From Somniosus microcephalus (Eukaryota), in assembly GCA_052327205.1 (NCBI GenBank), contig CM126219.1, positions 24,800,001 to 24,864,000 on the forward strand: a stretch of DNA of 64,000 bases. Direction: 5' to 3'. This document shows positions 1-64,000 of this stretch, one piece after another. The notes under the pieces are model-generated. The model saw only the letters and a list, made by a program, of their open reading frames with translations. It was not told the DNA's origin and did not search any database. How positions within the stretch are numbered: the first letter of the stretch is position 1; each line of letters starts with the position of its first letter. Made by a program: the position numbers and the translations under genes.

Positions 1-430
1 GCGGCCCTTAAATGACAGCTGGTGGCAGGATAAGCCCGAAAATGTCTTTCTAAGAGTTTTTGTGGGGCTTGGAGGAGCTCCTTATTGTCCCACAGGAAAT
101 AATGCAGGCTGCTACCAGCCCGCGCTCAACCTCCTGTGGACTTAGCTCCCATCCTCCTCATGCCCGACCTCCCAGCCGGCTGGGCGCGGTGGCCGGCTGA
201 TTTCCCGCCCTCCTACAATTGGCGACCTGCGGTGGGATGCCCGCTGCTTGCCGGCAGCTGTCAAACGACACCGGTTTCGGGCGGGTGGCACAGCTGCAAC
301 CTCTGACCTCGTCCCTGTTTCGGGCAGAATTAAAATTCACCCCCAATGTCTCTTTAATGTGAAATACTCGATGTCAATTTACATCAATTTTTAAACAAAT
401 TGTGAATTAATGGAACTTGTTTCCTTCTAG

Positions 431-641
431 ATTGTGTGGCTCCTCCTCTTCCCACTACTGCTGCTCTTCCTGGTGGTAAGTCTAGTCCTGGCAACACCCA
501 ATTTTGCTCTGGCAAATACAATGGTTTGTACACTTACCGAAAAAATAAGAACAGATACTATCAATGCGCTAATGGAGTGACCTACGTGAGAAAACTGGAT
601 TAGTGTTTGATCCTTCCTTCAATTGCTGCAACTGGCCTTGG
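431..641 (+). pseudogene. last exon of an inverted chitinase paralog with frameshifted CBM14 (rest of the gene lies upstream of the window)
   Basis: Acceptor ttccttctag at 421-430. Reads [32 protein letters not shown]...YYQCANGVTYVRKLD* (TAG 601-603). Net 7-nt loss relative to exon 11, a Cys codon TGC->TTC and the original stop TGA->TGG. Confidence 0.85.
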
Positions 642-874
642 AAGTAAAAGGAGGTACATGCACTCTACTGAGATAAATAACAGTGTTGGCTGGACAAATG
701 CAGGTCAGAGCGGGTTCACTTGTACATTCAGGTGCTGTCAACTATCATAGGAACTTGGGAATTGTTAGACGAATAAAGGCCAAGGTCCATCTCGTTCGCC
801 TTCTGCCATCCTGTTAGTTGCATGTTACAATAGAAAGAACGAAAGACTTGCAAGAAAAGAGAATAGCGGGAATA

Positions 875-1274
875 AATAGCGCCTTTCACAACCTCAGGAT
901 CTCCCAAAGCACTTTACAGCCAATGAAGTACTTTTGAAGTGTAGTCACTGTTGTAGAAAATGCAGCAACCAATTAGCGCACAGCAAGGACCCAAAAACAG
1001 CAATGTGATGACGGCCAGTTAATCTGTTTTTTTAGTGATGTTGGTTGAGGGATAAATATTGGCTCGGACACCAGGGAGCAAAATAGTGCCATGGGATCTT
1101 TGACGTCCACCTGAGAGGGCAAACGGCCTCGGTTTAGCGTCTCATGTGCACCTCCGACAGTCCAGCACTCCCTCAGTACTACACTGGAGTGCCAGCCTGG
1201 ATTTTGTGCTCAAATCTCGGGAGTGGGACAACCTCAACCTTCTGACTCGAGGCGAGAGAGCTACCAACTGAACC
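875..1274 (-). mobile_element. tRNA-derived Deu-domain SINE (SacSINE1-like)
   Basis: tRNA-like head at about 1225-1274, conserved core (aatagtgccatgggatc, cgacagt.cagcactccctcagtact), L2-type tail. Confidence 0.75.
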
Positions 1275-1546
1275 AATCACATTGAACATTTCTGATGTCA
1301 GTGGGTTAATGTTAAAGTCGTATTGTTAAACTCGAACACACTGTTGACTTCCAGTCAACACCAATGACCTTCAGTGTAATCAATGAAAAATGTCACCACC
1401 TAATGGAGCGAATTACAACAACCATCAATGTGCTGGCTCGAAGAATTTTGTCTCAACTGAAGACAACGATTGAAACAGAAAAATAAAACATGTTGCAGAG
1501 ATCTGGTTACTTTGTATTTTTTAAATAAATTATCACACTTGCATTT

Positions 1547-4500
1547 TGTAATACATGTGGGTGGAACAAATGAAGGACAGAGACACGATGAGTTGCTAGT
1601 CCATGTGCTGGCTTTATTAGGTCAGAGCGAACTGAGCATGCTCATACCAAACCATGCGACAAACCTCGTGATAATACATTACACTGCTTTCCCCCTTAAA
1701 AAAATGTACATATTCCCCCCTCAAATACAACAAAACTATGGTCCCACCTTTCCCAGCATCACATGTACCACATAACAAAAGCTCCTGGCTTTTTACTTCT
1801 AAATGAACTACAAATCCAGTTTAATAACAGGTTCCTGATCTCCTTACAGAAGGTTTTGGTGTTGAATCAAATTTTGGGCTGTTTGGTTTTGGTTCTGAAC
1901 TCAAAGATGATCCTGTTTCTATCTCAGACTTGTTTGAATCTGGTACTTCAGTTACTGAAGTCTGAACTGAGTCTATAGTAACCTGGAATGTAATGCTTAA
2001 GTTATCCACCAGATGGAGACAAATATTAAGGGATCATATTTACCAGTATTAAGGTAATGTCCTGGCACACCACTTATTAAGGTAGTGGCATTGCATTCTG
2101 GGTATGACTCAGAGGTTGATCCTCCATCTTGGTGATCGCACAGTAAGAATTGGAAGTGCTTTGCCTGTAGCTGTAAGAGATGTTTCTCTGCTACATATGT
2201 ATAATTAAACAGTTACATTTTGGTTCCTGAAGTCTGGCTTATCTCAGTTTCTGACCTTACCACTCGGATATCACATTTGGCGACGAGGCTGAACAGATCT
2301 CATCTTGAAGAAGGAAAAAGAAAAGAAAAGCACAGAATCAAGGAATCATGGCTGCTATGGTAGGACAGCTCTCTGCTTTTGATGTTCAGATGCAGACCTG
2401 GATCGAGTACTGTGAGTTGCTGGAGCATTTCTTTGTAGCAAATGATATAGTTGATGTTGGAAAAAGGAGAGCTATTTTGCTCACTTCCATGGGAAGTCAG
2501 ACGTATAGTTTAATGAGGAAATTATGCAGTCCTGAGAAGCCTGGAAACGTAACATCTGCTAACTTAGTGGCCTTGCTAAAGGAACATTTCAATCCCAGAC
2601 CGAGTGAGATTGTACAGCATTTCAAATTTAATTCACGGAACAGGAAACCGGGAGAGACTGTATTGGATTATGTAGCGGTGTTGAGAAAACTGGCACACGA
2701 TTGCAATTACGGGAACAGTTTGAAAGACATGCTGAGAGATAGGCTTGTTTGCGGGATAATGGATGCTCGAATGCAGAGGAGATTATTGTCCGAGACTGGA
2801 CTTACGTATGAAAGAGCGTTGGAACTTGCTCAAGCCATAGAGACAGCTAACCGTGATGTAAAAGAAATACAAGGTTCAGACTGGGCTACGACAAAGCAAG
2901 TTGGAGGTCCAGTTGTGCACAAGTTAAATATGAGTCAGAAACCACAACATGAGCATGTAAAGGCATGTTATAGATGCAATGGAGATCACCTGGCGAGGGA
3001 ATGCAGGTTTCTGGAGGAAAAGTGCCACAAGTGTGGGGAAAAAAGGACATATAACACGTGCATGCCAAGCAAAAGCTACCCTGGAGGTATACAAACCTAA
3101 AGGGGGAGAAAAGCAAAACCTAGTAAGAGAAGTGAAAAAACAGGGAGCACATCACATCAGCAGAGCAGCTGAGAAAGAAGACGACATGTTCAAATTGCAT
3201 AGCATGGTAGAGGACATTCCAAAAGTGGATCCTATCACTTTGCAACTGATAGTAAATGACTCTAAGGTGAACTTTGAGGTGGATACCGGATGTGGTGTTA
3301 CCATAATGAACAGGGAAGAGTACTCAAAATTGTGGAACCGTGCAAAAGTTCCAGAGTTAAAGTCTTGCTCTATGCAGCTTAAAACCTATACCGGCGAACG
3401 AGTGGCAACATTGGGTACAGCTACTGTAACTGTGAAACACAGGGACACCGTGGAACAGCTACCTGTAGATGTAGTATCGGGTTCTGGGCCAAACTTGTTA
3501 GGTTGGGGCTGGATACGAGAACTTAAATTAGATTGGGGAGCAATAAATCAACTAGAGGGAGGCAAACAATTGTCTTTGCAAGACGTGTTGATTGAACATT
3601 TAATGGCCCCCCAGCTAAGATTTATGTCAACAAGGAGGCACTGCCAAGGTTTTTTAAACAACGACCTGTGCCGTATGCCATGAAACCGAAGGTAGAGGCT
3701 GAGCTTGACTGTCTTTTGAGAGAGAACATTCTGGAACCCATAAAATGTTCAGAATGGGCAGCTCCCATTGTACCTGTTTTAAAACCAGACAATTCGGTAA
3801 GAATCTGTGGAGATTATAAATTGACAGTAAATAGGGTGTCTAAACTTGAACAGTATCCTATTCCTAAAACTGAAGATCTTTTTGCAAACCTGGCTGGAGG
3901 GAAGAAATTCACGAAGCTGGATACGAGTCATGCATACTTGCAGATAACACTAGATGAGGAATCCAAGAAGTATGTAACCATAAATACACACAAGGGTTTG
4001 TTTACCTATAACCATTTACCATTCGGTGTCTCATCTAGTCCAGCTATCTTCCAGAGGACTATCGAGGGTGTACTGCAAGGGATTCCACATGTTTCAATCT
4101 ATCTGGATGATATTCTGGTGACAGGAAGAACCGACCAGGAGCATCTGAGCACTCAGAGAGGTACTACAAAGATTGGATAAGGCTGGGTTACGGCTCAAGA
4201 GGAGTAAGTGCACTTTCCTGAGGAATGAGGCCGTGTTCCTGGGACACAGAGTGGACGCCACCGGGCTCCATCCAATCAAGGAGAAGGTACAAGCACTGCA
4301 GGAGGCCCCAGCTCCTACAAATGTGACTGAGTTAAAAGCTTACCTGGGACTGCTAAACTATTATAACAGGTTTTTACCAAACTTGTCAACAGTGTTAGCA
4401 CCTCTTCACAAACTTCTGCGCAAGGAGACACAGTGGCAGTGGGAAGAGGAACAGAGGGTTTAATTTGAACAGTCCAAGAAACTGATGCTGTCCTCGGATG

Positions 4501-7500
4501 TGCTGGTTCACTACAATGCAGAGAAAGACATCATTCTCTCTTGTGATGCTTCACCTTATGGGGTGGGGGCAGTTCTTTCACACAGCTTGGAAGATGGAAC
4601 AGAAAGACCGATAGGGTTTATGTCTCGAACTCTGACCCCAGCGGAAAAAAACTATTCCCAGTTAGATAAAGAGGGATTAACAGTAATGTTTGGGTTACAG
4701 AGGTTTCACAAGTACATATATGGCAGGAAATTCACCATATGCACCGATCATAAACCTCTTCTATCTCTTTTTAATGAGATGAAAGCAGTACCACAGATGG
4801 TGTCACCCCGGATCCACAGGTGGGCAGTGACGTTGAGGGCATATGAGTATGTCATCATTTACAAGGCGGGCAAGTACCATGGGAACGCAGATGCCTTGAG
4901 CCGTCTTCCACTACCAGGTACACCTATCCGTACAGCTCCAGAGGACAGAGTTTTGATGTTGGAGGACATGGATACGGCAATTGTGACCGCAGAACAAGTA
5001 AGGACATGGACAGGTAAAGATCCAGTACTGTCTAGAGTCCGAGAATATGTGATGAGGGGTTGGCCACAACATCCGGAAGGGACTGATTTCATACCTTACA
5101 GTGTCAGGAAAACAGAGCTGAGTGTGCAGGATGGTTGCATGTTGTGGGGAGCTCGAGTGATTATTCCACAGCCAGCACAACAGGCTATCCTAGTGCAACT
5201 ACATCAGTGTCATCCTGGAGTTTCGCATATGAAAGCATTGGCAAGGAGTTACTTGTGGTGGCCAAAGCTAGATGAGGAGATAGAAAATCTTGTCAAGACA
5301 TGCAGCACTTGTCAAGTACACAGGAAGGCACCAGCAGCAGATCCACTCCACCCCTGGGAGTGGCCGGATAGACCATGGAGAAGATTACATGTAGATTATG
5401 TGGGTCCATTCATGGGAAAGATGTTCCTCATAATCATTGATGCACATTCCAAATGGATGGATGTGTATCCTGTAAATTCTGCTTCATCTACTGTTACTAT
5501 AGACTGCTTGCGTAAGAGTTTTAGTAATCAAGGGATACTGGAGATCGTAGTAAGTGATAATGCCACGTGTTTCGTGAGTACAGAAACAAAAGAATTCATG
5601 AGAAACAATGGCATAGTGCACGTGACCTCAGCTCCATATCATCCATCTTCAAATGGACTTGCGGAGAGAGCCGTACAAACATTTAAGGACATGATGAAAA
5701 AAAGTGCGGAAGGGAGTTTGGCAGCAAAAGTGTCACGAGTTCTGTTCAGCTACAGAATAACACCTCAATCTACCACAGGACTCTCTCCTGCTGAGTTGTT
5801 GTTAGGATGTCAACTACGCTCCACTCTTGACCTGGTTCACCCAGATCTAAAAAGGAAGGTGGAAAACTGACAAATCAAACAAAAGGAGAACCATGACAGA
5901 AGGACAAAGAGCCGCAGTTTTGGAGAATGTGATGCGGTCCTTATCAGGAATTTCAGTCATGGTCCAAAATGGATTCCTGGCATCATAGACTCAATGACCG
6001 GTCCAGTTTCATATACAGTCATGGTGGGAACTGGTCAGGTAGTACGCAGACGTGTGGATCAGATACTGACCAGACAAAGGGAAATTGAACTGGAGGTTCC
6101 AGAGGAAATGTTGGAGGACAAGTTGGTCCCCAGTTATCCAAATGCATTGGTGGTACCAACACCACGAACAGAGCCAGTTATACCTGGACCCCTTTGTCAA
6201 GAGGAAACCATTGTAGCAGAGTCAGATACTCTGAGTACTGCTCAGGAGCAGCAGGTGGTTCTACCACAATCAAGCAGGGACTTGACTGTAAGATGTTCAC
6301 CAAGGTCTCACAAGCCGCCAGCGAGATTGATCATGACCTGCTAGATTCGTTCAGTATGGACTATCGTTAAAGGAGTTTCCTTATGGACTTTTTAAGAATG
6401 TTGTTAAGAAATTATTGTAAACATAAGAGGGGGGGATATAGTAATCTGGGATGTAATGCTTAAGTTATCCACCAGATGGAGACAAATATTAAGGGGTCAT
6501 ATTTACCAGTATTAAGGTAATGTCCTGGCACACCACTTATTAAGATAGTGGCATTGCATTCTGGGTATGACTCAGAGGTTGATCCTCCATCTTGGTGATC
6601 ACACAGTAAGAATTGGAAGTGCGTTGCCTGTAGCTGTAAGAGATGTTTCTCTGCTACATATGTATAATTAAACAGTTAAGTTTTGGTTCCTCAGTTTCTG
6701 ACCTTACCACTCGGATATCACAGAGTCAAACTCACGTATGTATTCATGATCGAGTGGTTCATGATCACTGTCGAATCCAGGCCAGTAAACAGCTTCATGC
6801 AATTGATTTCATACTGACGATCCCTGGATGTTCAGTATGAAGTTCAGCCAGAATTCGATCTCTCAAAGATCTAGGTACCATCACTCTGTTTCCCCACTTG
6901 ATACAACCTTGCTCACAAGGCAATTCAGTATGACGGTTATGGAATGGTTTCAACTCTGTGTCCAGACACTGATCAGTCCATCCATTCAAGGTGTTTTCAT
7001 ACACTCTTTTCAGTACTGAGTCATTTTAAGTCTCATTTGCAATCTCAGTTGCATTCACAGGAAAGTCTTTGTCAACTGCACCTAACGTGAAAATAGCACC
7101 TTCACTCCCAACACACGAGTCCTCATGTGGCAACCTGGACAAGGAATCTGCGATTGTGTTTTGCTTTGAAGTGCGATATTCAATTGTGTAGTCATATTGT
7201 GACAACAACACTGCCCAATGTTGCATTCTTGATGCGGCCATTGCAGGGATGGCAGATTTAGACCCCAATATTGCTCGGAGCAGTTTGTGATCGGTTATCA
7301 GGGTAAACTTTCTGCCGATCAGGAACTGTTGGAATTTCTTGATTCCAAACACTGTGGCGAGTGCTTCCTTTTCAATTTGCGCATAGTTTCTTTCGCTCTT
7401 TGTGAGGGTTCGCGATGCGAACGTGATTGGTTTCTCTTGGCCATCATCCATTACGTGGCTTATGACAGCTCCCACACCGTAGCTGGAAGTATCACACGCT

Positions 7501-7886
7501 AACTTAAGCTCACGCTCTGTGTTGTAGTAAACAAGTAGAGCATCACTAGAGAGACTTCTCTTACAAGCATTGTAAGCTTCCTGTTGCGCTTTCATCCACT
7601 TCCACTGGACATCCTTCTTGAGGAGCTCGTGCAATGGAGCTAACATGGTCACTAACTCAGGTGAGAAACGTGAGTAGTACTGGACCATTCCAAGGCAAGA
7701 TCTTAACTCAGACACATTCTGTGGCTTTGGAGCATTGATGATAGCATCAGCCTTTTCATTCACTGGTTGCAAGCCATTTGCATCAACTTTCAGACCAAGG
7801 TACACAACCTCGGGCTGCACAAAAGCACATTTGCTCTTTTTCAATTTGACATTGTGGGCATTCAACCTTTGCAGCACTATATCTAA
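1547..7886 (-). mobile_element. decayed Gypsy (Mag-like) LTR retrotransposon A, 5'-truncated, integrase core deleted, host of element B
   Basis: 3' LTR 1547-1683 (TGTAAT...ATTACA); PPT at 1684-1698; RT C-terminus and RNase H ORF 7026-7889; integrase zinc-finger remnant 6795-7004. Confidence 0.85.
1974..6722 (+). mobile_element. full-length, frameshifted Gypsy (Mag-like) LTR retrotransposon B
   Basis: LTRs 1974-2275 and 6437-6722; 5-bp TSD GAGTC; PBS TGGCGACGAGG (tRNA-Ser GCU); PPT before 6437; gag with CCHC knuckles, protease DTG, RT YLDD, RNase H and integrase in broken ORFs 2348-6344. Confidence 0.95.
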
Positions 7887-10800
7887 CACAGCAACAAAGG
7901 CAGGCAGGTAGTGCAGGGAACCCCTGCGGACATCCCCCTTTCAAACAAGTATACCAAGTTGGATACTGTTGAGGGGGATGACTTACCAGGGGAAGGCAGC
8001 AGCAGCCAGCTTCCTGGCACCAGGGAAGCTTCTGCTGCTCAGGAAGGGAGGAAAAAGAGTGGGAGAGCAATAGTGGTAGGGGATTCTATCGTAAGGGGAA
8101 CAGATAGGCGTTTCTGTGGCCGCAAACGTGACTCCAGGATGGTTTGTTGCCTCCCTGGGGCCAGGGTCAGGGATGTCACTGAGCGGCTGCAGGGCATTCT
8201 TAAGGGGGAGGGTGAGCAGGCAGAGGTCGTGGTCCACATTGGGACCAACGACATAGGAAGGAAGGGAGATGAGGTCCTGCATCAAGAATTTAGGGAGCTA
8301 GGTAACAGATTAAAGAGCAGGACCTCAAAGGTTGTAATCTCTGGATTACTCCCAGTGCCACGTGCTAGTGAGTATAGGAATGGAAGGATAGAGCAGATGA
8401 ATGCGTGGCTAAGGAGTTGGTGTAGGGGGGAGGGTTTTACTTTCCTGGATCACTGGGCCTGCTTCTGGGAAAGGTGGGACTTGTACAAGTCGGACGGGTT
8501 GCACCTGAACCAGAGCGGGACAAATATCCTTGCGGGGAGGTTTGCTAGCACTGTTGGGGGGGGTTTAAACTAACTTGGCAGGGGGATGGGATACAGAGGG
8601 GAGCTGAAATAGGGGGTGATGTGCTGCCAATTATAGAGAAAAAAACAAGTCAGCTTGGTAGACAGGGCAAACATATAAGGGCAAGGCTGGATGGCATCTA
8701 TTTTAATGCAAGGAGTCTTGCAAATAAGGTGGATGAACTGAAGGTGTTGATAAACACATGGGAGTATGATATTGTTGCTATCACGGAGACATGGTTGAGG
8801 GAGGGGCAAGACTGGCAGCTCAATATTCCGGGGTACAGAATCTTCAGGCGAGACAGAGGGGGAGGTATAAGAGGAGGGGGATTCGCAATATTAATTAAGG
8901 AGTCAATTACTGCAGTAAGGAGGGATGATATATTAGCAGGTTCCTCTAACGAGGCCATATGGGTGGAGCTTAAAAACAAAAAGGGGGCAAGCACTTTGCT
9001 GGGAGTGTACTATAGGCCTCCAAACAGTCAGGGGGAGATAGAGGAACAGATATGTAGGCAAATCTCAGAGAAATATGCAAATAATAGGGTAATAATAATG
9101 GGGGATTTCAACTTCCCCAATATTAACTGGGATAGTCAGAGTGTGAAAGGCTCAGAGGGTGTAGAATTCTTAAAGTGCATCCAGGAGAGCTTTTTGAGCC
9201 AGCATGTAGAAAGTTCTACAAGAGAGGGGGCGGTACTGGACCAATTCTAGGGAATGTGGCTGGCCAAGTGGAAAAAGTGCTAGTAGGTGAGCACTTTGGT
9301 GACAGTGACCATAATATGGTAAGATTTAAGGTGGTCATGGAAAAGGACATGGATGGGCCGGAAATAAAGGTTCTAAATTGGGGGAAGGCCGATTTTAATA
9401 GGATAAGGCAGGATCTGGCCAAAATGGACTGGGATCAGCTACGTGTAGGAAAATCCGCTTCGGAGCAATGGGAGGCTTTCAGAAGGGAGATTGAGATCAT
9501 ACAATGGCAACATGTTCCCGTAAAGGTCAAGGGTGGTTCCAAAAACCACAGGGAACCTTGGATGTCAGGGGATATACAAGAATGGATTAGGAAAAAAAGG
9601 AGGGCTTTTGGCAGATACAAAAGGCTAAAGACGGAGGAAGCCCTAGAGGAGTACAAAAAGTGCAGGGGGATACTTAAAAAAGAAATTAGGAGATGTGAGG
9701 CAAAGGAAGAGGTTGCAGGGGCTCTAACACATATATTCAGGACCTCTCTGGCCACAGGGGATGTGCCAGAGGACTGGAGAACCGCTAATGTAGTACCATT
9801 ATTCAAGAAGAGAAGTAGGGAAAAACCGGGGAACTACAGGCCAGTGAGCCTAACATCAGTGGTAGGAAAATTATTGGAAAAAATTCTGAGGGACAAAATT
9901 TGTCTCCACTTGGAGAGGCAAGGATTAATCAGGAATAGTCAACATGGCTTTGTCAAGGGAAGATCATGTCTGACTAATTTGATTGAATTTTTTGAGGGGG
10001 TGACTAGGTGTGTGGATGAGGGTAACGCAGTGGATGTGGTATACATGGATTTCAGTAAGGCCTTCGATAAAGTCCCGCACAGGAGACTGGTCAAGAAGGT
10101 AAGAGCCCATGGAATCCAGGGTGCCTTGGCACATTGGATACAAAACTGGCTTAGTGGCAGAAGGCAGAGGGTGATGGTCGAAGGTTGTTTTTGTGACTGG
10201 AAGCCTGTGGCCAGTAGGGTACCACAGGGATCGGTGCTGGGTCCCTTGCTGTTTGTGGTCTACATTAATGACTTGGATATGAATGTAAAAGGTATGATCA
10301 GTAAGTTCGCGGATGATACAAAAATTGGTAGGGTGGTAAATAGCGAGGAGGGTAGCCTCAGTCTGCAGGACGATATAGATGGGTTGGTCAGATGGGCGGA
10401 ACAGTGGCAAATGGAATTTAACCCGGAAAAGTGCGAGGTGATGCACTTTGGGGGGACTAACAAGGCAAGGGAATACACAATGAATGGTAAGACCCTAGGC
10501 AAGACGGAGGGTCAGAGGGATCTGGGTGTGCAAGTACACAGATCCCTGAAGGCGGCGGAACAGGTGGATAAGGTGGTAAAAAAGGCATATGGGATACTTG
10601 CCTTCATTAGCCGAGGCATTGAATATAAGAGCAAGGAGGTTATGATGGAGCTGTATAAAACACTGGTTAGGCCACAGCTGGAATACTGTGTGCAGTTCTG
10701 GTCGCCACACTACAGGAAGGATGTGATCGCGTTGGAGAGGGTGCAGAGGAGGTTCACCAGGATGTTACCAGGGCTGGAGCGCTTCAGCTATGAAGAGAGA

Positions 10801-11229
10801 CTGGGCAGATTGGGTTTGTTTTCCTTGGAGCAGAGGAGGCTGAGGGGGGACATGATTGAGGTGTACAAAATTATGAGGGGCATAGATAGGATGGATGCTG
10901 AGGAGCTTTTTCCCTTAGTAGAGGGGTCAATAACTAGGGGGCATAGATTCAAGGTAAAGGGCGGGAGGTTTAGAGGGGATTTGAGAAAGAACTTTTTCAT
11001 CCAGAGGGTGGTTGGAGTCTGGAACTCACTGCCTGAAAGGGTTGTGGAGGCAGGAACCCTCACAACATTTAAGAAGCATTTGGATGAGCACTTGAAATGC
11101 CACAGCATACAAGGCTACGGACCAAATGCTGGAATATGGGATTCGATTAGACAGGGCTTGATGGCCGGCGCGGACACGATGGGCCGAAGGGCCTCTATCC
11201 GTGCTGTATAACTCTATGACTCTATGACT
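7887..11229 (+). mobile_element. CR1 LINE with ORF1 SGNH esterase domain and ORF2 endonuclease-RT (frameshift near 9243, internal deletion near 9692)
   Basis: ORF1 motifs VVGDS, HIGTND, DGLH; endonuclease ITETW and GDFN; RT QGSVLGP and FADD; (ACTCTATG)n tail. Confidence 0.95.
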
Positions 11230-11289
11230 GTATCCGGCGCGTAACTGATTTATTCATCTATCCGTTCGCTGACATTGTAAATGGTTCCC

Positions 11290-11415
11290 GCTCCTTAAGT
11301 ATTCTCCCTCACCCTTTCAAAACCACTGTCAGCACCCCGCTCCTCAAAAAACCCACCCGTGACCCCTCTGTCCTTGCAAACTACCACCCCATCTCCAACA
11401 TCTCATTCCTCTCTT
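11290..11415 (+). mobile_element. L2-type LINE RT fragment
   Basis: Translates to a PLLKKP...DPSVLANY.PISN-like sequence. Confidence 0.55.
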
Positions 11416-11474
11416 CACAGTTCTGCCTGGACTACATCAAGCACTGTCAGGCCTTACTCTACTCTGCCAACATA

Positions 11475-11818
11475 ATGTAGAGAAATACAGCAGCCAATTT
11501 GCACACCGCAAGCTCCCACAAACAGCAATGTGATAATGACCCGATAATCTGTTTTTGACCTTGTTGGTTGAGGAATGTTAACCAAGACACCGGGGATAAC
11601 TCCCCTGCTCTTCTTCAAAATAGTGCCATGGGATCTTTTACTGAGAGCAGACAGGCCCTCAGTTTAACATCTCATCTGAAAGATGGCACCTCTGACACTG
11701 CCACACTCCCTCAGGCACTGCAGTGTCAGTCTAGATTTTGTGCTCAAGTCTCTGCAGTGGGACTGTGAACCTACAGCCCTCTGACTTGGAGGTGAGCGTG
11801 CTGCCCACTGAGCCATGG
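11475..11818 (-). mobile_element. SacSINE1-like SINE
   Basis: Same core and head as 875-1274. Confidence 0.75.
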
Positions 11819-12001
11819 CTGCCACTATTTTTGAAGTGCAGGCACTGATGCTTTGTAGATAAACGTGACAGCCTAGTGTGCACAGCAATGAGAGCAATGG
11901 CCAGTTAACATGTTTTGGTGGTGTTGGTTTAGGGGTGAAAGTTGGGCAGGAAACTAGAAGAACTCCCCAGCTCCGCTGCATAAAGTGCCCCGGCATTCCT
12001 T

Positions 12002-12847
12002 GGGCTGGATTTTGCCAGCCCCGAGGAGGCGAGTATGGAGGCGGGACTGCCGGTAAAATTGCAGAATGTGGGGGCAGATGGCAAACCCGCCCCCATCCCG
12101 CCTCCGTGTCTTTTTGCCAGGAGGCGGGAAGCCGTCCTGCCCCGGGTCCCGTCTCCTCGAGGCGGGAAAGGGATTAACTCCTTTTAACAGCCTGTTAACA
12201 GGCAGTTAACAGGCAGAAAAAAGGATTAGTCCCATTTTACCTTTTCAGGTGAAGGCTTCTCGACCTCGGAGAACCCCGCCGGATTGGAGGAGTCGAGTAC
12301 GAGGTCTGCGGGGGTCAGAGGGGCCTGAAAGTGAGATGTAGAGGTGAGTGATGGGTGCAAGTGTGGAGTGGTAAGTATGTGAGGTGAGTGTTAAGTGTTA
12401 GAAAATGTTCACTTACCTTTGTTTCTGCCTACAGCCTTCAGCCGCTGTGGCTCCGGAGTCCCCGACATCTCCATTGTAGATTTCACAGACTGGCTGTTGG
12501 ATCCTCCGAACCAACAATCATCTGCTTTCTACAAGGTTGCAAGTATTGATGAGTCCTGAATAAAAGGGCTCATCAAACTACACAGAATGTCAGTGTTTGA
12601 CAGCTTCACAGAGCTGTCAAACACTGACATTTCTTCTTTCAAGAAGTCTTGACAGATGGCACGTCAGACATTGACGTGATCTGTCACTGACTTCCCCCTA
12701 ATTGGCCTGCTGAACCCGCAGAGCAGGCTTAACAAGGTCAATCAGGGGAAAATCCCGCTGGTTGGTCAGAAGCTGATGGAGGCAGGACTGAGACCCGACA
12801 AGCAGCATTCCCGCCTCGAGTACGCCTCCATTCACAAAATCCAGCCC
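12002..12847. mobile_element. non-autonomous PIF/Harbinger-type element inserted in a SINE
   Basis: TIR GGGCTGGATTTTG / CAAAATCCAGCCC; 3-bp TSD CTT. Confidence 0.85.
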
Positions 12848-13537
12848 CTTATGTCCACCTAAACAGTCAGACTGGGCCTCGGTTTAACATCTCAGCTTGG
12901 TGCCAGGAATCCGGCTCTGCCATCAGGCTGGTAGGGAGGCGGGCGATAGGGGAGTGGGAGTTTGGCATTAGGCTGATGTGGGGGAAGAGGTTTGGAAGAG
13001 TGGAATTTTGGAATCAGGCCATTGGGAGGTAAATAATGGGGGCAAACAGGGCTTGAGGTGGTGAGTGGGGGTTAGGAGGATATGTGGGCTGAGGGGGTGA
13101 GAGGGAGAAGGGGAGGTGCAGATGGGGACCGAGGAGTAAGTTAATTAAATTAAATCAGCTTCAACGACCAGGTGGACATCTCCAGAGTAAATTAATTCAA
13201 TAAAATGTGCCTTTGGTGGGAGGGGAAGCAGGCTTGGTGTAAAAACAATGGGAGTTTGAAAGGAGTAAAAGTGAATTAAAAACCTTACTTGTAAGAAATT
13301 AAATTTAAAAGTTCCGCAAGAGCTGACAGGCGAGCTCGCTGTGGGTGGAGCTGGGAGGCTGAATTTGGTGAGGCAGCAGTGCCCTCTGGTGTTGGAAGGG
13401 CTGAAAGGCAGGCGTAATGGGGCAGACACGAACCATACAGTATCTGCCAGCTAAAAGCAACACCCAGGCACAACACCCAGGTGTGACAAATTCACAACAC
13501 AGAAAGTAGGTAAACGCATGCTATATACAAAACCTAT

Positions 13538-13856
13538 TAAGCCTCCTTGAAAAAGTGTAACATCCCCACTGACACCTGGGAATCCCTGGCCCAAGACCGC
13601 ACAAAGTGGAGGAGAAGCATCCGAGAAGGCACCGAACACCTCGAGTGTCTTCACCGGGAGCAGGCAGAAGCCAAGCGCAGGTAACGCAAGGAGCGCACGT
13701 CAACCCAAGCACACCACCCACCCGCCCCTTCAACCACCGTCTGCCCCACCTGTGACAGAGACTGTAGGTCCCGCATTGGACTCATCAGTCACCTGAGAAC
13801 TCATTTTTAATGTGGAAGCAAATCATCCTCGGTTCCGAGGGACTGCCTAAGAAGAA
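13538..13856 (+). mobile_element. RTE LINE 3' end
   Basis: Nearly the same sequence as the 3' end of the RTE at 50397-52298; AAG tail. Confidence 0.75.
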
Positions 13857-13999
13857 AAAGTACAAAATCTATTCTAGCTATAAATTATAGCATAACTTCA
13901 ACTTGAATAATGGAAATTAAAACCACGGTCGGCTCATACACACTAAGAAACCTTTAGTGCTCATGTTCCCACAGCATTGCAGCATTGAAATGACCTTGC

Positions 14000-14204
14000 T
14001 TTGCTTTGAGACCATTAACAGTCTTGTATTGTCTTTCATTGTTCCATTCATAGGTATTTAATTTGTGACCGTTTGTCAGACTTGCGAAGGCGTATACGAG
14101 ATATGTGCACAGGAAAGGGTCGAGACCATTGGGGGTGTATTCATCAACTCCAGGTCTGCACTGGACCCAGTTCGTAAAGTAACAAACCAGCTTGTAGGAC
14201 GAGC
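14000..14204 (-). pseudogene. orphan exon-3 equivalent of a third, diverged chitinase paralog
   Basis: SSYKLVCYFTNWVQCRPGVDEYTPNGLDPFLCTYLVYAFA...YEWN...GLKAK; acceptor ttctcag; donor degraded to gcaagg; no downstream exons found. Confidence 0.85.
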
Positions 14205-14251
14205 CTGAGAATATTTTCAAGTGGAAATTAGACAAACTCCTCCGATTAGTT

Positions 14252-14281
14252 AAATTAGTCGCAGTAACAGGAATAACCCGG
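14252..14281 (-). pseudogene. degenerate 30-nt signal-peptide exon of the third paralog
   Basis: Strong acceptor ttttctttttcag, codes GLFLLLRLI, donor lost. Confidence 0.5.
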
Positions 14282-14636
14282 CTGAAAAAGAAAAGATAGT
14301 TTGTGTGGTGCCGCCTTTCAGAATGACATTGGACTTTGTGGGAGTAATGTTCCGAGAACGCGCTGGTGGTGGGACAATTTACTCAGCGGCAGCACATATC
14401 GGCAAGAGACTGACTCGCAGCTCATGATTTTCTGTTCGTTTGAATGAAAAATCAGACCCAGCACCCCGTGATATTTTGATATGTGCTCCTGGTGGGTGAG
14501 GTTCCTCAGTGTCAGCAAGTGCCCAGAAAATGACCCCATGAGTCTCAGCGTGTAATGTCATGTTATATTATATCATGATATGTGTCACTAAGGGCCTGTT
14601 TTCACTGTTCAAATATTATTCATAAATAAATATTAT

Positions 14637-15366
14637 GGGGGAAAAATTCGGTATCGACCATTTTGGGGCGCTAACATCGCCTGGGCGCTAATTAGTGCCG
14701 GTGACTGCGAAATTGAGTTTTAACGCCCCAAGAGGGAAGTGGAACGATAAATCAAGCGCTACACTTCCTTCATAGGGTGCTAACGTCGGAAAGCGGGGCG
14801 GAGACTTCAGCAGCGCTGCACACTGGGCCATCCAGCGCTGCCACATTCAAAGGCTCCTTCCCTCCCTTAAAGGGAAGGGCCATCGCTGCAGGCTCTGCAG
14901 TTTAAAAAGTGCCTACCTGGACCACCAAGGCAGCCGCGATCCCGCGCGATCAGCCCAGCACTCAAGCAGAGAGCCGAGCTGATCGATCGCGGGCAGGAAC
15001 CCGTGAAAAAAACGAGAACAGGAAAGGTAAGATTTTTTTCCCACTTACCTCGGCCACCTCGCCTTTAATCATTGCCCCCGAAGCGGCCACCCGCCCGACG
15101 CACGCCTCCTGCAGCTGTCGGTGGTTTCGCCCGGCGCTGCTACAGGGGGCGGAAGTCAATTTCAGGTCCGGGGCGCTACTGGGGCGATGATGTCATGATC
15201 TCTGGGTGAAGGAGATCGGAGCCCAACGGCGTAGCACCGCCGCAAAACTCCAGCTGAATATGGCGGAAGTCGGTGTCAGCGGCGCGCCCGGTCACAAAAC
15301 CATTTGCACCCCATTAGCGTCCCCGGGGGCACTAACGAGAGGCGTAAATCACCCAATTTCACCCCC
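14637..15366. mobile_element. non-autonomous Harbinger-type element
   Basis: Imperfect TIR GGGGGAAAAATTCGGT / ACCCAATTTCACCCCC; flanks TAT and TGT. Confidence 0.6.
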
Positions 15367-15728
15367 TGTTACTTTCTTGTTCTCTTTAGCAAAACGAAGA
15401 AGGCTTTACCACATCCCCAAGATGTTGGGTCATGTTTTTCTCTGACATTAAAGGCGCTATATAAATGCAAGTTGTTGTCTTACAAAAGCCCCTTACAATG
15501 ACTTACAATCACTATTGTTCTGCAGGGAATTGCAACAGTCAGTTTGTGCAGAGCAAGGTCCTATAAAGAGCAATTGAATGACTGACCTGTTTTTGGTTGA
15601 GGGAAGAATATTGACCAGAACACCGGAAAAACTCCCCTGCTCTTCTTTGGATAGTGCCATGGAATCTTTTACATGTTGCTAAGCAGGCAGACGGGGCCTC
15701 GGTTTAATGTCTAATCTGAAAGACGGCA

Positions 15729-17211
15729 CCTCCGACAGTGCAGCACTCCCTCAGTACTGCCCCTCCGACAGTGCAGCACTCCCTCAGTACTGCCCCTCCG
15801 ACAGTGCAACACTCCCTCAGTACTGCCCCTCTGACAGTGCAGCACTCCCTCAGTACTGCCCCTCTGACAGTGCAGCACTCCCTCAGTACTGCCCCTCCGA
15901 CAGTGCAGCACTCCCTCAGTACTGCCCCTCCGACAGTGCAACACTCCCTCAGTACTGCCCCTCTGACAGTGCAGCACTCCCTCAGTACTGCCCCTCTGAC
16001 AGTGCAGCACTCCCTCAGTACTGCCCCTCCGACAGTGCAGCACTCCCTCAGTACTGCCCCTCCGACAGTGCAGCACTCCCTCAGTACTGCCCCTCTGACA
16101 GTGCAGCACTCCCTCAGTACTGCCCCTCTGACAGTGCGGTGCTCCCTCAGTACTGCCCCTCCGACAGTGCAGCACTCCCTCAGTACTGCCCCTCCGACAG
16201 TGCAGCACTCCCTCAGTACTGCCCCTCTGACAGTGCAGCACTCCCTCAGTACTGCCCCTCCGACAGTGCAGCACTCCCTCAGTACTGCCCCTCTGACAGT
16301 GCAGCACTCCCTCAGTACTGCCCCTCCGACAGTGCAGCACTCCCTCAGTACTGCCCCTCCGACAGTGCAGCACTCCCTCAGTACTGCCCCTCCGACAGTG
16401 CAGCACTCCCTCAGTACTGCCCCTCTGACAGTGCAGCACTCCCTCAGTACTGCCCCTCCGACAGTGCAGCACTCCCTCAGTACTGCCCCTCCGACAGTGC
16501 GGTGCTCCCTCAGTACTGCCCCTCCGACTGTGCAGCACTCCCTCAGTTCTGCCCCTCCGACTGTGCAGCTCTCCCTCAGTACTGCCCCTCCGACAGTGCG
16601 GTGCTCCCTCAGTACTGCCCCTCTGACAGTGCAGCACTCCCTCAGTTCTGCCCCTCCGACTGTGCAGCTCTCCCTCAGTACTGCCCCTCTGCCAGTGCAG
16701 CACTCCCTCAGTACTGCCCCTCTGACAGTGCAGCACTCCCTCAGTACTGCCCCTCTGACAGTGCAGCACTCCCTCAGTACTGCCCCTCCGACAGTGCGGT
16801 GCTCCCTCAGTACTGCCCCTCTGACTGTGCAGCTCTCCCTCAGTACTGCCCCTCTGACAGTGCAGCACTCCCTCAGTTCTGCCCCTCCGACTGTGCAGCT
16901 CTCCCTCAGTACTGCCCCTCTGACAGTGCAGCACTCCCTCAGTTCTGCCCCTCCGACTGTGCAGCTCTCCCTCAGTACTGCCCCTCCGACAGTGCAGCAC
17001 TCCCTCAGTTCTGCCCCTCTGACAGTGCAGCACTCCCTCAGTACTGCCCCTCTGACAGTGCAGCACTCCCTCAGTACTGCCCCTCTGACAGTGCAGCACT
17101 CCCTCAGTTCTGCCCCTCTGACAGTGCAGCACTCCCTCAGTACTGCCCCTCCGACAGTGCAGCACTCCCTCAGTACTGCCCCTCCGACAGTACAGCACTC
17201 CCTCAGCGCTG
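15729..17211. repeat. 33-bp minisatellite (about 45 units, CCTCCGACAGTGCAGCACTCCCTCAGTACTGCC) expanded inside a minus-strand SacSINE1-like copy (about 15520-17300)
   Basis: Direct tandem array; SINE core on the left and SINE head on the right. Confidence 0.95.
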
Positions 17212-19992
17212 CACTGAAGTGTCAGCCTAGATAATGTGCTTAGGTCTCTGGGCTGGAGCTGGAACCCACAACCCTGTGACTCCAACGACGGTGCAAGCTC
17301 AGACAATTGGTCTTTTATTGTTTCTTCTTGCCATTTTTGCCTTCCCTTAAATGAAGATATCAAGAAGTTATTACAAGCGTTCTTTTAGTTTTCAAACTCT
17401 ATGGGGTCGATTTTCCTGGAGCCGTCAGGTGGGGTTTCAGGCGTGTGGGGGGGGGGGGAAATTGCAAAAATAGGGGGTTGTGACACCCCCCCGCCTGATT
17501 CCCCACCCAGTCCGACTTTCACCCCGGCGTTTCAATTCGACCCGAATCAGTCCCGCCCGCAGCAGGCGGGACTGGACGTCAGGAGCCTAATCACCAATAA
17601 TTGGCTTCTTTAATGCCATTTTAAGGGGCCCTTGCTATTTTCAGCCTTTTCACACGCTAAACACACCTGGTGGAAACCCCGCTGATGAAACCTGGCGTGA
17701 ACAATGTCGGCTTGCTTACTTTCAGCTGCAGGTCAATCAGGAAAGAAGAGATTTAATCAGACAACATTTGTATGTTGCAGGACTTTGTTGTTTCAGGCTT
17801 GGGGCAACTTGTTCCAGGCTTAGGCACAGCTGTGGAAGGTTGGAACCTCACACACTTCTCCAGTGTGAGCTCCTGGGAAGCCCCTCTCGCCACCCTCACT
17901 CAGCGCTTCCTCAACTGAGGCACCTACCAGAAGCATGGGAGGCCTTTTTTTCCTTCCCCTCTTGGCATTAGAGGACCTCCAGCCCCAATCGCGAAATGAC
18001 ACACGCCACAACTGCAGAAGTTGCCATCTGAAATTTTATTTACAATAACCAACTGATGGCATTTTAAAAATAAACACAACATTTCGCCCAAGTGACTACC
18101 CTTGTGGTTAGTGGTGCTTTATTTTTCTCTTACACGTGCTCCTACATTGTGGTTCCCCTGTGGCTTCAGCAGATGTGGAGGCCCCTTGCTCACTTTCCTG
18201 CTGCTCCTGTCTCGACACCTTTGGCGGCCGTCCTCTGGGGTGGCGAGCCTGTGAGGGCTCGTCGGCAGTCTGCTGCTCCTGCGGCTGTGCGGGGGTTGAG
18301 ATGTCTATCTCACTTGGGTGTGGACTCCGGCAGGGCTCTGACCAAGGGCTCTGCAGTGGCATGGAAGTGTGAGCGCTTGGAGAGGAGCCCGCACTTCCTT
18401 GAGGTCTGCCACCAACCTCCCTCTCATGTGTCAGGTCCCCATCAGTGCCTGCAAGTGGCTTGAGAGCAGCTTGCTGCACATCAGGGGGTCCATGGGGACT
18501 CGTTTCTACAATGGCAGTCCTACTCAGAGGGCCTGCCATGAAGGTCTGGTTTCTCTGCTCAATAGCTGACCATCGCTCCTCCAGAGATGTCAGTCTATAC
18601 TGAACACTCACCATGTTTTCAACACTCTGGCGACTTAGCTCCTCCATGGCCGTAGCCATCCTCTCCTCTACTGTAGCCATCCTTTCCGCGGAGGTTGCCA
18701 TTCTTTCCGTGGTGATGCGTTCATGCGCCAATGACTCCACAAAGGCTCTGCTCATGTTCGCTATGGACTCCTCCATTCGCTCCACACTCGCAGCGACCCT
18801 GGAGACAAAACCTGCCAGAGACTCCTGCATCTGTGCATGGAGATCCATCACCTCTTCTCTTGCGGATGGCCCCAGAGGCAGAGGGTCGACATGCAGCAGA
18901 GCTGAGCTGGCAAAGTCCTGCGCCCTCTGACGAGGACTCTCCACTGCTGTCCCTGTCTCCACCATCTGCTGATGCTCACTTGTGAGCTGTGATACACCAG
19001 GTGACAACACTACTCTATCTCGCGAAGGTCCCATGAGGTGTGAGTGTCTGCGCTGATGCCGGGTGCGCTGAATTCTGCTGACGCTGCGCCCTCAGAGGTG
19101 GGTGCTTCCTCTGAGGCGTCTGGCTGCTCAGCCTCTTCCTCCTCCGCAGTGGGGACGGGGGCTTCGGATGGTCCTGTGGGGGAGTAAAGGAAAGAGTTAG
19201 AGATGTGATGCCAAGGTTACATGCACATTGGATTTTGCAGATGTTCATAAGTCCAAATGATGTAGCTTCAGAATCATAACAGCGACTCATGCTATGTCAA
19301 TGAGAGAGATGGAAAACTATTCTGTCACCAGCTTGCGGGTCTGCCCCTGTCTCTCCTTCCCCAGCTTCCGCAGCCACATCAGCCCTGACAATTTCCAGGA
19401 CTCCTTCCTCCCAGGGGGTCAGGTGGGCTATTGAGGGTGGGCCTCCTCCAGTCCTGGCTCGTTCTCTGTTGTTGTGAGCTCTCTTTTCCTGCAATGAGGG
19501 AGACAAGTGGAGTTTGAGTGAGAATGAAGGAGTGAGTGTAGAGATTGCATAGCATAGATACTTAGAGGGAGACAAAGATGGTGTGAGACTGCAAGACCAA
19601 GGGCCCTCCCTGTGTGTTGTCAGTTGTGCTGAAAGCATCAGAGTGAGAGGGAGTGTGAGGGCTGCATGGTGGAATAGTTATGTGAACGTGAGCATAGAGA
19701 GAGAGGGAATGGGTAAGGGTGTATTGATGTGACTGTTAAGTGAGATGTGGAGGAAGAGAGTGCTAAAGCTGAGTGCTGGTGGGGAAAGGCAATGGGGATC
19801 AGTTTGAGGGTGGCGGAAACTTCATACTTACTTTTCCTGTATGATGAAGGTCATGGAATCGCTTCCGACACTGTATCCAGGTTCTTCTGGTGACTCCCAG
19901 CGAGTTGCCATCTGCTGCCACCTGCATCCATGCAGCCTTGGTCTCAGTGGGAGGCCTCTTCCTCCCTGACCTAGGGAAGAGGACCTCCCTGT

Positions 19993-22900
19993 TGTTGTGT
20001 ATGTACCTTTAAGAGAATAACTGGTCTCAGACTGCAGTACCGGCAGTGACCACCCCTGCATAAAAGACGCTAGTGAGCCTCTGTGTTTTTAGTTTCACTA
20101 TGGGCTTCCACCAGTAAAGACTTATTTTGTTCACTCCTGCTGTCCGTGTCTCAATTATTCAGGGACGTAACACTGGCGACGAGTAAGAAACGAACTTACC
20201 TGCAACTCGGCAGCACCTCAGACGACGTTATTGAAGGTCGAATCCAGAAGAAAGAAAAAAATAAATAAACTCCAAAGAAACTCGAGAAACGGGTGTCGAC
20301 CGTGGGCAACCGCCCTCCAAATCGTCGGATTGAAAACTTGCAGGAGAGACTGTCCAGAGCCAGGCTTGGTTCCTCGGTCTGTGGTTTCCCAGCTAATCGG
20401 GCTGGTGGCAGGTAGTGCACTGATCCTTCCTGGGCTGCGGCGGGCTAGAGCTCAATCGGGTGGCTTTTCAACGGGGCCGGGCAGCGAGTCGGGAAGCAAA
20501 GAGAGAGAGAGAGGGTGGAGCACACAGGGCGCGGCCGGTGCTTCGAAGCCGGGCAGCGTTCGAACCTAAGAAGAGGGAGGGAAGTGTCCCAGAGGGTCCG
20601 CTCCACGACGGGAAAATAATAAAAGAAAAAAAATCAATATTAAACGCGCAAGAAACCGTGGAAAGCAGCGCTAACAACAGCGGGGAAGAAGGCAAAGCGC
20701 GGGAGGCGCCATTTTGTTAAATCGGGGAAGAAGGCAAAGCGCGGGAGGCGCCATTTTAGATTTGCAAGATGCCGAAGACTGGCTGTATCACTGCTTTTGA
20801 TAATACAATAGAGGACTGGACCACGTATGTGGAAAGAGTCGAGGTATATTTCGAGGCAAACGAAATAGCGGAGGGGAAAAAGGCATCGATATTGCTAAAC
20901 TTAATGGGCGCTAGAACGTACGGCCTATTGCGGGACCTGATTACTCCAGCCAAACCGAAGGCGAAGAGTTTTAACGAAATTGTTGCTGTCCTACAGGAAC
21001 ACTTAAACCCTGCACTGCTGTTGATAGCAGAAAGATTTAAATTCCACAGGAGAACTCAGCACAAAGATGAGAGCAATGCTGAGTATCTTACGGAACTACG
21101 CAAGCTATCAAAGCACTGCCAGTTCGGAGCAGGGCTGGCAGATACCCTACGGGGCAAATTTGTCTGTGGACTCCTGAGTGAAGGAACACAGAAGAAGTTA
21201 CTCGCAGAAAAAGAGCTGACGCTAGATAAGGCTTTCAGCGTGGCAGTATCGTATGAAGCAGCAGCCGGGGGAGCTGCAGAAATTCAACAAAAACCACAGG
21301 AATACAGCACCCACGAAATGACACGGGGATTTGCAAAATGTTATCGCTGCGGCAGAACTAACCATGACCAGAAGGACTGCTGGTCCAAAGACAAAATATG
21401 CAGACAATGCGGGAAGATTGGACACATTGCACGAGTTTGCAGGCCTGGGAAGAAGACCAGCGACAACAAAAAGGCTACTAAGGAACCGTACAAGAAAGTA
21501 CAAAAGATGACGGACAGTAGTTCCGAAGACCAGATGAGCGATAGTGAATCCGGGAACAGGAGACTAAGCTGTCTCAAACTTCACAATGTAATCGCAAAAG
21601 AGGATCACCGAACCATTTGGGTCACCCTCACGATAGCAGGGTCCCAAGTTAAAATGGAATTGGATACAGGATCATCGCTAACCGTCATGAATCGACGAGA
21701 CTACGAGCGGCTATTTTCACACATACCCTTGAGAGAGACATCCATCGTCTTGACGACGTATACGGGGCAAAAAGTATACCCCAGAGGAAAAATAAGGGTG
21801 CCTGTCGAATACAATGGCAAGAAAATACGGAAATTGTATCTCTACATACTGCCAAATGGTGGACCACCGTTATTGGGACGGGAATGGATCAGGAAGATAC
21901 ACTTAGATTGGCATTCCATTCATGCAATGACGGTGGACGGTAAAAAAGATGGAGACGTCACTCCTGGATGATTGTCAACAATCTTAGCTAACGCCAAAGA
22001 GGTATTTCAACAAGAACTGGGCACGCTTAAAGGCATAACCGCCTCGATAAAAATAGAAGAGAATGCAGTTCCCAAATTTTTCAAAGCAAGACCGGTACCA
22101 TATGCAATTCGCCCAGCCGTCAAGGCAGAGCTGGAGAATCTGGAGAAGGCGGGCGTGTTGTCTAAGGTCGCCTGGAGCGAGTGGGCGACACCCATCGTTC
22201 CTGTCATGAAGAAAACGTTAAGCAATAAGTCCGGGGAGCCAAGGAAGATTCGCATCTGTGGGGATTTCAAGGTGACGGTGAACCCAGTCCTTCACACAGT
22301 ACAATATCCTCTTCCAAGGATAGAAGACATCTTCGCCTCACTGTCTGGAGGGAAGCGTTTTACAAAAATTGACCTAGCACAAGCATATTTGCAGATGGAG
22401 GTTGAAGAGTCCTCTAGGAAGTATCTCACGATAAACACTCACAAAGGTCTTTACCAGTATCATCGATTGGTATTCGGAGTAGCATCGGCTCCGGCGATAT
22501 GGCAAAGAGCGATGGAACAAGTCCTGCAAGGGATTCCGGGGACTCAGTGTTACTTGGACGACATCCTTGTAACAGGTGAAGATGACAGTGAACACCTTAA
22601 CAACCTAGAACAGGTGCTCACTAGACTACGGGAACATGGGCTGCGAGGCAACCGCCCCAAGTGCGAATTTTTTAAGAAACAGATATCGTATTGCGGCCAC
22701 GTGATTGATGAAGAGGGGTTACATAAGTCCCCTGACAAAATTGAAGCGGTTGTTAAGGCCCCAGCGCCTGAAAATGTGTCGCAACTGAGGTCATTCCTCG
22801 GATTGGTGAATTACTATCATAAGTTTTTGCCGAATTTGTCGACAATTCTGCACCCGCTGAACGCCCTGCTACGAACGGGGGTAGCATGGAAATGGAGCGA

Positions 22901-25016
22901 TGATTGTAAGCGTGCTTTTCAGAAGAGTAAGGACTTAATCACTTCAAGGGAAGTATTGGCTCACTACAACCCAGCACTGCCGATCAGACTGGCGTGTGAT
23001 GCGTCTCCCTACGGCATTGGGGCGGTACTGTCACATAAATTCCTTGATGGTTTAGAGAGGCCGATAGCTTTTGCGTCACGCTCGTTAACTTCTGCCGAGC
23101 GTAACTACGCCCAGATTGACAGAGAGGCCCTCAGCCTAGTGTGGGGGGTGAAGAAGTTCAATCACTACCTGCACAGTCAAAAATTTACTCTACTAACCGA
23201 TCATCAACCTCTTGTCTCCATTTTCAACCCTCAGAAGGGCGTACCGATAATGACAGCACAACGGCTGCAGAGATGGTCCCTTTTCCTAGGGGCACACCAA
23301 CATGACATCGAGTACAAAGGAACTAAACAGCATGGAAATGCTGATGGATTGTCACGCCTACCGTTGCCGACGGTGGAAGAAGAAGACCTTGCAGTGGATC
23401 CAATGGAGTTATTCCACTCGACTATAGTCGAATGTCTCCCTGTGACGAATGCAAACATAGAAAAGGAAACACGGAATGACCCGACACTATCACGGGTCTA
23501 TGATTTAACGGTGAAGGGATGGCCAGCACATGGCGAACCACTGCTGCCAGCATTCTCGCCGAGAAGAGAACAGCTGTCAGTGTGCAGAGGAACCTTGATG
23601 TGTGGATCCAGAGTAGTAATTCCACCTAAGTTGACGGATAGAGTGCTCAATGAGCTTCATGAGGGTCATCTGGGTGGGGTAAAAATGAAGAACTTAGCCA
23701 GAGCGTTTGTGTGGTGGCCGGGAATCAATAGAGAAATCGAAGAGATGACCAAGAGCTGTGCAGGATGCCAGAAGGTCCAAAACGCCCCACCACAAGCTCC
23801 TCTGCATCCATGGGAGTGGCCCTCATCTCCATGGCAAAGGGTGCACATTGATTTTGCTGGTCCCTTCATGGACTCGATGTTTTTAATTGCGGTGGATGCA
23901 CGTTCAAAGTGGCCAGAGGTAATAAAAATATCCTCAACCACCACGGAAAAAACTATCACAGTTTTACGAACCATATTCGCCAGGAATGGGCTGCCTGAAC
24001 AGATTTGCTCTGACAATGGACCACAGTTTGTGTCTGAAGAGTTCCGGAGGTTCTTAAAGAACAATGGTGTTAAGCATTACACATCTGCTCCATATCATCC
24101 AGCCACTAATGGATTGGCCGAGAGGTTTGTCCAAACATTCAAGAAGGCTATCAAGGCAATGTGCAATGAAGATATACCCCTACAACACAAGGTGGACAAC
24201 TTCTTGTTTGCCTACCGGAATGCGACACATGCGGTTACCAACCAAACTCCAGCCATGATGTTCTTCAATCGAAGACTACGATGCCGCTTGGATTTGGTTA
24301 AGCCAAACGTCCGAAGAGATGTGGAGAACAGGCAGTTTCAGAATATGAATGAAAGGCCGAGCAGGAGTTTTAAGATAGGTCAACCAGTTTTGGCCCGGGA
24401 CTACTGCACTGAGAAATGGCAGCCAGGAACGATTTGTACACGACAAGGACCTCTCATGTATACCGTGGACGTTGGGGAGAGCATTGTAAGACGCCATGCT
24501 GACCAGATTCTAGAGTCACTGGAAAACGTCAACTCCACACCACGATCTGATACACCTGGTAATGAAATCGATGTTCCAATTGCAGCTACCACATAACCGG
24601 TGATATTGGAAGCAGATGAACCAAACAACGACATTGATCCCGACTCAACATTGCCAGAAGAACCTGATACCCCAAAGAGGCGTTATCCAGACAGAATCAG
24701 GAAGCCTCCTCAAAGACTGAACTTATAATTGCTTAAACTTAACCAATGTATCTAGCAACAGTAATAGTGATTGTAATTAGTTATCATTTAGTTGTTAAAT
24801 GAATGTTATGTACTGTTTATCTAAAAGGGGAGGAATTGTTGTGTATGTACCTTTAAGAGAATAACTGGTCTCAGACTGCAGTACCGGCAGTGACCACCCC
24901 TGTATAAAAGGCGCTAGTGAGCCTCTGTGTTTTTAGTTTCACTATGGACTTCCACCAGTAAAGACTTATTTTGTTCACTCCTGCTGTCCGTGTCTCAATT
25001 ATTCACGGACGTAACA
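19993..25016 (+). mobile_element. near-intact Gypsy (Mag-like) LTR retrotransposon C
   Basis: 180-bp LTRs 19993-20172 and 24837-25016 (4 mismatches seen); TG...CA; TSD CCTGT; PBS TGGCGACGAG; PPT AAAAGGGGAGGAAT. Confidence 0.97.
20769..24596 (+). pseudogene. gag-pol polyprotein of Gypsy C in a single frame with an internal TGA at 21969-21971
   Basis: Two CCHC knuckles, LDTG protease, YLDD RT, RNase H CDAS, integrase HHCC and DDE. Confidence 0.9.
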
Positions 25017-25390
25017 CCTGTGGGCCCTCACCCCATCCAATAATGCCTGCAGTGAAGCCTCGTCAAATTTGCGGCCAGCTCGGGGTCTGGCACTGGCCAC
25101 AGCTGCTGCAGGCTCCTCTGCCATCCTGTGTGGTTCGTATGGAAGCCTGCAGAGGTTGCAACGCTTGCTATAGACTTTAAAAGCACCACGAATGATGACA
25201 TCATAGTGTGCAGCTTTCTGACTGGAAATAGTCAATTAGCAAGGGTTCCCACACGCTGGAAATGAATTGGCCAATTGAGGGAAAATTGCATCAATCTGGC
25301 AGACCCATTTACATTTGTGTGGGAACCCCGACATTCGGGGAACCTGACAATTCCCTGCACCTGCGGGAAAATCAACCCCTATGTTTCTAT

Positions 25391-25557
25391 AGTTGAAGGA
25401 GTTGGATATATTTCTTGAGGTTAAAGGGATCAAGGGATATGGGGAGAAAGCAGGGACAGGGTACTGAATTTGGATGATCAGCCATGATCTCATTAAATGG
25501 CAGAGCGGGCTCGAGGGGCCGAATGGCCTACTCCTGCTCCTATCTTCTGTTTCTATG
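25391..25557 (+). mobile_element. CR1 3' end fragment
   Basis: gggccgaatggcctactcctg hairpin and tail. Confidence 0.75.
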
Positions 25558-25659
25558 TCATGGTAGCTTCATGAAAATGGCCTCAAAAAATACTAATGAT
25601 GTCTGTCGTCCCCTCAAACTACAAATGCGGAGAGTAAATTAATTTGCTCTATTTCACCT

Positions 25660-25826
25660 AAATCCTGGAACTCCCTCCCTAACAGCACTGTGGGAGCACC
25701 TTCACCACACAGACTGCAGCGGTTCAAGAAGGTGGCTCACCACCACCTTCTCAAGGGCAATTAGGGATGGGCAATAAATGCCGGCCTTGCCAGTGACATC
25801 CACATCCTGTGAATGAATTTAAAAAA
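25660..25826 (+). mobile_element. LINE 3' end fragment (tail shared with the SINE at 48389-48760)
   Basis: tggaactccctccc...gggcaataaatgc...gccag tail. Confidence 0.6.
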
Positions 25827-25980
25827 TGACACGCTTTTACCAATCAACCTTTTTTACTGAACTCAATTCATGTAAAGATAGATAGGAAAACTAATAATGC
25901 AAAATGAGGTAATCAAACTAAGGTAAGGCAAAAGCTGAATGTTAAGTGGGAGACACAGTTGAGTGTTTAAAGAACATAAT

Positions 25981-26729
25981 GGGCCAGAATATACTGTAGC
26001 CGCCGTTCGTTAGACTTGCCCTAATTTCTATGACCTTTTGCACAGGAAGTTGCTGTAAGTTAGCGAGCCAAACCTGCGCGGCGCCCTCTACAGGGCATCT
26101 GGGACCTGTGCGCACAGGCCAAGCAACAGTGGGTCTCCTTAACCAATCAGATTGAAGTATTGCAAATGGGCAGTGCAGAGTCTGAACCAGGGAGTGTAAA
26201 GTAGAATAGTGAATTCAATGTCAAATCAGGTACAGAAAGAGAAATAAAGAGAGGGAAGTAAAGATTGAATTAAGAGAAATAGATAAAAGAGACAGAAAGA
26301 AAAAGTTAAAAAAAAAGTAATTTAATTTAATTTTAAATCTCTAACAATTAAAATGTGAAGGAATGAGACTCCACGTTGTAAAAGTTAATTTTCAGTGTGA
26401 GGGAGGTTGTTTGGCAGTAATTAAGACTTACCATGCTGTCAAAAAGGGTACTTAGACTGAAATGGACAAGCCCTAACTTTCTGTGGTGAGTTTAGTCCGT
26501 AACTATGACGTCAGTACATGAACTTCAAGCTGTTCCTTACATTTGGGGAGCCAGACAATGAGATGCCGTTTTCACACAGTTTACGGAGGAACGGTGTATC
26601 TCGGACACCAACTTCCGGATTTTCGCATTTAACTGCGCATCTGCGCTCGCCGGGAGTTGCTGTCGGATTGCGCATAAATAACAGCTGGGCCGTTAGCCTC
26701 ACTCTTACCTTCACAGTAAATTCTGGCCC
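25981..26729. mobile_element. non-autonomous Harbinger-type element
   Basis: TIR GGGCCAGAAT / ATTCTGGCCC; TSD AAT. Confidence 0.85.
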
Positions 26730-26807
26730 AATGTAGTTGAGATTAATTGTCAATTCAGTACAGAACCATTTAGCGTTAACTAAAGGTGAAATGGAGGTAA
26801 TGTTTAC

Positions 26808-26830
26808 CGGCCCTCCAGGAGTGTCTTCAT
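26808..26830 (-). pseudogene. candidate exon 1 of the third chitinase paralog
   Basis: ttcaacATGAAGACACTCCTGGAGGGCCG|gtaaac (23 nt instead of 25); TATA-like TACAAAAG about 40 nt upstream. Confidence 0.4.
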
Positions 26831-28283
26831 GTTGAAGGTGATGTTGGAGCTGCTAAGCCAGCTGATATCTTTTGTACATTATTAAGGCAATTTCTTCTCC
26901 CCCTGGATAACAGACTTTATCCCGGAGGAAAGTACACAGCTGTCATTTGTGTTCCAGGGGAACTCTTAACCTCAGTTTCTCATCGTGCGTCTTGTTTTTT
27001 TAAATGCCGGTTATGGACACCATCGATATGGAAAGTGGAAAACCAACACCTTTTTTCTGCAAAATGCTATTCACTTGTTTCCAAGCTGCGGTTCCACCTG
27101 TCTACAGGAATTGTCCCACAGAAAGCCGCTGTGATGATAAGAAATGCGTTTACTTTCAAAATTAAAGATACAACAAAGATAAACTGCATACACTGGAAAT
27201 TTGAAATAATACCGAGAGTGCTGGAAAATCCATGGGCTGCAATCCCAGCGGTTGTACTGGGATCATACCTGCTGGTATCAACCAACACCAACCCTGCTGG
27301 AGTTTGCGGGGTCAGCAGGAGAGTATCGAATTAGCATGGGGCAGGAAGGCACAGGCACCACTAGAAAATCTCTGGTGTCCGCTTGCCCCCTGTGGCTGGA
27401 AACTGCGACTATGTCTGCCCATTGGATTGCCTAGGCTGCCCCCCACCCCCCGCATCCTCCCCAACCACAGCAGGGCTCCCCTCTGATATCCTCCTCTTTG
27501 GGAGTCCAGGCTACTTGCTTGGCGTGTATCCCACCATCAGACCCCACATATTCTCTTGTGGAGGCCAATATGCTTCACCTCACTGGATGTACCGGCCTCC
27601 AGAGCTATCCCAGGCCAGGAAGCCCCCTGCCCTGGCTCTGACCCCTTGTTGTCATTTGCCTTATGAGGGGCAAATGGAGATTCCATCCCTTACACAGCAA
27701 CTGGGAAACTCCTGGAAATAGCGAAGACCCTTTGCCACCTTGTGTTCAAATCCTTCCATGGCCTTGCTCCACACCCTACCTCTGCAGCCTCCTCCAACCA
27801 ACTTTGGTTTTCCACAGGTCTCCTGTGCACCCTCTTCTCTCTGACACACCTTGGAGAGAGAGCTTTATGTTGCCTACCCCTTGCTGCCTGGAACTCCCTC
27901 TTTATACCCCTCGGCCTCTATACTTCATTTTTCTCCATCTTTATACATTTCTTTTTGCCTTTAAAAAACTTTTCAAAAACTCACCTTTTTACCTAAGCCT
28001 TCAATCACGCCTCCTTAAGTCTTTCCCCGGTTGACCATTCCATTTCTCTGAATGCTTTGGGGTTGCTTTCTATGTGGAGTTGTTGCTGTTGTTAGATGTT
28101 TAAGCAAACCAAATAAATTGAAGATGTGACAGATAAACAGTATGTAAAAAAACCAAAATGTTCATAAAGAAACATTGCCAATGTAGTGGACATTACAGAG
28201 CTTGGCAAAGATTTAATTAGATGGTGATGTCAGTTGCCTGGCATTGTTTCTAATTCAGGTACAATAGGGAACCGAATGACAGT

Positions 28284-28370
28284 GGGGGTGAAAATGGTCT
28301 TCACCAGCAGCCCATTGTCCACAGCACCCAATGTTCTTTTCCATTGAAGTCAATGGAGCTTTTCACCCCC
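28284..28370. mobile_element. 87-bp mini MITE
   Basis: TIR GGGGGTGAAAA / TTTTCACCCCC; TSD AGT; internal palindrome ccattgaagtcaatgg. Confidence 0.7.
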
Positions 28371-29596
28371 AGTATCTCCAAGGCAGTGGATTCTGCACTT
28401 TGACTTCTTGGGTCGATATTAAGCTCAGACATTTTTTCTGGAAAATAGAGAAATTCTTCCAAATATGGAAATCTTGCTCTAATTGAATGGCGGAACAGGC
28501 TCGAGGGGCTGAATGGCCGACTCCTGTTCCTATGTGAAGCGGTGATATGTTTGCATTTGACTGCCGATACCATGTGGAACCTGGATTTAATTTCAGAAGT
28601 GAAAGGAGTTGAGTTCAAGCAGATTGAAGGGACACGGGAAGAGGACCAGTAAATGTGATTAGAACTGTGTGCTCGCGCGGAGCATAAATGCCAACACGGC
28701 CTGGTTGGGCCAAATGGTCTGTTTCCATGTTGTAACTTTGATGTATTTCTCTTTAACTGTCATTGTCACTCAGAAATGGATAATCACAGCTAACAGTCGC
28801 TGCACTTCAGGTAATTCATTGCCTGGAGCATTTCGATAAACAAAGTGTTATGTAAATGCAAGTATATAATTTATTAAAAAATACAAAGTAACCCGATCTC
28901 TGCAACTTGTTTTATTTTTCTGTTTCAGTCATTATCTTTAGTTGAGACAAAATTCTTCGAGCCAGCACATTGATGGTTGTTGTAATTTGCTCCATTAGGT
29001 GGTGACATTTTTCATTGATTACACAGAAGGTCAGTTACAGCTTCATTGGTGTTGACTGGAAATCAACAACAGGCTGGAAAAAATAAAGGGAGAAAATTTC
29101 AGTTGGTTAGTGCCTCCAGTTAGCGTCTCCAGTTAGCACCTGGCGGGGGTGCTAATGGGGCGCTGATGCAGTAGCGCCGGGGCGAGGCGAATCCAGTGAC
29201 GCATGCCAAATCTGGACCCCCCCCCCCACCATAGTGCTGCTGCTACGAGTTACCACCGGGGACCTCAGCACCAGGCAGATCGTGACATCAGTGAGTGTGC
29301 GTAGGAGATCATGGCGCTAGGGGTTACCGTCGCCGCAAACCTCAACGGGAATTTCGCGTGCGTCGGTACTCTCACTGTGCCCAGTCGCAAAGCTGGTAAC
29401 GCCCCATTATCGCTTTGTTTGGGTCCTTGCTGTGCGCTAATGGTTGCTGCATTTCCTACAACAGTGACTACACTTCAAAAGTACTTCACTGGCTGTGAAG
29501 TGCTTTGGGACGTCCAGAGGTTGTGAAAGGTGCTATATACTCTTGCTGCTCCCTTTTCTTGCAAGTCTTTTGTTCTTTCTATTGTAACACACAACT

Positions 29597-29921
29597 GGCT
29601 GGGGAATCTAGAACACAGAGTCACAATCTCAGAATAAGGGGTCGGCCATTTAGGACTGATATGAGGAGAAATTTCTTCACTCAACGGGTTGTGAATCTTT
29701 GGAATTCTCTATCCCAGAGAGCTGTGGATACTCAGTCGTTGAGTATATTCAAGACAGAGATTGATAAATTTTTGGGAACTAAGGGAATTAAGGGATATGG
29801 GGATAGTGCGGGAAGGTGGAGTTGAGTTAGTAGATCAGCCATGATCTTGCTGGGTGGTGGAGCAGTCTCGAAGGGCCAAATGGCCGACTCCTGCTCCTAT
29901 TTCTTACGTTCTTATATTCTT
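29597..29921 (+). mobile_element. 5'-truncated CR1
   Basis: TSD AACT; the empty site is visible in the paralog near 812-828. Confidence 0.85.
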
Positions 29922-29963
29922 AACTAACAGGATGGCAGAAGGCGAACGCGATGGACCTTGGCC

Positions 29964-29969
29964 TTTATT
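29964..29969 (-). promoter_or_regulatory. candidate polyadenylation signal AATAAA of the chitinase
   Basis: Conserved in the inverted paralog (772-777); a second conserved AATAAA is at 28870-28875 (paralog about 1524-1529). Confidence 0.45.
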
Positions 29970-30062
29970 CGTCTAGCAATTCCCAAGTTCCTATGATAGT
30001 TGACAGCATCTGAATGTACAAGTGAACCCACTCTGACCTGCATTTATCCAGCCAACATTGTT

Positions 30063-32318
30063 GGGCCAGAAATTCGCGGCAGAAGCGTGAGTACGGTCGA
30101 GGTACTCACGCATTTGGCCGTTGGAAATGCCGGCGTTCAGCAGGAACAGCGCAAGCGGGGAACGCCGGCATTTCCAGACCCGAGGTCTATTCACAGCGCG
30201 TGCGACTGCACAGGCAGCGCTTGCGCAGTGAACTTTGTGGATTTCAATGATGGATTCAGTGAGGGTAAGTCCTTAGAAGTTACACTTGAAAAAAGCAAGT
30301 GTAAAGTTGTTCATTGGCTGCGGAGGAAGATATATTTTATCGTGGAGCTTCTGAAATGCAATATTTTTGTTTGGGAAAGGGAGGGAAGTTATTTTAAGAA
30401 ATTTTAAGTAAGTTTTAAAGTTAAAATTTTTTTTTTTTAAAGGGTTTTCAGAACGGTAGGTAGAAGGAGCAATTGTGGCTGTGTGAATGGAATGTGAGAA
30501 TGAGTTATGTATGTATGTCCACATATATTCCTTTACGTATATGTATGTATGTTTTATATTCCTTTACTAATGTGTATGAATGTATGTTTTTAATTATGAT
30601 TTTCCAATAAGTTACTTTCTCTGAAAGTCATAATTAAATAATACATTCATACACATAAGTAAAGGAATATATACATAACACGCAAAGGAATATATACAGA
30701 CATACATACTTTCAGAAGCTCCACGATAATAAATATCTTCCTCCGCAGCCTCTGGAGCAACTGTACCCATGCTTTTTTCATGTGTAAGTTGTAATGACTT
30801 GACCTCACTGAAAGCATTAATGAAAGCGGCGAATTATACTGCGCACGCGCTGCCTGTGCAGTCGCACGCGTTCTGCCTCTGAACCCCTTCGTTCAGAGGA
30901 CAGGAAATGCCGGTTTTCCCCACATGCACTGTGCATGCTGAAAACCGGCATTTCATCCGGCCAGATGCGTAAGTACCCCGACCGTACTCGCGCATTTGGA
31001 AGGGAATTACTGGGCCAACATTTTACATGTCAATAAAATGAAAAATTTAACAATTGCACGACTTGCCCCCTCGCATCTGCGACTGAGGGTCCAAGGAGGT
31101 GCATTGCGCAAGAGGTCATCATCGTACGCATCCTCACACTGTTCCCTTTGGGGAACTGTATGAAGCGGTGGAAGGATTTATGGCCGTGATTAACGCTCAT
31201 TCCGTGACCGTAACCATCTTTGAACCAGCCATTAGGGTGGTTAGTCCTATGGCGGGAGGGTTTTACGGGCTCCCACAACCCATCTGAGGGGGGGGGCCAC
31301 CAACACCCACGGACGCAAGTATCCCGCTGGATGTCCACCCAGAATTTAAAGTTGGAGCTCCGACTCCACTTGCCGGGACTGTCTGGAGTGGGGTTCAAAA
31401 CCCTACTCCTTCTGGCCCAGCGGCGGGGATGCTTACTGCTATGCAAAAGGCCCACTCCGCACAAAAGGTGACACCCATACGTTTCCTGCGCCTTTTCCCT
31501 CCTCGTGACTGGAGCCCTATGCTGCCATTTCACGTTGCTAATCGGATTGGGCCTTTGTCATAGCGGTAGGATCCCCGCCGCTGGGCCAGATCAGGGTAGG
31601 GTTTCGAACCCCGCTCCAGACAGTCCTGGCAAGTGGAGTCGGAGCTCCGGCTCTAAATTCTGGGTTGACATCCAGTGGGATATTTGCGTCCGTGGGTGTG
31701 GGTGGCCCCCCCTCCTTGTATAGCTTGTGGGAGCCCGTAAAACCCTCCCGCCATAGGACTAACTGCCCTAATGGCTGGTTCAAAGATGGTTACGGTCACG
31801 GAATGAGCGTTAATCATGGCCATAAATCCTTCCACCACTTCATACAGTTCCCCAAAGGGAACAGTGTGAAGACACGTATGACGACGACATTGCTAAATAA
31901 ATAAATGGAATTAAAAAAATTCTTTTAGGGCTTTTAAAAGTCTTTAAATTGCTTTAATTCTCTTTAAAACTACTTCAGATTACTCAAAATAATGTAAACA
32001 TTTTAAAAAGTTTATAAAAGTTACCAAAATCTTCAAAAAACTTCCAAAAACCTATTTAAACTGCTGCTTTGCATGTAAAAATGCTTAGCAGCTTGACAGA
32101 AACATTGGGGGCGTGTCCAGTGAAACTGAGACCTCAAGGGGCGTGTCTCACTTGCACTGCACACTCCTGGCTTCGCGCTGGCTGCACTCCTGGGCGGCAT
32201 GACGTCATACGCTGCCCGGGATTCTTCTTTTTCAAACACCAAGTCCAGGCGTCCCTGGAGCTGATCGGCAGTAGTGCGGGGTAAGTGCATATACGGGGCT
32301 TGCACGCGCGGCAAGCCC
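30063..32318. mobile_element. unclassified 2256-bp insertion made of two long palindromes and terminal hairpins
   Basis: Absent in the paralog (empty site near 671-690); GTT repeated on both sides; palindromes at 30059-31020 and 31115-31888. Confidence 0.8.
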
Positions 32319-32357
32319 GTTATTTATCTCAGTAGAGTGCACGTACCTCCTTTGACA

Positions 32358-32623
32358 TCAAGGCCAGTTGCAGCAATTGCAGGAAGGATCAAAGACTAAT
32401 CCAGTGGCACATTCATTCACGTAGGTCATTCCATTAACACATCGATAGTATATGTTCTTATTTTCTGGGTCCACGTAGAAACCATTGGATTTGCCAGAGC
32501 AAAATTGGGGGTTGCCAGGACTAGTCTTCCCACCAGGAGGAGCAGCAGTAGTGGGAAGAGGAGGAGCAGCAGTAGTGGGATGAGGAGGAGTAGCAGTAGT
32601 GGGATGAGCAGGAGCCAAACATT
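32358..32623 (-). CDS. chia: chitinase exon 11 (P/T linker and CBM14 chitin-binding domain)
   Basis: Three PxxPTTAx-type repeats, then FCSGKSNG...YYRCVNG...[17 protein letters not shown]. Confidence 0.95.
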
Positions 32624-35600
32624 CTAGAAGGAAACAAGTTTCATTAATTCACAGTTTGTTTAAAAATTGATGTAAATTGATGTCGAGCATTGCATATTAA
32701 AGAGACATTGGGGGCGAATTTCGATTCCGCCCGAAACAGGGGCGATGTCCGAGGTTGAGGCAGTGCCACTCGCTCGAAACCCACATGGTTTGAAAGCTGC
32801 CGATGAGTAGCGGGCATCGAATGGGCATCCCACCGCAGGTCGCCAATTGTGGGAGGGCGGGAAAACCAGCCGGCCACCGCTCCCAGCCGGCTGGGAGGTC
32901 GGGCATGAGGAGGATGGGAGCTAAGCCCGCAGGAGGTTGAGCGCGGGCTGGCAGCAGCCTGCATTATTTCCTCCAGGCCCCACAAAAACTCTCACAAAGA
33001 AGTTTTTAGGCTTTTCCTGCCGCCAGCAGTCATTTAAGGGCCGCTGGTTAGGCCGCTCAGCCCTTGGTACGCTCAGCTCATTGGTACCTCAAAATTGCAA
33101 ATGGGGATCTACAACCGGCGGAGAGACCCGATTTGCATATTTAAGCAGCATCCTACCATGCTGCTCGCCTATTTGCAGGCCCAACTGAAAATTGCACCGG
33201 ACGGCTCCCCGCAACCTGCCCCAACTCCCCCCGCCCCCTCCTCACTCCCACCCATCCCGCTCCCGATTTTCAATTGCAGGCTGTCCGTTTTCAAGTGAGA
33301 AATAGGTAGAGGTCCCTTGAAAATCGCTCCCATTGTGGAACTTTGCAGGTAAACCCAGTTCCTGGGATCTCGAGAGACAGGTTGCTCAGTAAAGTTAGTT
33401 CAATGAGCAGCATTGAGGACAAGTCATGATGTTAAGTGGTGACTTATGAAATGTAAATTTTGAAATGTGGTTTTATTTTCACTCAGCATCAGCTGACAAA
33501 ATATAGGTGGGCGGTCCCTCTGATTAAAAGCTTGTGATGGTGTTACAGGTCATTTTATCACATGATGTTGCTCCTTTAAATGGCCGTAGACTTGAACACT
33601 GGGTTAAATATGTCAGGCAGTATCTGTGGAGAGAGAAACAGAGTTAACGTTTCAGGTCGATGACCTGCTGAGTATTTCCAGCATTTTCTGTTTTTATTTC
33701 AGATTTCCAGCATTCCTTCTCCCTCATCTGCTTCTCTAACCGCCCCTTAAATGCATCGATACTATTCGCTTCAATCACTCCCTGACGTAGTGAGTTCCAC
33801 ATTCTCACCACTCTCTGAGTAAAGATGTTTCTTCTGAATTCACTATTTGATTTCTTGGTGACTATCTTATATTGATGGCCTTTAGTTTTGCTCTTCCCCA
33901 CAAGTGGAAACATTCTTTCTGTGTTTACTCTATCAAAACCTTTCATAATTTTAAAGAACTCTATTAGGTCACCCCTCAGCCTTCTGCCTGTTCATCTTTT
34001 CCTGATAGGTGAGCCCTCGCGTTTCTGGTATCATCCTTGTAAATCAAGTGGGTATTATTTCCTTAATGTTTGTACATATAAGCCATACTACAGCTCCTGT
34101 TATCAAGTTTATTATTGGTATTACATACTCATTGGAAAATCCAACCATAATTTATGATCTCCACTGTTGAGGTATACGAGGGTTGAAGTCACACTATGTG
34201 ATATTAATAACCAATGTGATAATGCACTCATGTGAAATTCCTCTGGCTGCCATTTTAACCAGAGGTCTCAGCCTGTCGGGTTAATGTCTTAAGTAGTGGG
34301 TAATGAAATTTCAGACAAATATGCTAACAAGTGAATTACTAATATCAAACTGTGCGATTTAACACCACAATGTGTGGCTCTGTATTGTTGTGTCAATTTT
34401 GGTTTAGGATATTAATGCTAGCAATTCACATTAATTTCCTTCTAGTCAGGTAAGCAGAAGCAATGCCAACTGAAAGGATGATTTTCAGACGCATTTAGGT
34501 AATTTAAGGGCTCGCCGTACTGACTTTCTATTAAGCAACAACAAGTAGATGGTTCTGGCCGTAGAAAGTCACGACAAGGAATTACCTGGATTAATTTTAA
34601 GACCACTGTGTAGCTTGCTGATGAGAGGATAACGTCCCTGGTGGCAGAAAGTGCCACTGAAATCATCCAGAGAAAGGGTCCACACCATAGCTCCTCCAAT
34701 ATTGTTTTGCTTCAGCCACTTGATCTGGAATACAATATGGAAAAAATTCATCATGTGAATCACTGATAGCCTGCGGGCTTCTCTTCAAATGTGGTTGCAA
34801 GATCTAAAATATCCCAAATCATGAAGATAAAAACCACTCTGATTCTTATGTGTTATGTCTGAGGAAACACTCGTATCGGTGTGCTATTAACCAACTGCTT
34901 TTATTTCCAGATCCTCTAAAATCTTCCGGTCAAAGAATAACAAAAGCAATACAAGAGAGACCTTAGCGTGTAATTGCTACAATGTGCTTACTCCCATCAG
35001 GGAGCCATCCAGTTTTCAGTTAACTATATGCAAGTATCATTATGGAAGTACGCAGAGCTCCATCGCAACATACATATTGCTTTATATGGGAGTCTAGGGG
35101 GAATGAGGAAAAAAATTCCCATTTAGAAACACCTCAGTTTCAATTATCAATAATATTACTGCATTCGTATCTAAGGTGGCTCTGTTTCTGTCACAGTGTG
35201 TGGGTTGGGCACAATGAGATGAGTCGAAAAATAATATATGAATTTCTCGCTATATTGTTGTGTGAGGGGGTGAATCAGAAATAACAAGAGCAGCAATTGT
35301 AAATGTTGTCATGCCTAATTGTGTCTAACAAATTACAAAAGAAAATGGTTGGTTTTCCAAATACAGTTATTGAAAATCCCCATGATTAAAATAATGCTCA
35401 GAAAATCGTGGCTGCATTTTAGTTCTTGATATGTGGAGCTGGTGGGCAAGGCTCCTCAGTGGCTATGTGCATTCGGAAAGTCAGTCTTAAAGTGTACAGC
35501 AGTATGCATAGCGCACCTTGTCTTCATAGCTTTGTGGATTATCATAGCCAACCCATTCATTTCCCTTATATGCGTATGGAACCATCTGTGAAGAGTCCCA

Positions 35601-38600
35601 TTTTTCGGTCGCACCTTTTAAGAAGAGGCAGATCTGTTGAAAGAATGAGACATTAGGATGCAACACTTTGTAGTTAAATTTTCACTGGTTTGCAGTAATT
35701 CAAGTGCAGTAAAGATCTACTTAAATTAATTAGCTCCTGTTAGGTTTACTCAGCTCTTCTGGACTTTTTCTTCTGTAATACACATTACACTTTACTTAGA
35801 ATCTATGGGGAGTACAGTAATTTGATTTTGGGTGATAGTGTAAAATGGGGGAGATCGATTCAGCCACCTGTTATACATCTCTCCCAGTTTTCAGCGGGAG
35901 AGCTCGTTACTTTTGAACTATCACCCAAAGTCAAAAATATCCCCTTTGAATTTTGATCCAAATTACCAAACCCCAAGCAATGCCTCATAAGGTGACACAA
36001 ATATTTACTGAAGGGTATCTGGCCATTCCCCACATGGCAAGTTCCCAGTCTCGACCATGCCATTATGAGGTGGTGCCCAGCTGAGGCCAGTAGCCTTCTG
36101 ATAGAGAGGGTATCCAAAGAATTGGCTCAAGAATGATATTGGAAGTAACCTCAGGCCCAGGTCTTTGCCCAGCTTATCCATTAGGGAATTGTGCAAGGCA
36201 ATCAGGAACAAACGGCGGAAAGAAAAATAACTTTTACACCTGGCAAAAACTAACTGCTTGAAAAGGAAGCATCTGAAGTTATAGAGTTTTATAAGATAGT
36301 AAATGGCATGGAAAAGGTAAATCTGGAATAGTACTTTAAACTGTGGGAGTAAGACAAGGAGACACAAGTTCAGACTAGGAATAGGTAACTTTAGGCTTGA
36401 TATCAGGAGATCCTTCTTCACACAGAGAGAATTCCAACAATTGGAATGAACATCCCAGTAGAATTGTAGGGGCAAAAACTCTGGAAGTATTTAAGAAACA
36501 ACTGGATGCTGCAATAGGACTGTAGGGCGCTTCTCGAAGAATAAACTAATATGGCCACAATGGTCTTCCTCAACCATTATTATCTTGTGATAAACAGGCG
36601 ACGAGATAACAAAGTTCCCAGTCAGTCTAAATTGTTTCCCCTCCTCCCATCCACCTTAAGGAAATTGATATATAATTAATGTCAATTAAGCTTATGTTTT
36701 CTCATGGCAAAATATGAGATTTTCAAGGAGCTTGGATAGTTAGTATATTTTGTAAATACCTCAAAGTAGGCCAGGAACCCAGTTTGTTGTGTGTAATGCC
36801 CAGCTGGTCCAGCGCCATTTGCTGGGGCATCGACAGCAGTGTTGGATGTGCTCAGTCTGAATGTGTGACCATAAGCAGGGAATCCAGCGTTCAGTTTCTC
36901 TGCAGGAGCTCCGTTATCCTTCCAGTATTTCATGGTGTAGGCCTGTGCAGAGATTGGTAACATTAACGCTTAGTTTCAAGAAGACTGCAAGCATTTTATA
37001 AAAGATGGTGAGCTAGTTGTAAAACTGAAATAATTAACATTCATGAATGCGTACCATATTAAAGTACCGGTTACCGCCTTGGGCGGAAGGGAGGGCATAA
37101 AGAGGACTATTTTCTCCAGCGAAGGTATTCCATGGACCATAGAAATCATATGTCATCACATTGAAAAAGTCTAGAGTTCTGTAGGAAGGAAGATCTGTGA
37201 GTAACATTGATATCTTACCAAGTAAAATATATATTCATTCTTAACCTTATTCTCAGTCTTCTCTTCTTCCTGTAATCTAAAGCCCAATTGATGTTTCACC
37301 TCCCTTACTGCTCTGTTTCCCTTGTCTTCTCTCTTACTCTTTTCCACCATGGTATTGTCCTGCACTACGGGCCTTGGCCCATCATCTAGGTTATTCAGCA
37401 ATAAAATAATGGAATATTTTGACTAGGATATCCCTGAAAATATAAATTATGAACATGATCGTTGCTTTGTGACACAATTGTAGTGTTTGTATAGGAAAGA
37501 AAGCAGTGTGTTAATTGCCTTAAATTCTCCGGTAATGTTTTATGAACATATTGAGATTATATTCAAATCTTAATCTGAGCGTTGAACCCACTGGGACAGA
37601 CTATCATCAAACAGCTTCACCTATACTTAACTGAGGACTTAGTGCTACCTCCCAATTGAGGATAGAAATTAAGGCAAAAAAATCCCCCAGAATATAGTGA
37701 ATATGTATAACTGGCTCTATTGATTTTGATACCTTTAAAGAGATTGATATCTGTTGAGAAGAGGGTCAAAGCTTATCGAGGTATTAACAGCACTGCTTGA
37801 GTTTTGTTTTCCCTAGGGAAGATAAGGAAAGGAACTATTGGTGTCCCTTAATGTAGAGCATTAGCAATACTGTAGGAGGGAAACACATAATAGGCAAATC
37901 ATTCATGAACCCTGCAATGAGCAGGATTGAAGGGCTAAATGCCTTTTTCTCAATTCAGCCGTTTTTAAGTTATGATTTCAACAAATAACTTAAAATTCAT
38001 TCCGGTGGCTTCCAACCTGAATTAAAGGCTTCAGTTAACTAAGAGCTTTATAGCAACTCCAACCGCCAGAAACAAGGAGTAGTTGAGGCGAATAGTAGAG
38101 ATGCATTTAAGGAGAAACTCGATAAGCACATGAGGGAGAAAGGAATAGAAGGATAGGCTGATAGGGTTAGATGAAGTGAGGTGGGAGGAGGCTCGTGTGC
38201 AGCATAAACACCGGCACGGCCTGTTTCTCTGCTGTAAATTCAATGTAATTCAATCAGTAACTAGTGGTGTTCCGCAGGGGTCAGTGCTGGGTCCCCAACT
38301 CTTTACAATCTATATTAATGATTTGGAGGAGGGGACCGAGTGTAACATATCAAAGTTTGCAGATGATACAAAGATGGGAGGGAAAGTAGTGAGTGAGGAG
38401 TGATATGCCATCAATAACTCAAAGACAAGGATTCAACTGAAGGTTTTTAATCACTAAGAACATTGCAGGTCTTCCCACATCGGGTTCGTCTGGTAGGAAT
38501 GACTCATACAGCTCTTGAGACCTTTATATGGCAAAAGACAGGGGCGTAGCCAATACACACAATAGGAACAAAAGGGGGCGGTTCACACAATACAAGCAGG

Positions 38601-41600
38601 TAAAACACATGGGCTGATGAAGGCATATATTTCATCACAAGGAGGACATAAAAAACCTGCAAAGTGACATAGACAGGCTAAGTAAGTGGGCAGAGATTTG
38701 GCAGATGGAATACAATACTGGAAAGTGTGAGGTTATGCACTTTGGCAGGAAAAATCATAGAGCAAGTTATTATCTTAATGGCAAGAAACTGGAAAGTACT
38801 GTAGTACAAAGGGATCTGGGGGTCCTGGTGCACGAAACTCAAAAAGTTAGTATGCAGGTGCAGCAAGTGATCAAGAAGGCCAATGGAATGTTGGCTTTTA
38901 TTGCTAGGGGGATAGAATATAAAAACAGGGAGGTATTGCTGCAGTTATACAAGGTATTGGTGAGACCGCACCTGGAATACTGCATACAGTTTTGGTGTTC
39001 ATACTTAAGAAAAGACATACTTGCTCTCGAGTCAGTACAAAGAAGGTTCACTCGGTTAATCCCGGGGATGAGGGGGTGGTCATATGAGGAGAGGTTGAGT
39101 AGATTGGGACTCTACTCATTGGAGTTCAGAAGAATGAGAGGCGATCTTATTGAAACATATAAGATTGTGAAGGGGCTTGATCGGGTGGATGCGGTGAGGA
39201 TGTTCCCAATGATGGGTGAAACTAGAACTAGGGGGCATAATCTTAAAATAAGGGGCTGCTCTTTCAAAACTGAGATGAGGAGAAACTTCTTCACTCAGAG
39301 GGTGGTAGGTTTGTGGAATTTGCTGCCCAGAAAGCTGTGGAAGCTACATCATTAAATAAATTTAAAACAGAAATAGATAGTTTCCTATAAGTAAGGGGAA
39401 TTAGGGGTTATGGGGAGCGGGCAGGAAATTGGACATGAGTCTAGGTTCGGAATGGCCATGGCCCTGTGGGTAGTGGAGCGGGCCCAGGGGCCGTGTAGCC
39501 TGGTTCTGCTCCTACTTCTTGTGTTCTAATTCTGTGTTAGATTTCAGGAGATGGTTTTATTCCTGTTCCTGGCTGGGGTGGAGATCGCCTTTACAGAAGG
39601 TAAGTACTGTAGAAAATATAGGGACAGAGTGATCTCCTGGAAAAGTTTCGATCGCCTAGATGGGTCGGAGAGGAATTTCCCAGATTTTTTTCTCCCAAAT
39701 TGGCCATTGGGTTTTTTATCTGGTTTTTCGCCTCTCCCGGGAGATCACGTGGGTTTGGGTGGGATGGAGAGTGATAGAAGATTTGAGGTTAGGATCAGAT
39801 CAGCCATGATCTTATTGAATGGTGGAGCAGGCTCGAGGGGCCGATTGGCCTACTCCTGCTCCTATTTCTTATGTTCTTATGTAATATTTATCACTAAAGA
39901 AGGAAACATGAGCTTCCCTAACAACTGAGTGAGCTAATGCAGAGCCTGGTGTGGTACTGAGTATTATAGACCAGCAATTTCCGGGCATGCGCTGAGCGAG
40001 CTGATCTCCTCTATGCCGGTGCTACATTTGACCTATAAGATTGAAACCAGTACTCACTGGCCCAGCTGTGGAATCTCATAGGCCGATTCGATTGTGGATT
40101 TTCCAGCAGCCACCGCAGCTGAGAGTAAGAGCCTTGGTTTCCCAATACTTTTTCCTTCTGCTTCAAAGGCTGCTCTCAGTTCCTAAAAGCCAAAAATATT
40201 GTAGTTTCCCTTATTAACCGACTTGCACAACATGGAAGCTTCAAAAGACGACCAAAGGAACATTAGGTTCCTTGTTTTGAAAATGTATCCATGGACAATA
40301 ATGAAGCATTATTGGAATCCAACAAGGTGTTGTGTCACTTTAACATTGCGATTGGTTCCAGATTTTTTTCAAGGTTTATAAAGACTATTAAAAATCTTCA
40401 CATTTGCATCCCACATTAATACAAGGGTAGCTCAATCTTCATAGCTTTGTGGATTATCATAGCTAGTCGGTAGAGCATCAGACTTTTAATCTGAGCGTCC
40501 AGGGTTCAAGTCCCTGTTCGGGTTTTGATTTTTAAACAGACTGATACCTGGGATGGTAGGAATGACGTATGAAGAGAGATTGGGTCGACTAGGCTTATAC
40601 TCGCTGGAGTTTAGAAGAATGAGAGGGGATCTCATTGAAACTTATAAAATTCTAACAGGACTAGACAGACTAGATGCAGGAAGGCTGTTCCCGATGGTGG
40701 GGGAGCCCAGAACCGGGGGTCACAGTCTAAGGATAAGGGGTAAGTCATTTAGTACAGAGATGAGGAGGAATTTCTTCACCCAGAGAGTGGTGAACCTGTG
40801 GAATTCTCTACCACAGAAGACAGTTGAGGCCAATTCATTAAATGTATTCAAGAGGGAGTTAGATATATTTTTTAAGGCTAAGGGGATCAAGAGATATGGG
40901 GAGACGGCAGGGACAGGGTACTGAATTTGGACGATCAGCCATGATCTCATTAAATGGTGGAACAGGCTCGAGGGGCCGAATGGCCTACTCCTGCTCCTAT
41001 CTTCTATGTTTCTATGTTTCTATAAGGACATGTCACTGACACTAACTTGGTAATGTGTTTCATTTACTTACTCATGTGTTGTTACATTTTTCGACAAATG
41101 ACAAATAATTTATTCTGTGGGTAGTGTTTGGTTTTTGACAGTTCTTAGACTGAGTAACTAACCAGTTAGGTGCACTCGGTCCTACCTGTGTTAGGGTTGT
41201 GAAGAGCTGCTTGTCATGCGGGGGGCTTCCTCTTGACCCGGGATACTCCCAGTCTATGTCCAAACCATCGAACCCATATTTGCGCAGGAAGCTAATCGTT
41301 GACTTTATGAATGTTTGTCGATTTTCAGCTGTGGAAACCATGGCGCTGAACCTGGAGAAGAAAGTTAAAGTAAAATCCTCATTGAGAACAATGACTGGCT
41401 GTGAAACGACGGTGACATTTATTTTGCTCGTTTCTCTTCGAGTCTCCTACATATGTTTTTTGGAGTTTGGTGACTCTTGCCAACATATGTTAAGAAGCAA
41501 AACAATATTTGTTAGTCAATTGTTCTCATTTTATTTCATGAAGATTTTGAAAAAAATTGTTTCCCGATACAACAAATGTTTCCATCTTACTTTTGAGTTC

Positions 41601-44581
41601 CAAAGTTCCAGCCTCCGACAGAGAGAAGTGTTTTAAGGTTTCCATTCCTGTGGCAAATTAAACAAATACAGTAGTTGCTTTAGAAAAAATAGTGAATGTA
41701 ATAAAACACATTCAATAATATGAGAATAATTACTGAAATTACTCTAAAATATCACAGGCCTAATCCCTTTAGTACTCTCACTTTGATAATAAATCTAATT
41801 GAGGTTCAGTTTCTCAGTCCAGTGGTTATAGTTCACTGGTGTATGAACACAATGTACAACAAGGTGATAGGGCCCTGATTTGTACTTTAGTGCAAGTTTG
41901 TAATTTCCTCTACGGCAGTTTCCTATTCTTCGCTGAGTTGTTAAGTGGATGTGTGATGCTGCCTCACAGGGAGCAGAGGTCAGTGAATAAGTCGCCCTTG
42001 CACTGAACTTATGCATCTCTTAGTGGCCACACAACAGGACTGGCACAGCTCTAGGGCCACATTGCTTGCTGGTCCTCACAGAATGGAAATGATAAGAGGA
42101 ACTTAAACAAGGGGAATATAAATGCAGAGCAATACATCTTTTGTAGAAGACTATATACTATGCAGTTGATTAAAACAAGACTTAGAATTTGGGAGTTAGT
42201 TACAGATGTACAGTACCTGGATTTAAGAGCATTGAATGATTTGTAGAGAGTCACGTCATTCCATTCAATAGTGACGATTTCATTGTTGTTCATACCAGCA
42301 AAAGCATAGATCAGGTGAGTGCACATGCAAGGGTCCACATCATCTGGCATGTAACTTGCTACTCCTGGTCTATACTGAGCCCAGTTTGCAAAGTAACAAG
42401 CCAGTCTGTAGGCAGAGCCTGTGAGTGGGGAGAAGTGGAAATCAGGACAGCGCTTCTACTCATTGCATTGAATAAAGAAACACTTGGAATGCACAAAGAC
42501 TTACCCAGTTCCAGGCAGGCCAACAAGAGCACCGCTACAATAAAGAATATAGGATAAGTGTTAGAATTATGATCAAATGCTGCCTGAAGGTTCAGAGATT
42601 CCCAGTAGTATTTATGCCCAAGTTGTTAAGGTTACACTTTAAGCTCGAGTTTCTCAGCCCAATGAAGCAGTGCACTGATACACGAATGTGTCAGGATTGG
42701 CTTCCTGACCTGAGCTGTTGTGATGAGGTGCTCAGTGCATTAATGTATCATTGACATGTATTTGTTTAAGTAAACCTGGCATGGCAGCAAGGTTATATTA
42801 ATGACTGAACTTGCTGAATAATAGTTGCTCAGCAATTACGACATGGGACACTAGTGTACAAAGGCTTAATGCGTTTGTCTGAAATACTCTGTCCACTATT
42901 TTAGCAAAAGTATAACACACTTTATTTCTATGCCTTCATACAAACAGGTTAAAACATTCCGACACTGGTTTCCGATGGAGGCCCATTGATTTATAAAGTA
43001 CTTTTCTGAAACAATGTTATCAGTGTTGCAAATAGGTCAAAATTATAAGGACTGCACTTTATTTAAATATTATCACCTCACACTTAGCTTTCAATGGATG
43101 TTAAAGTTAGACATGACAGGAAGACATAGCGTAAGAATATAAATATATGGAGTGGGAAAAGACCAGTTGGTCCACTGGGCTAACTTCTTTAGGTTGTCCT
43201 TCTATAATTTGCTCTCACAAATGTATTTAATCTCTAGGATCATGATTTCAAGATGATTTCTCCCTGAACCTGGCAATAATCAAGCAAAAACTCTTAGATA
43301 TTAATCTAACAGAACAGCAACAACAACAACTTGTATTTATATACCACCTTTAACATAGTAAAATGTCCCAAGGCGCTTCACAGGAACATTATCAAACAAA
43401 ATTTGACACTGAGCTGCATAAGAAGATATTAGGACAGATGTGCAAAGGCTTGGTCAAAGAGGTAGGTTTTAGGGAGTGTCTTAAAGGAGGTTAGTCAGGT
43501 AAAGAGGTGGAGAGGTTTAGGGGGGAATTCCAGAGCTTAGGGCCTAGGCAGCTTACAGGCACGGCTGCTAATGGTGGAGCGATAAAAATCGGGGATGGGC
43601 AAGAGGCCAGAATTGGAGGAGCGCAGATATCTCGGAGGGTTGTAGGGCTGGAGCAAGTTACAGAGATAGGGAGGGGCGAGGCCATGGAGGGATTTGAAAA
43701 CAAGGACTAGAATTTTAAAATTGAGGCGTTGCCGGTCTAGGAACCAATGTAGGTCAGCGAGCCCAGGGGTGATGGGTGAAAGGTACTTGGTGAGAGTTAG
43801 GATACGGGCAGCAAAGTTTTGGATGAGCTGAAGTTTATGTAGAGTGGAGGATGGGCGGACGGCAGGAGAGCGTTGGAATAGTCAAGTCTAGAGGTAACAA
43901 AGGCAAGGATGAGGGTTTCAGCTGCAGATGAACAATCTAAGTTATATAAACCTGCCCAGTCCCATTTTATGGGAGTGGCAAATAACAAGGTGTGAAACTT
44001 TTAATTATGCATTTGTACGCAGGGACATTGCAATCTCAAAGGACAATACCTTTGGTTAAATAAATAGAAATTAAATCACAAATGACTGCAGTTCACTGAA
44101 TCATTTCATCTTGTAACTGTTGACATGTTTTTACACCTTTTACTACGTGTAGAGTCCACACTTACCTTCTGTATAAAGTGTTGCGGGACGTCTGTTGTTT
44201 GCAGAATCAGATTACATGCAGTTTGAAGTAAGGAGTGCGCAAATAGTTTATTTTCAGGAATAAATTGTGAAATTTCTTGGTAAATTCCTCAGCAGGCGAA
44301 GCTATGCAATACTGCATGTTATTCACCAAACAGGAATGATCTAAATCAGCATAAAACTCACTGCATTAAACTGAGACAAAATAAGTATGTAATCTGAAGA
44401 GCTTTTGCTGTGAGAAAAGGACAAAAACATTCACTAAGAATTGATTTCTTTACAATTAAATTGGGAAAGGAGTGTTCACTTTGTTCATTTAATTCCTGAA
44501 TCTTTTGTAAAAATCCTACGATATAAAATATATCTAAATGAAAAAAGCAAACTCACCTGTCTTGAGTATAAATGTTGTCAT
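32358..44581 (-). CDS. chia: GH18 chitinase, acidic mammalian chitinase/chitotriosidase-like; 11 coding exons, 1434 nt, 477 aa: join(44581-44557,42534-42505,42418-42217,41647-41591,41351-41186,40182-40058,37178-37055,36942-36760,35633-35517,34724-34586,32623-32358)
   Basis: All introns are GT-AG with consistent phases. Exon sizes 25/30/202/57/166/125/124/183/117/139/266 match the vertebrate CHIA layout. Protein has a signal peptide [38 protein letters not shown], catalytic [27 protein letters not shown] and a C-terminal 6-Cys CBM14. Exact orthology (chia vs chit1) is not resolved. Confidence 0.93.
32710..33331. mobile_element. non-autonomous Harbinger-type element in chitinase intron 10 (also in the paralog at 1-345)
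   Basis: Imperfect TIR GGGGGCGAATTTC / GAAAATCGCTCCC; TSD ATT. Confidence 0.7.
33612..33712. mobile_element. Penelope-like pseudo-LTR fragment with head-to-head inversion
   Basis: tcaggcagtatctgtggagagagaaacagagttaacgtttc joined to tgacctgctgagtatttccagcattttc. Confidence 0.55.
33713..33985 (-). mobile_element. CR1 3' ORF2 fragment
   Basis: ORF 33644-33946 ...[12 protein letters not shown]... Confidence 0.75.
34586..34724 (-). CDS. chia: chitinase exon 10
   Basis: [38 protein letters not shown]..., 139 nt. Confidence 0.95.
35517..35633 (-). CDS. chia: chitinase exon 9
   Basis: [39 protein letters not shown], 117 nt. Confidence 0.95.
36275..36590 (+). mobile_element. degenerate CR1 3' fragment
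   Basis: ttcttcacacagaga...tggaat motif and CR1-like tail. Confidence 0.55.
36760..36942 (-). CDS. chia: chitinase exon 8
   Basis: [17 protein letters not shown]...GFPAYGHTF...GFLAYFE, 183 nt. Confidence 0.95.
37055..37178 (-). CDS. chia: chitinase exon 7
   Basis: [27 protein letters not shown]...YFNM, 124 nt. Confidence 0.95.
38255..39882 (+). mobile_element. 5'-truncated CR1 (RT to 3' tail), interrupted by a solo LTR
   Basis: [18 protein letters not shown] 38705-39355, (TTCTTATG)n tail. Confidence 0.9.
38401..38639 (-). mobile_element. solo LTR (239 bp)
   Basis: TG...CA ends; 5-bp TSD AGGAG; removal restores the CR1 sequence; TATAAA on the minus strand. Confidence 0.85.
40058..40182 (-). 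CDS. chia: chitinase exon 6
   Basis: [41 protein letters not shown], 125 nt. Confidence 0.95.
40421..40523 (+). tRNA. tRNA-Lys(UUU)-derived pseudogene with a 31-nt insertion in the D-loop
   Basis: GTCGGTAGAGCATCAGACTTTTAATCTGAGcGTCCAGGGTTCAAGTCCCTGTTCGGG matches vertebrate tRNA-Lys-TTT with one substitution; anticodon TTT 40485-40487; B box 40503-40513; T runs at 40523-40533; acceptor stem only partly paired. Confidence 0.85.
40535..41023 (+). mobile_element. 5'-truncated CR1 directly following the tRNA-like sequence
   Basis: ORF 40553-40924 ([14 protein letters not shown]...); (TTTCTATG)n tail. Confidence 0.9.
41186..41351 (-). CDS. chia: chitinase exon 5 (catalytic motif)
   Basis: [14 protein letters not shown]...[17 protein letters not shown]..., 166 nt. 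Confidence 0.96.
41591..41647 (-). CDS. chia: chitinase exon 4
   Basis: [19 protein letters not shown], 57 nt. Confidence 0.95.
42217..42418 (-). CDS. chia: chitinase exon 3
   Basis: [18 protein letters not shown]...[14 protein letters not shown]...ALKSR, 202 nt. Confidence 0.95.
42505..42534 (-). CDS. chia: chitinase exon 2 (signal peptide, [11 protein letters not shown])
   Basis: 30-nt exon, tgtag| acceptor and |gtaagt donor. Confidence 0.88.
43316..43932 (-). mobile_element. L2-type LINE 3' end
   Basis: [21 protein letters not shown]; (TTG)n tail. Confidence 0.8.
44557..44581 (-). CDS. chia: chitinase exon 1 (MTTFILKT)
   Basis: ATG about 37 nt downstream of TATATAAA; 25 nt; donor G|GTGAGT. 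Confidence 0.85.
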
Positions 44582-44617
44582 CTTGCAGCTGGTGTATTGA
44601 GGGCACCCGGCTTCCCC

Positions 44618-44636
44618 TTTATATACTGAGCTTATC
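44618..44636 (-). promoter_or_regulatory. chitinase core promoter: TATATAAA box with adjacent GATA site (GATAAG)
   Basis: Minus strand reads GATAAGctcagTATATAAAgggg about 37 nt before the ATG; further GATA motifs near 44744-44770. Confidence 0.7.
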
Positions 44637-45639
44637 GCTATTTATTCATAACTTTGTCTGTTGAGAGCTTTACAGCTTTGAAAAAGTAACCAGCCATGCC
44701 TTTGTTATTTACAACGAAATATAAACATACTTTAGCGCTTGTCTTGATAATTGTATTGTGAGCTTTATCTTGAAAAATGCCTTTAGTTCCAGCTAGAAGG
44801 TTGTCCTTCATTGTAACCCTGCACTTGTATTTGTGCTGGAAATAGCGCTCTGAAAACTAGAAGTATGGGAGGGTCTTCTGGTGAAGTTTGGGGAAGAAGT
44901 GTCCAAATAAAGGTAGAGAAGGGTATTCTCCTTGAAGGTGCGCAGACCAACATGAGGTACCAGGCTAAGAGCAGATGAGGAAGTTGCTTGGAAAATGCCA
45001 GGCGGCAAGTGATCACATGGCTAGCATGAGGTTGGAGTCTAGTTGGTGCCAATGTGCTGTAGAATCATGAGGATAGTTTCAGGAGAGCAGTAGACAACTT
45101 GTGAAAAAAGCACAAATTAGGGTGGTGAACCCATGTTGGGCTTGTGGCCATGTGCCAAGAGATAACCATGCAACTTGTGATGAAAGTACAGGATAGGATG
45201 TAAAGTGACTATCAGGTTTGAATGAGGAAAATAACGTGCCAAGTCAGCTTCGATATGGTATGCTAGTTATGCATAAGTCTGTGTGCCAACAAACACCAAA
45301 CAAAGATGGGCATAAGGTTATCATGAGTAAGCTGTTCAAGAGTTAAAGGGTGGGGAGTAGGGGAACTTCAAGGTAAGATATTGTATTGGAGTGAATCCTG
45401 ATGTAAAAGCGTCAAAATGGTATCACTTGGTGCCGATACCAGCTTTGAGATCGGTTGAAGTTGCCAAGCAAACATCAAGTCGGTGCCACATGAGCCTGGG
45501 GTAGCCCAGCCTGCTGAACCCTGAGACAAATGATAGGGTGTTAGGTCAGCACTAGGTGGGCTAGACAAGCCTGAGACAAGCTAGCGCATAAGCCAGGAGA
45601 ATCTGTTAAAAAAGGGGATACAGTCAGCAGGAAGACATA

Positions 45640-47317
45640 GGCCGGGATTTGCCTTACCTCGGCAAGTCCGGGGCAGGCGATGTTGGCGGTGGGTCGCGGC
45701 CCCGCTGCTGGCTCCATCCCGCTGTCTAAAATGAACTAATGTTGATTGGGCTTGTTAAGCCTGCCAGCGCGTTTCCTGGCCCAATTGGAGGAAGCGGGTC
45801 TGCTGAAATCATTCATGACGCGTCATCAACTGGTTTCCTTAAAGGGACCATGGCCACCTTACTTTTGACATTTGTGCTGTCAGTGTTCTGCAGCATTGAG
45901 GTGCTGCAAACACTGACAATCACTGCACAGAGGCAGAGGGCTGCACCCAGGTTCTCCCATGACTCCCTCCATATGCGTATGGAGGGAGTCACAGCACGCA
46001 GGGAGGTCCTCTTCCCTTCCCATGGGTGGAAGAGACCTCCCCAGGAGACCAAGACAGCCTGGTTGCACATTGCACAGGAGGGCACACGCAGGGATGTCGT
46101 CAGGAGGACCTGGGTGCAGTGGCGCAAACCTTTCAATTATCTCATTAAATCACGAAACGTTAGTACAAAGCCACACTCACCTTCATCCTGCTGTACTTCT
46201 CATCACATCCCCATCACTCTGCCTTCCCTGCCCTACCCCTGCACATCCTTACTCACACCAACTTAACTTGCACCTCCACCCATCCCTCTCTTCTCTATCT
46301 ACACTATCACATCCCCATCTCACTAGCCACCCCTCACACTCACCTTCATCCTAGTGCAATCAAACCAACTAACAACACACAAGGGTAGCCACTTAAGTGT
46401 TTTATCTAATGTTCATGTAAAGTTTCTGTTGTGCTGTCAAACATTGAAACCTTTATTTTCATTCTTGGACAGATTTGTGTGCTCCTTTGGAAGTGGCTTA
46501 GTGCGTTGCAGTGAATGGTGAAACATAATGGAACCCCCCGCAATGGAGATGAGTGTGAAAGGAATTGCTTGGGCATTGTAGGGATGCTTTATGGTGTTGC
46601 GTGGGGTGGTGCCAACCTGGCACATCATGTGGCAGCTAGGGTGTACAGTGTCAAGGGAAGTAAATGTGGCCATGGTGAGGCCATCCCTGACCTCCCGGGC
46701 AGCAATGTGCTCGGGTGCTGATGCCCTCTGTCCTGTGCAGCATCAGGTGATTGCAGAGAAGGTTGGTGTTGTTATTGGTGCTGTTGGTGTGCCTGGTGCT
46801 GCTGGTGTTGGGGCTGATCCTGGTCAGATTCTGAGGACCAAGGAGAGACAGTAAAAAGGGCACCTATGTCGATGGAATAGATGGCAGGTGAAGTAGAGAT
46901 GAGAGAAACATTCTGTCAATGGTGAGAGAGTTCTTCCTATGAGGTGACAGTGGATGGAGAGTGGAAAGTGGAAAGCCTGCAGAATCTGTCTGGGAAATGA
47001 ACTGAGAAACAGCTTCTGCCTGAGGCAAGTGATCATCTGTCAGGTGGGAGCTTTTACTGTACATTTGAAGCTGTCAAGCAATCAGCTGGAGCAATGGTCA
47101 TTCAATTCCGGCCTTAGGTTCACAGACGTGGTCCCCGAGCTGCGTGGGCGAGCAGTTAAATTTAAAAGGTTAGGTTAAAAGCATTATTAAGGGTCTGTCA
47201 ACAACCCAATAACTGGTTTAATTGGGTCGCCAATTCTGACCTGCTGTCAAAAAAAATCTAATTTCCCACCTGACCTGCCACTGATCCCGCCCACTGACAC
47301 CCCAGGAAATTCTGGCC
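45640..47317. mobile_element. internally deleted Harbinger element with a Myb/SANT remnant (+, about 45925-46160)
   Basis: Imperfect TIR GGCCGGGATTTGCC / GGAAATTCTGGCC; TSD ATA; AAPRFS..SL...RREVLFP...AW..IA...RRTW.Q.RK.FN. Confidence 0.8.
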
Positions 47318-47467
47318 ATAATCTCGGAAATGGAAAAGGAACAGAAATAAGTATAATTTAGGTAAACAGCTGACAAAGGTGTGAGAGTGAACAACAGTTG
47401 CTTAAGGTAATAAATTGTTGTACTGTAAGTTGTTTTTAGTAGTATAACCTCCCTGGTGGTACGTCAC

Positions 47468-47890
47468 CTTGGCCCAGTGGTAGCACTCTCACCCATGAGT
47501 CAGAAGATTGTGGGTTCAAACCATACTCTAAAATCAGAGTTCAGAATCTAGGCAGACATTTCAGTGCAATACTGAAGGAGTGCTACATTGTGAGATGTTA
47601 AACCAAGGACCTATCTGTTTCTTCAGGTGGATACACAAGATCCCATGGCACTATTTGAAGAAGAGTAGAGGAGTTCCCCCAGTGTCCAGGCCAATATTCC
47701 TCCTTCTACTACCACCGTCAAAAAGGCCCACATTATCTGGTCATTTATCACATTTGCTGTTGGTGGGGTCTTCATGTAAGTTGGCTGCTGCATTTGCCAA
47801 CAATAGTGACTACGCTTCAAAAGTAATGGATTATTGATGCAGTGCTTTGGGATGTCCTGAGGACTTAAAAGGCACTATCTAAATGCTGGA
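47468..47890 (+). mobile_element. SacSINE1-like SINE
   Basis: A and B boxes (tggcccagtgg, gggttcaaa); core gatcccatggcactattt; L2-type tail. Confidence 0.75.
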
Positions 47891-48388
47891 TCTTTTATTG
47901 TTACACTGGCACTGTCTGCTGAGGTATTAGACGAGGATCTCAGATTCAGGCCCTGGTCTCTGTTGGGTCAGTTGCTCTCAGCCAGGATGTCCGCAAGGGG
48001 GGTGCTAAAATTGTTCACAGCGCTTCTGAGTTAGTGAGGGCAAAGATAAACCAGGGTTCTTGCTCCTGGTGTCATGTGAGTGGATGTCAGGTGAGGATAG
48101 AATCAAGCCCAGGTATGGAGTGCAACGTGGATTTCCAATACTTGGATTGCCAAAACACACGCATGAAGAATGGATGAGATATCAGAAGGCAACTGGCACA
48201 CCGGGACTAAAAAACGGTGTCAGTAAAAGTGACCATTAAGCTGTCGCATTGCTGTAAAAACCCAACTGGTTCACTAATGCCTCTTAAGGAAGAACAGCTG
48301 CCATCCTTTAGACAGTGTGCAGCAACAAAACAAGTGCAAATAAGCTTTAGCGACCCGGAAACCAATAATGCACCCCAATGATGGGAAC

Positions 48389-48760
48389 TGTAGCATAGAG
48401 GTTATGTTACTGGGCGAGTAATCCAGAGACCTGGACAAATAATCTGAAGTTAGATGTGAGTTCAAATCCCACCAGGGCAGCTGTGGAATTTAAATTCAGT
48501 TAATTAAATAAATCTGGAATAAAAAGCTAGTATCAGTAATGGTGACCATGAAACTATCGGATTGTTGTAAAAACCCATCTGATTCACTAATGTCCTTTAG
48601 AGAAGGAAATCTGCCGTCCTTACCCGGTCTGGCCTATATGTGACTCCAATCTCATACTAATGTGGTTCACGTGTAACTGCCTTCTGAAGTGGCCTCGCAA
48701 GGAATGGGCAATAAATGCTGACCTTGCCAGCAATGTCCACATCATGAGGCTAAATAAAGA
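48389..48760 (+). mobile_element. tRNA-derived SINE (second family)
   Basis: B box gagttcaaatccc; tail shared with 25660-25826; partial extra copy at 48215-48310. Confidence 0.6.
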
Positions 48761-50085
48761 AAGTACTCCAGGATAGGTCCGTGCCATCAGGTGAGAAGTG
48801 GAAGCAAGGAACAGCATGGTTGGATATAGTTATTTGGAAAAATTATTTATAAAAATTGCCTTATAGTACACACACAAAAGTGACTGCTTATACTTGTACC
48901 TCTTTATTGTTTACATTGGAGATCTAAGTATGCTTTGTGCACATAATTGTGATTAGCATCTAATTCCTTCTGAAGTTTGATTGCCCTTCAATCTGAGGTG
49001 ATTAGTAACAATAGTTTGCAACCCTACCCCGCACTGTACCTGTTTTTTGCACTGAGAGAAATGGCATTCTGGGAATTTAGGAGCAGAGAGTTTTAGTGAC
49101 AGTAGAAAAGTCATTTTTTCCCCCCTGTTGAGGATGACCAGGCCGATTATAGATACTGGGCCAAGTGTGCATTGGCAAGGAGCCCGACATAATGCCACTG
49201 CTCATTGGGGCAACAAAGTTTCAACCAAGCAATTTTAGAAAAAACCTAAGGAGCATTTCAGGAGAGGGATAGGGAGGATGTGAGAGAAGCACAAAGCTGA
49301 CTGGCAAGGATGCTTTGGGTACATGTTAGGCTCTTGATAGATAATGAGTGAACAAATGATAAGGAATGGTATGAAGTAAGCACCTGATCCAAGTTGGGTT
49401 AACAGCAGGGTGCTGGGAGAGTCCCAGATAATGAGAGAAAAATACATGGCATGATGCCAACTAACTTTTAGATATTTGTTGGGTTTAATATACAACTTTT
49501 TGTAGTATATTATAATGGAAATATTCATGACGCTATTATATATATATAATAATAGCGATTTATTCAATGATATCATTACCTGGTTGCTTATTTAGAATGA
49601 TAGTCTTAAAGCTACAAGCTAGGCTAATTATATTCACACTGTGTTCCCGATCCAAGACTACCCATGAGCAATGCCACGGGAGGTCTCCCAATCTATATAA
49701 AAGTTTTAAGAGCGCCTGTGACACTTCAGATATTAAACATTAAAAAGTCTCAAAAATGTTGGCGGGGTGTGGGGGTGGGGGGGAAGGAAAAGACAGGTAG
49801 ATACTTCAGACTTCGGTTAAGTACAGACCGTTTAGATTTGAGAAAGGAAACTTGCTGACTGATCTGGTGCCATGAATTTATAAGCACCTGGTAATCTACA
49901 AACCCCCTTTACTAACAATAGTTAACCCAGAATTGATCTGAGGAGGTTTACAGCAAGAAGTTTTTGTGCAGTATGTGGTATAATGCTCCTGCCATTACAA
50001 AACAGCATATCAGCAGATTAATATTAACAGCACCGCAGGTGATTCACTATTTAAAAATACATGTCCAGTTGTGTTAAAACCACTT

Positions 50086-50285
50086 GTCTCCACTTGCCCT
50101 ATTACCATCTCGTCTGGTTTTGAATACCTCTTAATGTCTCTTTACTTCTTTTGTTCTATCGCAGCCCTGCCTTCGATCTATTTCATTTCCTTTCCAGTTT
50201 TGAAAAAGGGTTTCGACCCGAAACGTCGACTCTAATTTCTCTCCACGGATGTTGCTTGGTTTTTCCAGCATTTTCTGTTGTTATT
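50086..50285 (+). mobile_element. Penelope-like pseudo-LTR fragment
   Basis: Near-identical to 53527-53738. Confidence 0.65.
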
Positions 50286-50396
50286 CTGTGTTAAAACCAT
50301 TTCATTGCAGGAAATCTTTGGAATCTCTTCAATAGTATGTCGTTACTGAGTCCGGGCTTAATTAACTGCCTCCCTGTACTCTGCCAGGGATGCACT

Positions 50397-52298
50397 CCTT
50401 CTTCTGTTAGGCAATCCCTCGGAACCGAGGATGACTTGCTCCCACATTAAAAATGAGTTCTCAGGTGACTGATGAGTCCAATGAGGGACCTACAGTCTCT
50501 GTCACAGATGGGGCAGACGGTGGTTGAAGGGGCGGGTGGGTGGGGTGCTTGGGTTGATGTGCGCTCCTTGTGCTACTTGTGCTTGGCTTCTGCTTGCTCC
50601 TGGCGAAGAGACTCGAGGTGTTCGGCGCCTTCCCGGATGCTTCTCCTCCACTTTGTGCGGTCTTGGGCCAGGGATTCCCAGGTGTCGGTGGGGATGTTAC
50701 ACTTTTTCAAGGAGGCTTTGAGGGTGCCCTTGAAGCGTTTCCTCTGCCCACCTGGGGCTCTCTTGCCATGCTAGAGCTCGAGTAGCGCGCTTGTTTTGGG
50801 AGTCTCTTCTCGGGCATGCGGACAATGTGACCCGTCCATCGGAGCTGATCGAGCGTGGTCAAAGCTTTGATACTGGGTATGTTGGCCTGAGCATGAACAC
50901 TGACGTTGGTGCACCTACCCTGCCAATGGATTTGCAGGATCTTGCGGAGGCAAAGTTGGTGGTACCGCTCCAGTGCTTTGAGGTGCCTGCTGTACATGGT
51001 CCATGCCTCTGAGGCATACAGCAGAGCAGGTATCACAGCTGCTCTGTAGACCACGAGCTTAGTGCCGGATTTGAGGTCCTGGTCTTCAAACACTCTCTTC
51101 CTCACGTGACCAAAGGCTGCACTGGCACACTGAAGGCGGTGTTGGACTTCGTCATCGACGTTTGCCCTTGTTGATAGTAGGCTCCCAAGGTATGGAAAGT
51201 GGTCCACATTGTCCAAGGCCTTGCTGTGGATTTTGATAATCAGGGGACAGTACTGTGTGATGGGGGCAGGTTGGTAGAGGACTTTTGTTTTATGGATGTT
51301 TAGTGTAAGGCCCATGCTCTCGTACGCTTTGGTGAAGGTGTTGACGATGGTTTGGAGTTCGAAGTCCGAGTGAGCGCAGACACAAGCGTCATATACTGTA
51401 ATTCAACGACAGAGGATAGGACGACCTTGGATCTGTACTGGAGGTGACAGAGATTGAACAGTTTCCCGTTTGTTCTGTAAATTAGCTCCACTCCAACGGG
51501 GTGCTTACTGAGGGTGAGATGGAGCATTGCAGCAAGGAAGATCGAGAAGAGCGTTGGTGCGATGAAACAGCCTTGCTTGACCCCAGTCCATACGTGAATT
51601 GGGTCTGTGGTGGAACCGTTGGTCAGGGTCACGGCTTGCATGTCGTCATGAAGCAGGCGAAGGATGGTGGCAAACTTTTGAGCAGCCAAATTTGAGGAGG
51701 ACACTTCATAATCTCTCATGGTTGACAGTGTCGAAGGCCTTTGTGAGGTCAAATAAGGCCATGTACAGTGGTTGGTGCTGTTCGCTGCACTTCTCTTGTA
51801 ATTGATGAGCAGTGAAGATCATGTCCACTGTGCCCCTAAGTGGTCGGAATCCGCATTGCGACTCTGGGAGGAGCTCTTCAGCCACTGGGAGAAGGTGATT
51901 GAGGAGGATTCTTGCGATGACTTTCCCTGTGGCAGACAGCAGTGAAACTCCTCTGTAATTACCGCAATCAGATTTGTCACCTTTCTTGAAGATGGTCACA
52001 ATTACAGCGTCTCTGAGATCCCCTGGCATGCTCTCCTCCTTCCAGATAAGAGAAATTAGTTCCTGAATTCGCACCAGTAGTGCTTCTCCACCATGCTTTA
52101 GTGCCTCGGCAGGGATTCCATCTGCTCCTGAGCCCTTGTTGTTCTTCAGTTGTCAGATGGCCTTTTCAACCTCATGCCGGGCTGGGGTTGTGCTGAGTTG
52201 GTGGCGGGTAGCATGCTGCAGGATGGAGTTGAGGACACTCGCGTCCAAGACAGAGTCTCGGTTAAGGAGATCTTCGAAGTGCTCCTTCCAGCGGGTCC
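50397..52298 (-). mobile_element. 5'-truncated RTE LINE
   Basis: NYRGVSLL, ESQCGFR, DLTKAFD, GVKQGC, YLGS motifs in broken ORFs; AAG tail. Confidence 0.9.
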
Positions 52299-53320
52299 TT
52301 ATTGAGTACCTCTCCGTCCTTGGCAATCTTTGAAACCTCTTCAATAGTACATCGTTACTGAGACAGGGCTTAATGAATTGCCTCCCTGTACTCTGCCAGG
52401 GATGCACTATTATCCTGTCACTGACCATTCCAGTTACGCCGGGTGTCAATGGCTCCAATCACTTCAAGACATTTCATTGTTTCGGGGAGTTTTTAATGAT
52501 TAAGACGGAATGTCCTTTTCTGATTAGCAGCAGGAAGTTCAATATCAGCCATTATGTAAAATAGATTGGTATGAAAAGGAAATGTTTATGAAGATGCAGC
52601 ATGTCCTCACTTTCTCTGCTTTCTAAACTGAATCGAGATTATATCCATTTGTCCTTCTGATTCTGAGGTTACAAAGTAGTTTGGAGACAGGTCTGAGATG
52701 TAACTGTAGGTGTGCTTGTAATAAATTACCCCACTGTATCACTTAATGCCTCCTATAATAGAGCACGATAAGCTCTTATAGAATAACAACACATCCACGA
52801 CAATGTATCGCTATGGAAAATATTGTTGATCTATGAACTGTTAATGGAAAGAAACGAACAAATCTACTTTCCACATGTTTACATAAAACGGCTTTTGTTT
52901 CTGCTGCAACATGAGGTGTACGCCGCCTGAACCTTGGAAAAGGCTATGCAGAGCACACAGGTAAACCAAGGGTCCCTAAGTCAGCCTTTGAAGGACTTCA
53001 CTAACATTGACTGCAAACAGTGGTAGTATTTTCCATCCTTAGTAATAGGGACATAGGAACAGAAGTAGGTCATTCAGCCCTTCGAGCCTGTTCCGCCATT
53101 CAATCAGGTAATGACAGATCTGTATCTTAATTCCATCTACCCGCCTTGGTGCTGTTACCCTTAATACCCTTGTCTAACAAAAATCTATCAATCACAGTTT
53201 TGAAATTTTCAATTGACCTAGCGTTAACAGCTTTTTGCGGGAGAGAGTTCCAGATTTCCACTGTTTTTTGTGCTTCCTGTCATCATCCCTGAATGGCCGA
53301 GCTCTAATATGAGTTTATTT

Positions 53321-53767
53321 AGCACTTTGCAGCCTTCCGGACTCAATATCGAGTTCAACAATTTCAGATCATAACCTCGGCCCCTATTACATTTTTACTT
53401 ATATTTTTTATCCACCCCTTTGTTTTGGTTTTTCCCTCCCCTCCCCCCTTTCCTTTTTTTCTCTCTCCCACATGGCAACTGTCTCTCATTCTGCCAGAAC
53501 ATTTCACACCTAATCTGAGCCGTCTTTTGTCTCCACTAGTCCTATCACCATCTCGTCTCATTTTGAATACCTCTTAATGTCTCTTCACTTCTTTTGTTCC
53601 CTCGCAGCCCTGCCTTTCGATATATTTCATTTCCTTTCCAGTTTTGAAAAAGGGTTAGACCCGAAACGTCGACTCTAATTTCTCTCCACGGATGTTGCCT
53701 GGCCCGCTGAGTTTTTCCAGCATTTTCTGTTGTTATTTTGGATTTCCAGCATCTGCAGTATTTTGCT
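53321..53767 (+). mobile_element. Penelope-like element 3' end inserted in a minus-strand CR1
   Basis: TLQPSGLNIEFNNFRS* resembles the C-terminus of the GIY-YIG domain; followed by pLTR with gacccgaaacgtc. Confidence 0.7.
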
Positions 53768-56289
53768 ATCGTACATGAGTTTATGCCCCCTTGTTCTGGG
53801 CTCCCCCACCAGAGGAAATAGTTCCTCTCTATCTACCCTATCGAATCCTTTAATCATCTTAAACACCTCGATTAGATCACCCCTTAATCTTCTATACTCG
53901 AGGGAATACAAGCCTAGTCTGTGCAACCTGCCCTCATATTTTAGCCCTTTTAGACCTGATATCATTCTGGTGAATTTGCACTGCACCCCTCCAAGGCCAG
54001 TATATCCTTCCTGAGTTGTGATGCTTAGAACTAAACGGAATGCTCTAAATGGGGTCTAACCGAAGCTTTATATAATTATAACATAATTTCAACCCTTTGT
54101 ATTCCAGCCCCTTTGAGATAAAGACCAAGGCCTGAGTTTTTCCATTGAAGAGAGTGCGGGTTTGCGAGCGGGTGGGCAGTTAAAAGCTCGTCAGCAAGCC
54201 GCCTTCAACCCGCTGACTTCCGCCTCGGGCGTGTTAATCAGCACGCCAGAGACCTGCTCAGGAGAGGCGGGTGACCGAATTAAAGTATTTAATAGCTCGT
54301 TAACAGACTATTAACACACTTTATAACCTGATGTTGCAGCTTTTACTGGCTGTGCATGGGATTCGCGGGCTTCCTGAACCTCGCCTGAAAGCAAGGGATG
54401 AGCTGAGCGGTCATTGTACGAGTTGAAAAGATCACACCTCACACCTGCTTCCTTGTCTAAGGGAAAGGTTCTTGTTGACACCATTTGTACTGAGAATTTG
54501 CTTTCAGGAGTTTGCAGGTGAGTTCTACAACTTCGGAAGCCACTCTCACTACGTTGGAGGAATATGTCTCTGCTGTCCACTATACCTGGCATCTATCAGG
54601 TCAGTATGGATGCCGCTTATACTATTTCACCTTGGAGCTCAGATTCGGGACAAGATGAGCCCCAGCAGCAACAACACCAGCAACACCAGCAGCAACAGCA
54701 ACAGCAACAGCAGCAACCTTCTCCTCAACGACCTGCCACTCCACAGGAGAGAGGGGATGAGCACAGGGGTGCAGCTCAAAGGAGGCGATTCCCCCAACAC
54801 AGGGTATACAGGCAGAGGATCAGCTTCCTGGACATGACTGAGCAGCAGGAGGCTCAGGCTATCGCGTCAGGTCATGGCAGACATTTGTAGCTTGCTGGAA
54901 GAAGACCTGCTGCCAAGTGGACCTGGTGGACACGCCTTACCAGTGGCTGTCAAAGTCACCACCGCCCTCAATTTCTTCGCCTCAGGCTCCTTCCAGGGAT
55001 CTGTAGCAGACATTTGCAGGATCTCACAGTCAGCCGTGCACAAATGCATCACCCAGGTGACCGATGCCATGTTTCACAAGTGTGCGCTTGGCTTTGCAGC
55101 TCTGGCTTGCTTCCCACAGGTGCAGGGCGTCATCGACTGCACACATGTGCGCATCAAGGCACCTCCAGATCACCCAGGAGTGTTCGTGAACTGGAAGGGC
55201 TTCCACTCCCTCAATGTGTAGCTCATCTGCAACCACAAAAAGATCATCATGCATGTCTGTGCCAGATTCCCTGGCACCTGTCATGACTCTTTTGCCCTGT
55301 GCCAGTCCACCCTCCCTCAGCTCTTTGCACCTCTGACCAGACTTACCGGCTGTCTGCTTGGAGACAAGGGGTATCCACTGAAGATGTAGCTGATGACACC
55401 CTTGAGGAGGCTAAGCAACGAGGCTGAAGCGCTCTATTATCAAAGCCATATGATGACTAGATGTGTCATAGAACAAGCAATCGGCATGCTGAAGATGCTC
55501 TTCAGATGCCTGGACAGATCTGGAGCCCTTCAGTACGCACCAGCCAGGGTCTCCAGGATGATCGTCGTATGCTGCGCTCTGTACAACAAAATGCAGCAGC
55601 CATGTTTGGAGCTCCAACAGGAGTAAGGCAAGGAGGAGGCAGATGAGGAGGAGGAGCAGGTGGAACACGTGGAGGAGGAGGAGCAGGTGGAACACGAGGA
55701 GGAGGAGGAGGATGAGCAGGTGGAACACGAGGAGCAGGAGGAGGAGGGGCAGGTGGAACACGAGGAGGAGGAGGAGAAGGAACCTGAGGTGGAGATGGCA
55801 CCAGCAGCGGCGCACATTGCTACCCGGGAGGCCTGGGATGGCATGATTTAGTTAAGTTGCACCAGTGCACCCATATGGCACCCAGATGCTGAAGCAACTT
55901 TCCCACCCCATCAACACCACAAAGCAGTCTTAAAATGACCAAACCATCCCTGTCACTCACGCACCCATTGTTCGAGGTTAAGTAATGTCTTACCATTCAA
56001 TCCAACTGACAATGCCACTTCCCAGGTAGCAGGCAAAAATGGACAATATGGGTCAAGATGGGAAAGTGGTGCAAAGAAATAAATTTATGTGGCTCATAAA
56101 TTGAACTGAAACTTAACCCTATAACATTTTGGAACACAGCTGAGCAGAGCTGGGAGCGTCCTATGCCTTCCAATGAGGACTCTCCACTGCTGTCCCTGTC
56201 TCCACCATCTGCTCTTGCTCACTTGTGATTAGTGAGACACCAGGTGACAACACTGCTCTCTCTCTCACTGGACTCATCGACGTGTGTGT

Positions 56290-56520
56290 AACTGTGCTGG
56301 TGCAGATGTGACTTGTGATGAGGGCCGCACCACCACCGTGGCAGTTTGAGCAGCGCAGGCGGTGGAAACTATAGCCAGGTGGGGTGGTTTCGGTAAGGGG
56401 CAAGGTGTTGCTGCTTGTGAGTCAAGTTTTAAAGCCTGGATGCCAATGAAGCCATCCACAGTAAGGTTGTGGATGGCAAGGGCTTTACTCACAAGTGAAT
56501 AGACATTCTGGAGGGTGATT
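56290..56520 (-). mobile_element. L2-type endonuclease fragment
   Basis: LTETTPPGYSF...GGGAALI. Confidence 0.55.
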
Positions 56521-56741
56521 GTTTAATGTGGTGGATGGGATGCCAATCAAATGTAGGAGCAACTCTCTCTCGAGGGCTGCTGTACGCATAGGCATGGAAT
56601 GGACACCTTAGAATATGCTGTGTATCTTACAGACAAAGGGTACAACCAGTGGTGTATCCTTTAGAATATACTGCACAGCATATATGTGAAATGTACTTGG
56701 AAGATATAACACCAAAATAAAATTCTTCAAACAATGCAGTA

Positions 56742-57242
56742 GCGAGGGTACAGAGGAGATTTACAAGGATGTTGCCAGAACTGGAGAATTATAGCTATGA
56801 GGAAAGATTGGGTAGACTGGGGTTGTTTTCTTTGCAACAGAGGAGGCTGAGGGGAGACTTAATTGAGGTGTATAAAATTCTGAGGTGCCTAGATAGAGTG
56901 GATAGGAAGGACCTATTTCCCTTAGCAGAGAGGTCAATAATCAGGGGGCATAGATTTAACGTAATTGGTAGAAGGATTAGAGGGGAGTTGAGGAGAACTT
57001 TTTTTACCCAGAGGGTGGTGGGGGTCTGGAACTCACTGCCTGAAAGGGTGATAGAGGCAGAAACCCTCATCACATTTAAAAAGTACTTGGATATACACTT
57101 GAAGTGCCGTAACCTACAAAGCTACAGACCAAGAGCTGGAAAGTGGGATTAGGCTGGATAGTTCTTTTTCGGCCGGCACGAACATGATGGGCCGAATGGC
57201 CTCCTTCTGTGCCGTCAATTTCTATGATTCTCTGATTCTATG
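56742..57242 (+). mobile_element. 5'-truncated CR1
   Basis: ORF 56769-57152; (ATTCTATG)-type tail. Confidence 0.85.
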
Positions 57243-58096
57243 CTGGGTGCACATGAGCCACGAACTCCTTTTGAGCGCCACCTTTTCATCCGTGGGCAAA
57301 TTTTACAACAATGACAACAACAACCTTTACAACAACAACTGTTACACCAACAACGGTAGCAACAGCAGCCACTTAACAGCATATGTACAGTAATGCCAAA
57401 TTGCAACCCCACCGTCTCAAATCGTGAGACAGCCAGACAAGGTTCTATACAAGTTTAACGTAATTTCTCTGCTTTTGAATTCTATTCCTCTAGAAATGAG
57501 CCCCAGTGCTTTATTTACACTTTTATGACATTTTAACCTGCATTGTTACTTTTAATAATTTGTGAATCTCTATCCCTAGATCCCTTTGCACCTCGGCTCC
57601 ATTTAGTCTCTTATTTTCCAAGGAGTAGGTGGCCTCCTTATTCCTCCTGCCAAAATGCACCACCTCAGACTTATCTATATTGAAATTCATTTGTCATTTA
57701 CACACCCATTCTGCAAGATTGTTTACAGTAAAATTGACATCACTTGCCCGTATTTTTTTCTGGCTTTAAACAATTATCCAAATTAAAAAAAATAAAAATT
57801 CCCGTATTTCTGTTTCTGACAAAGGCAGCCTTTGTTGCCCCCAGGCGGTCTGAATTCTTCAGCAGACAGACGTGCTAATTGGGTTGGCCTGTAGAAAGTG
57901 AGGTGCCTCAACATTTCTAAAAATATAAACCTGACGCCAGAATTCTGAATTTCAAAAGTAAGCTCCAATTTTCCCCACTTTTTATGTTATTAAGGTTTTT
58001 ATTAACTTTCATCAGCAACAAGACTAAAACCATAAATCCACCCCTGGTGCAATATTGGATTTAGCAAAAAGTAGCAAATAAAAGTAAGTTAAACTC

Positions 58097-58495
58097 GCTC
58101 AGAAAGGCTCTGCTCAGGAATGGTCCCGCTCAGACAGGCCCCGCTCAGACTGGTCCCACTTAGACAGGCCCCGCTCAGACTGGTCCCATTCAGACTGGCC
58201 CCGCTCAGAAATGGCCCCACTCAGACTGGTGCCACTCAGACTGGCCCCGCTCAGACTGGCCTCGCTCAGGAATGGCCCCACTCAGACTGGCCCCACTCAG
58301 ACTGGCCCCGCTCAGACTGGCCTTGCTCAGGAATGGCCCCACTCCGATTTACTCAGCTCAGAAAGGCTTTGCTCAGGAACGGCCCCGCTCAGACTGGTCC
58401 CACTTACACTGGCTCCGCTCAGGAAAGGCCCCACTGAGACTGGCCCCGCTCAGACTGGCCCCGCTCAGAAAGGCCCCACTCAGGCTGACCCTGCT
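58097..58495. repeat. 15-16-bp minisatellite (CTCAGACTGGCCCCR)
   Basis: About 25 degenerate tandem units. Confidence 0.85.
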
Positions 58496-59893
58496 CCAAT
58501 TTAACCCGCGCGGACTGTGCAGTTTGTGTAACACAGGCCGCTGATGCCAAAGGAGAAGGAGGGAGACGCTGCCCTCATCACCATGGCAATCGGCTGAGCG
58601 CGGCTCCTCCACAGCTTCTGCCTGCAGCACGTGGAACTTCCCAGAGGCCGACACAACCAGCCCCTCACCCACTCCCTCATCATGTGGCCGCTGCCCCAAC
58701 TCCTTTGTTACTTTCCGATTGGGATCGGCTCTGAGGTCGCAGGACTCACAAATGACTCTGTCTGCATCCCGGGCCATTGTGTATTGGGCCCCTCTCCTGC
58801 TCCGGCAGTCCAGTTCTCCACGCGGCATTTAATTTGAAGTGCGCGCGAGCGCTGGGACGTGTGCGCAGTCGCGCAGCTGTGCACCTTAGAGGAAACAGTG
58901 GTCGGAGTGACACGCACATCAGGATGTAATTGAATGTGGCATTGTATTCACCTTTCCTGACCTTGTGAGGTCATTAAATCTCTTCCTGCACTGTATCCAG
59001 GACCTGGTAACTGCACTCCTGCTGCTCACATCTTCCGCGATCTCCAGCCATGCCCTCTTTGTCTGGGCTGCTGGCCTTTTTCTCCCGTCACCAGTGAAGA
59101 GGATCTCCCTGCAGGCCCTGACTCCCTGGAGCAGGATTTCCGGGGAGGCATCACTGAATCTGGGGGCAGCTTTTTGGCGCAGAGCCTGCATTTTTGCTTC
59201 ACAACCTTTCTAACGTTGTATTCCAACAATGAGCTAAGTCAGACAACAATTCACTGTCTCCCCCACCAACCTCTCCTGCACCTCCGCCAACCTTCAACTG
59301 TTATCTGTGCAATGCTCCTTTAAATAGCTGAGCTGAAGTCGTGTCATCCATGACATCATCAGACCCGCTCCAGTTAACTGGCCGGGAAAGCCGCATGACT
59401 GATTCAATTGCAGTGGTTTCATTAAAATGCCGCTGCAGAACGCGCTGATAGAATGTCTGGGCTGCCAACCCGCTCCACGGCCTCCCTGCACCCAACCCGA
59501 CGGAAAGGTAAAAATTCAGTCCCAACATTCCATTAGCCTTTTAAATTATTTTTTGTACCTTTCTACTAGCTTTTAGTATATTATGTACTTGGATCCCTAA
59601 ATCTCTCTGCTTCACAGTTCCTGGCTTCTCACCATTTAGAAAATACTCTGATCTATCTTTCTTAGGTCCAAAGTGGATGACCTCACACTTCCCACATTGA
59701 ACTCCAGTTTTTCCCACTCACTTCATCTATCAATGTCCCTTTGCAATGATCTACACTATTTACTTTGCCCCCTAACTTGGTGTCGTCAGCAAACTTGGAT
59801 AGATGGCTCTCTATTCCTTCATCCAAGTCATTTATAAATATATAGTGAAAAGCTGAGGCCTCAGTACAGATCCCTGGGAGACAGCATTAGTCA

Positions 59894-62800
59894 TGTTCTG
59901 GACTTATGGACATTTTACATGCAGATAGCACCCTCTGGTAGTGGTTATTGTGTTAGCAGTGTTTGTATGCAGCAGAGGTCAGTTGACCTTTCTTCCTGTT
60001 TGACCCAGGAAGGAGTTTTCCCAGAAAGAACCTGACTTGAGTAATGGAGAATTCCATGAGGGATTCGCAATCCAGTGTAATCTGATCTCATATGTTAGGC
60101 CATATGCAATATCTGTGATAGCAACTTTGTCAGTGTAGTATTTTGACAATACTATGTTTATAAGAAGTAATAGTTAGTATTTACAGAAGTACAGTCCAAA
60201 TGTTAGTTAGTTATACAATTAGTCTATTCTACTGTTGTAAATATGTTTATATCTTATGTAATATCTAATGTATATTACTCAGTTTTATGTACAAAACATA
60301 CTTTGTCTTTGTTTACAGTTTCACAAATTTGTTCAAGTAAAGCTTCAAAACAGCAAATCGGCTTCGAGGAATTATTTGAATAAGTGTTTAACTTGCTGGA
60401 TAACTAGATAGGAGCACGTCTAGTGAGGCCAGTACAGTGAAAAGATAGCAATACGGCTAGCTGTGAAGAGTGGAGCAGCAGGAACTCAGAGTAAGCCTTA
60501 ACCTTGTACACCACACCTACCTCACATCAACATGTCAGAAGATAATAAAGAAAATGCTTTGCAGCGAGGAGAAGACCTTAAACAGGAAGACGAAACTGTA
60601 GAATGTGACAATCGGTCTATAAGCTCCGGGTACTACAGATCACAAGCTGGTTCACGGTCATCAGGTGGTTCTAGAGTAAGCATGGCCATCGCCAAAGCAC
60701 GGGCTAAGCTAGTAGCAGCTCAAGCCAGAGCTGCGCATGCGGACAGTGAAATAGAAATAAAAGTAAGACAGGCCCGTCTCCAAGCTGAACTCCAAGCTGA
60801 CCAGGCCCGTCACCAAGCTGACCAGGCCCAACTCCAAGCTGACCAGGCCTGTCACCAAGTTGAACGCCAGGCTGAACAGGCCTGTCACCAAGCTGACCTG
60901 GCCCATTACCAGGTTGAACGACAAGCTGAACAGGCCCGTCTCCAAGCTGACCAGGCCCGTCACCAGGTTGGACGCCAGTCTGAACAGGCCCGTCTCCAAG
61001 CCACATTAGACGCCCTGCAGCAACAAAAAGAGATAGATGCTGCATTAGCTGAGACACAAGCATTCGAGGCAATTTTGGAGGGAGCTGATCCTGAGACAGC
61101 TTACAAACCTTTAATTCCCGTTCCGTGGCAGAGTCAACGACAGCGCACCATAGATTACGTGAGCGACTATGCCGACATACAGTTTACAGGAGAGAGGGAT
61201 GAAGGCCCGCACATCTCTACAGATGCAAGCACTTCGTATAACATGCCCCAAGTTGCCAACCAAGGTCAAAGTAGACAGCGTGCCTCAAGCCGCAGAGTCT
61301 CCACCAGCAGAATGGAAGACACGGTGCAAAGGAATAGAACGCTGAATAGAGAAAGTCAGCAGCAAACCCCCTCTCGTTTCCTTGAGACCCCTAACAGAGC
61401 CCCTATTCAGGGCAACCCTGGCACAGGTCCCAGCACCTACGACCTTGCCAAATACCTTGCACGTAGCCAGCTGGTGACTACAGGGTTAACAAAATTTGAT
61501 GACAGGCCGGAGAATTATTGGGCTTGGAAGTCCTGCTTCCACGATGCCATATCGGGCTTAGACCTGTCGGCAGGAGAAGAGCTCGGCCTTCTTATCAAAT
61601 GGCTCGGCCCAGAGTCCGCCGAACAGGCACGCAGGATAAAAGCGGTCAATGTGGGACAACCGCCAGCGGGGTTGAAGATGGCTTGGGCGAGGCTGGAAGA
61701 AAGCTACGGCTCGCCTGAAGCCATTGAAAGGGCTCTCTTTGACAGGTTGGAGAACTTTCCGAAGTTGACGAATAAGGAACCCCAGAAGCTCCGCGACCTT
61801 GGAGATCTGCTGTCGGAACTCGAAGCCGCAAAGCAGGACGGCTACCTACCCAGTCTATCGTACTTAGACACTTCCAGAGGGGTAAGTCCCATCATTGAGA
61901 AGCTTCCATTTAACCTGCAGGAGAAGTGGATAACGTTTGGATCAAAGTTCAAGCTAAAGCACAACGTGGCCTTCCCACCATTCTCTGCGTTTGTCAAATT
62001 CATCCGTAAAGAAGCCAAAGCCAGGAATGACCCCAGCTTCAACCTCTTCTCCTCCCACCCAGCACTTGCCAGAAGAGACAAGTTCGACAGACATGGAAAG
62101 ACACCAATATCTATCCACAGAATGCAAGTGTCTTCAACTGAGAACACAAAGGTTCAGAAGAAACCTGAGGATATGAGCAAACAATGCCCTATCCACAACA
62201 AGCCCCATCCATTAAAGAAGTGCAGAGGCTTCAGGGAGATGTCCCTGGAAGATCGGAAACAGTATCTCAAAGAGAACTCTATATGTTTCAAGTGCTGCTC
62301 TTCCACGAGCCATCTCACCAAGAACTGCAAGGTAGATGCAAAATGCACAGAATGTGAAAGTGATCGGCACATTTCAGCACTCCACCCAGGCCCAGCTCCT
62401 TGGAAATCAGAGTCGCCTCCTCCTGCCTCAGAGCACGGCGGGGAGAGAGAGGGAGCTGCCGGTCCGGAGATTACATCTAGGTGCACCGAGGTGTGTGGAG
62501 AAGGAGTGAGCGCAAGAGCATGCTCCAAGCTATGCCTCGTTAATGTGTACCCTGTAGGACGTCGCCAAGAATCTGAGAAGACGTATGCCATACTAGACGA
62601 ACAAAGCAATCGTTCTCTAGCAAGATCCGAGTTCTTCAACATCTTCAAGGTCAAAGGAAGTCTGTCGCCTTACACGCTGAAGATGTGTGCTGGACTTTCA
62701 GAGACAGCCAGCAGGAGGGCCTGCGGTTACGTTGTTGAGTCAGTCGACGGGAAGATTAGCCTCCCCCTTCCTACACTCATCGAATGTAATCAAGTCCCCG

Positions 62801-64000
62801 ACAACCGTTCTGAGATTCCTACTCCGAATGCAGCTCATCATCACCGTCATCTGCGACGCATTGCAGACGAGATCCCACCTCTAGACCCAGATGCAGGCAT
62901 ACTTCTGTTGTTGGGAAGGGACATCCTGAGGGGACATAAGATAAGGAAACAGATCAACAGTCCACATGACGCCCCTTTCGCCCAAATGCTAGACCTCGGC
63001 TGGGTCGTTGTTGGAGACGTGTGCCTCAAGGGTGCTCACAAGCCATCTCAGGTGAGCACACTCAAGACTTCCATCTTGGAGAATGGTCGTCCAAGCTACC
63101 TTACCCCATGCAGTAGTCAGATCCGAGTGACAGAGAAGTTCAGTCATACGGCCCAGCCTCAGAACCCCCCAGCGCTGATCTCCACAAACAGCACACAGAT
63201 GATGCTCACTGGAGAGAACCCGGGTCAGTCAGTCTTCTGTCGGACCGCCAATGACCACAAACTTGCTCCATCGATCGACGACATGAGATTCCTCCAGATT
63301 ATGGACAATGAGGTCTCTCGTGACAGCTCTAACAGCTGAGTTGCACCCGTACCCTTCCAGAACCCCAGACGACGGCTGCCGAACAACAGGGAGTGTGCCT
63401 ATAATCGTCTTAACTCACTCCGTCGCACACTAGAGAAGAAGCCAAAGACGAAAGCACACTTCCTAGAATTTGTCAAGAAAATGCTTGTCAACAATCATGC
63501 AGAGATAGCTCCTCCACTCCAGGAAGGCCAAGAGTGTTGGTACCTCCCTACCTTCGGAGCCTATCACCCCAAAAAGCCAGAATAGATCCGCATGGTGTTT
63601 GACTCCAGTGCACCATATCAGGGAGTCTCTCTCAATGACGTACTCCTCACAGGGCCCGATCTCAACAATAGCCTCTTGGGAGTACTCATGAGATTCAGGA
63701 AAGAGCCCGTCGCCATCACTGCCGATATCCAGCACATGTTTCATTGCTTTGTGGTGAGAGAAGACCACAGAGACTTCCTCCGCTTCCTGTGGTATCGGGA
63801 CAACGACCCCAATAGAGATATTGTAGACTACAGAATGCATGTCCATGTCTTTGGGAATAGCCCGTCCCCTGCTGTCGCCATATATGGATTGAGGAGGGCT
63901 GCCAAGGAAGAAGATGACGACTTTGGCAGTGATGTGAGAGGGCTCATCGAACGAGAGTTCTATGTCGGCGACGCACTGAAGTCATTCCCGACCGAAGCAG
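59894..64000 (+). mobile_element. BEL/Pao LTR retrotransposon (runs out of the window)
   Basis: Putative 5' LTR 59894-60436 (TGTTCTGG...CCAGTACA); ORF 60532-63339 with three Cys-His knuckles and LDEQS protease; downstream RT (WYLP, R.VFDSS, GPDLNN, ADI.HMF, HVFG..PSP) with stops. Confidence 0.9.

Follow-up and report, generated by a model that had tools for sequence, protein, structure and literature searches.

The window analysed here, 64,000 nucleotides in all, is of vertebrate origin and contains many remnants of LTR elements and LINEs; the look of its repeats suggests a cartilaginous fish as host. A gene of acidic-chitinase type occupies part of the − strand: its GH18 exon motifs are found upstream (42323-35555, −; best match acidic mammalian chitinase, E 4e-24), and its last exon (32358-32510, −) encodes a CBM_14 domain (Pfam CBM_14, E 7.8e-12) with the stop codon at 32358-32360. 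An insert of 2,256 bases (30063-32318) ends 39 bases beyond this stop codon. The first AATAAA downstream of the stop is located on the far side of the insert (29964-29969, −), and the paralogue described below keeps one at 772. The insert, placed between the stop codon and the first downstream AATAAA, is therefore within the presumed 3′ untranslated region. Two ATTAAA words inside the insert on the chitinase strand (31953-31958, and 30589) could end the chitinase transcript earlier. GH18 chitinase exon motifs at 14184 (−) and 35555-42323 (−), with an inverted last exon at 380-640, outline a tandem, inverted chitinase cluster.

The insert is flanked by GTT at 30060-30062 (+) and 32319-32321 (+), the two copies of a 3-bp duplication or of a fixed core. 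The initial annotation had proposed that an inverted paralogue supplies the empty site, giving exact boundaries and a duplicated GTT, and our alignments agree. The paralogue (560-820, with GTT on the − strand near 681) was located by blastn, by a 19-mer that occurs once (672-690) and by alignment; 243 of 259 aligned bases agree between its reverse complement and the joined flanks, and blastn places the break at 30062/32319. There is one GTT in the paralogue and GTT-insert-GTT in the filled locus, and the right copy is further placed by comparison of the repeat pair. The whole 2.26 kb is missing from the empty site. This single empty site, one locus for the 3-bp repeat, is compatible with three registers: a variable 3-bp duplication (Harbinger type), insertion of 30062-32320 between T and T (HLE2), and crossover at a fixed GTT (tyrosine recombinase). 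The paralogous CBM_14 exon (380-640, +) is frameshifted by a small deletion (...VTYVRKLD-stop), and the empty-site copy may thus be a pseudogene; the copy with the insert has an intact CBM_14 exon.

The insert begins with GGGCCAGAAATT (30063-30077, +), a terminal repeat of Harbinger type, and continues into the first of two large palindromes. The left outer arm of palindrome 1 (30063-30356, +) was delimited by folding and alignment and contains the 10-bp hairpin reported before at 30085-30111 as well as a perfect 17-bp hairpin at 30122-30176 that had been overlooked. The outer arms (30059-30356/30710-31020) are complementary in 239 of 297 paired columns, and the inner arms (30509-30604/30623-30709) in 79 of 87, the latter forming a TATG-rich inner stem with an 18-nt loop (30509-30709). 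The left side has 152 additional, unpaired AT-rich bases (30357-30508, +) for which the right arm has no partner, and these figures reproduce the arms and the extra segment of about 150 bp described initially. The extra segment belongs to the family, as loose ends of contigs from the public runs X8 and X1 enter it (25 of 25 and 28 of 30 bases match).

The right outer arm of palindrome 1 (30710-31019, −) has at its end an internal copy of the terminal repeat (GGCCCAGTAATT when read inward, at 31016), which matches the left terminus at 12 of 15 bases, or at 15 of the 20 terminal bases, and begins GGC, not GGG. Directly after this copy comes AAC (31017-31019), the exact complement of the GTT of the locus, so that the flanks of palindrome 1 are GTT/AAC, with no duplication. 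Palindrome 1 alone thus has a good repeat pair (12/15) but no duplication, whereas the whole insert has the duplication but a match of only 7/15 between its ends. The RNA folds of the two palindromes reach −489.5 and −672.8 kcal/mol, values as low as which were found in 0 of 20 shuffles in each case.

Palindrome 1 is followed, always in the majority sequence, by a 95-bp spacer (31020-31114) and then by palindrome 2, for which the arms (31115-31459, +; 31543-31888, −) and the loop of about 83 nt given by the initial annotation were recovered with 313 of 343 paired columns complementary. The left arm has a weak direct repeat on both sides (score reached by 7 of 1000 shuffles) and is missing in rare variants: among the joints listed (15 of 26), those skipping it run 31105>31459 and 31111>31465 in X6, and 31077>31461, 31103>31465 and 31116>31484 in X8. 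These rare contigs, joining the spacer directly to the loop, suggest that the left arm was probably added later as an inverted duplicate, or else that it drops out now and then between the repeats. The 83-nt loop (31460-31542) is complementary to neither terminus (495 and 183 of 500 shuffles score equally), which led us to reject palindrome 2 alone as a DIRS element with the loop as its complementary region. A B-box/T-arm-like word is found in both arms (31383-31393, +; 31600-31610, −); an A-box-like word comes after it, not before, and no tRNA was called. Near the outer ends of palindrome 2 is a small hairpin, GTTCCC-TTTG-GGGAAC (31139-31157 and 31846-31866), which recalls the start of fish DIRS elements.

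The tail (31889-32295, −) is AT-rich in 31889-32060 and then GC-rich with promoter-like words, all of them consensus motif matches only: TGACGTCA at 32200, GGGCGTG twice, and CCAAT on the − strand. Words like TGACGTCA near ends carry little weight, being present in 3 of 10 local ends and 24 of 213 window tiles. The right terminus (32296-32318) is the 8-bp hairpin GGGCTTGC/GCAAGCCC already annotated, in a region that folds weakly beyond chance (z −1.5; 9 of 200 shuffles as good). As the initial annotation stated, this is no ordinary terminal inverted repeat: the right end shares with the left only its 4 terminal bases, GGGC/GCCC, and 7 of 15 overall. Words shared between the two ends do not exceed chance (82 of 300 shuffles at 7-mers). 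Read inward, both ends have about 250 GC-rich bases followed by an AT-rich tract, and the two AT tracts align better than 496 of 500 shuffles, which as 1 of 15 tests is not significant after correction. The spacer was considered as a diverged left end of the tail and rejected (65 of 500 shuffles equal the score).

The absence of a recognisable coding motif was borne out. Among the 25 stop-to-stop frames of at least 50 aa that overlap the insert, none reached the Pfam curated cut-off; no Rfam family reached its gathering score in the insert (7 weak matches), ARAGORN called no tRNA there, and a simple pattern for the hammerhead core gave no match. Searches with two spurious protein frames were likewise empty, both for the right-end frame in a search for other copies (0 of 6 candidates passed) and for the left-end frame (0 matches in 1.84 billion representatives). 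Exact-pattern scans gave 0 and 0 matches in metagenomes, 0 in prokaryote genomes and 0 in viral contigs.

Eight candidate local repeat pairs were picked from 146 motif matches in the window. Four of the eight are flanked by exact, variable 3-bp duplications (CTT, AAT, ATT, ATA), and one matches in two of three bases (TAT/TGT); the three pairs without duplication were dropped from the end profile, for which 10 ends were retained. Four of these elements are further Harbinger-type MITEs with non-TWA duplications: 12002-12847 (CTT), 14637-15366 (TAT/TGT), 25981-26729 (AAT) and 32710-33331 (ATT). The element at 45640-47317 has GGCC-starting repeats, the ATA duplication and a Myb/SANT frame (45730-46263; Myb_DNA-bind_5, E 1.5e-4). 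Myb/SANT is the second Harbinger protein in the accessible text of PMC9179366, and from this frame within one local pair we infer that the local elements are of Harbinger type and that 45640-47317 is a Harbinger remnant; of 67 candidates obtained for the Myb frame, none passed at E 1e-5. Harbinger is reported absent from the elephant shark in the accessible part of PMC9179366, which calls for other cartilaginous fish, and is listed for the whale shark in that of PMC8455134.

The initial annotation had likened the left end to local Harbinger terminal inverted repeats, and this likeness stands: its first 9 bases are those at both ends of the MITE 25981-26729, and it scores 14.0 on the local profile, a value reached at 9 of 127,976 positions. 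This profile is partly circular, since the pattern used to pick its training ends was itself modelled on termini of this kind. For the inner end of palindrome 1 the score is 6.9 (reached at 151 positions) and for the true right end −7.8 (17,231 positions), against leave-one-out scores of −0.2 to 11.6 for the training ends.

We examined the abundance of the insert in public sequencing data. Eleven runs matched, five of them with half or more of the words, and contigs of four runs (X1, X2, X6, X8) were aligned to 30614-31545, that is 932 of the 2,256 bases, covering one arm per palindrome (palindrome 1 right arm, spacer, palindrome 2 left arm and loop); the last 400 bases and the right terminus are known from this one locus. 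In total, 9,750 contigs of X6 and 1,627 of X8 aligned. Summed depth in X6 is 0.8-3.0 million in the outer arm of palindrome 1, 0.68-1.08 million in the spacer, 1.2-2.2 million in the arm of palindrome 2 and 0.4-0.9 million in the loop. The arms are deeper because both arms map there, and 19 of 36 listed variant sites inside arms have the letter of the partner arm. Depth does not break at the joint of palindrome 1 and spacer (1.59, 1.26 at the joint bin, and 1.08 million), which is also bridged by X2 record 12 (30868-31179, 5 differences) and X1 record 6 (30973-31163, 6 differences). No pile-up of contig starts or ends is reported at the joints. An X1 contig runs through palindrome 2 into the first 30 bases of the tail (29 of 30 match). 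Detail among the matches listed extends to 28 of 11,438 pieces, 22 of 447 loose ends and 15 of 26 joints, and a minority of short copies may exist. Collectively, these results show that the parts are linked from 30614 to the start of the tail, a stretch over which the insert is no chance nest, and palindrome 1 does not appear to move alone. Within the palindrome 1 arm, 20 contigs of X6 and 5 of X8 represent a subfamily whose sequence differs immediately before 30831.

Summed contig depth is not copy number; if a single-copy sequence is assumed to have a depth of 20-40, with an overlap factor of 1-2, it gives a rough estimate of 8,500-54,000 copies, which we read as of the order of 10^4. This copy differs at 15 of 871 bases (1.7%) from five near-identical low-depth contigs, picked from 12 listed X1/X2 pieces of which the other seven are short and 82-91% alike. 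The near-identical pieces have a depth of 3-15, compared with about 40 for the other contigs of X2, and we take them as probable carry-over, representative of the majority sequence and not a sign of host range. The insert belongs to a very abundant, young mobile family and is about 2% from its majority sequence. At another locus, a single X6 contig (record 14, 88% alike) matches the insert together with TT, not the G of GTT.

What emerges is an element that is real, young, very abundant, non-autonomous and of unusual build. The reading that we favour, at a probability of about 0.52, is a non-autonomous transposon of Harbinger type, composite in build, whose working right end is distal and does not match the left. 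A PIF/Harbinger-type DDE transposase would move the element in trans, its 3-nt staggered cut leaving GTT twice. Palindrome 1 would be an old Harbinger-type MITE of which the left terminal repeat still works as the left end and the right repeat is bypassed, the enzyme cutting 1.3 kb farther, at the hairpin that starts with GGGC, and taking spacer, palindrome 2 and tail along. Palindrome 2 may have formed earlier by inverted duplication of one 345-bp arm. Both palindromes would be carried along and copied as double-stranded DNA, rather than serving as templates that every cycle rebuilds. The arms are 80-91% alike and the copies about 2% apart, which argues that the arms are not restored from each other, and mismatches between arms show no G.U strand bias (26:20, p 0.46).

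Several observations argue for this composite. The insert has a 3-bp duplication against an empty site where local elements have variable 3-bp duplications, and its left end has the profile score given above; X6 record 14, one contig, slightly favours a variable NTT target because it matches TT and not G. Like PIF/Harbinger MITEs (Tourist-like, PHIS superfamily) as described in the accessible parts of PMC4482050 and PMC9179366, the insert has a 3-bp duplication, G-starting ends, no coding capacity and a high copy number, and its left end matches neighbouring elements in the window. Unlike them, it carries a right repeat that does not match (4 bp) and has the cognate right repeat internally, and it is 2.26 kb long with two internal palindromes of 0.8-1 kb. 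The right end is no terminal repeat (4 bases, 7/15, −7.8), where the accessible text of PMC4482050 gives 5-1042 bp for Harbinger terminal repeats. GTT also deviates from the TWA consensus, as do the targets of the local elements. Further against the reading, a good inner repeat (12/15) goes unused and palindrome 1 is apparently immobile alone, no partner transposase gene was found, and, with a variable duplication, AAC as complement of GTT would by our own very rough estimate be a coincidence of about 1 in 20. The composite leaves three points unexplained: a right end that does not match, an inner repeat that goes unused, and the coincidence of AAC. Although on this reading the insert would function as Harbinger MITEs do, we do not file it as one because its two ends, when compared, are not paired repeats.

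A first alternative, which we consider rather improbable, takes the two unlike ends (left GGGCCAGAAATT, right the GGGC hairpin) as the natural ends of an undescribed autonomous transposon, of which the insert would be a deletion derivative; the right arm of palindrome 1 would then be a later inverted copy of the left end, and the enzyme a Harbinger relative or another. Such an origin accounts for palindrome 1 being immobile alone and for high abundance despite the non-matching end, and it fits the common inward layout of the ends with its AT tracts (496/500, without significance after correction). It is opposed by the lack of shared words beyond chance between the ends, and no autonomous partner of this kind was seen.

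Somewhat less probable is a rolling-circle element of HLE2/Helentron type, HINE-like, that spans 30062-32320 in GT|T without duplication and took its 5′ end from a Harbinger MITE. The element would start with T and end with hairpin-GT, between two Ts. This T|T register is consistent with the empty site, there are hairpins near both ends as in the non-autonomous HLE2/Helitron2/Helentron elements (HINE, DINE-1), X6 record 14 matches TT and not G, and the accessible text of PMC11417382 and PMC5148889 describes HLE2 insertion between T and T as well as exchange of left ends. However, the subterminal or asymmetric inverted repeat of 8-18 bp that defines HLE2/Helentron elements is absent: three end-to-end comparisons gave 5 nt at best, a length reached by 86 of 100 and 100 of 100 shuffles, and a 9-nt match (3 of 100 shuffles) sits 240 bp from the right end. 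The hairpin distances also differ from those in the accessible parts of PMC3627910 and PMC4067079, the 5′ hairpin starting, in the one orientation that allows T|T, about 22 nt inside, not 0-2, and the 3′ hairpin lying 1-2 nt from the end, not 8-35. In addition, a coincidence (1 in 4) would be needed for the G, the 5′ end coincides exactly with a repeat of Harbinger type, and the end hairpin, which we also considered as extending over GTT and rejected, is not stabilised by it (rank 32 of 64 trinucleotides). Read on the − strand, the element has its hairpin at the very terminus but lacks both a 5′ T and a TT site. The Helitron1 features (5′ TC, 3′ CTRR, A|T site) were found neither at the ends nor at the empty site. 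The initial annotation had likened the end hairpins to Helentron-associated elements and had offered a rolling-circle family or a chimera among its readings; a chimeric origin is likely, and the rolling-circle link is not supported, given the missing subterminal repeat and the hairpin distances. Of its term foldback, the shape is retained. Foldback elements (Drosophila FB, Galileo) have very long inverted repeats that fold back; those of the insert are internal, in tandem, and do not pair its two ends.

Less probable still, the insert might be a passenger of a tyrosine recombinase, in which a circle joined at GCCC-GTT-GGGC recombines into a genomic GTT, as for fish DIRS elements, and the right arm of palindrome 1 with AAC is the relic of an internal complementary region. 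The accessible text of PMC3266345 describes fish DIRS1-like elements (GaDIRS1/2, TnDIRS1a) that start and end with GTT and have AAC at an internal junction, and that of PMC7192593 a hairpin near the 3′ end of DIRS-1. The insert has an NTT trinucleotide at both ends (GTT/GTT, one locus), a hairpin at its 3′ end and, internally, a complement of its left end that reaches as far as AAC (31017-31019), a likeness overlooked in the initial annotation. Unlike DIRS1-like elements, it lacks inverted repeats pairing its two termini (282 of 500 shuffles equal the score of the left 300 against the right 260 bases), the complementary region lacks its right half, with nothing complementary to the right end after AAC (65 of 500 shuffles score equally), the internal copy has diverged to 15/20 where DIRS needs near identity, and there are no genes. 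The strand bias expected from RNA pairing is absent (26:20, p 0.46), and X6 record 14 stops short of the G, a weak point from one contig of 88% identity. Cryptons differ as well, with terminal direct repeats of 4-6 bp in the accessible part of PMC3212892, compared with 3 bp here.

Some 10^4 copies with unlike ends and either a fixed GTT crossover or a hairpin that replaces a terminal repeat would imply an end-recognition rule not described before, whether of a tyrosine-recombinase passenger without the DIRS-type complementary region or of a transposase able to combine a Harbinger repeat at one end with a hairpin at the other; taken jointly, we hold this to be unlikely.

A chance nest of two or three independent families at the locus, named in the initial annotation as the case that would overturn a single unit, is very improbable: palindrome 1 has its own repeat pair, X1 record 5 is a diverged piece of palindrome 1 in unrelated flanks and the right end is known from this locus alone, but depth in X6 and X8 is comparable through arm, spacer, arm and loop over 30614-31545, contigs bridge the parts without a pile of contig ends at the joints, loose ends run into the 152-bp segment and the tail, and the empty site lacks the whole 2.26 kb.

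Should the composite Harbinger-type reading hold, a cut-and-paste element would thrive although one of its ends does not match and a better one inside is passed over, and end recognition by Harbinger would become directly testable. About 10^4 copies of 2.26 kb amount to tens of megabases, with two 300-bp stems per copy, and such stems are possible sources of double-stranded RNA and of rearrangement; near-perfect long inverted repeats are described as rare in genomes in the accessible text of PMC4470032. We found no description of such an element in the literature, including the accessible parts of PMC9210276 and PMC12440569. The family may already be named in Repbase or Dfam, since any de novo repeat finder would catch such abundance. 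Unclassified abundant repeats are common in such genomes, with 10.8% given for the whale shark in the accessible part of PMC8455134.

Elsewhere in the window, four stretches (2309-5870, 20760-24596, 7887-11211 and 60502-63339) hold two gag-pol remnants of Gypsy type, a LINE whose first frame is of GDSL-esterase type, and a frame of 945 aa that matches DUF1759 weakly. A tandem array of about 1.5 kb (15723-17212) has a period of 33/66 bases and repeats about 94% alike, and is open in several frames.

Follow-up and report, generated by a model that had tools for sequence, protein, structure and literature searches.

A 28-nt antisense piece of a chitinase exon, lodged in the D-loop of a tRNA-Lys(UUU) copy within an intron of the same gene, was probably captured while a tRNA/CR1 chimera integrated there, which would make it an inert copying accident. 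By its arrangement, the element is a specimen of a known class, namely the small-RNA/LINE chimeras, with locally templated extra sequence at its 5' end. Capture during integration is preferred over a later repair event and, as read from the DNA, the cassette is most likely inert and not an antisense regulator. As a fossil of LINE integration, the element would preserve a tRNA-CR1 chimera that has not been amplified, such as is suggested to stand at the outset of SINE birth, and the empty site serves as its proof; it also suggests that integration or repair machinery can borrow a microhomologous template about 3 kb away and then return. Its interest is modest and lies with retrotransposon specialists; it would be greater only if an RNA is made and acts on chitinase transcripts.

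Structure of the insertion and source of the exon piece

The window (the whole 64,000-nt stretch of DNA that was analysed) contains a chitinase gene on its minus strand, with a GH18 domain (assigned by Pfam) and a CBM14 tail. The element lies on the strand opposite to this gene, in the intron between exons 5 and 6, as the earlier note had stated (Table 1). The perfect match to exon 9, reported there as lying some 4.9 kb away, was likewise confirmed: in a self-BLAST of the window, 40436-40463 and 35521-35548 are identical at 28/28 positions (E 1.06e-6), and the exact match ends at both sides. The 28 bases derive from the 3' end of exon 9, the target stretch ending 4 nt from the exon 9 donor site, and on the tRNA strand the piece is antisense to the chitinase mRNA. 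Copy and template are separated by 4,915 nt in the window, by 4,012 nt in the filled paralogue and by about 3.3 kb when a CR1 block found only in the window is subtracted.

Two adjoining CR1 pieces (38250-39880) are present in the window gene and missing at the corresponding place of the paralogue; a similar block is found 26 kb off in the paralogue, at C18:25.05 Mb. Elsewhere in the window (15723-17212), a tandem array that repeats about every 33 nt lies within CR1-like sequence.

Table 1 Features of the insertion, its host intron and its template (window positions unless a contig is named)
Feature	Position	Strand	Comparison
Template segment at the exon 9 3' end, with GTC and ATAGC at its ends	35520..35548	+	
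Chitinase exon 9 (GH18)	35517..35633	-	
Chitinase exon 6, downstream neighbour of the host intron	40058..40182	-	
Left target-site duplication TACAAGG(G); TACAAGGA in the paralogue	40420..40427	+	filled vs empty site
First tRNA-Lys(UUU) segment, nt 5-17, nt 1-4 missing	40425..40437	+	
28-nt chitinase exon 9 copy	40436..40463	+	
Second tRNA segment, nt 7-73, starting again from the ATAGC microhomology; B box intact	40459..40524	+	
Gene-type 3' trailer, T5 run at 40529-40533, no CCA	40525..40535	+	
5'-truncated CR1 LINE 3' end with (TTTCTATG)n tail	40536..41020	+	
Right target-site duplication TATAAGGA, strict match AAGGA	41021..41028	+	filled vs empty site
Chitinase exon 5, upstream neighbour of the host intron	41186..41351	-	
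435-bp intron segment, 120 bp left of the insertion	L041:2061-1627 (minus); G000:C18:24788141-24787708		

From 5' to 3', the unit is composed of a tRNA head, the exon piece, the tRNA body, a trailer, a CR1 3' end of 485 bp and a (TTTCTATG)n tail. The tRNA copy stands directly 5' of the 5'-truncated CR1 and on the same strand, while the tail abuts the right target copy TATAAGGA, the first bases of which merge into it. At the other end, the last three bases of the left target duplication are also tRNA nt 5-7, resulting in a 3-nt microhomology at the 5' junction. The left target copy of the paralogue ends in GGA, again tRNA nt 5-7, and nt 1-4 of the tRNA are missing. Compared with the other 39 of the 40 scored copies, the CR1 part shows 96-97% identity, and the LINEs of this genome are presumably of the shark type. 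One CR1 copy of the same subfamily (L076, G000:C19:61.40 Mb) is located between unusually long direct repeats of about 50 nt. Across 30 CR1 loci, a survey of the 5' junctions and target duplications gave a picture too noisy to interpret.

The tRNA parts were compared with the intact tRNA-Lys(UUU) genes of the same genome, many of which stand in tandem arrays. In the first segment, G15 is changed to A in both filled copies and A7 to G in the window copy only; nt 15-17 of this segment overlap the exon-derived piece. The second segment shares a deletion of C13 and the changes G45 to C and G73 to T between both copies, and C72 to T is confined to the window copy. The trailer resembles those of the intact tRNA-Lys genes, and there is neither a CCA end nor an upstream flank, so that a pre-tRNA template would fit. 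The tRNA copy with its trailer ends at or just past the T-run, where 2-3 junction bases are left unassigned. The tRNA-CR1 junction can be placed anywhere within about 8 nt, which counts against the preferred model.

The tRNA is the front of one CR1 insertion and not a resident gene. The earlier note had placed the start of the CR1 at 40535; CR1 does follow the tRNA, but its start was moved to about 40536, and tRNA and CR1 together form one insertion. A resident tRNA gene that was damaged later was ruled out, since the site is empty in a third paralogue.

Filled and empty sites

A search with the left flank identified a second filled copy, inverted, at G000:C18:25.03 Mb, and a third homologous stretch at C18:24.79 Mb. 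Both filled copies carry the tRNA plus CR1 (about 600 bp) between TACAAGG(G/A) on the left and TATAAGGA on the right. The third paralogue (G000:C18:24787587) is empty and reads from the left flank through one TACAAGGA into the right flank. It belongs to a broken gene from which exon 5, half of exon 6 and exons 7-9 are missing. The filled copies diverge by 2.1% from each other and by 2.4% each from the empty copy (2,371 intron sites compared). This dates the insertion to a time not long before the last duplication, an estimate that gene conversion could blur. The earlier note had proposed to look for the cassette in the paralogous intron, and it is indeed present in one paralogue of about 2% divergence, at C18:25.03 Mb. 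The older paralogues at C18:24.88 and 24.99 Mb gave no alignment at the insertion site.

These genes belong to a cluster with at least 10 GH18 chitinase exon-9 loci (G000:C18:24.78-25.54 Mb). The cluster comprises two recent inverted pairs, i.e. the window gene with 25.03 Mb and 24.88 with 24.99 Mb, in addition to the broken third copy at 24.78-24.80 Mb. When the 28-mer was compared with 10 exon-9 loci of the cluster, the two host genes matched at 28/28 positions and the other eight at no more than 22/28.

Further copies were sought genome-wide with exact patterns for the split D-loop, the trailer-CR1 junction and the private changes; only the two filled loci were found, and such counts are lower bounds. 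A broader D-loop pattern, covering tRNAs with Lys-type D-arm words at exact matches, returned four matches, of which two were the cassettes and the others intact tRNA genes that happen to have a match upstream. The scan for other D-loop cassettes that the earlier note had proposed found none by exact pattern beyond the two host loci.

This copy number also bears on whether the cassette belongs to, or founded, a tRNA-Lys/CR1 SINE family. A tRNA head, a CR1 tail and a target-site duplication do make up the structure proposed for the birth of such a family (PMC5729268), and tRNA-Lys/CR1 as well as shark HE1/HER1 pairs are listed in a table of PMC3747384. However, the junction pattern matches two copies only (an exact-match lower bound), both in duplicated flanks, and a T5 run separates head from tail. 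This run would stop Pol III short of the CR1 tail, so that a Pol III transcript would lack the tail that CR1 needs, preventing spread of the SINE type. With no copies at unrelated sites by exact patterns, membership of a SINE family was rejected as extremely improbable.

The left flank and the insert were also compared with four of the 22 listed public sequencing runs (X1-X4). A 90-nt contig of X1 (organism A; depth 39) equals 40368-40457 without a difference and spans the target-site duplication and the tRNA head, reaching 22 of the 28 bases into the exon copy; the junctions on the side of the tRNA body fall outside its span. Of the junctions that the earlier note wanted to see in reads, the left side is accordingly supported through 22/28 bases, and read support covers that side only. 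X1 is possibly the sample behind the assembly, and X3 is the same sample as X1. In X2 (organism B; six records compared), the sole listed contig that reaches the insertion site is empty; filled copies may still exist in this organism. Two of the four contigs compared from X4 (organism C) reach the site and both are empty. The X4 contig that bears exon 6 contains the start of a 435-bp intron segment that is kept in the third copy and lost in both filled copies; near its start, the segment has TAATACAAGG, the same word as the target site. Missing cover of the insert in X2 and X4 was not counted as evidence, because X3, from the sample of X1, lacks it as well. The single run on record as RNA contained 0.08 of the words.

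That the element is a chimeric join made by the assembly is barely conceivable. The possible identity of X1 with the assembly's own sample, and the fact that its contig stops before the insert-to-tRNA and tRNA-to-CR1 junctions, leave some room for such an artefact. Against this, the same junctions occur at two loci 186 kb apart, each with private differences, and the 90-nt contig matches the left side exactly at a depth of 39.

Capture at microhomologies and comparison with known systems

The exon segment starts with GTC (corresponding to tRNA nt 15-17, with nt 15 an A in the cassette) and ends with ATAGC (nt 7-11), a microhomology of 2/3 at the left and 5/5 at the right junction. Since both ends of the exon piece share microhomology with the tRNA, tRNA nt 7-17 are duplicated around it: the cassette reads tRNA nt 5-17, exon and tRNA nt 7-73 with C13 deleted. 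On the plus strand of the 10.4-kb gene span (cassette excluded), three of six ATAGC words (35508, 35526, 35544) are clustered at the template, which makes the captured stretch the densest local site of microhomology. These three words are 18 nt apart and straddle the exon 9 donor site, and the intronic one is altered in the paralogue. The alternative to a regulator that the earlier note had itself offered, an insertion templated through microhomology where the CR1 has its 5' junction, thus gains support from the target-site duplication, the empty site and the microhomology at both ends. Two details count against capture: the left microhomology is readable only with one base change (G15 to A), and the right junction requires a 1-nt deletion.

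The preferred sequence of events would be as follows. The CR1 reverse transcriptase would prime at the target and copy about 485 nt of CR1 RNA, and then move over to a pre-tRNA-Lys at its oligo-U end. Once close to the 5' end of the tRNA, the growing strand would anneal via ATAGC to exon 9, about 3.3 kb away, copy about 23 further exon bases and return to the tRNA via GTC, with tRNA nt 7-17 being duplicated in the process. The 5' end would be joined to the target via GGA, with loss of nt 1-4, and the host gene would be duplicated afterwards. The exon template could be DNA or chitinase RNA, and either polymerase option would fit the sequence: capture in first-strand synthesis would need a plus-strand template, whereas in second-strand synthesis either the minus DNA strand or chitinase RNA could serve. 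Models of 5' joining are reviewed in PMC2912911.

An alternative in two steps, likewise inert, assumes that the tRNA/CR1 chimera integrated first and that a later break in the D-loop was repaired by end joining of the polymerase-theta type, copying the patch of exon 9. Templated end joining leaves microhomology at both ends together with a short duplication. The cassette displays these traits, and the insert is located about 10 nt inside the 5' junction instead of at the junction itself. Yet the branch shared by the filled copies after their split from the empty copy is very short (2.1% vs 2.4%), so that two independent events would have to strike the same 20 bases within it. Neither of the two filled loci has an uninterrupted D-loop, and templated extra bases are described as frequent at LINE insertions' 5' junctions in the zebrafish work cited below. 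Repair after integration is on balance unlikely, and capture during integration is retained as the working model.

Precedents are known for parts of this model. Small-RNA/LINE chimeras within one target-site duplication are reported in PMC4476161 for the L1, L2 and RTE clades, a single U6/CR1 case from turkey being unresolved. The U6/L1-type chimeric retrocopies of that study are alike in that a copy of a Pol III RNA precedes a 5'-truncated LINE in the same orientation, within one target-site duplication, an arrangement attributed to template switching. They differ from the present element in its head of the pre-tRNA type with a trailer, its CR1 LINE and the local third segment that interrupts the head. 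A tRNA-CR1 chimaera formed by template switching is the proposed origin of the bird SINE PittSINE/TguSINE1 (PMC5729268), with which our element shares the tRNA head, the CR1 tail and the target-site duplication. That chimaera was inferred from an amplified family, whereas the one described here is unamplified, has a terminator between head and tail and carries a damaged A box. The shark and ray HE1 SINE and HER1 LINE (PMC3747384) also combine a tRNA-related head with a CR1-like tail, a likeness in described architecture; HE1 is a high-copy V-SINE family, while the near-intact tRNA-Lys copy is present twice.

As to the extra sequence, zebrafish LINE inserts often bear additional 5' bases copied from flanking DNA by annealing (PMC4245944, PMC4760211), ZfL2-1 makes 5-bp target duplications (PMC4245944), and PMC11702581 describes de novo L1 insertions that contain sequence copied from DNA in the vicinity of the site. 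The ZfL2 (PMC4760211, PMC4245944) and L1 (PMC11702581) cases resemble ours in the neighbourhood-templated extra sequence at the 5' junction, the short target-site duplication and the 5' microhomology. They differ in that the present template is located about 3.3 kb off in an exon and that synthesis returned to the tRNA. This distance counts against capture, as the available excerpts of the cited work describe flanking or nearby templates and give no distance of 3 kb. A narrow word search of the open-access literature found no tRNA pseudogene with an antisense exon insert in its D-loop, nor a natural antisense RNA on a tRNA scaffold.

RNA potential and conservation of the cassette

The earlier note described a tRNA scaffold with its arms, B box and T-run retained, about 5 of 7 acceptor pairs and a split A box. 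This description stands, except that tRNA nt 1-4 are absent and their place is taken by the target-site duplication, the pairs at positions 1-2 being contributed by the target flank; the acceptor stem has 5/7 pairs in the window copy and 4/7 in the paralogue. It is possible to draw the D stem and the anticodon and T arms, and Rfam matches a tRNA at 40459-40517 (40.2 bits, model positions 7-64 of 71), while ARAGORN reported 0 tRNAs in the window. Scored with A-box and B-box patterns that we take to be the standard ones, the cassette keeps the B box and has lost the strict A box, and through the C72 to T change the acceptor strand of the window copy ends in a T4 run. As a functional tRNA gene, the cassette thus falls short: there is no complete cloverleaf with a 7-bp acceptor stem and no intact A box.

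The best predicted fold is not a cloverleaf (-28.9 kcal/mol, z -1.8; -28.4 kcal/mol in the comparison with enforced arms), and enforcing the D, anticodon and T arms gives a predicted -24.3 kcal/mol, at a cost of about 4 kcal/mol. Within the fold, the 28-mer has a mean unpaired probability of 0.46, i.e. about half of it is predicted to be paired in a hairpin. The duplex of the 28-mer with its exon 9 target is predicted at -46.5 kcal/mol. A passive, low-level Pol III transcript may nevertheless arise from the cassette.

The earlier note had raised a possible tRNA-scaffolded cis-antisense regulator. For such a role, the cassette would be transcribed by Pol III and its antisense segment would pair with exon 9 of the two host chitinase mRNAs, dampening them or altering their splicing. 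The intact B box and T-run, the three arms that can form and the stable predicted 28-bp duplex would allow it, as would a target that ends 4 nt from the exon 9 donor site and a 28-mer specific to two of ten chitinase exon-9 loci. However, the insertion is young, rides on a CR1 and faces empty sites in the third paralogue and in contigs of other organisms. The A box is split, nt 1-4 are lost, only 4-5 of 7 acceptor pairs remain and the C72 to T change adds a T4 run; a hairpin is predicted to engage about half of the 28-mer, and no second such cassette was found by genome pattern. Together with the lack of a selection signal or of excess conservation between the two copies (see below), this leaves the regulator unsupported and quite improbable. 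A combined version, in which the one-step LINE accident produced a transcribed Pol III mini-gene with a perfect antisense guide to the exon 9 donor region of just the two host chitinases and tunes their expression or splicing, appears very improbable from the sequence. If true, a natural antisense regulator on a tRNA scaffold would be seen arising here. That the copy acts as a pairing site inside the pre-mRNA was considered separately and rejected, as the copy there is a direct repeat.

The two cassettes differ at 2/108 nt (1.9%), both in the acceptor stem. Conservation did not depart from that of the introns (2.65%; P 0.45) or the CR1 (4.8%; P 0.10): the cassette is nominally more conserved between the paralogues than either, but not significantly so, and two copies give little power. 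The probability of zero changes in 28 nt is 0.25-0.56 at the intron and CR1 rates, hence the perfect identity of the exon piece needs no selection. On the whole CR1 tree, which took in 22 of 29 copies (seven were left out for >60 ungapped mismatches), this probability is 0.13. The insert and exon 9 show zero variation between the two host genes, so no signal of co-variation is possible.

The tRNA part carries four changes common to both copies in about 69 nt, slightly more than the 8/430 in the CR1 (Fisher P 0.07), which counts against the preferred model. These four (G15, the C13 deletion, G45 and G73) may be errors made at formation or traits of a source gene that was not found. Exact patterns for the cassette's trailer variant or the G45 change identified no other locus in the genome as a source tRNA gene; a trailer pattern matched one ordinary tRNA gene.

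The activity of tRNA genes is governed by genomic context (PMC6961574). Upstream CpG density is 0.44-0.46 at the cassettes and 0.14-0.84 at 13 intact genes, so that the two are not separated by this measure. On G000:C39, tRNA-Lys(UUU) genes are arrayed in tandem at intervals of about 1.79 kb (e.g. at 22.38-22.40, 24.12-24.14 and 10.20-10.22 Mb).
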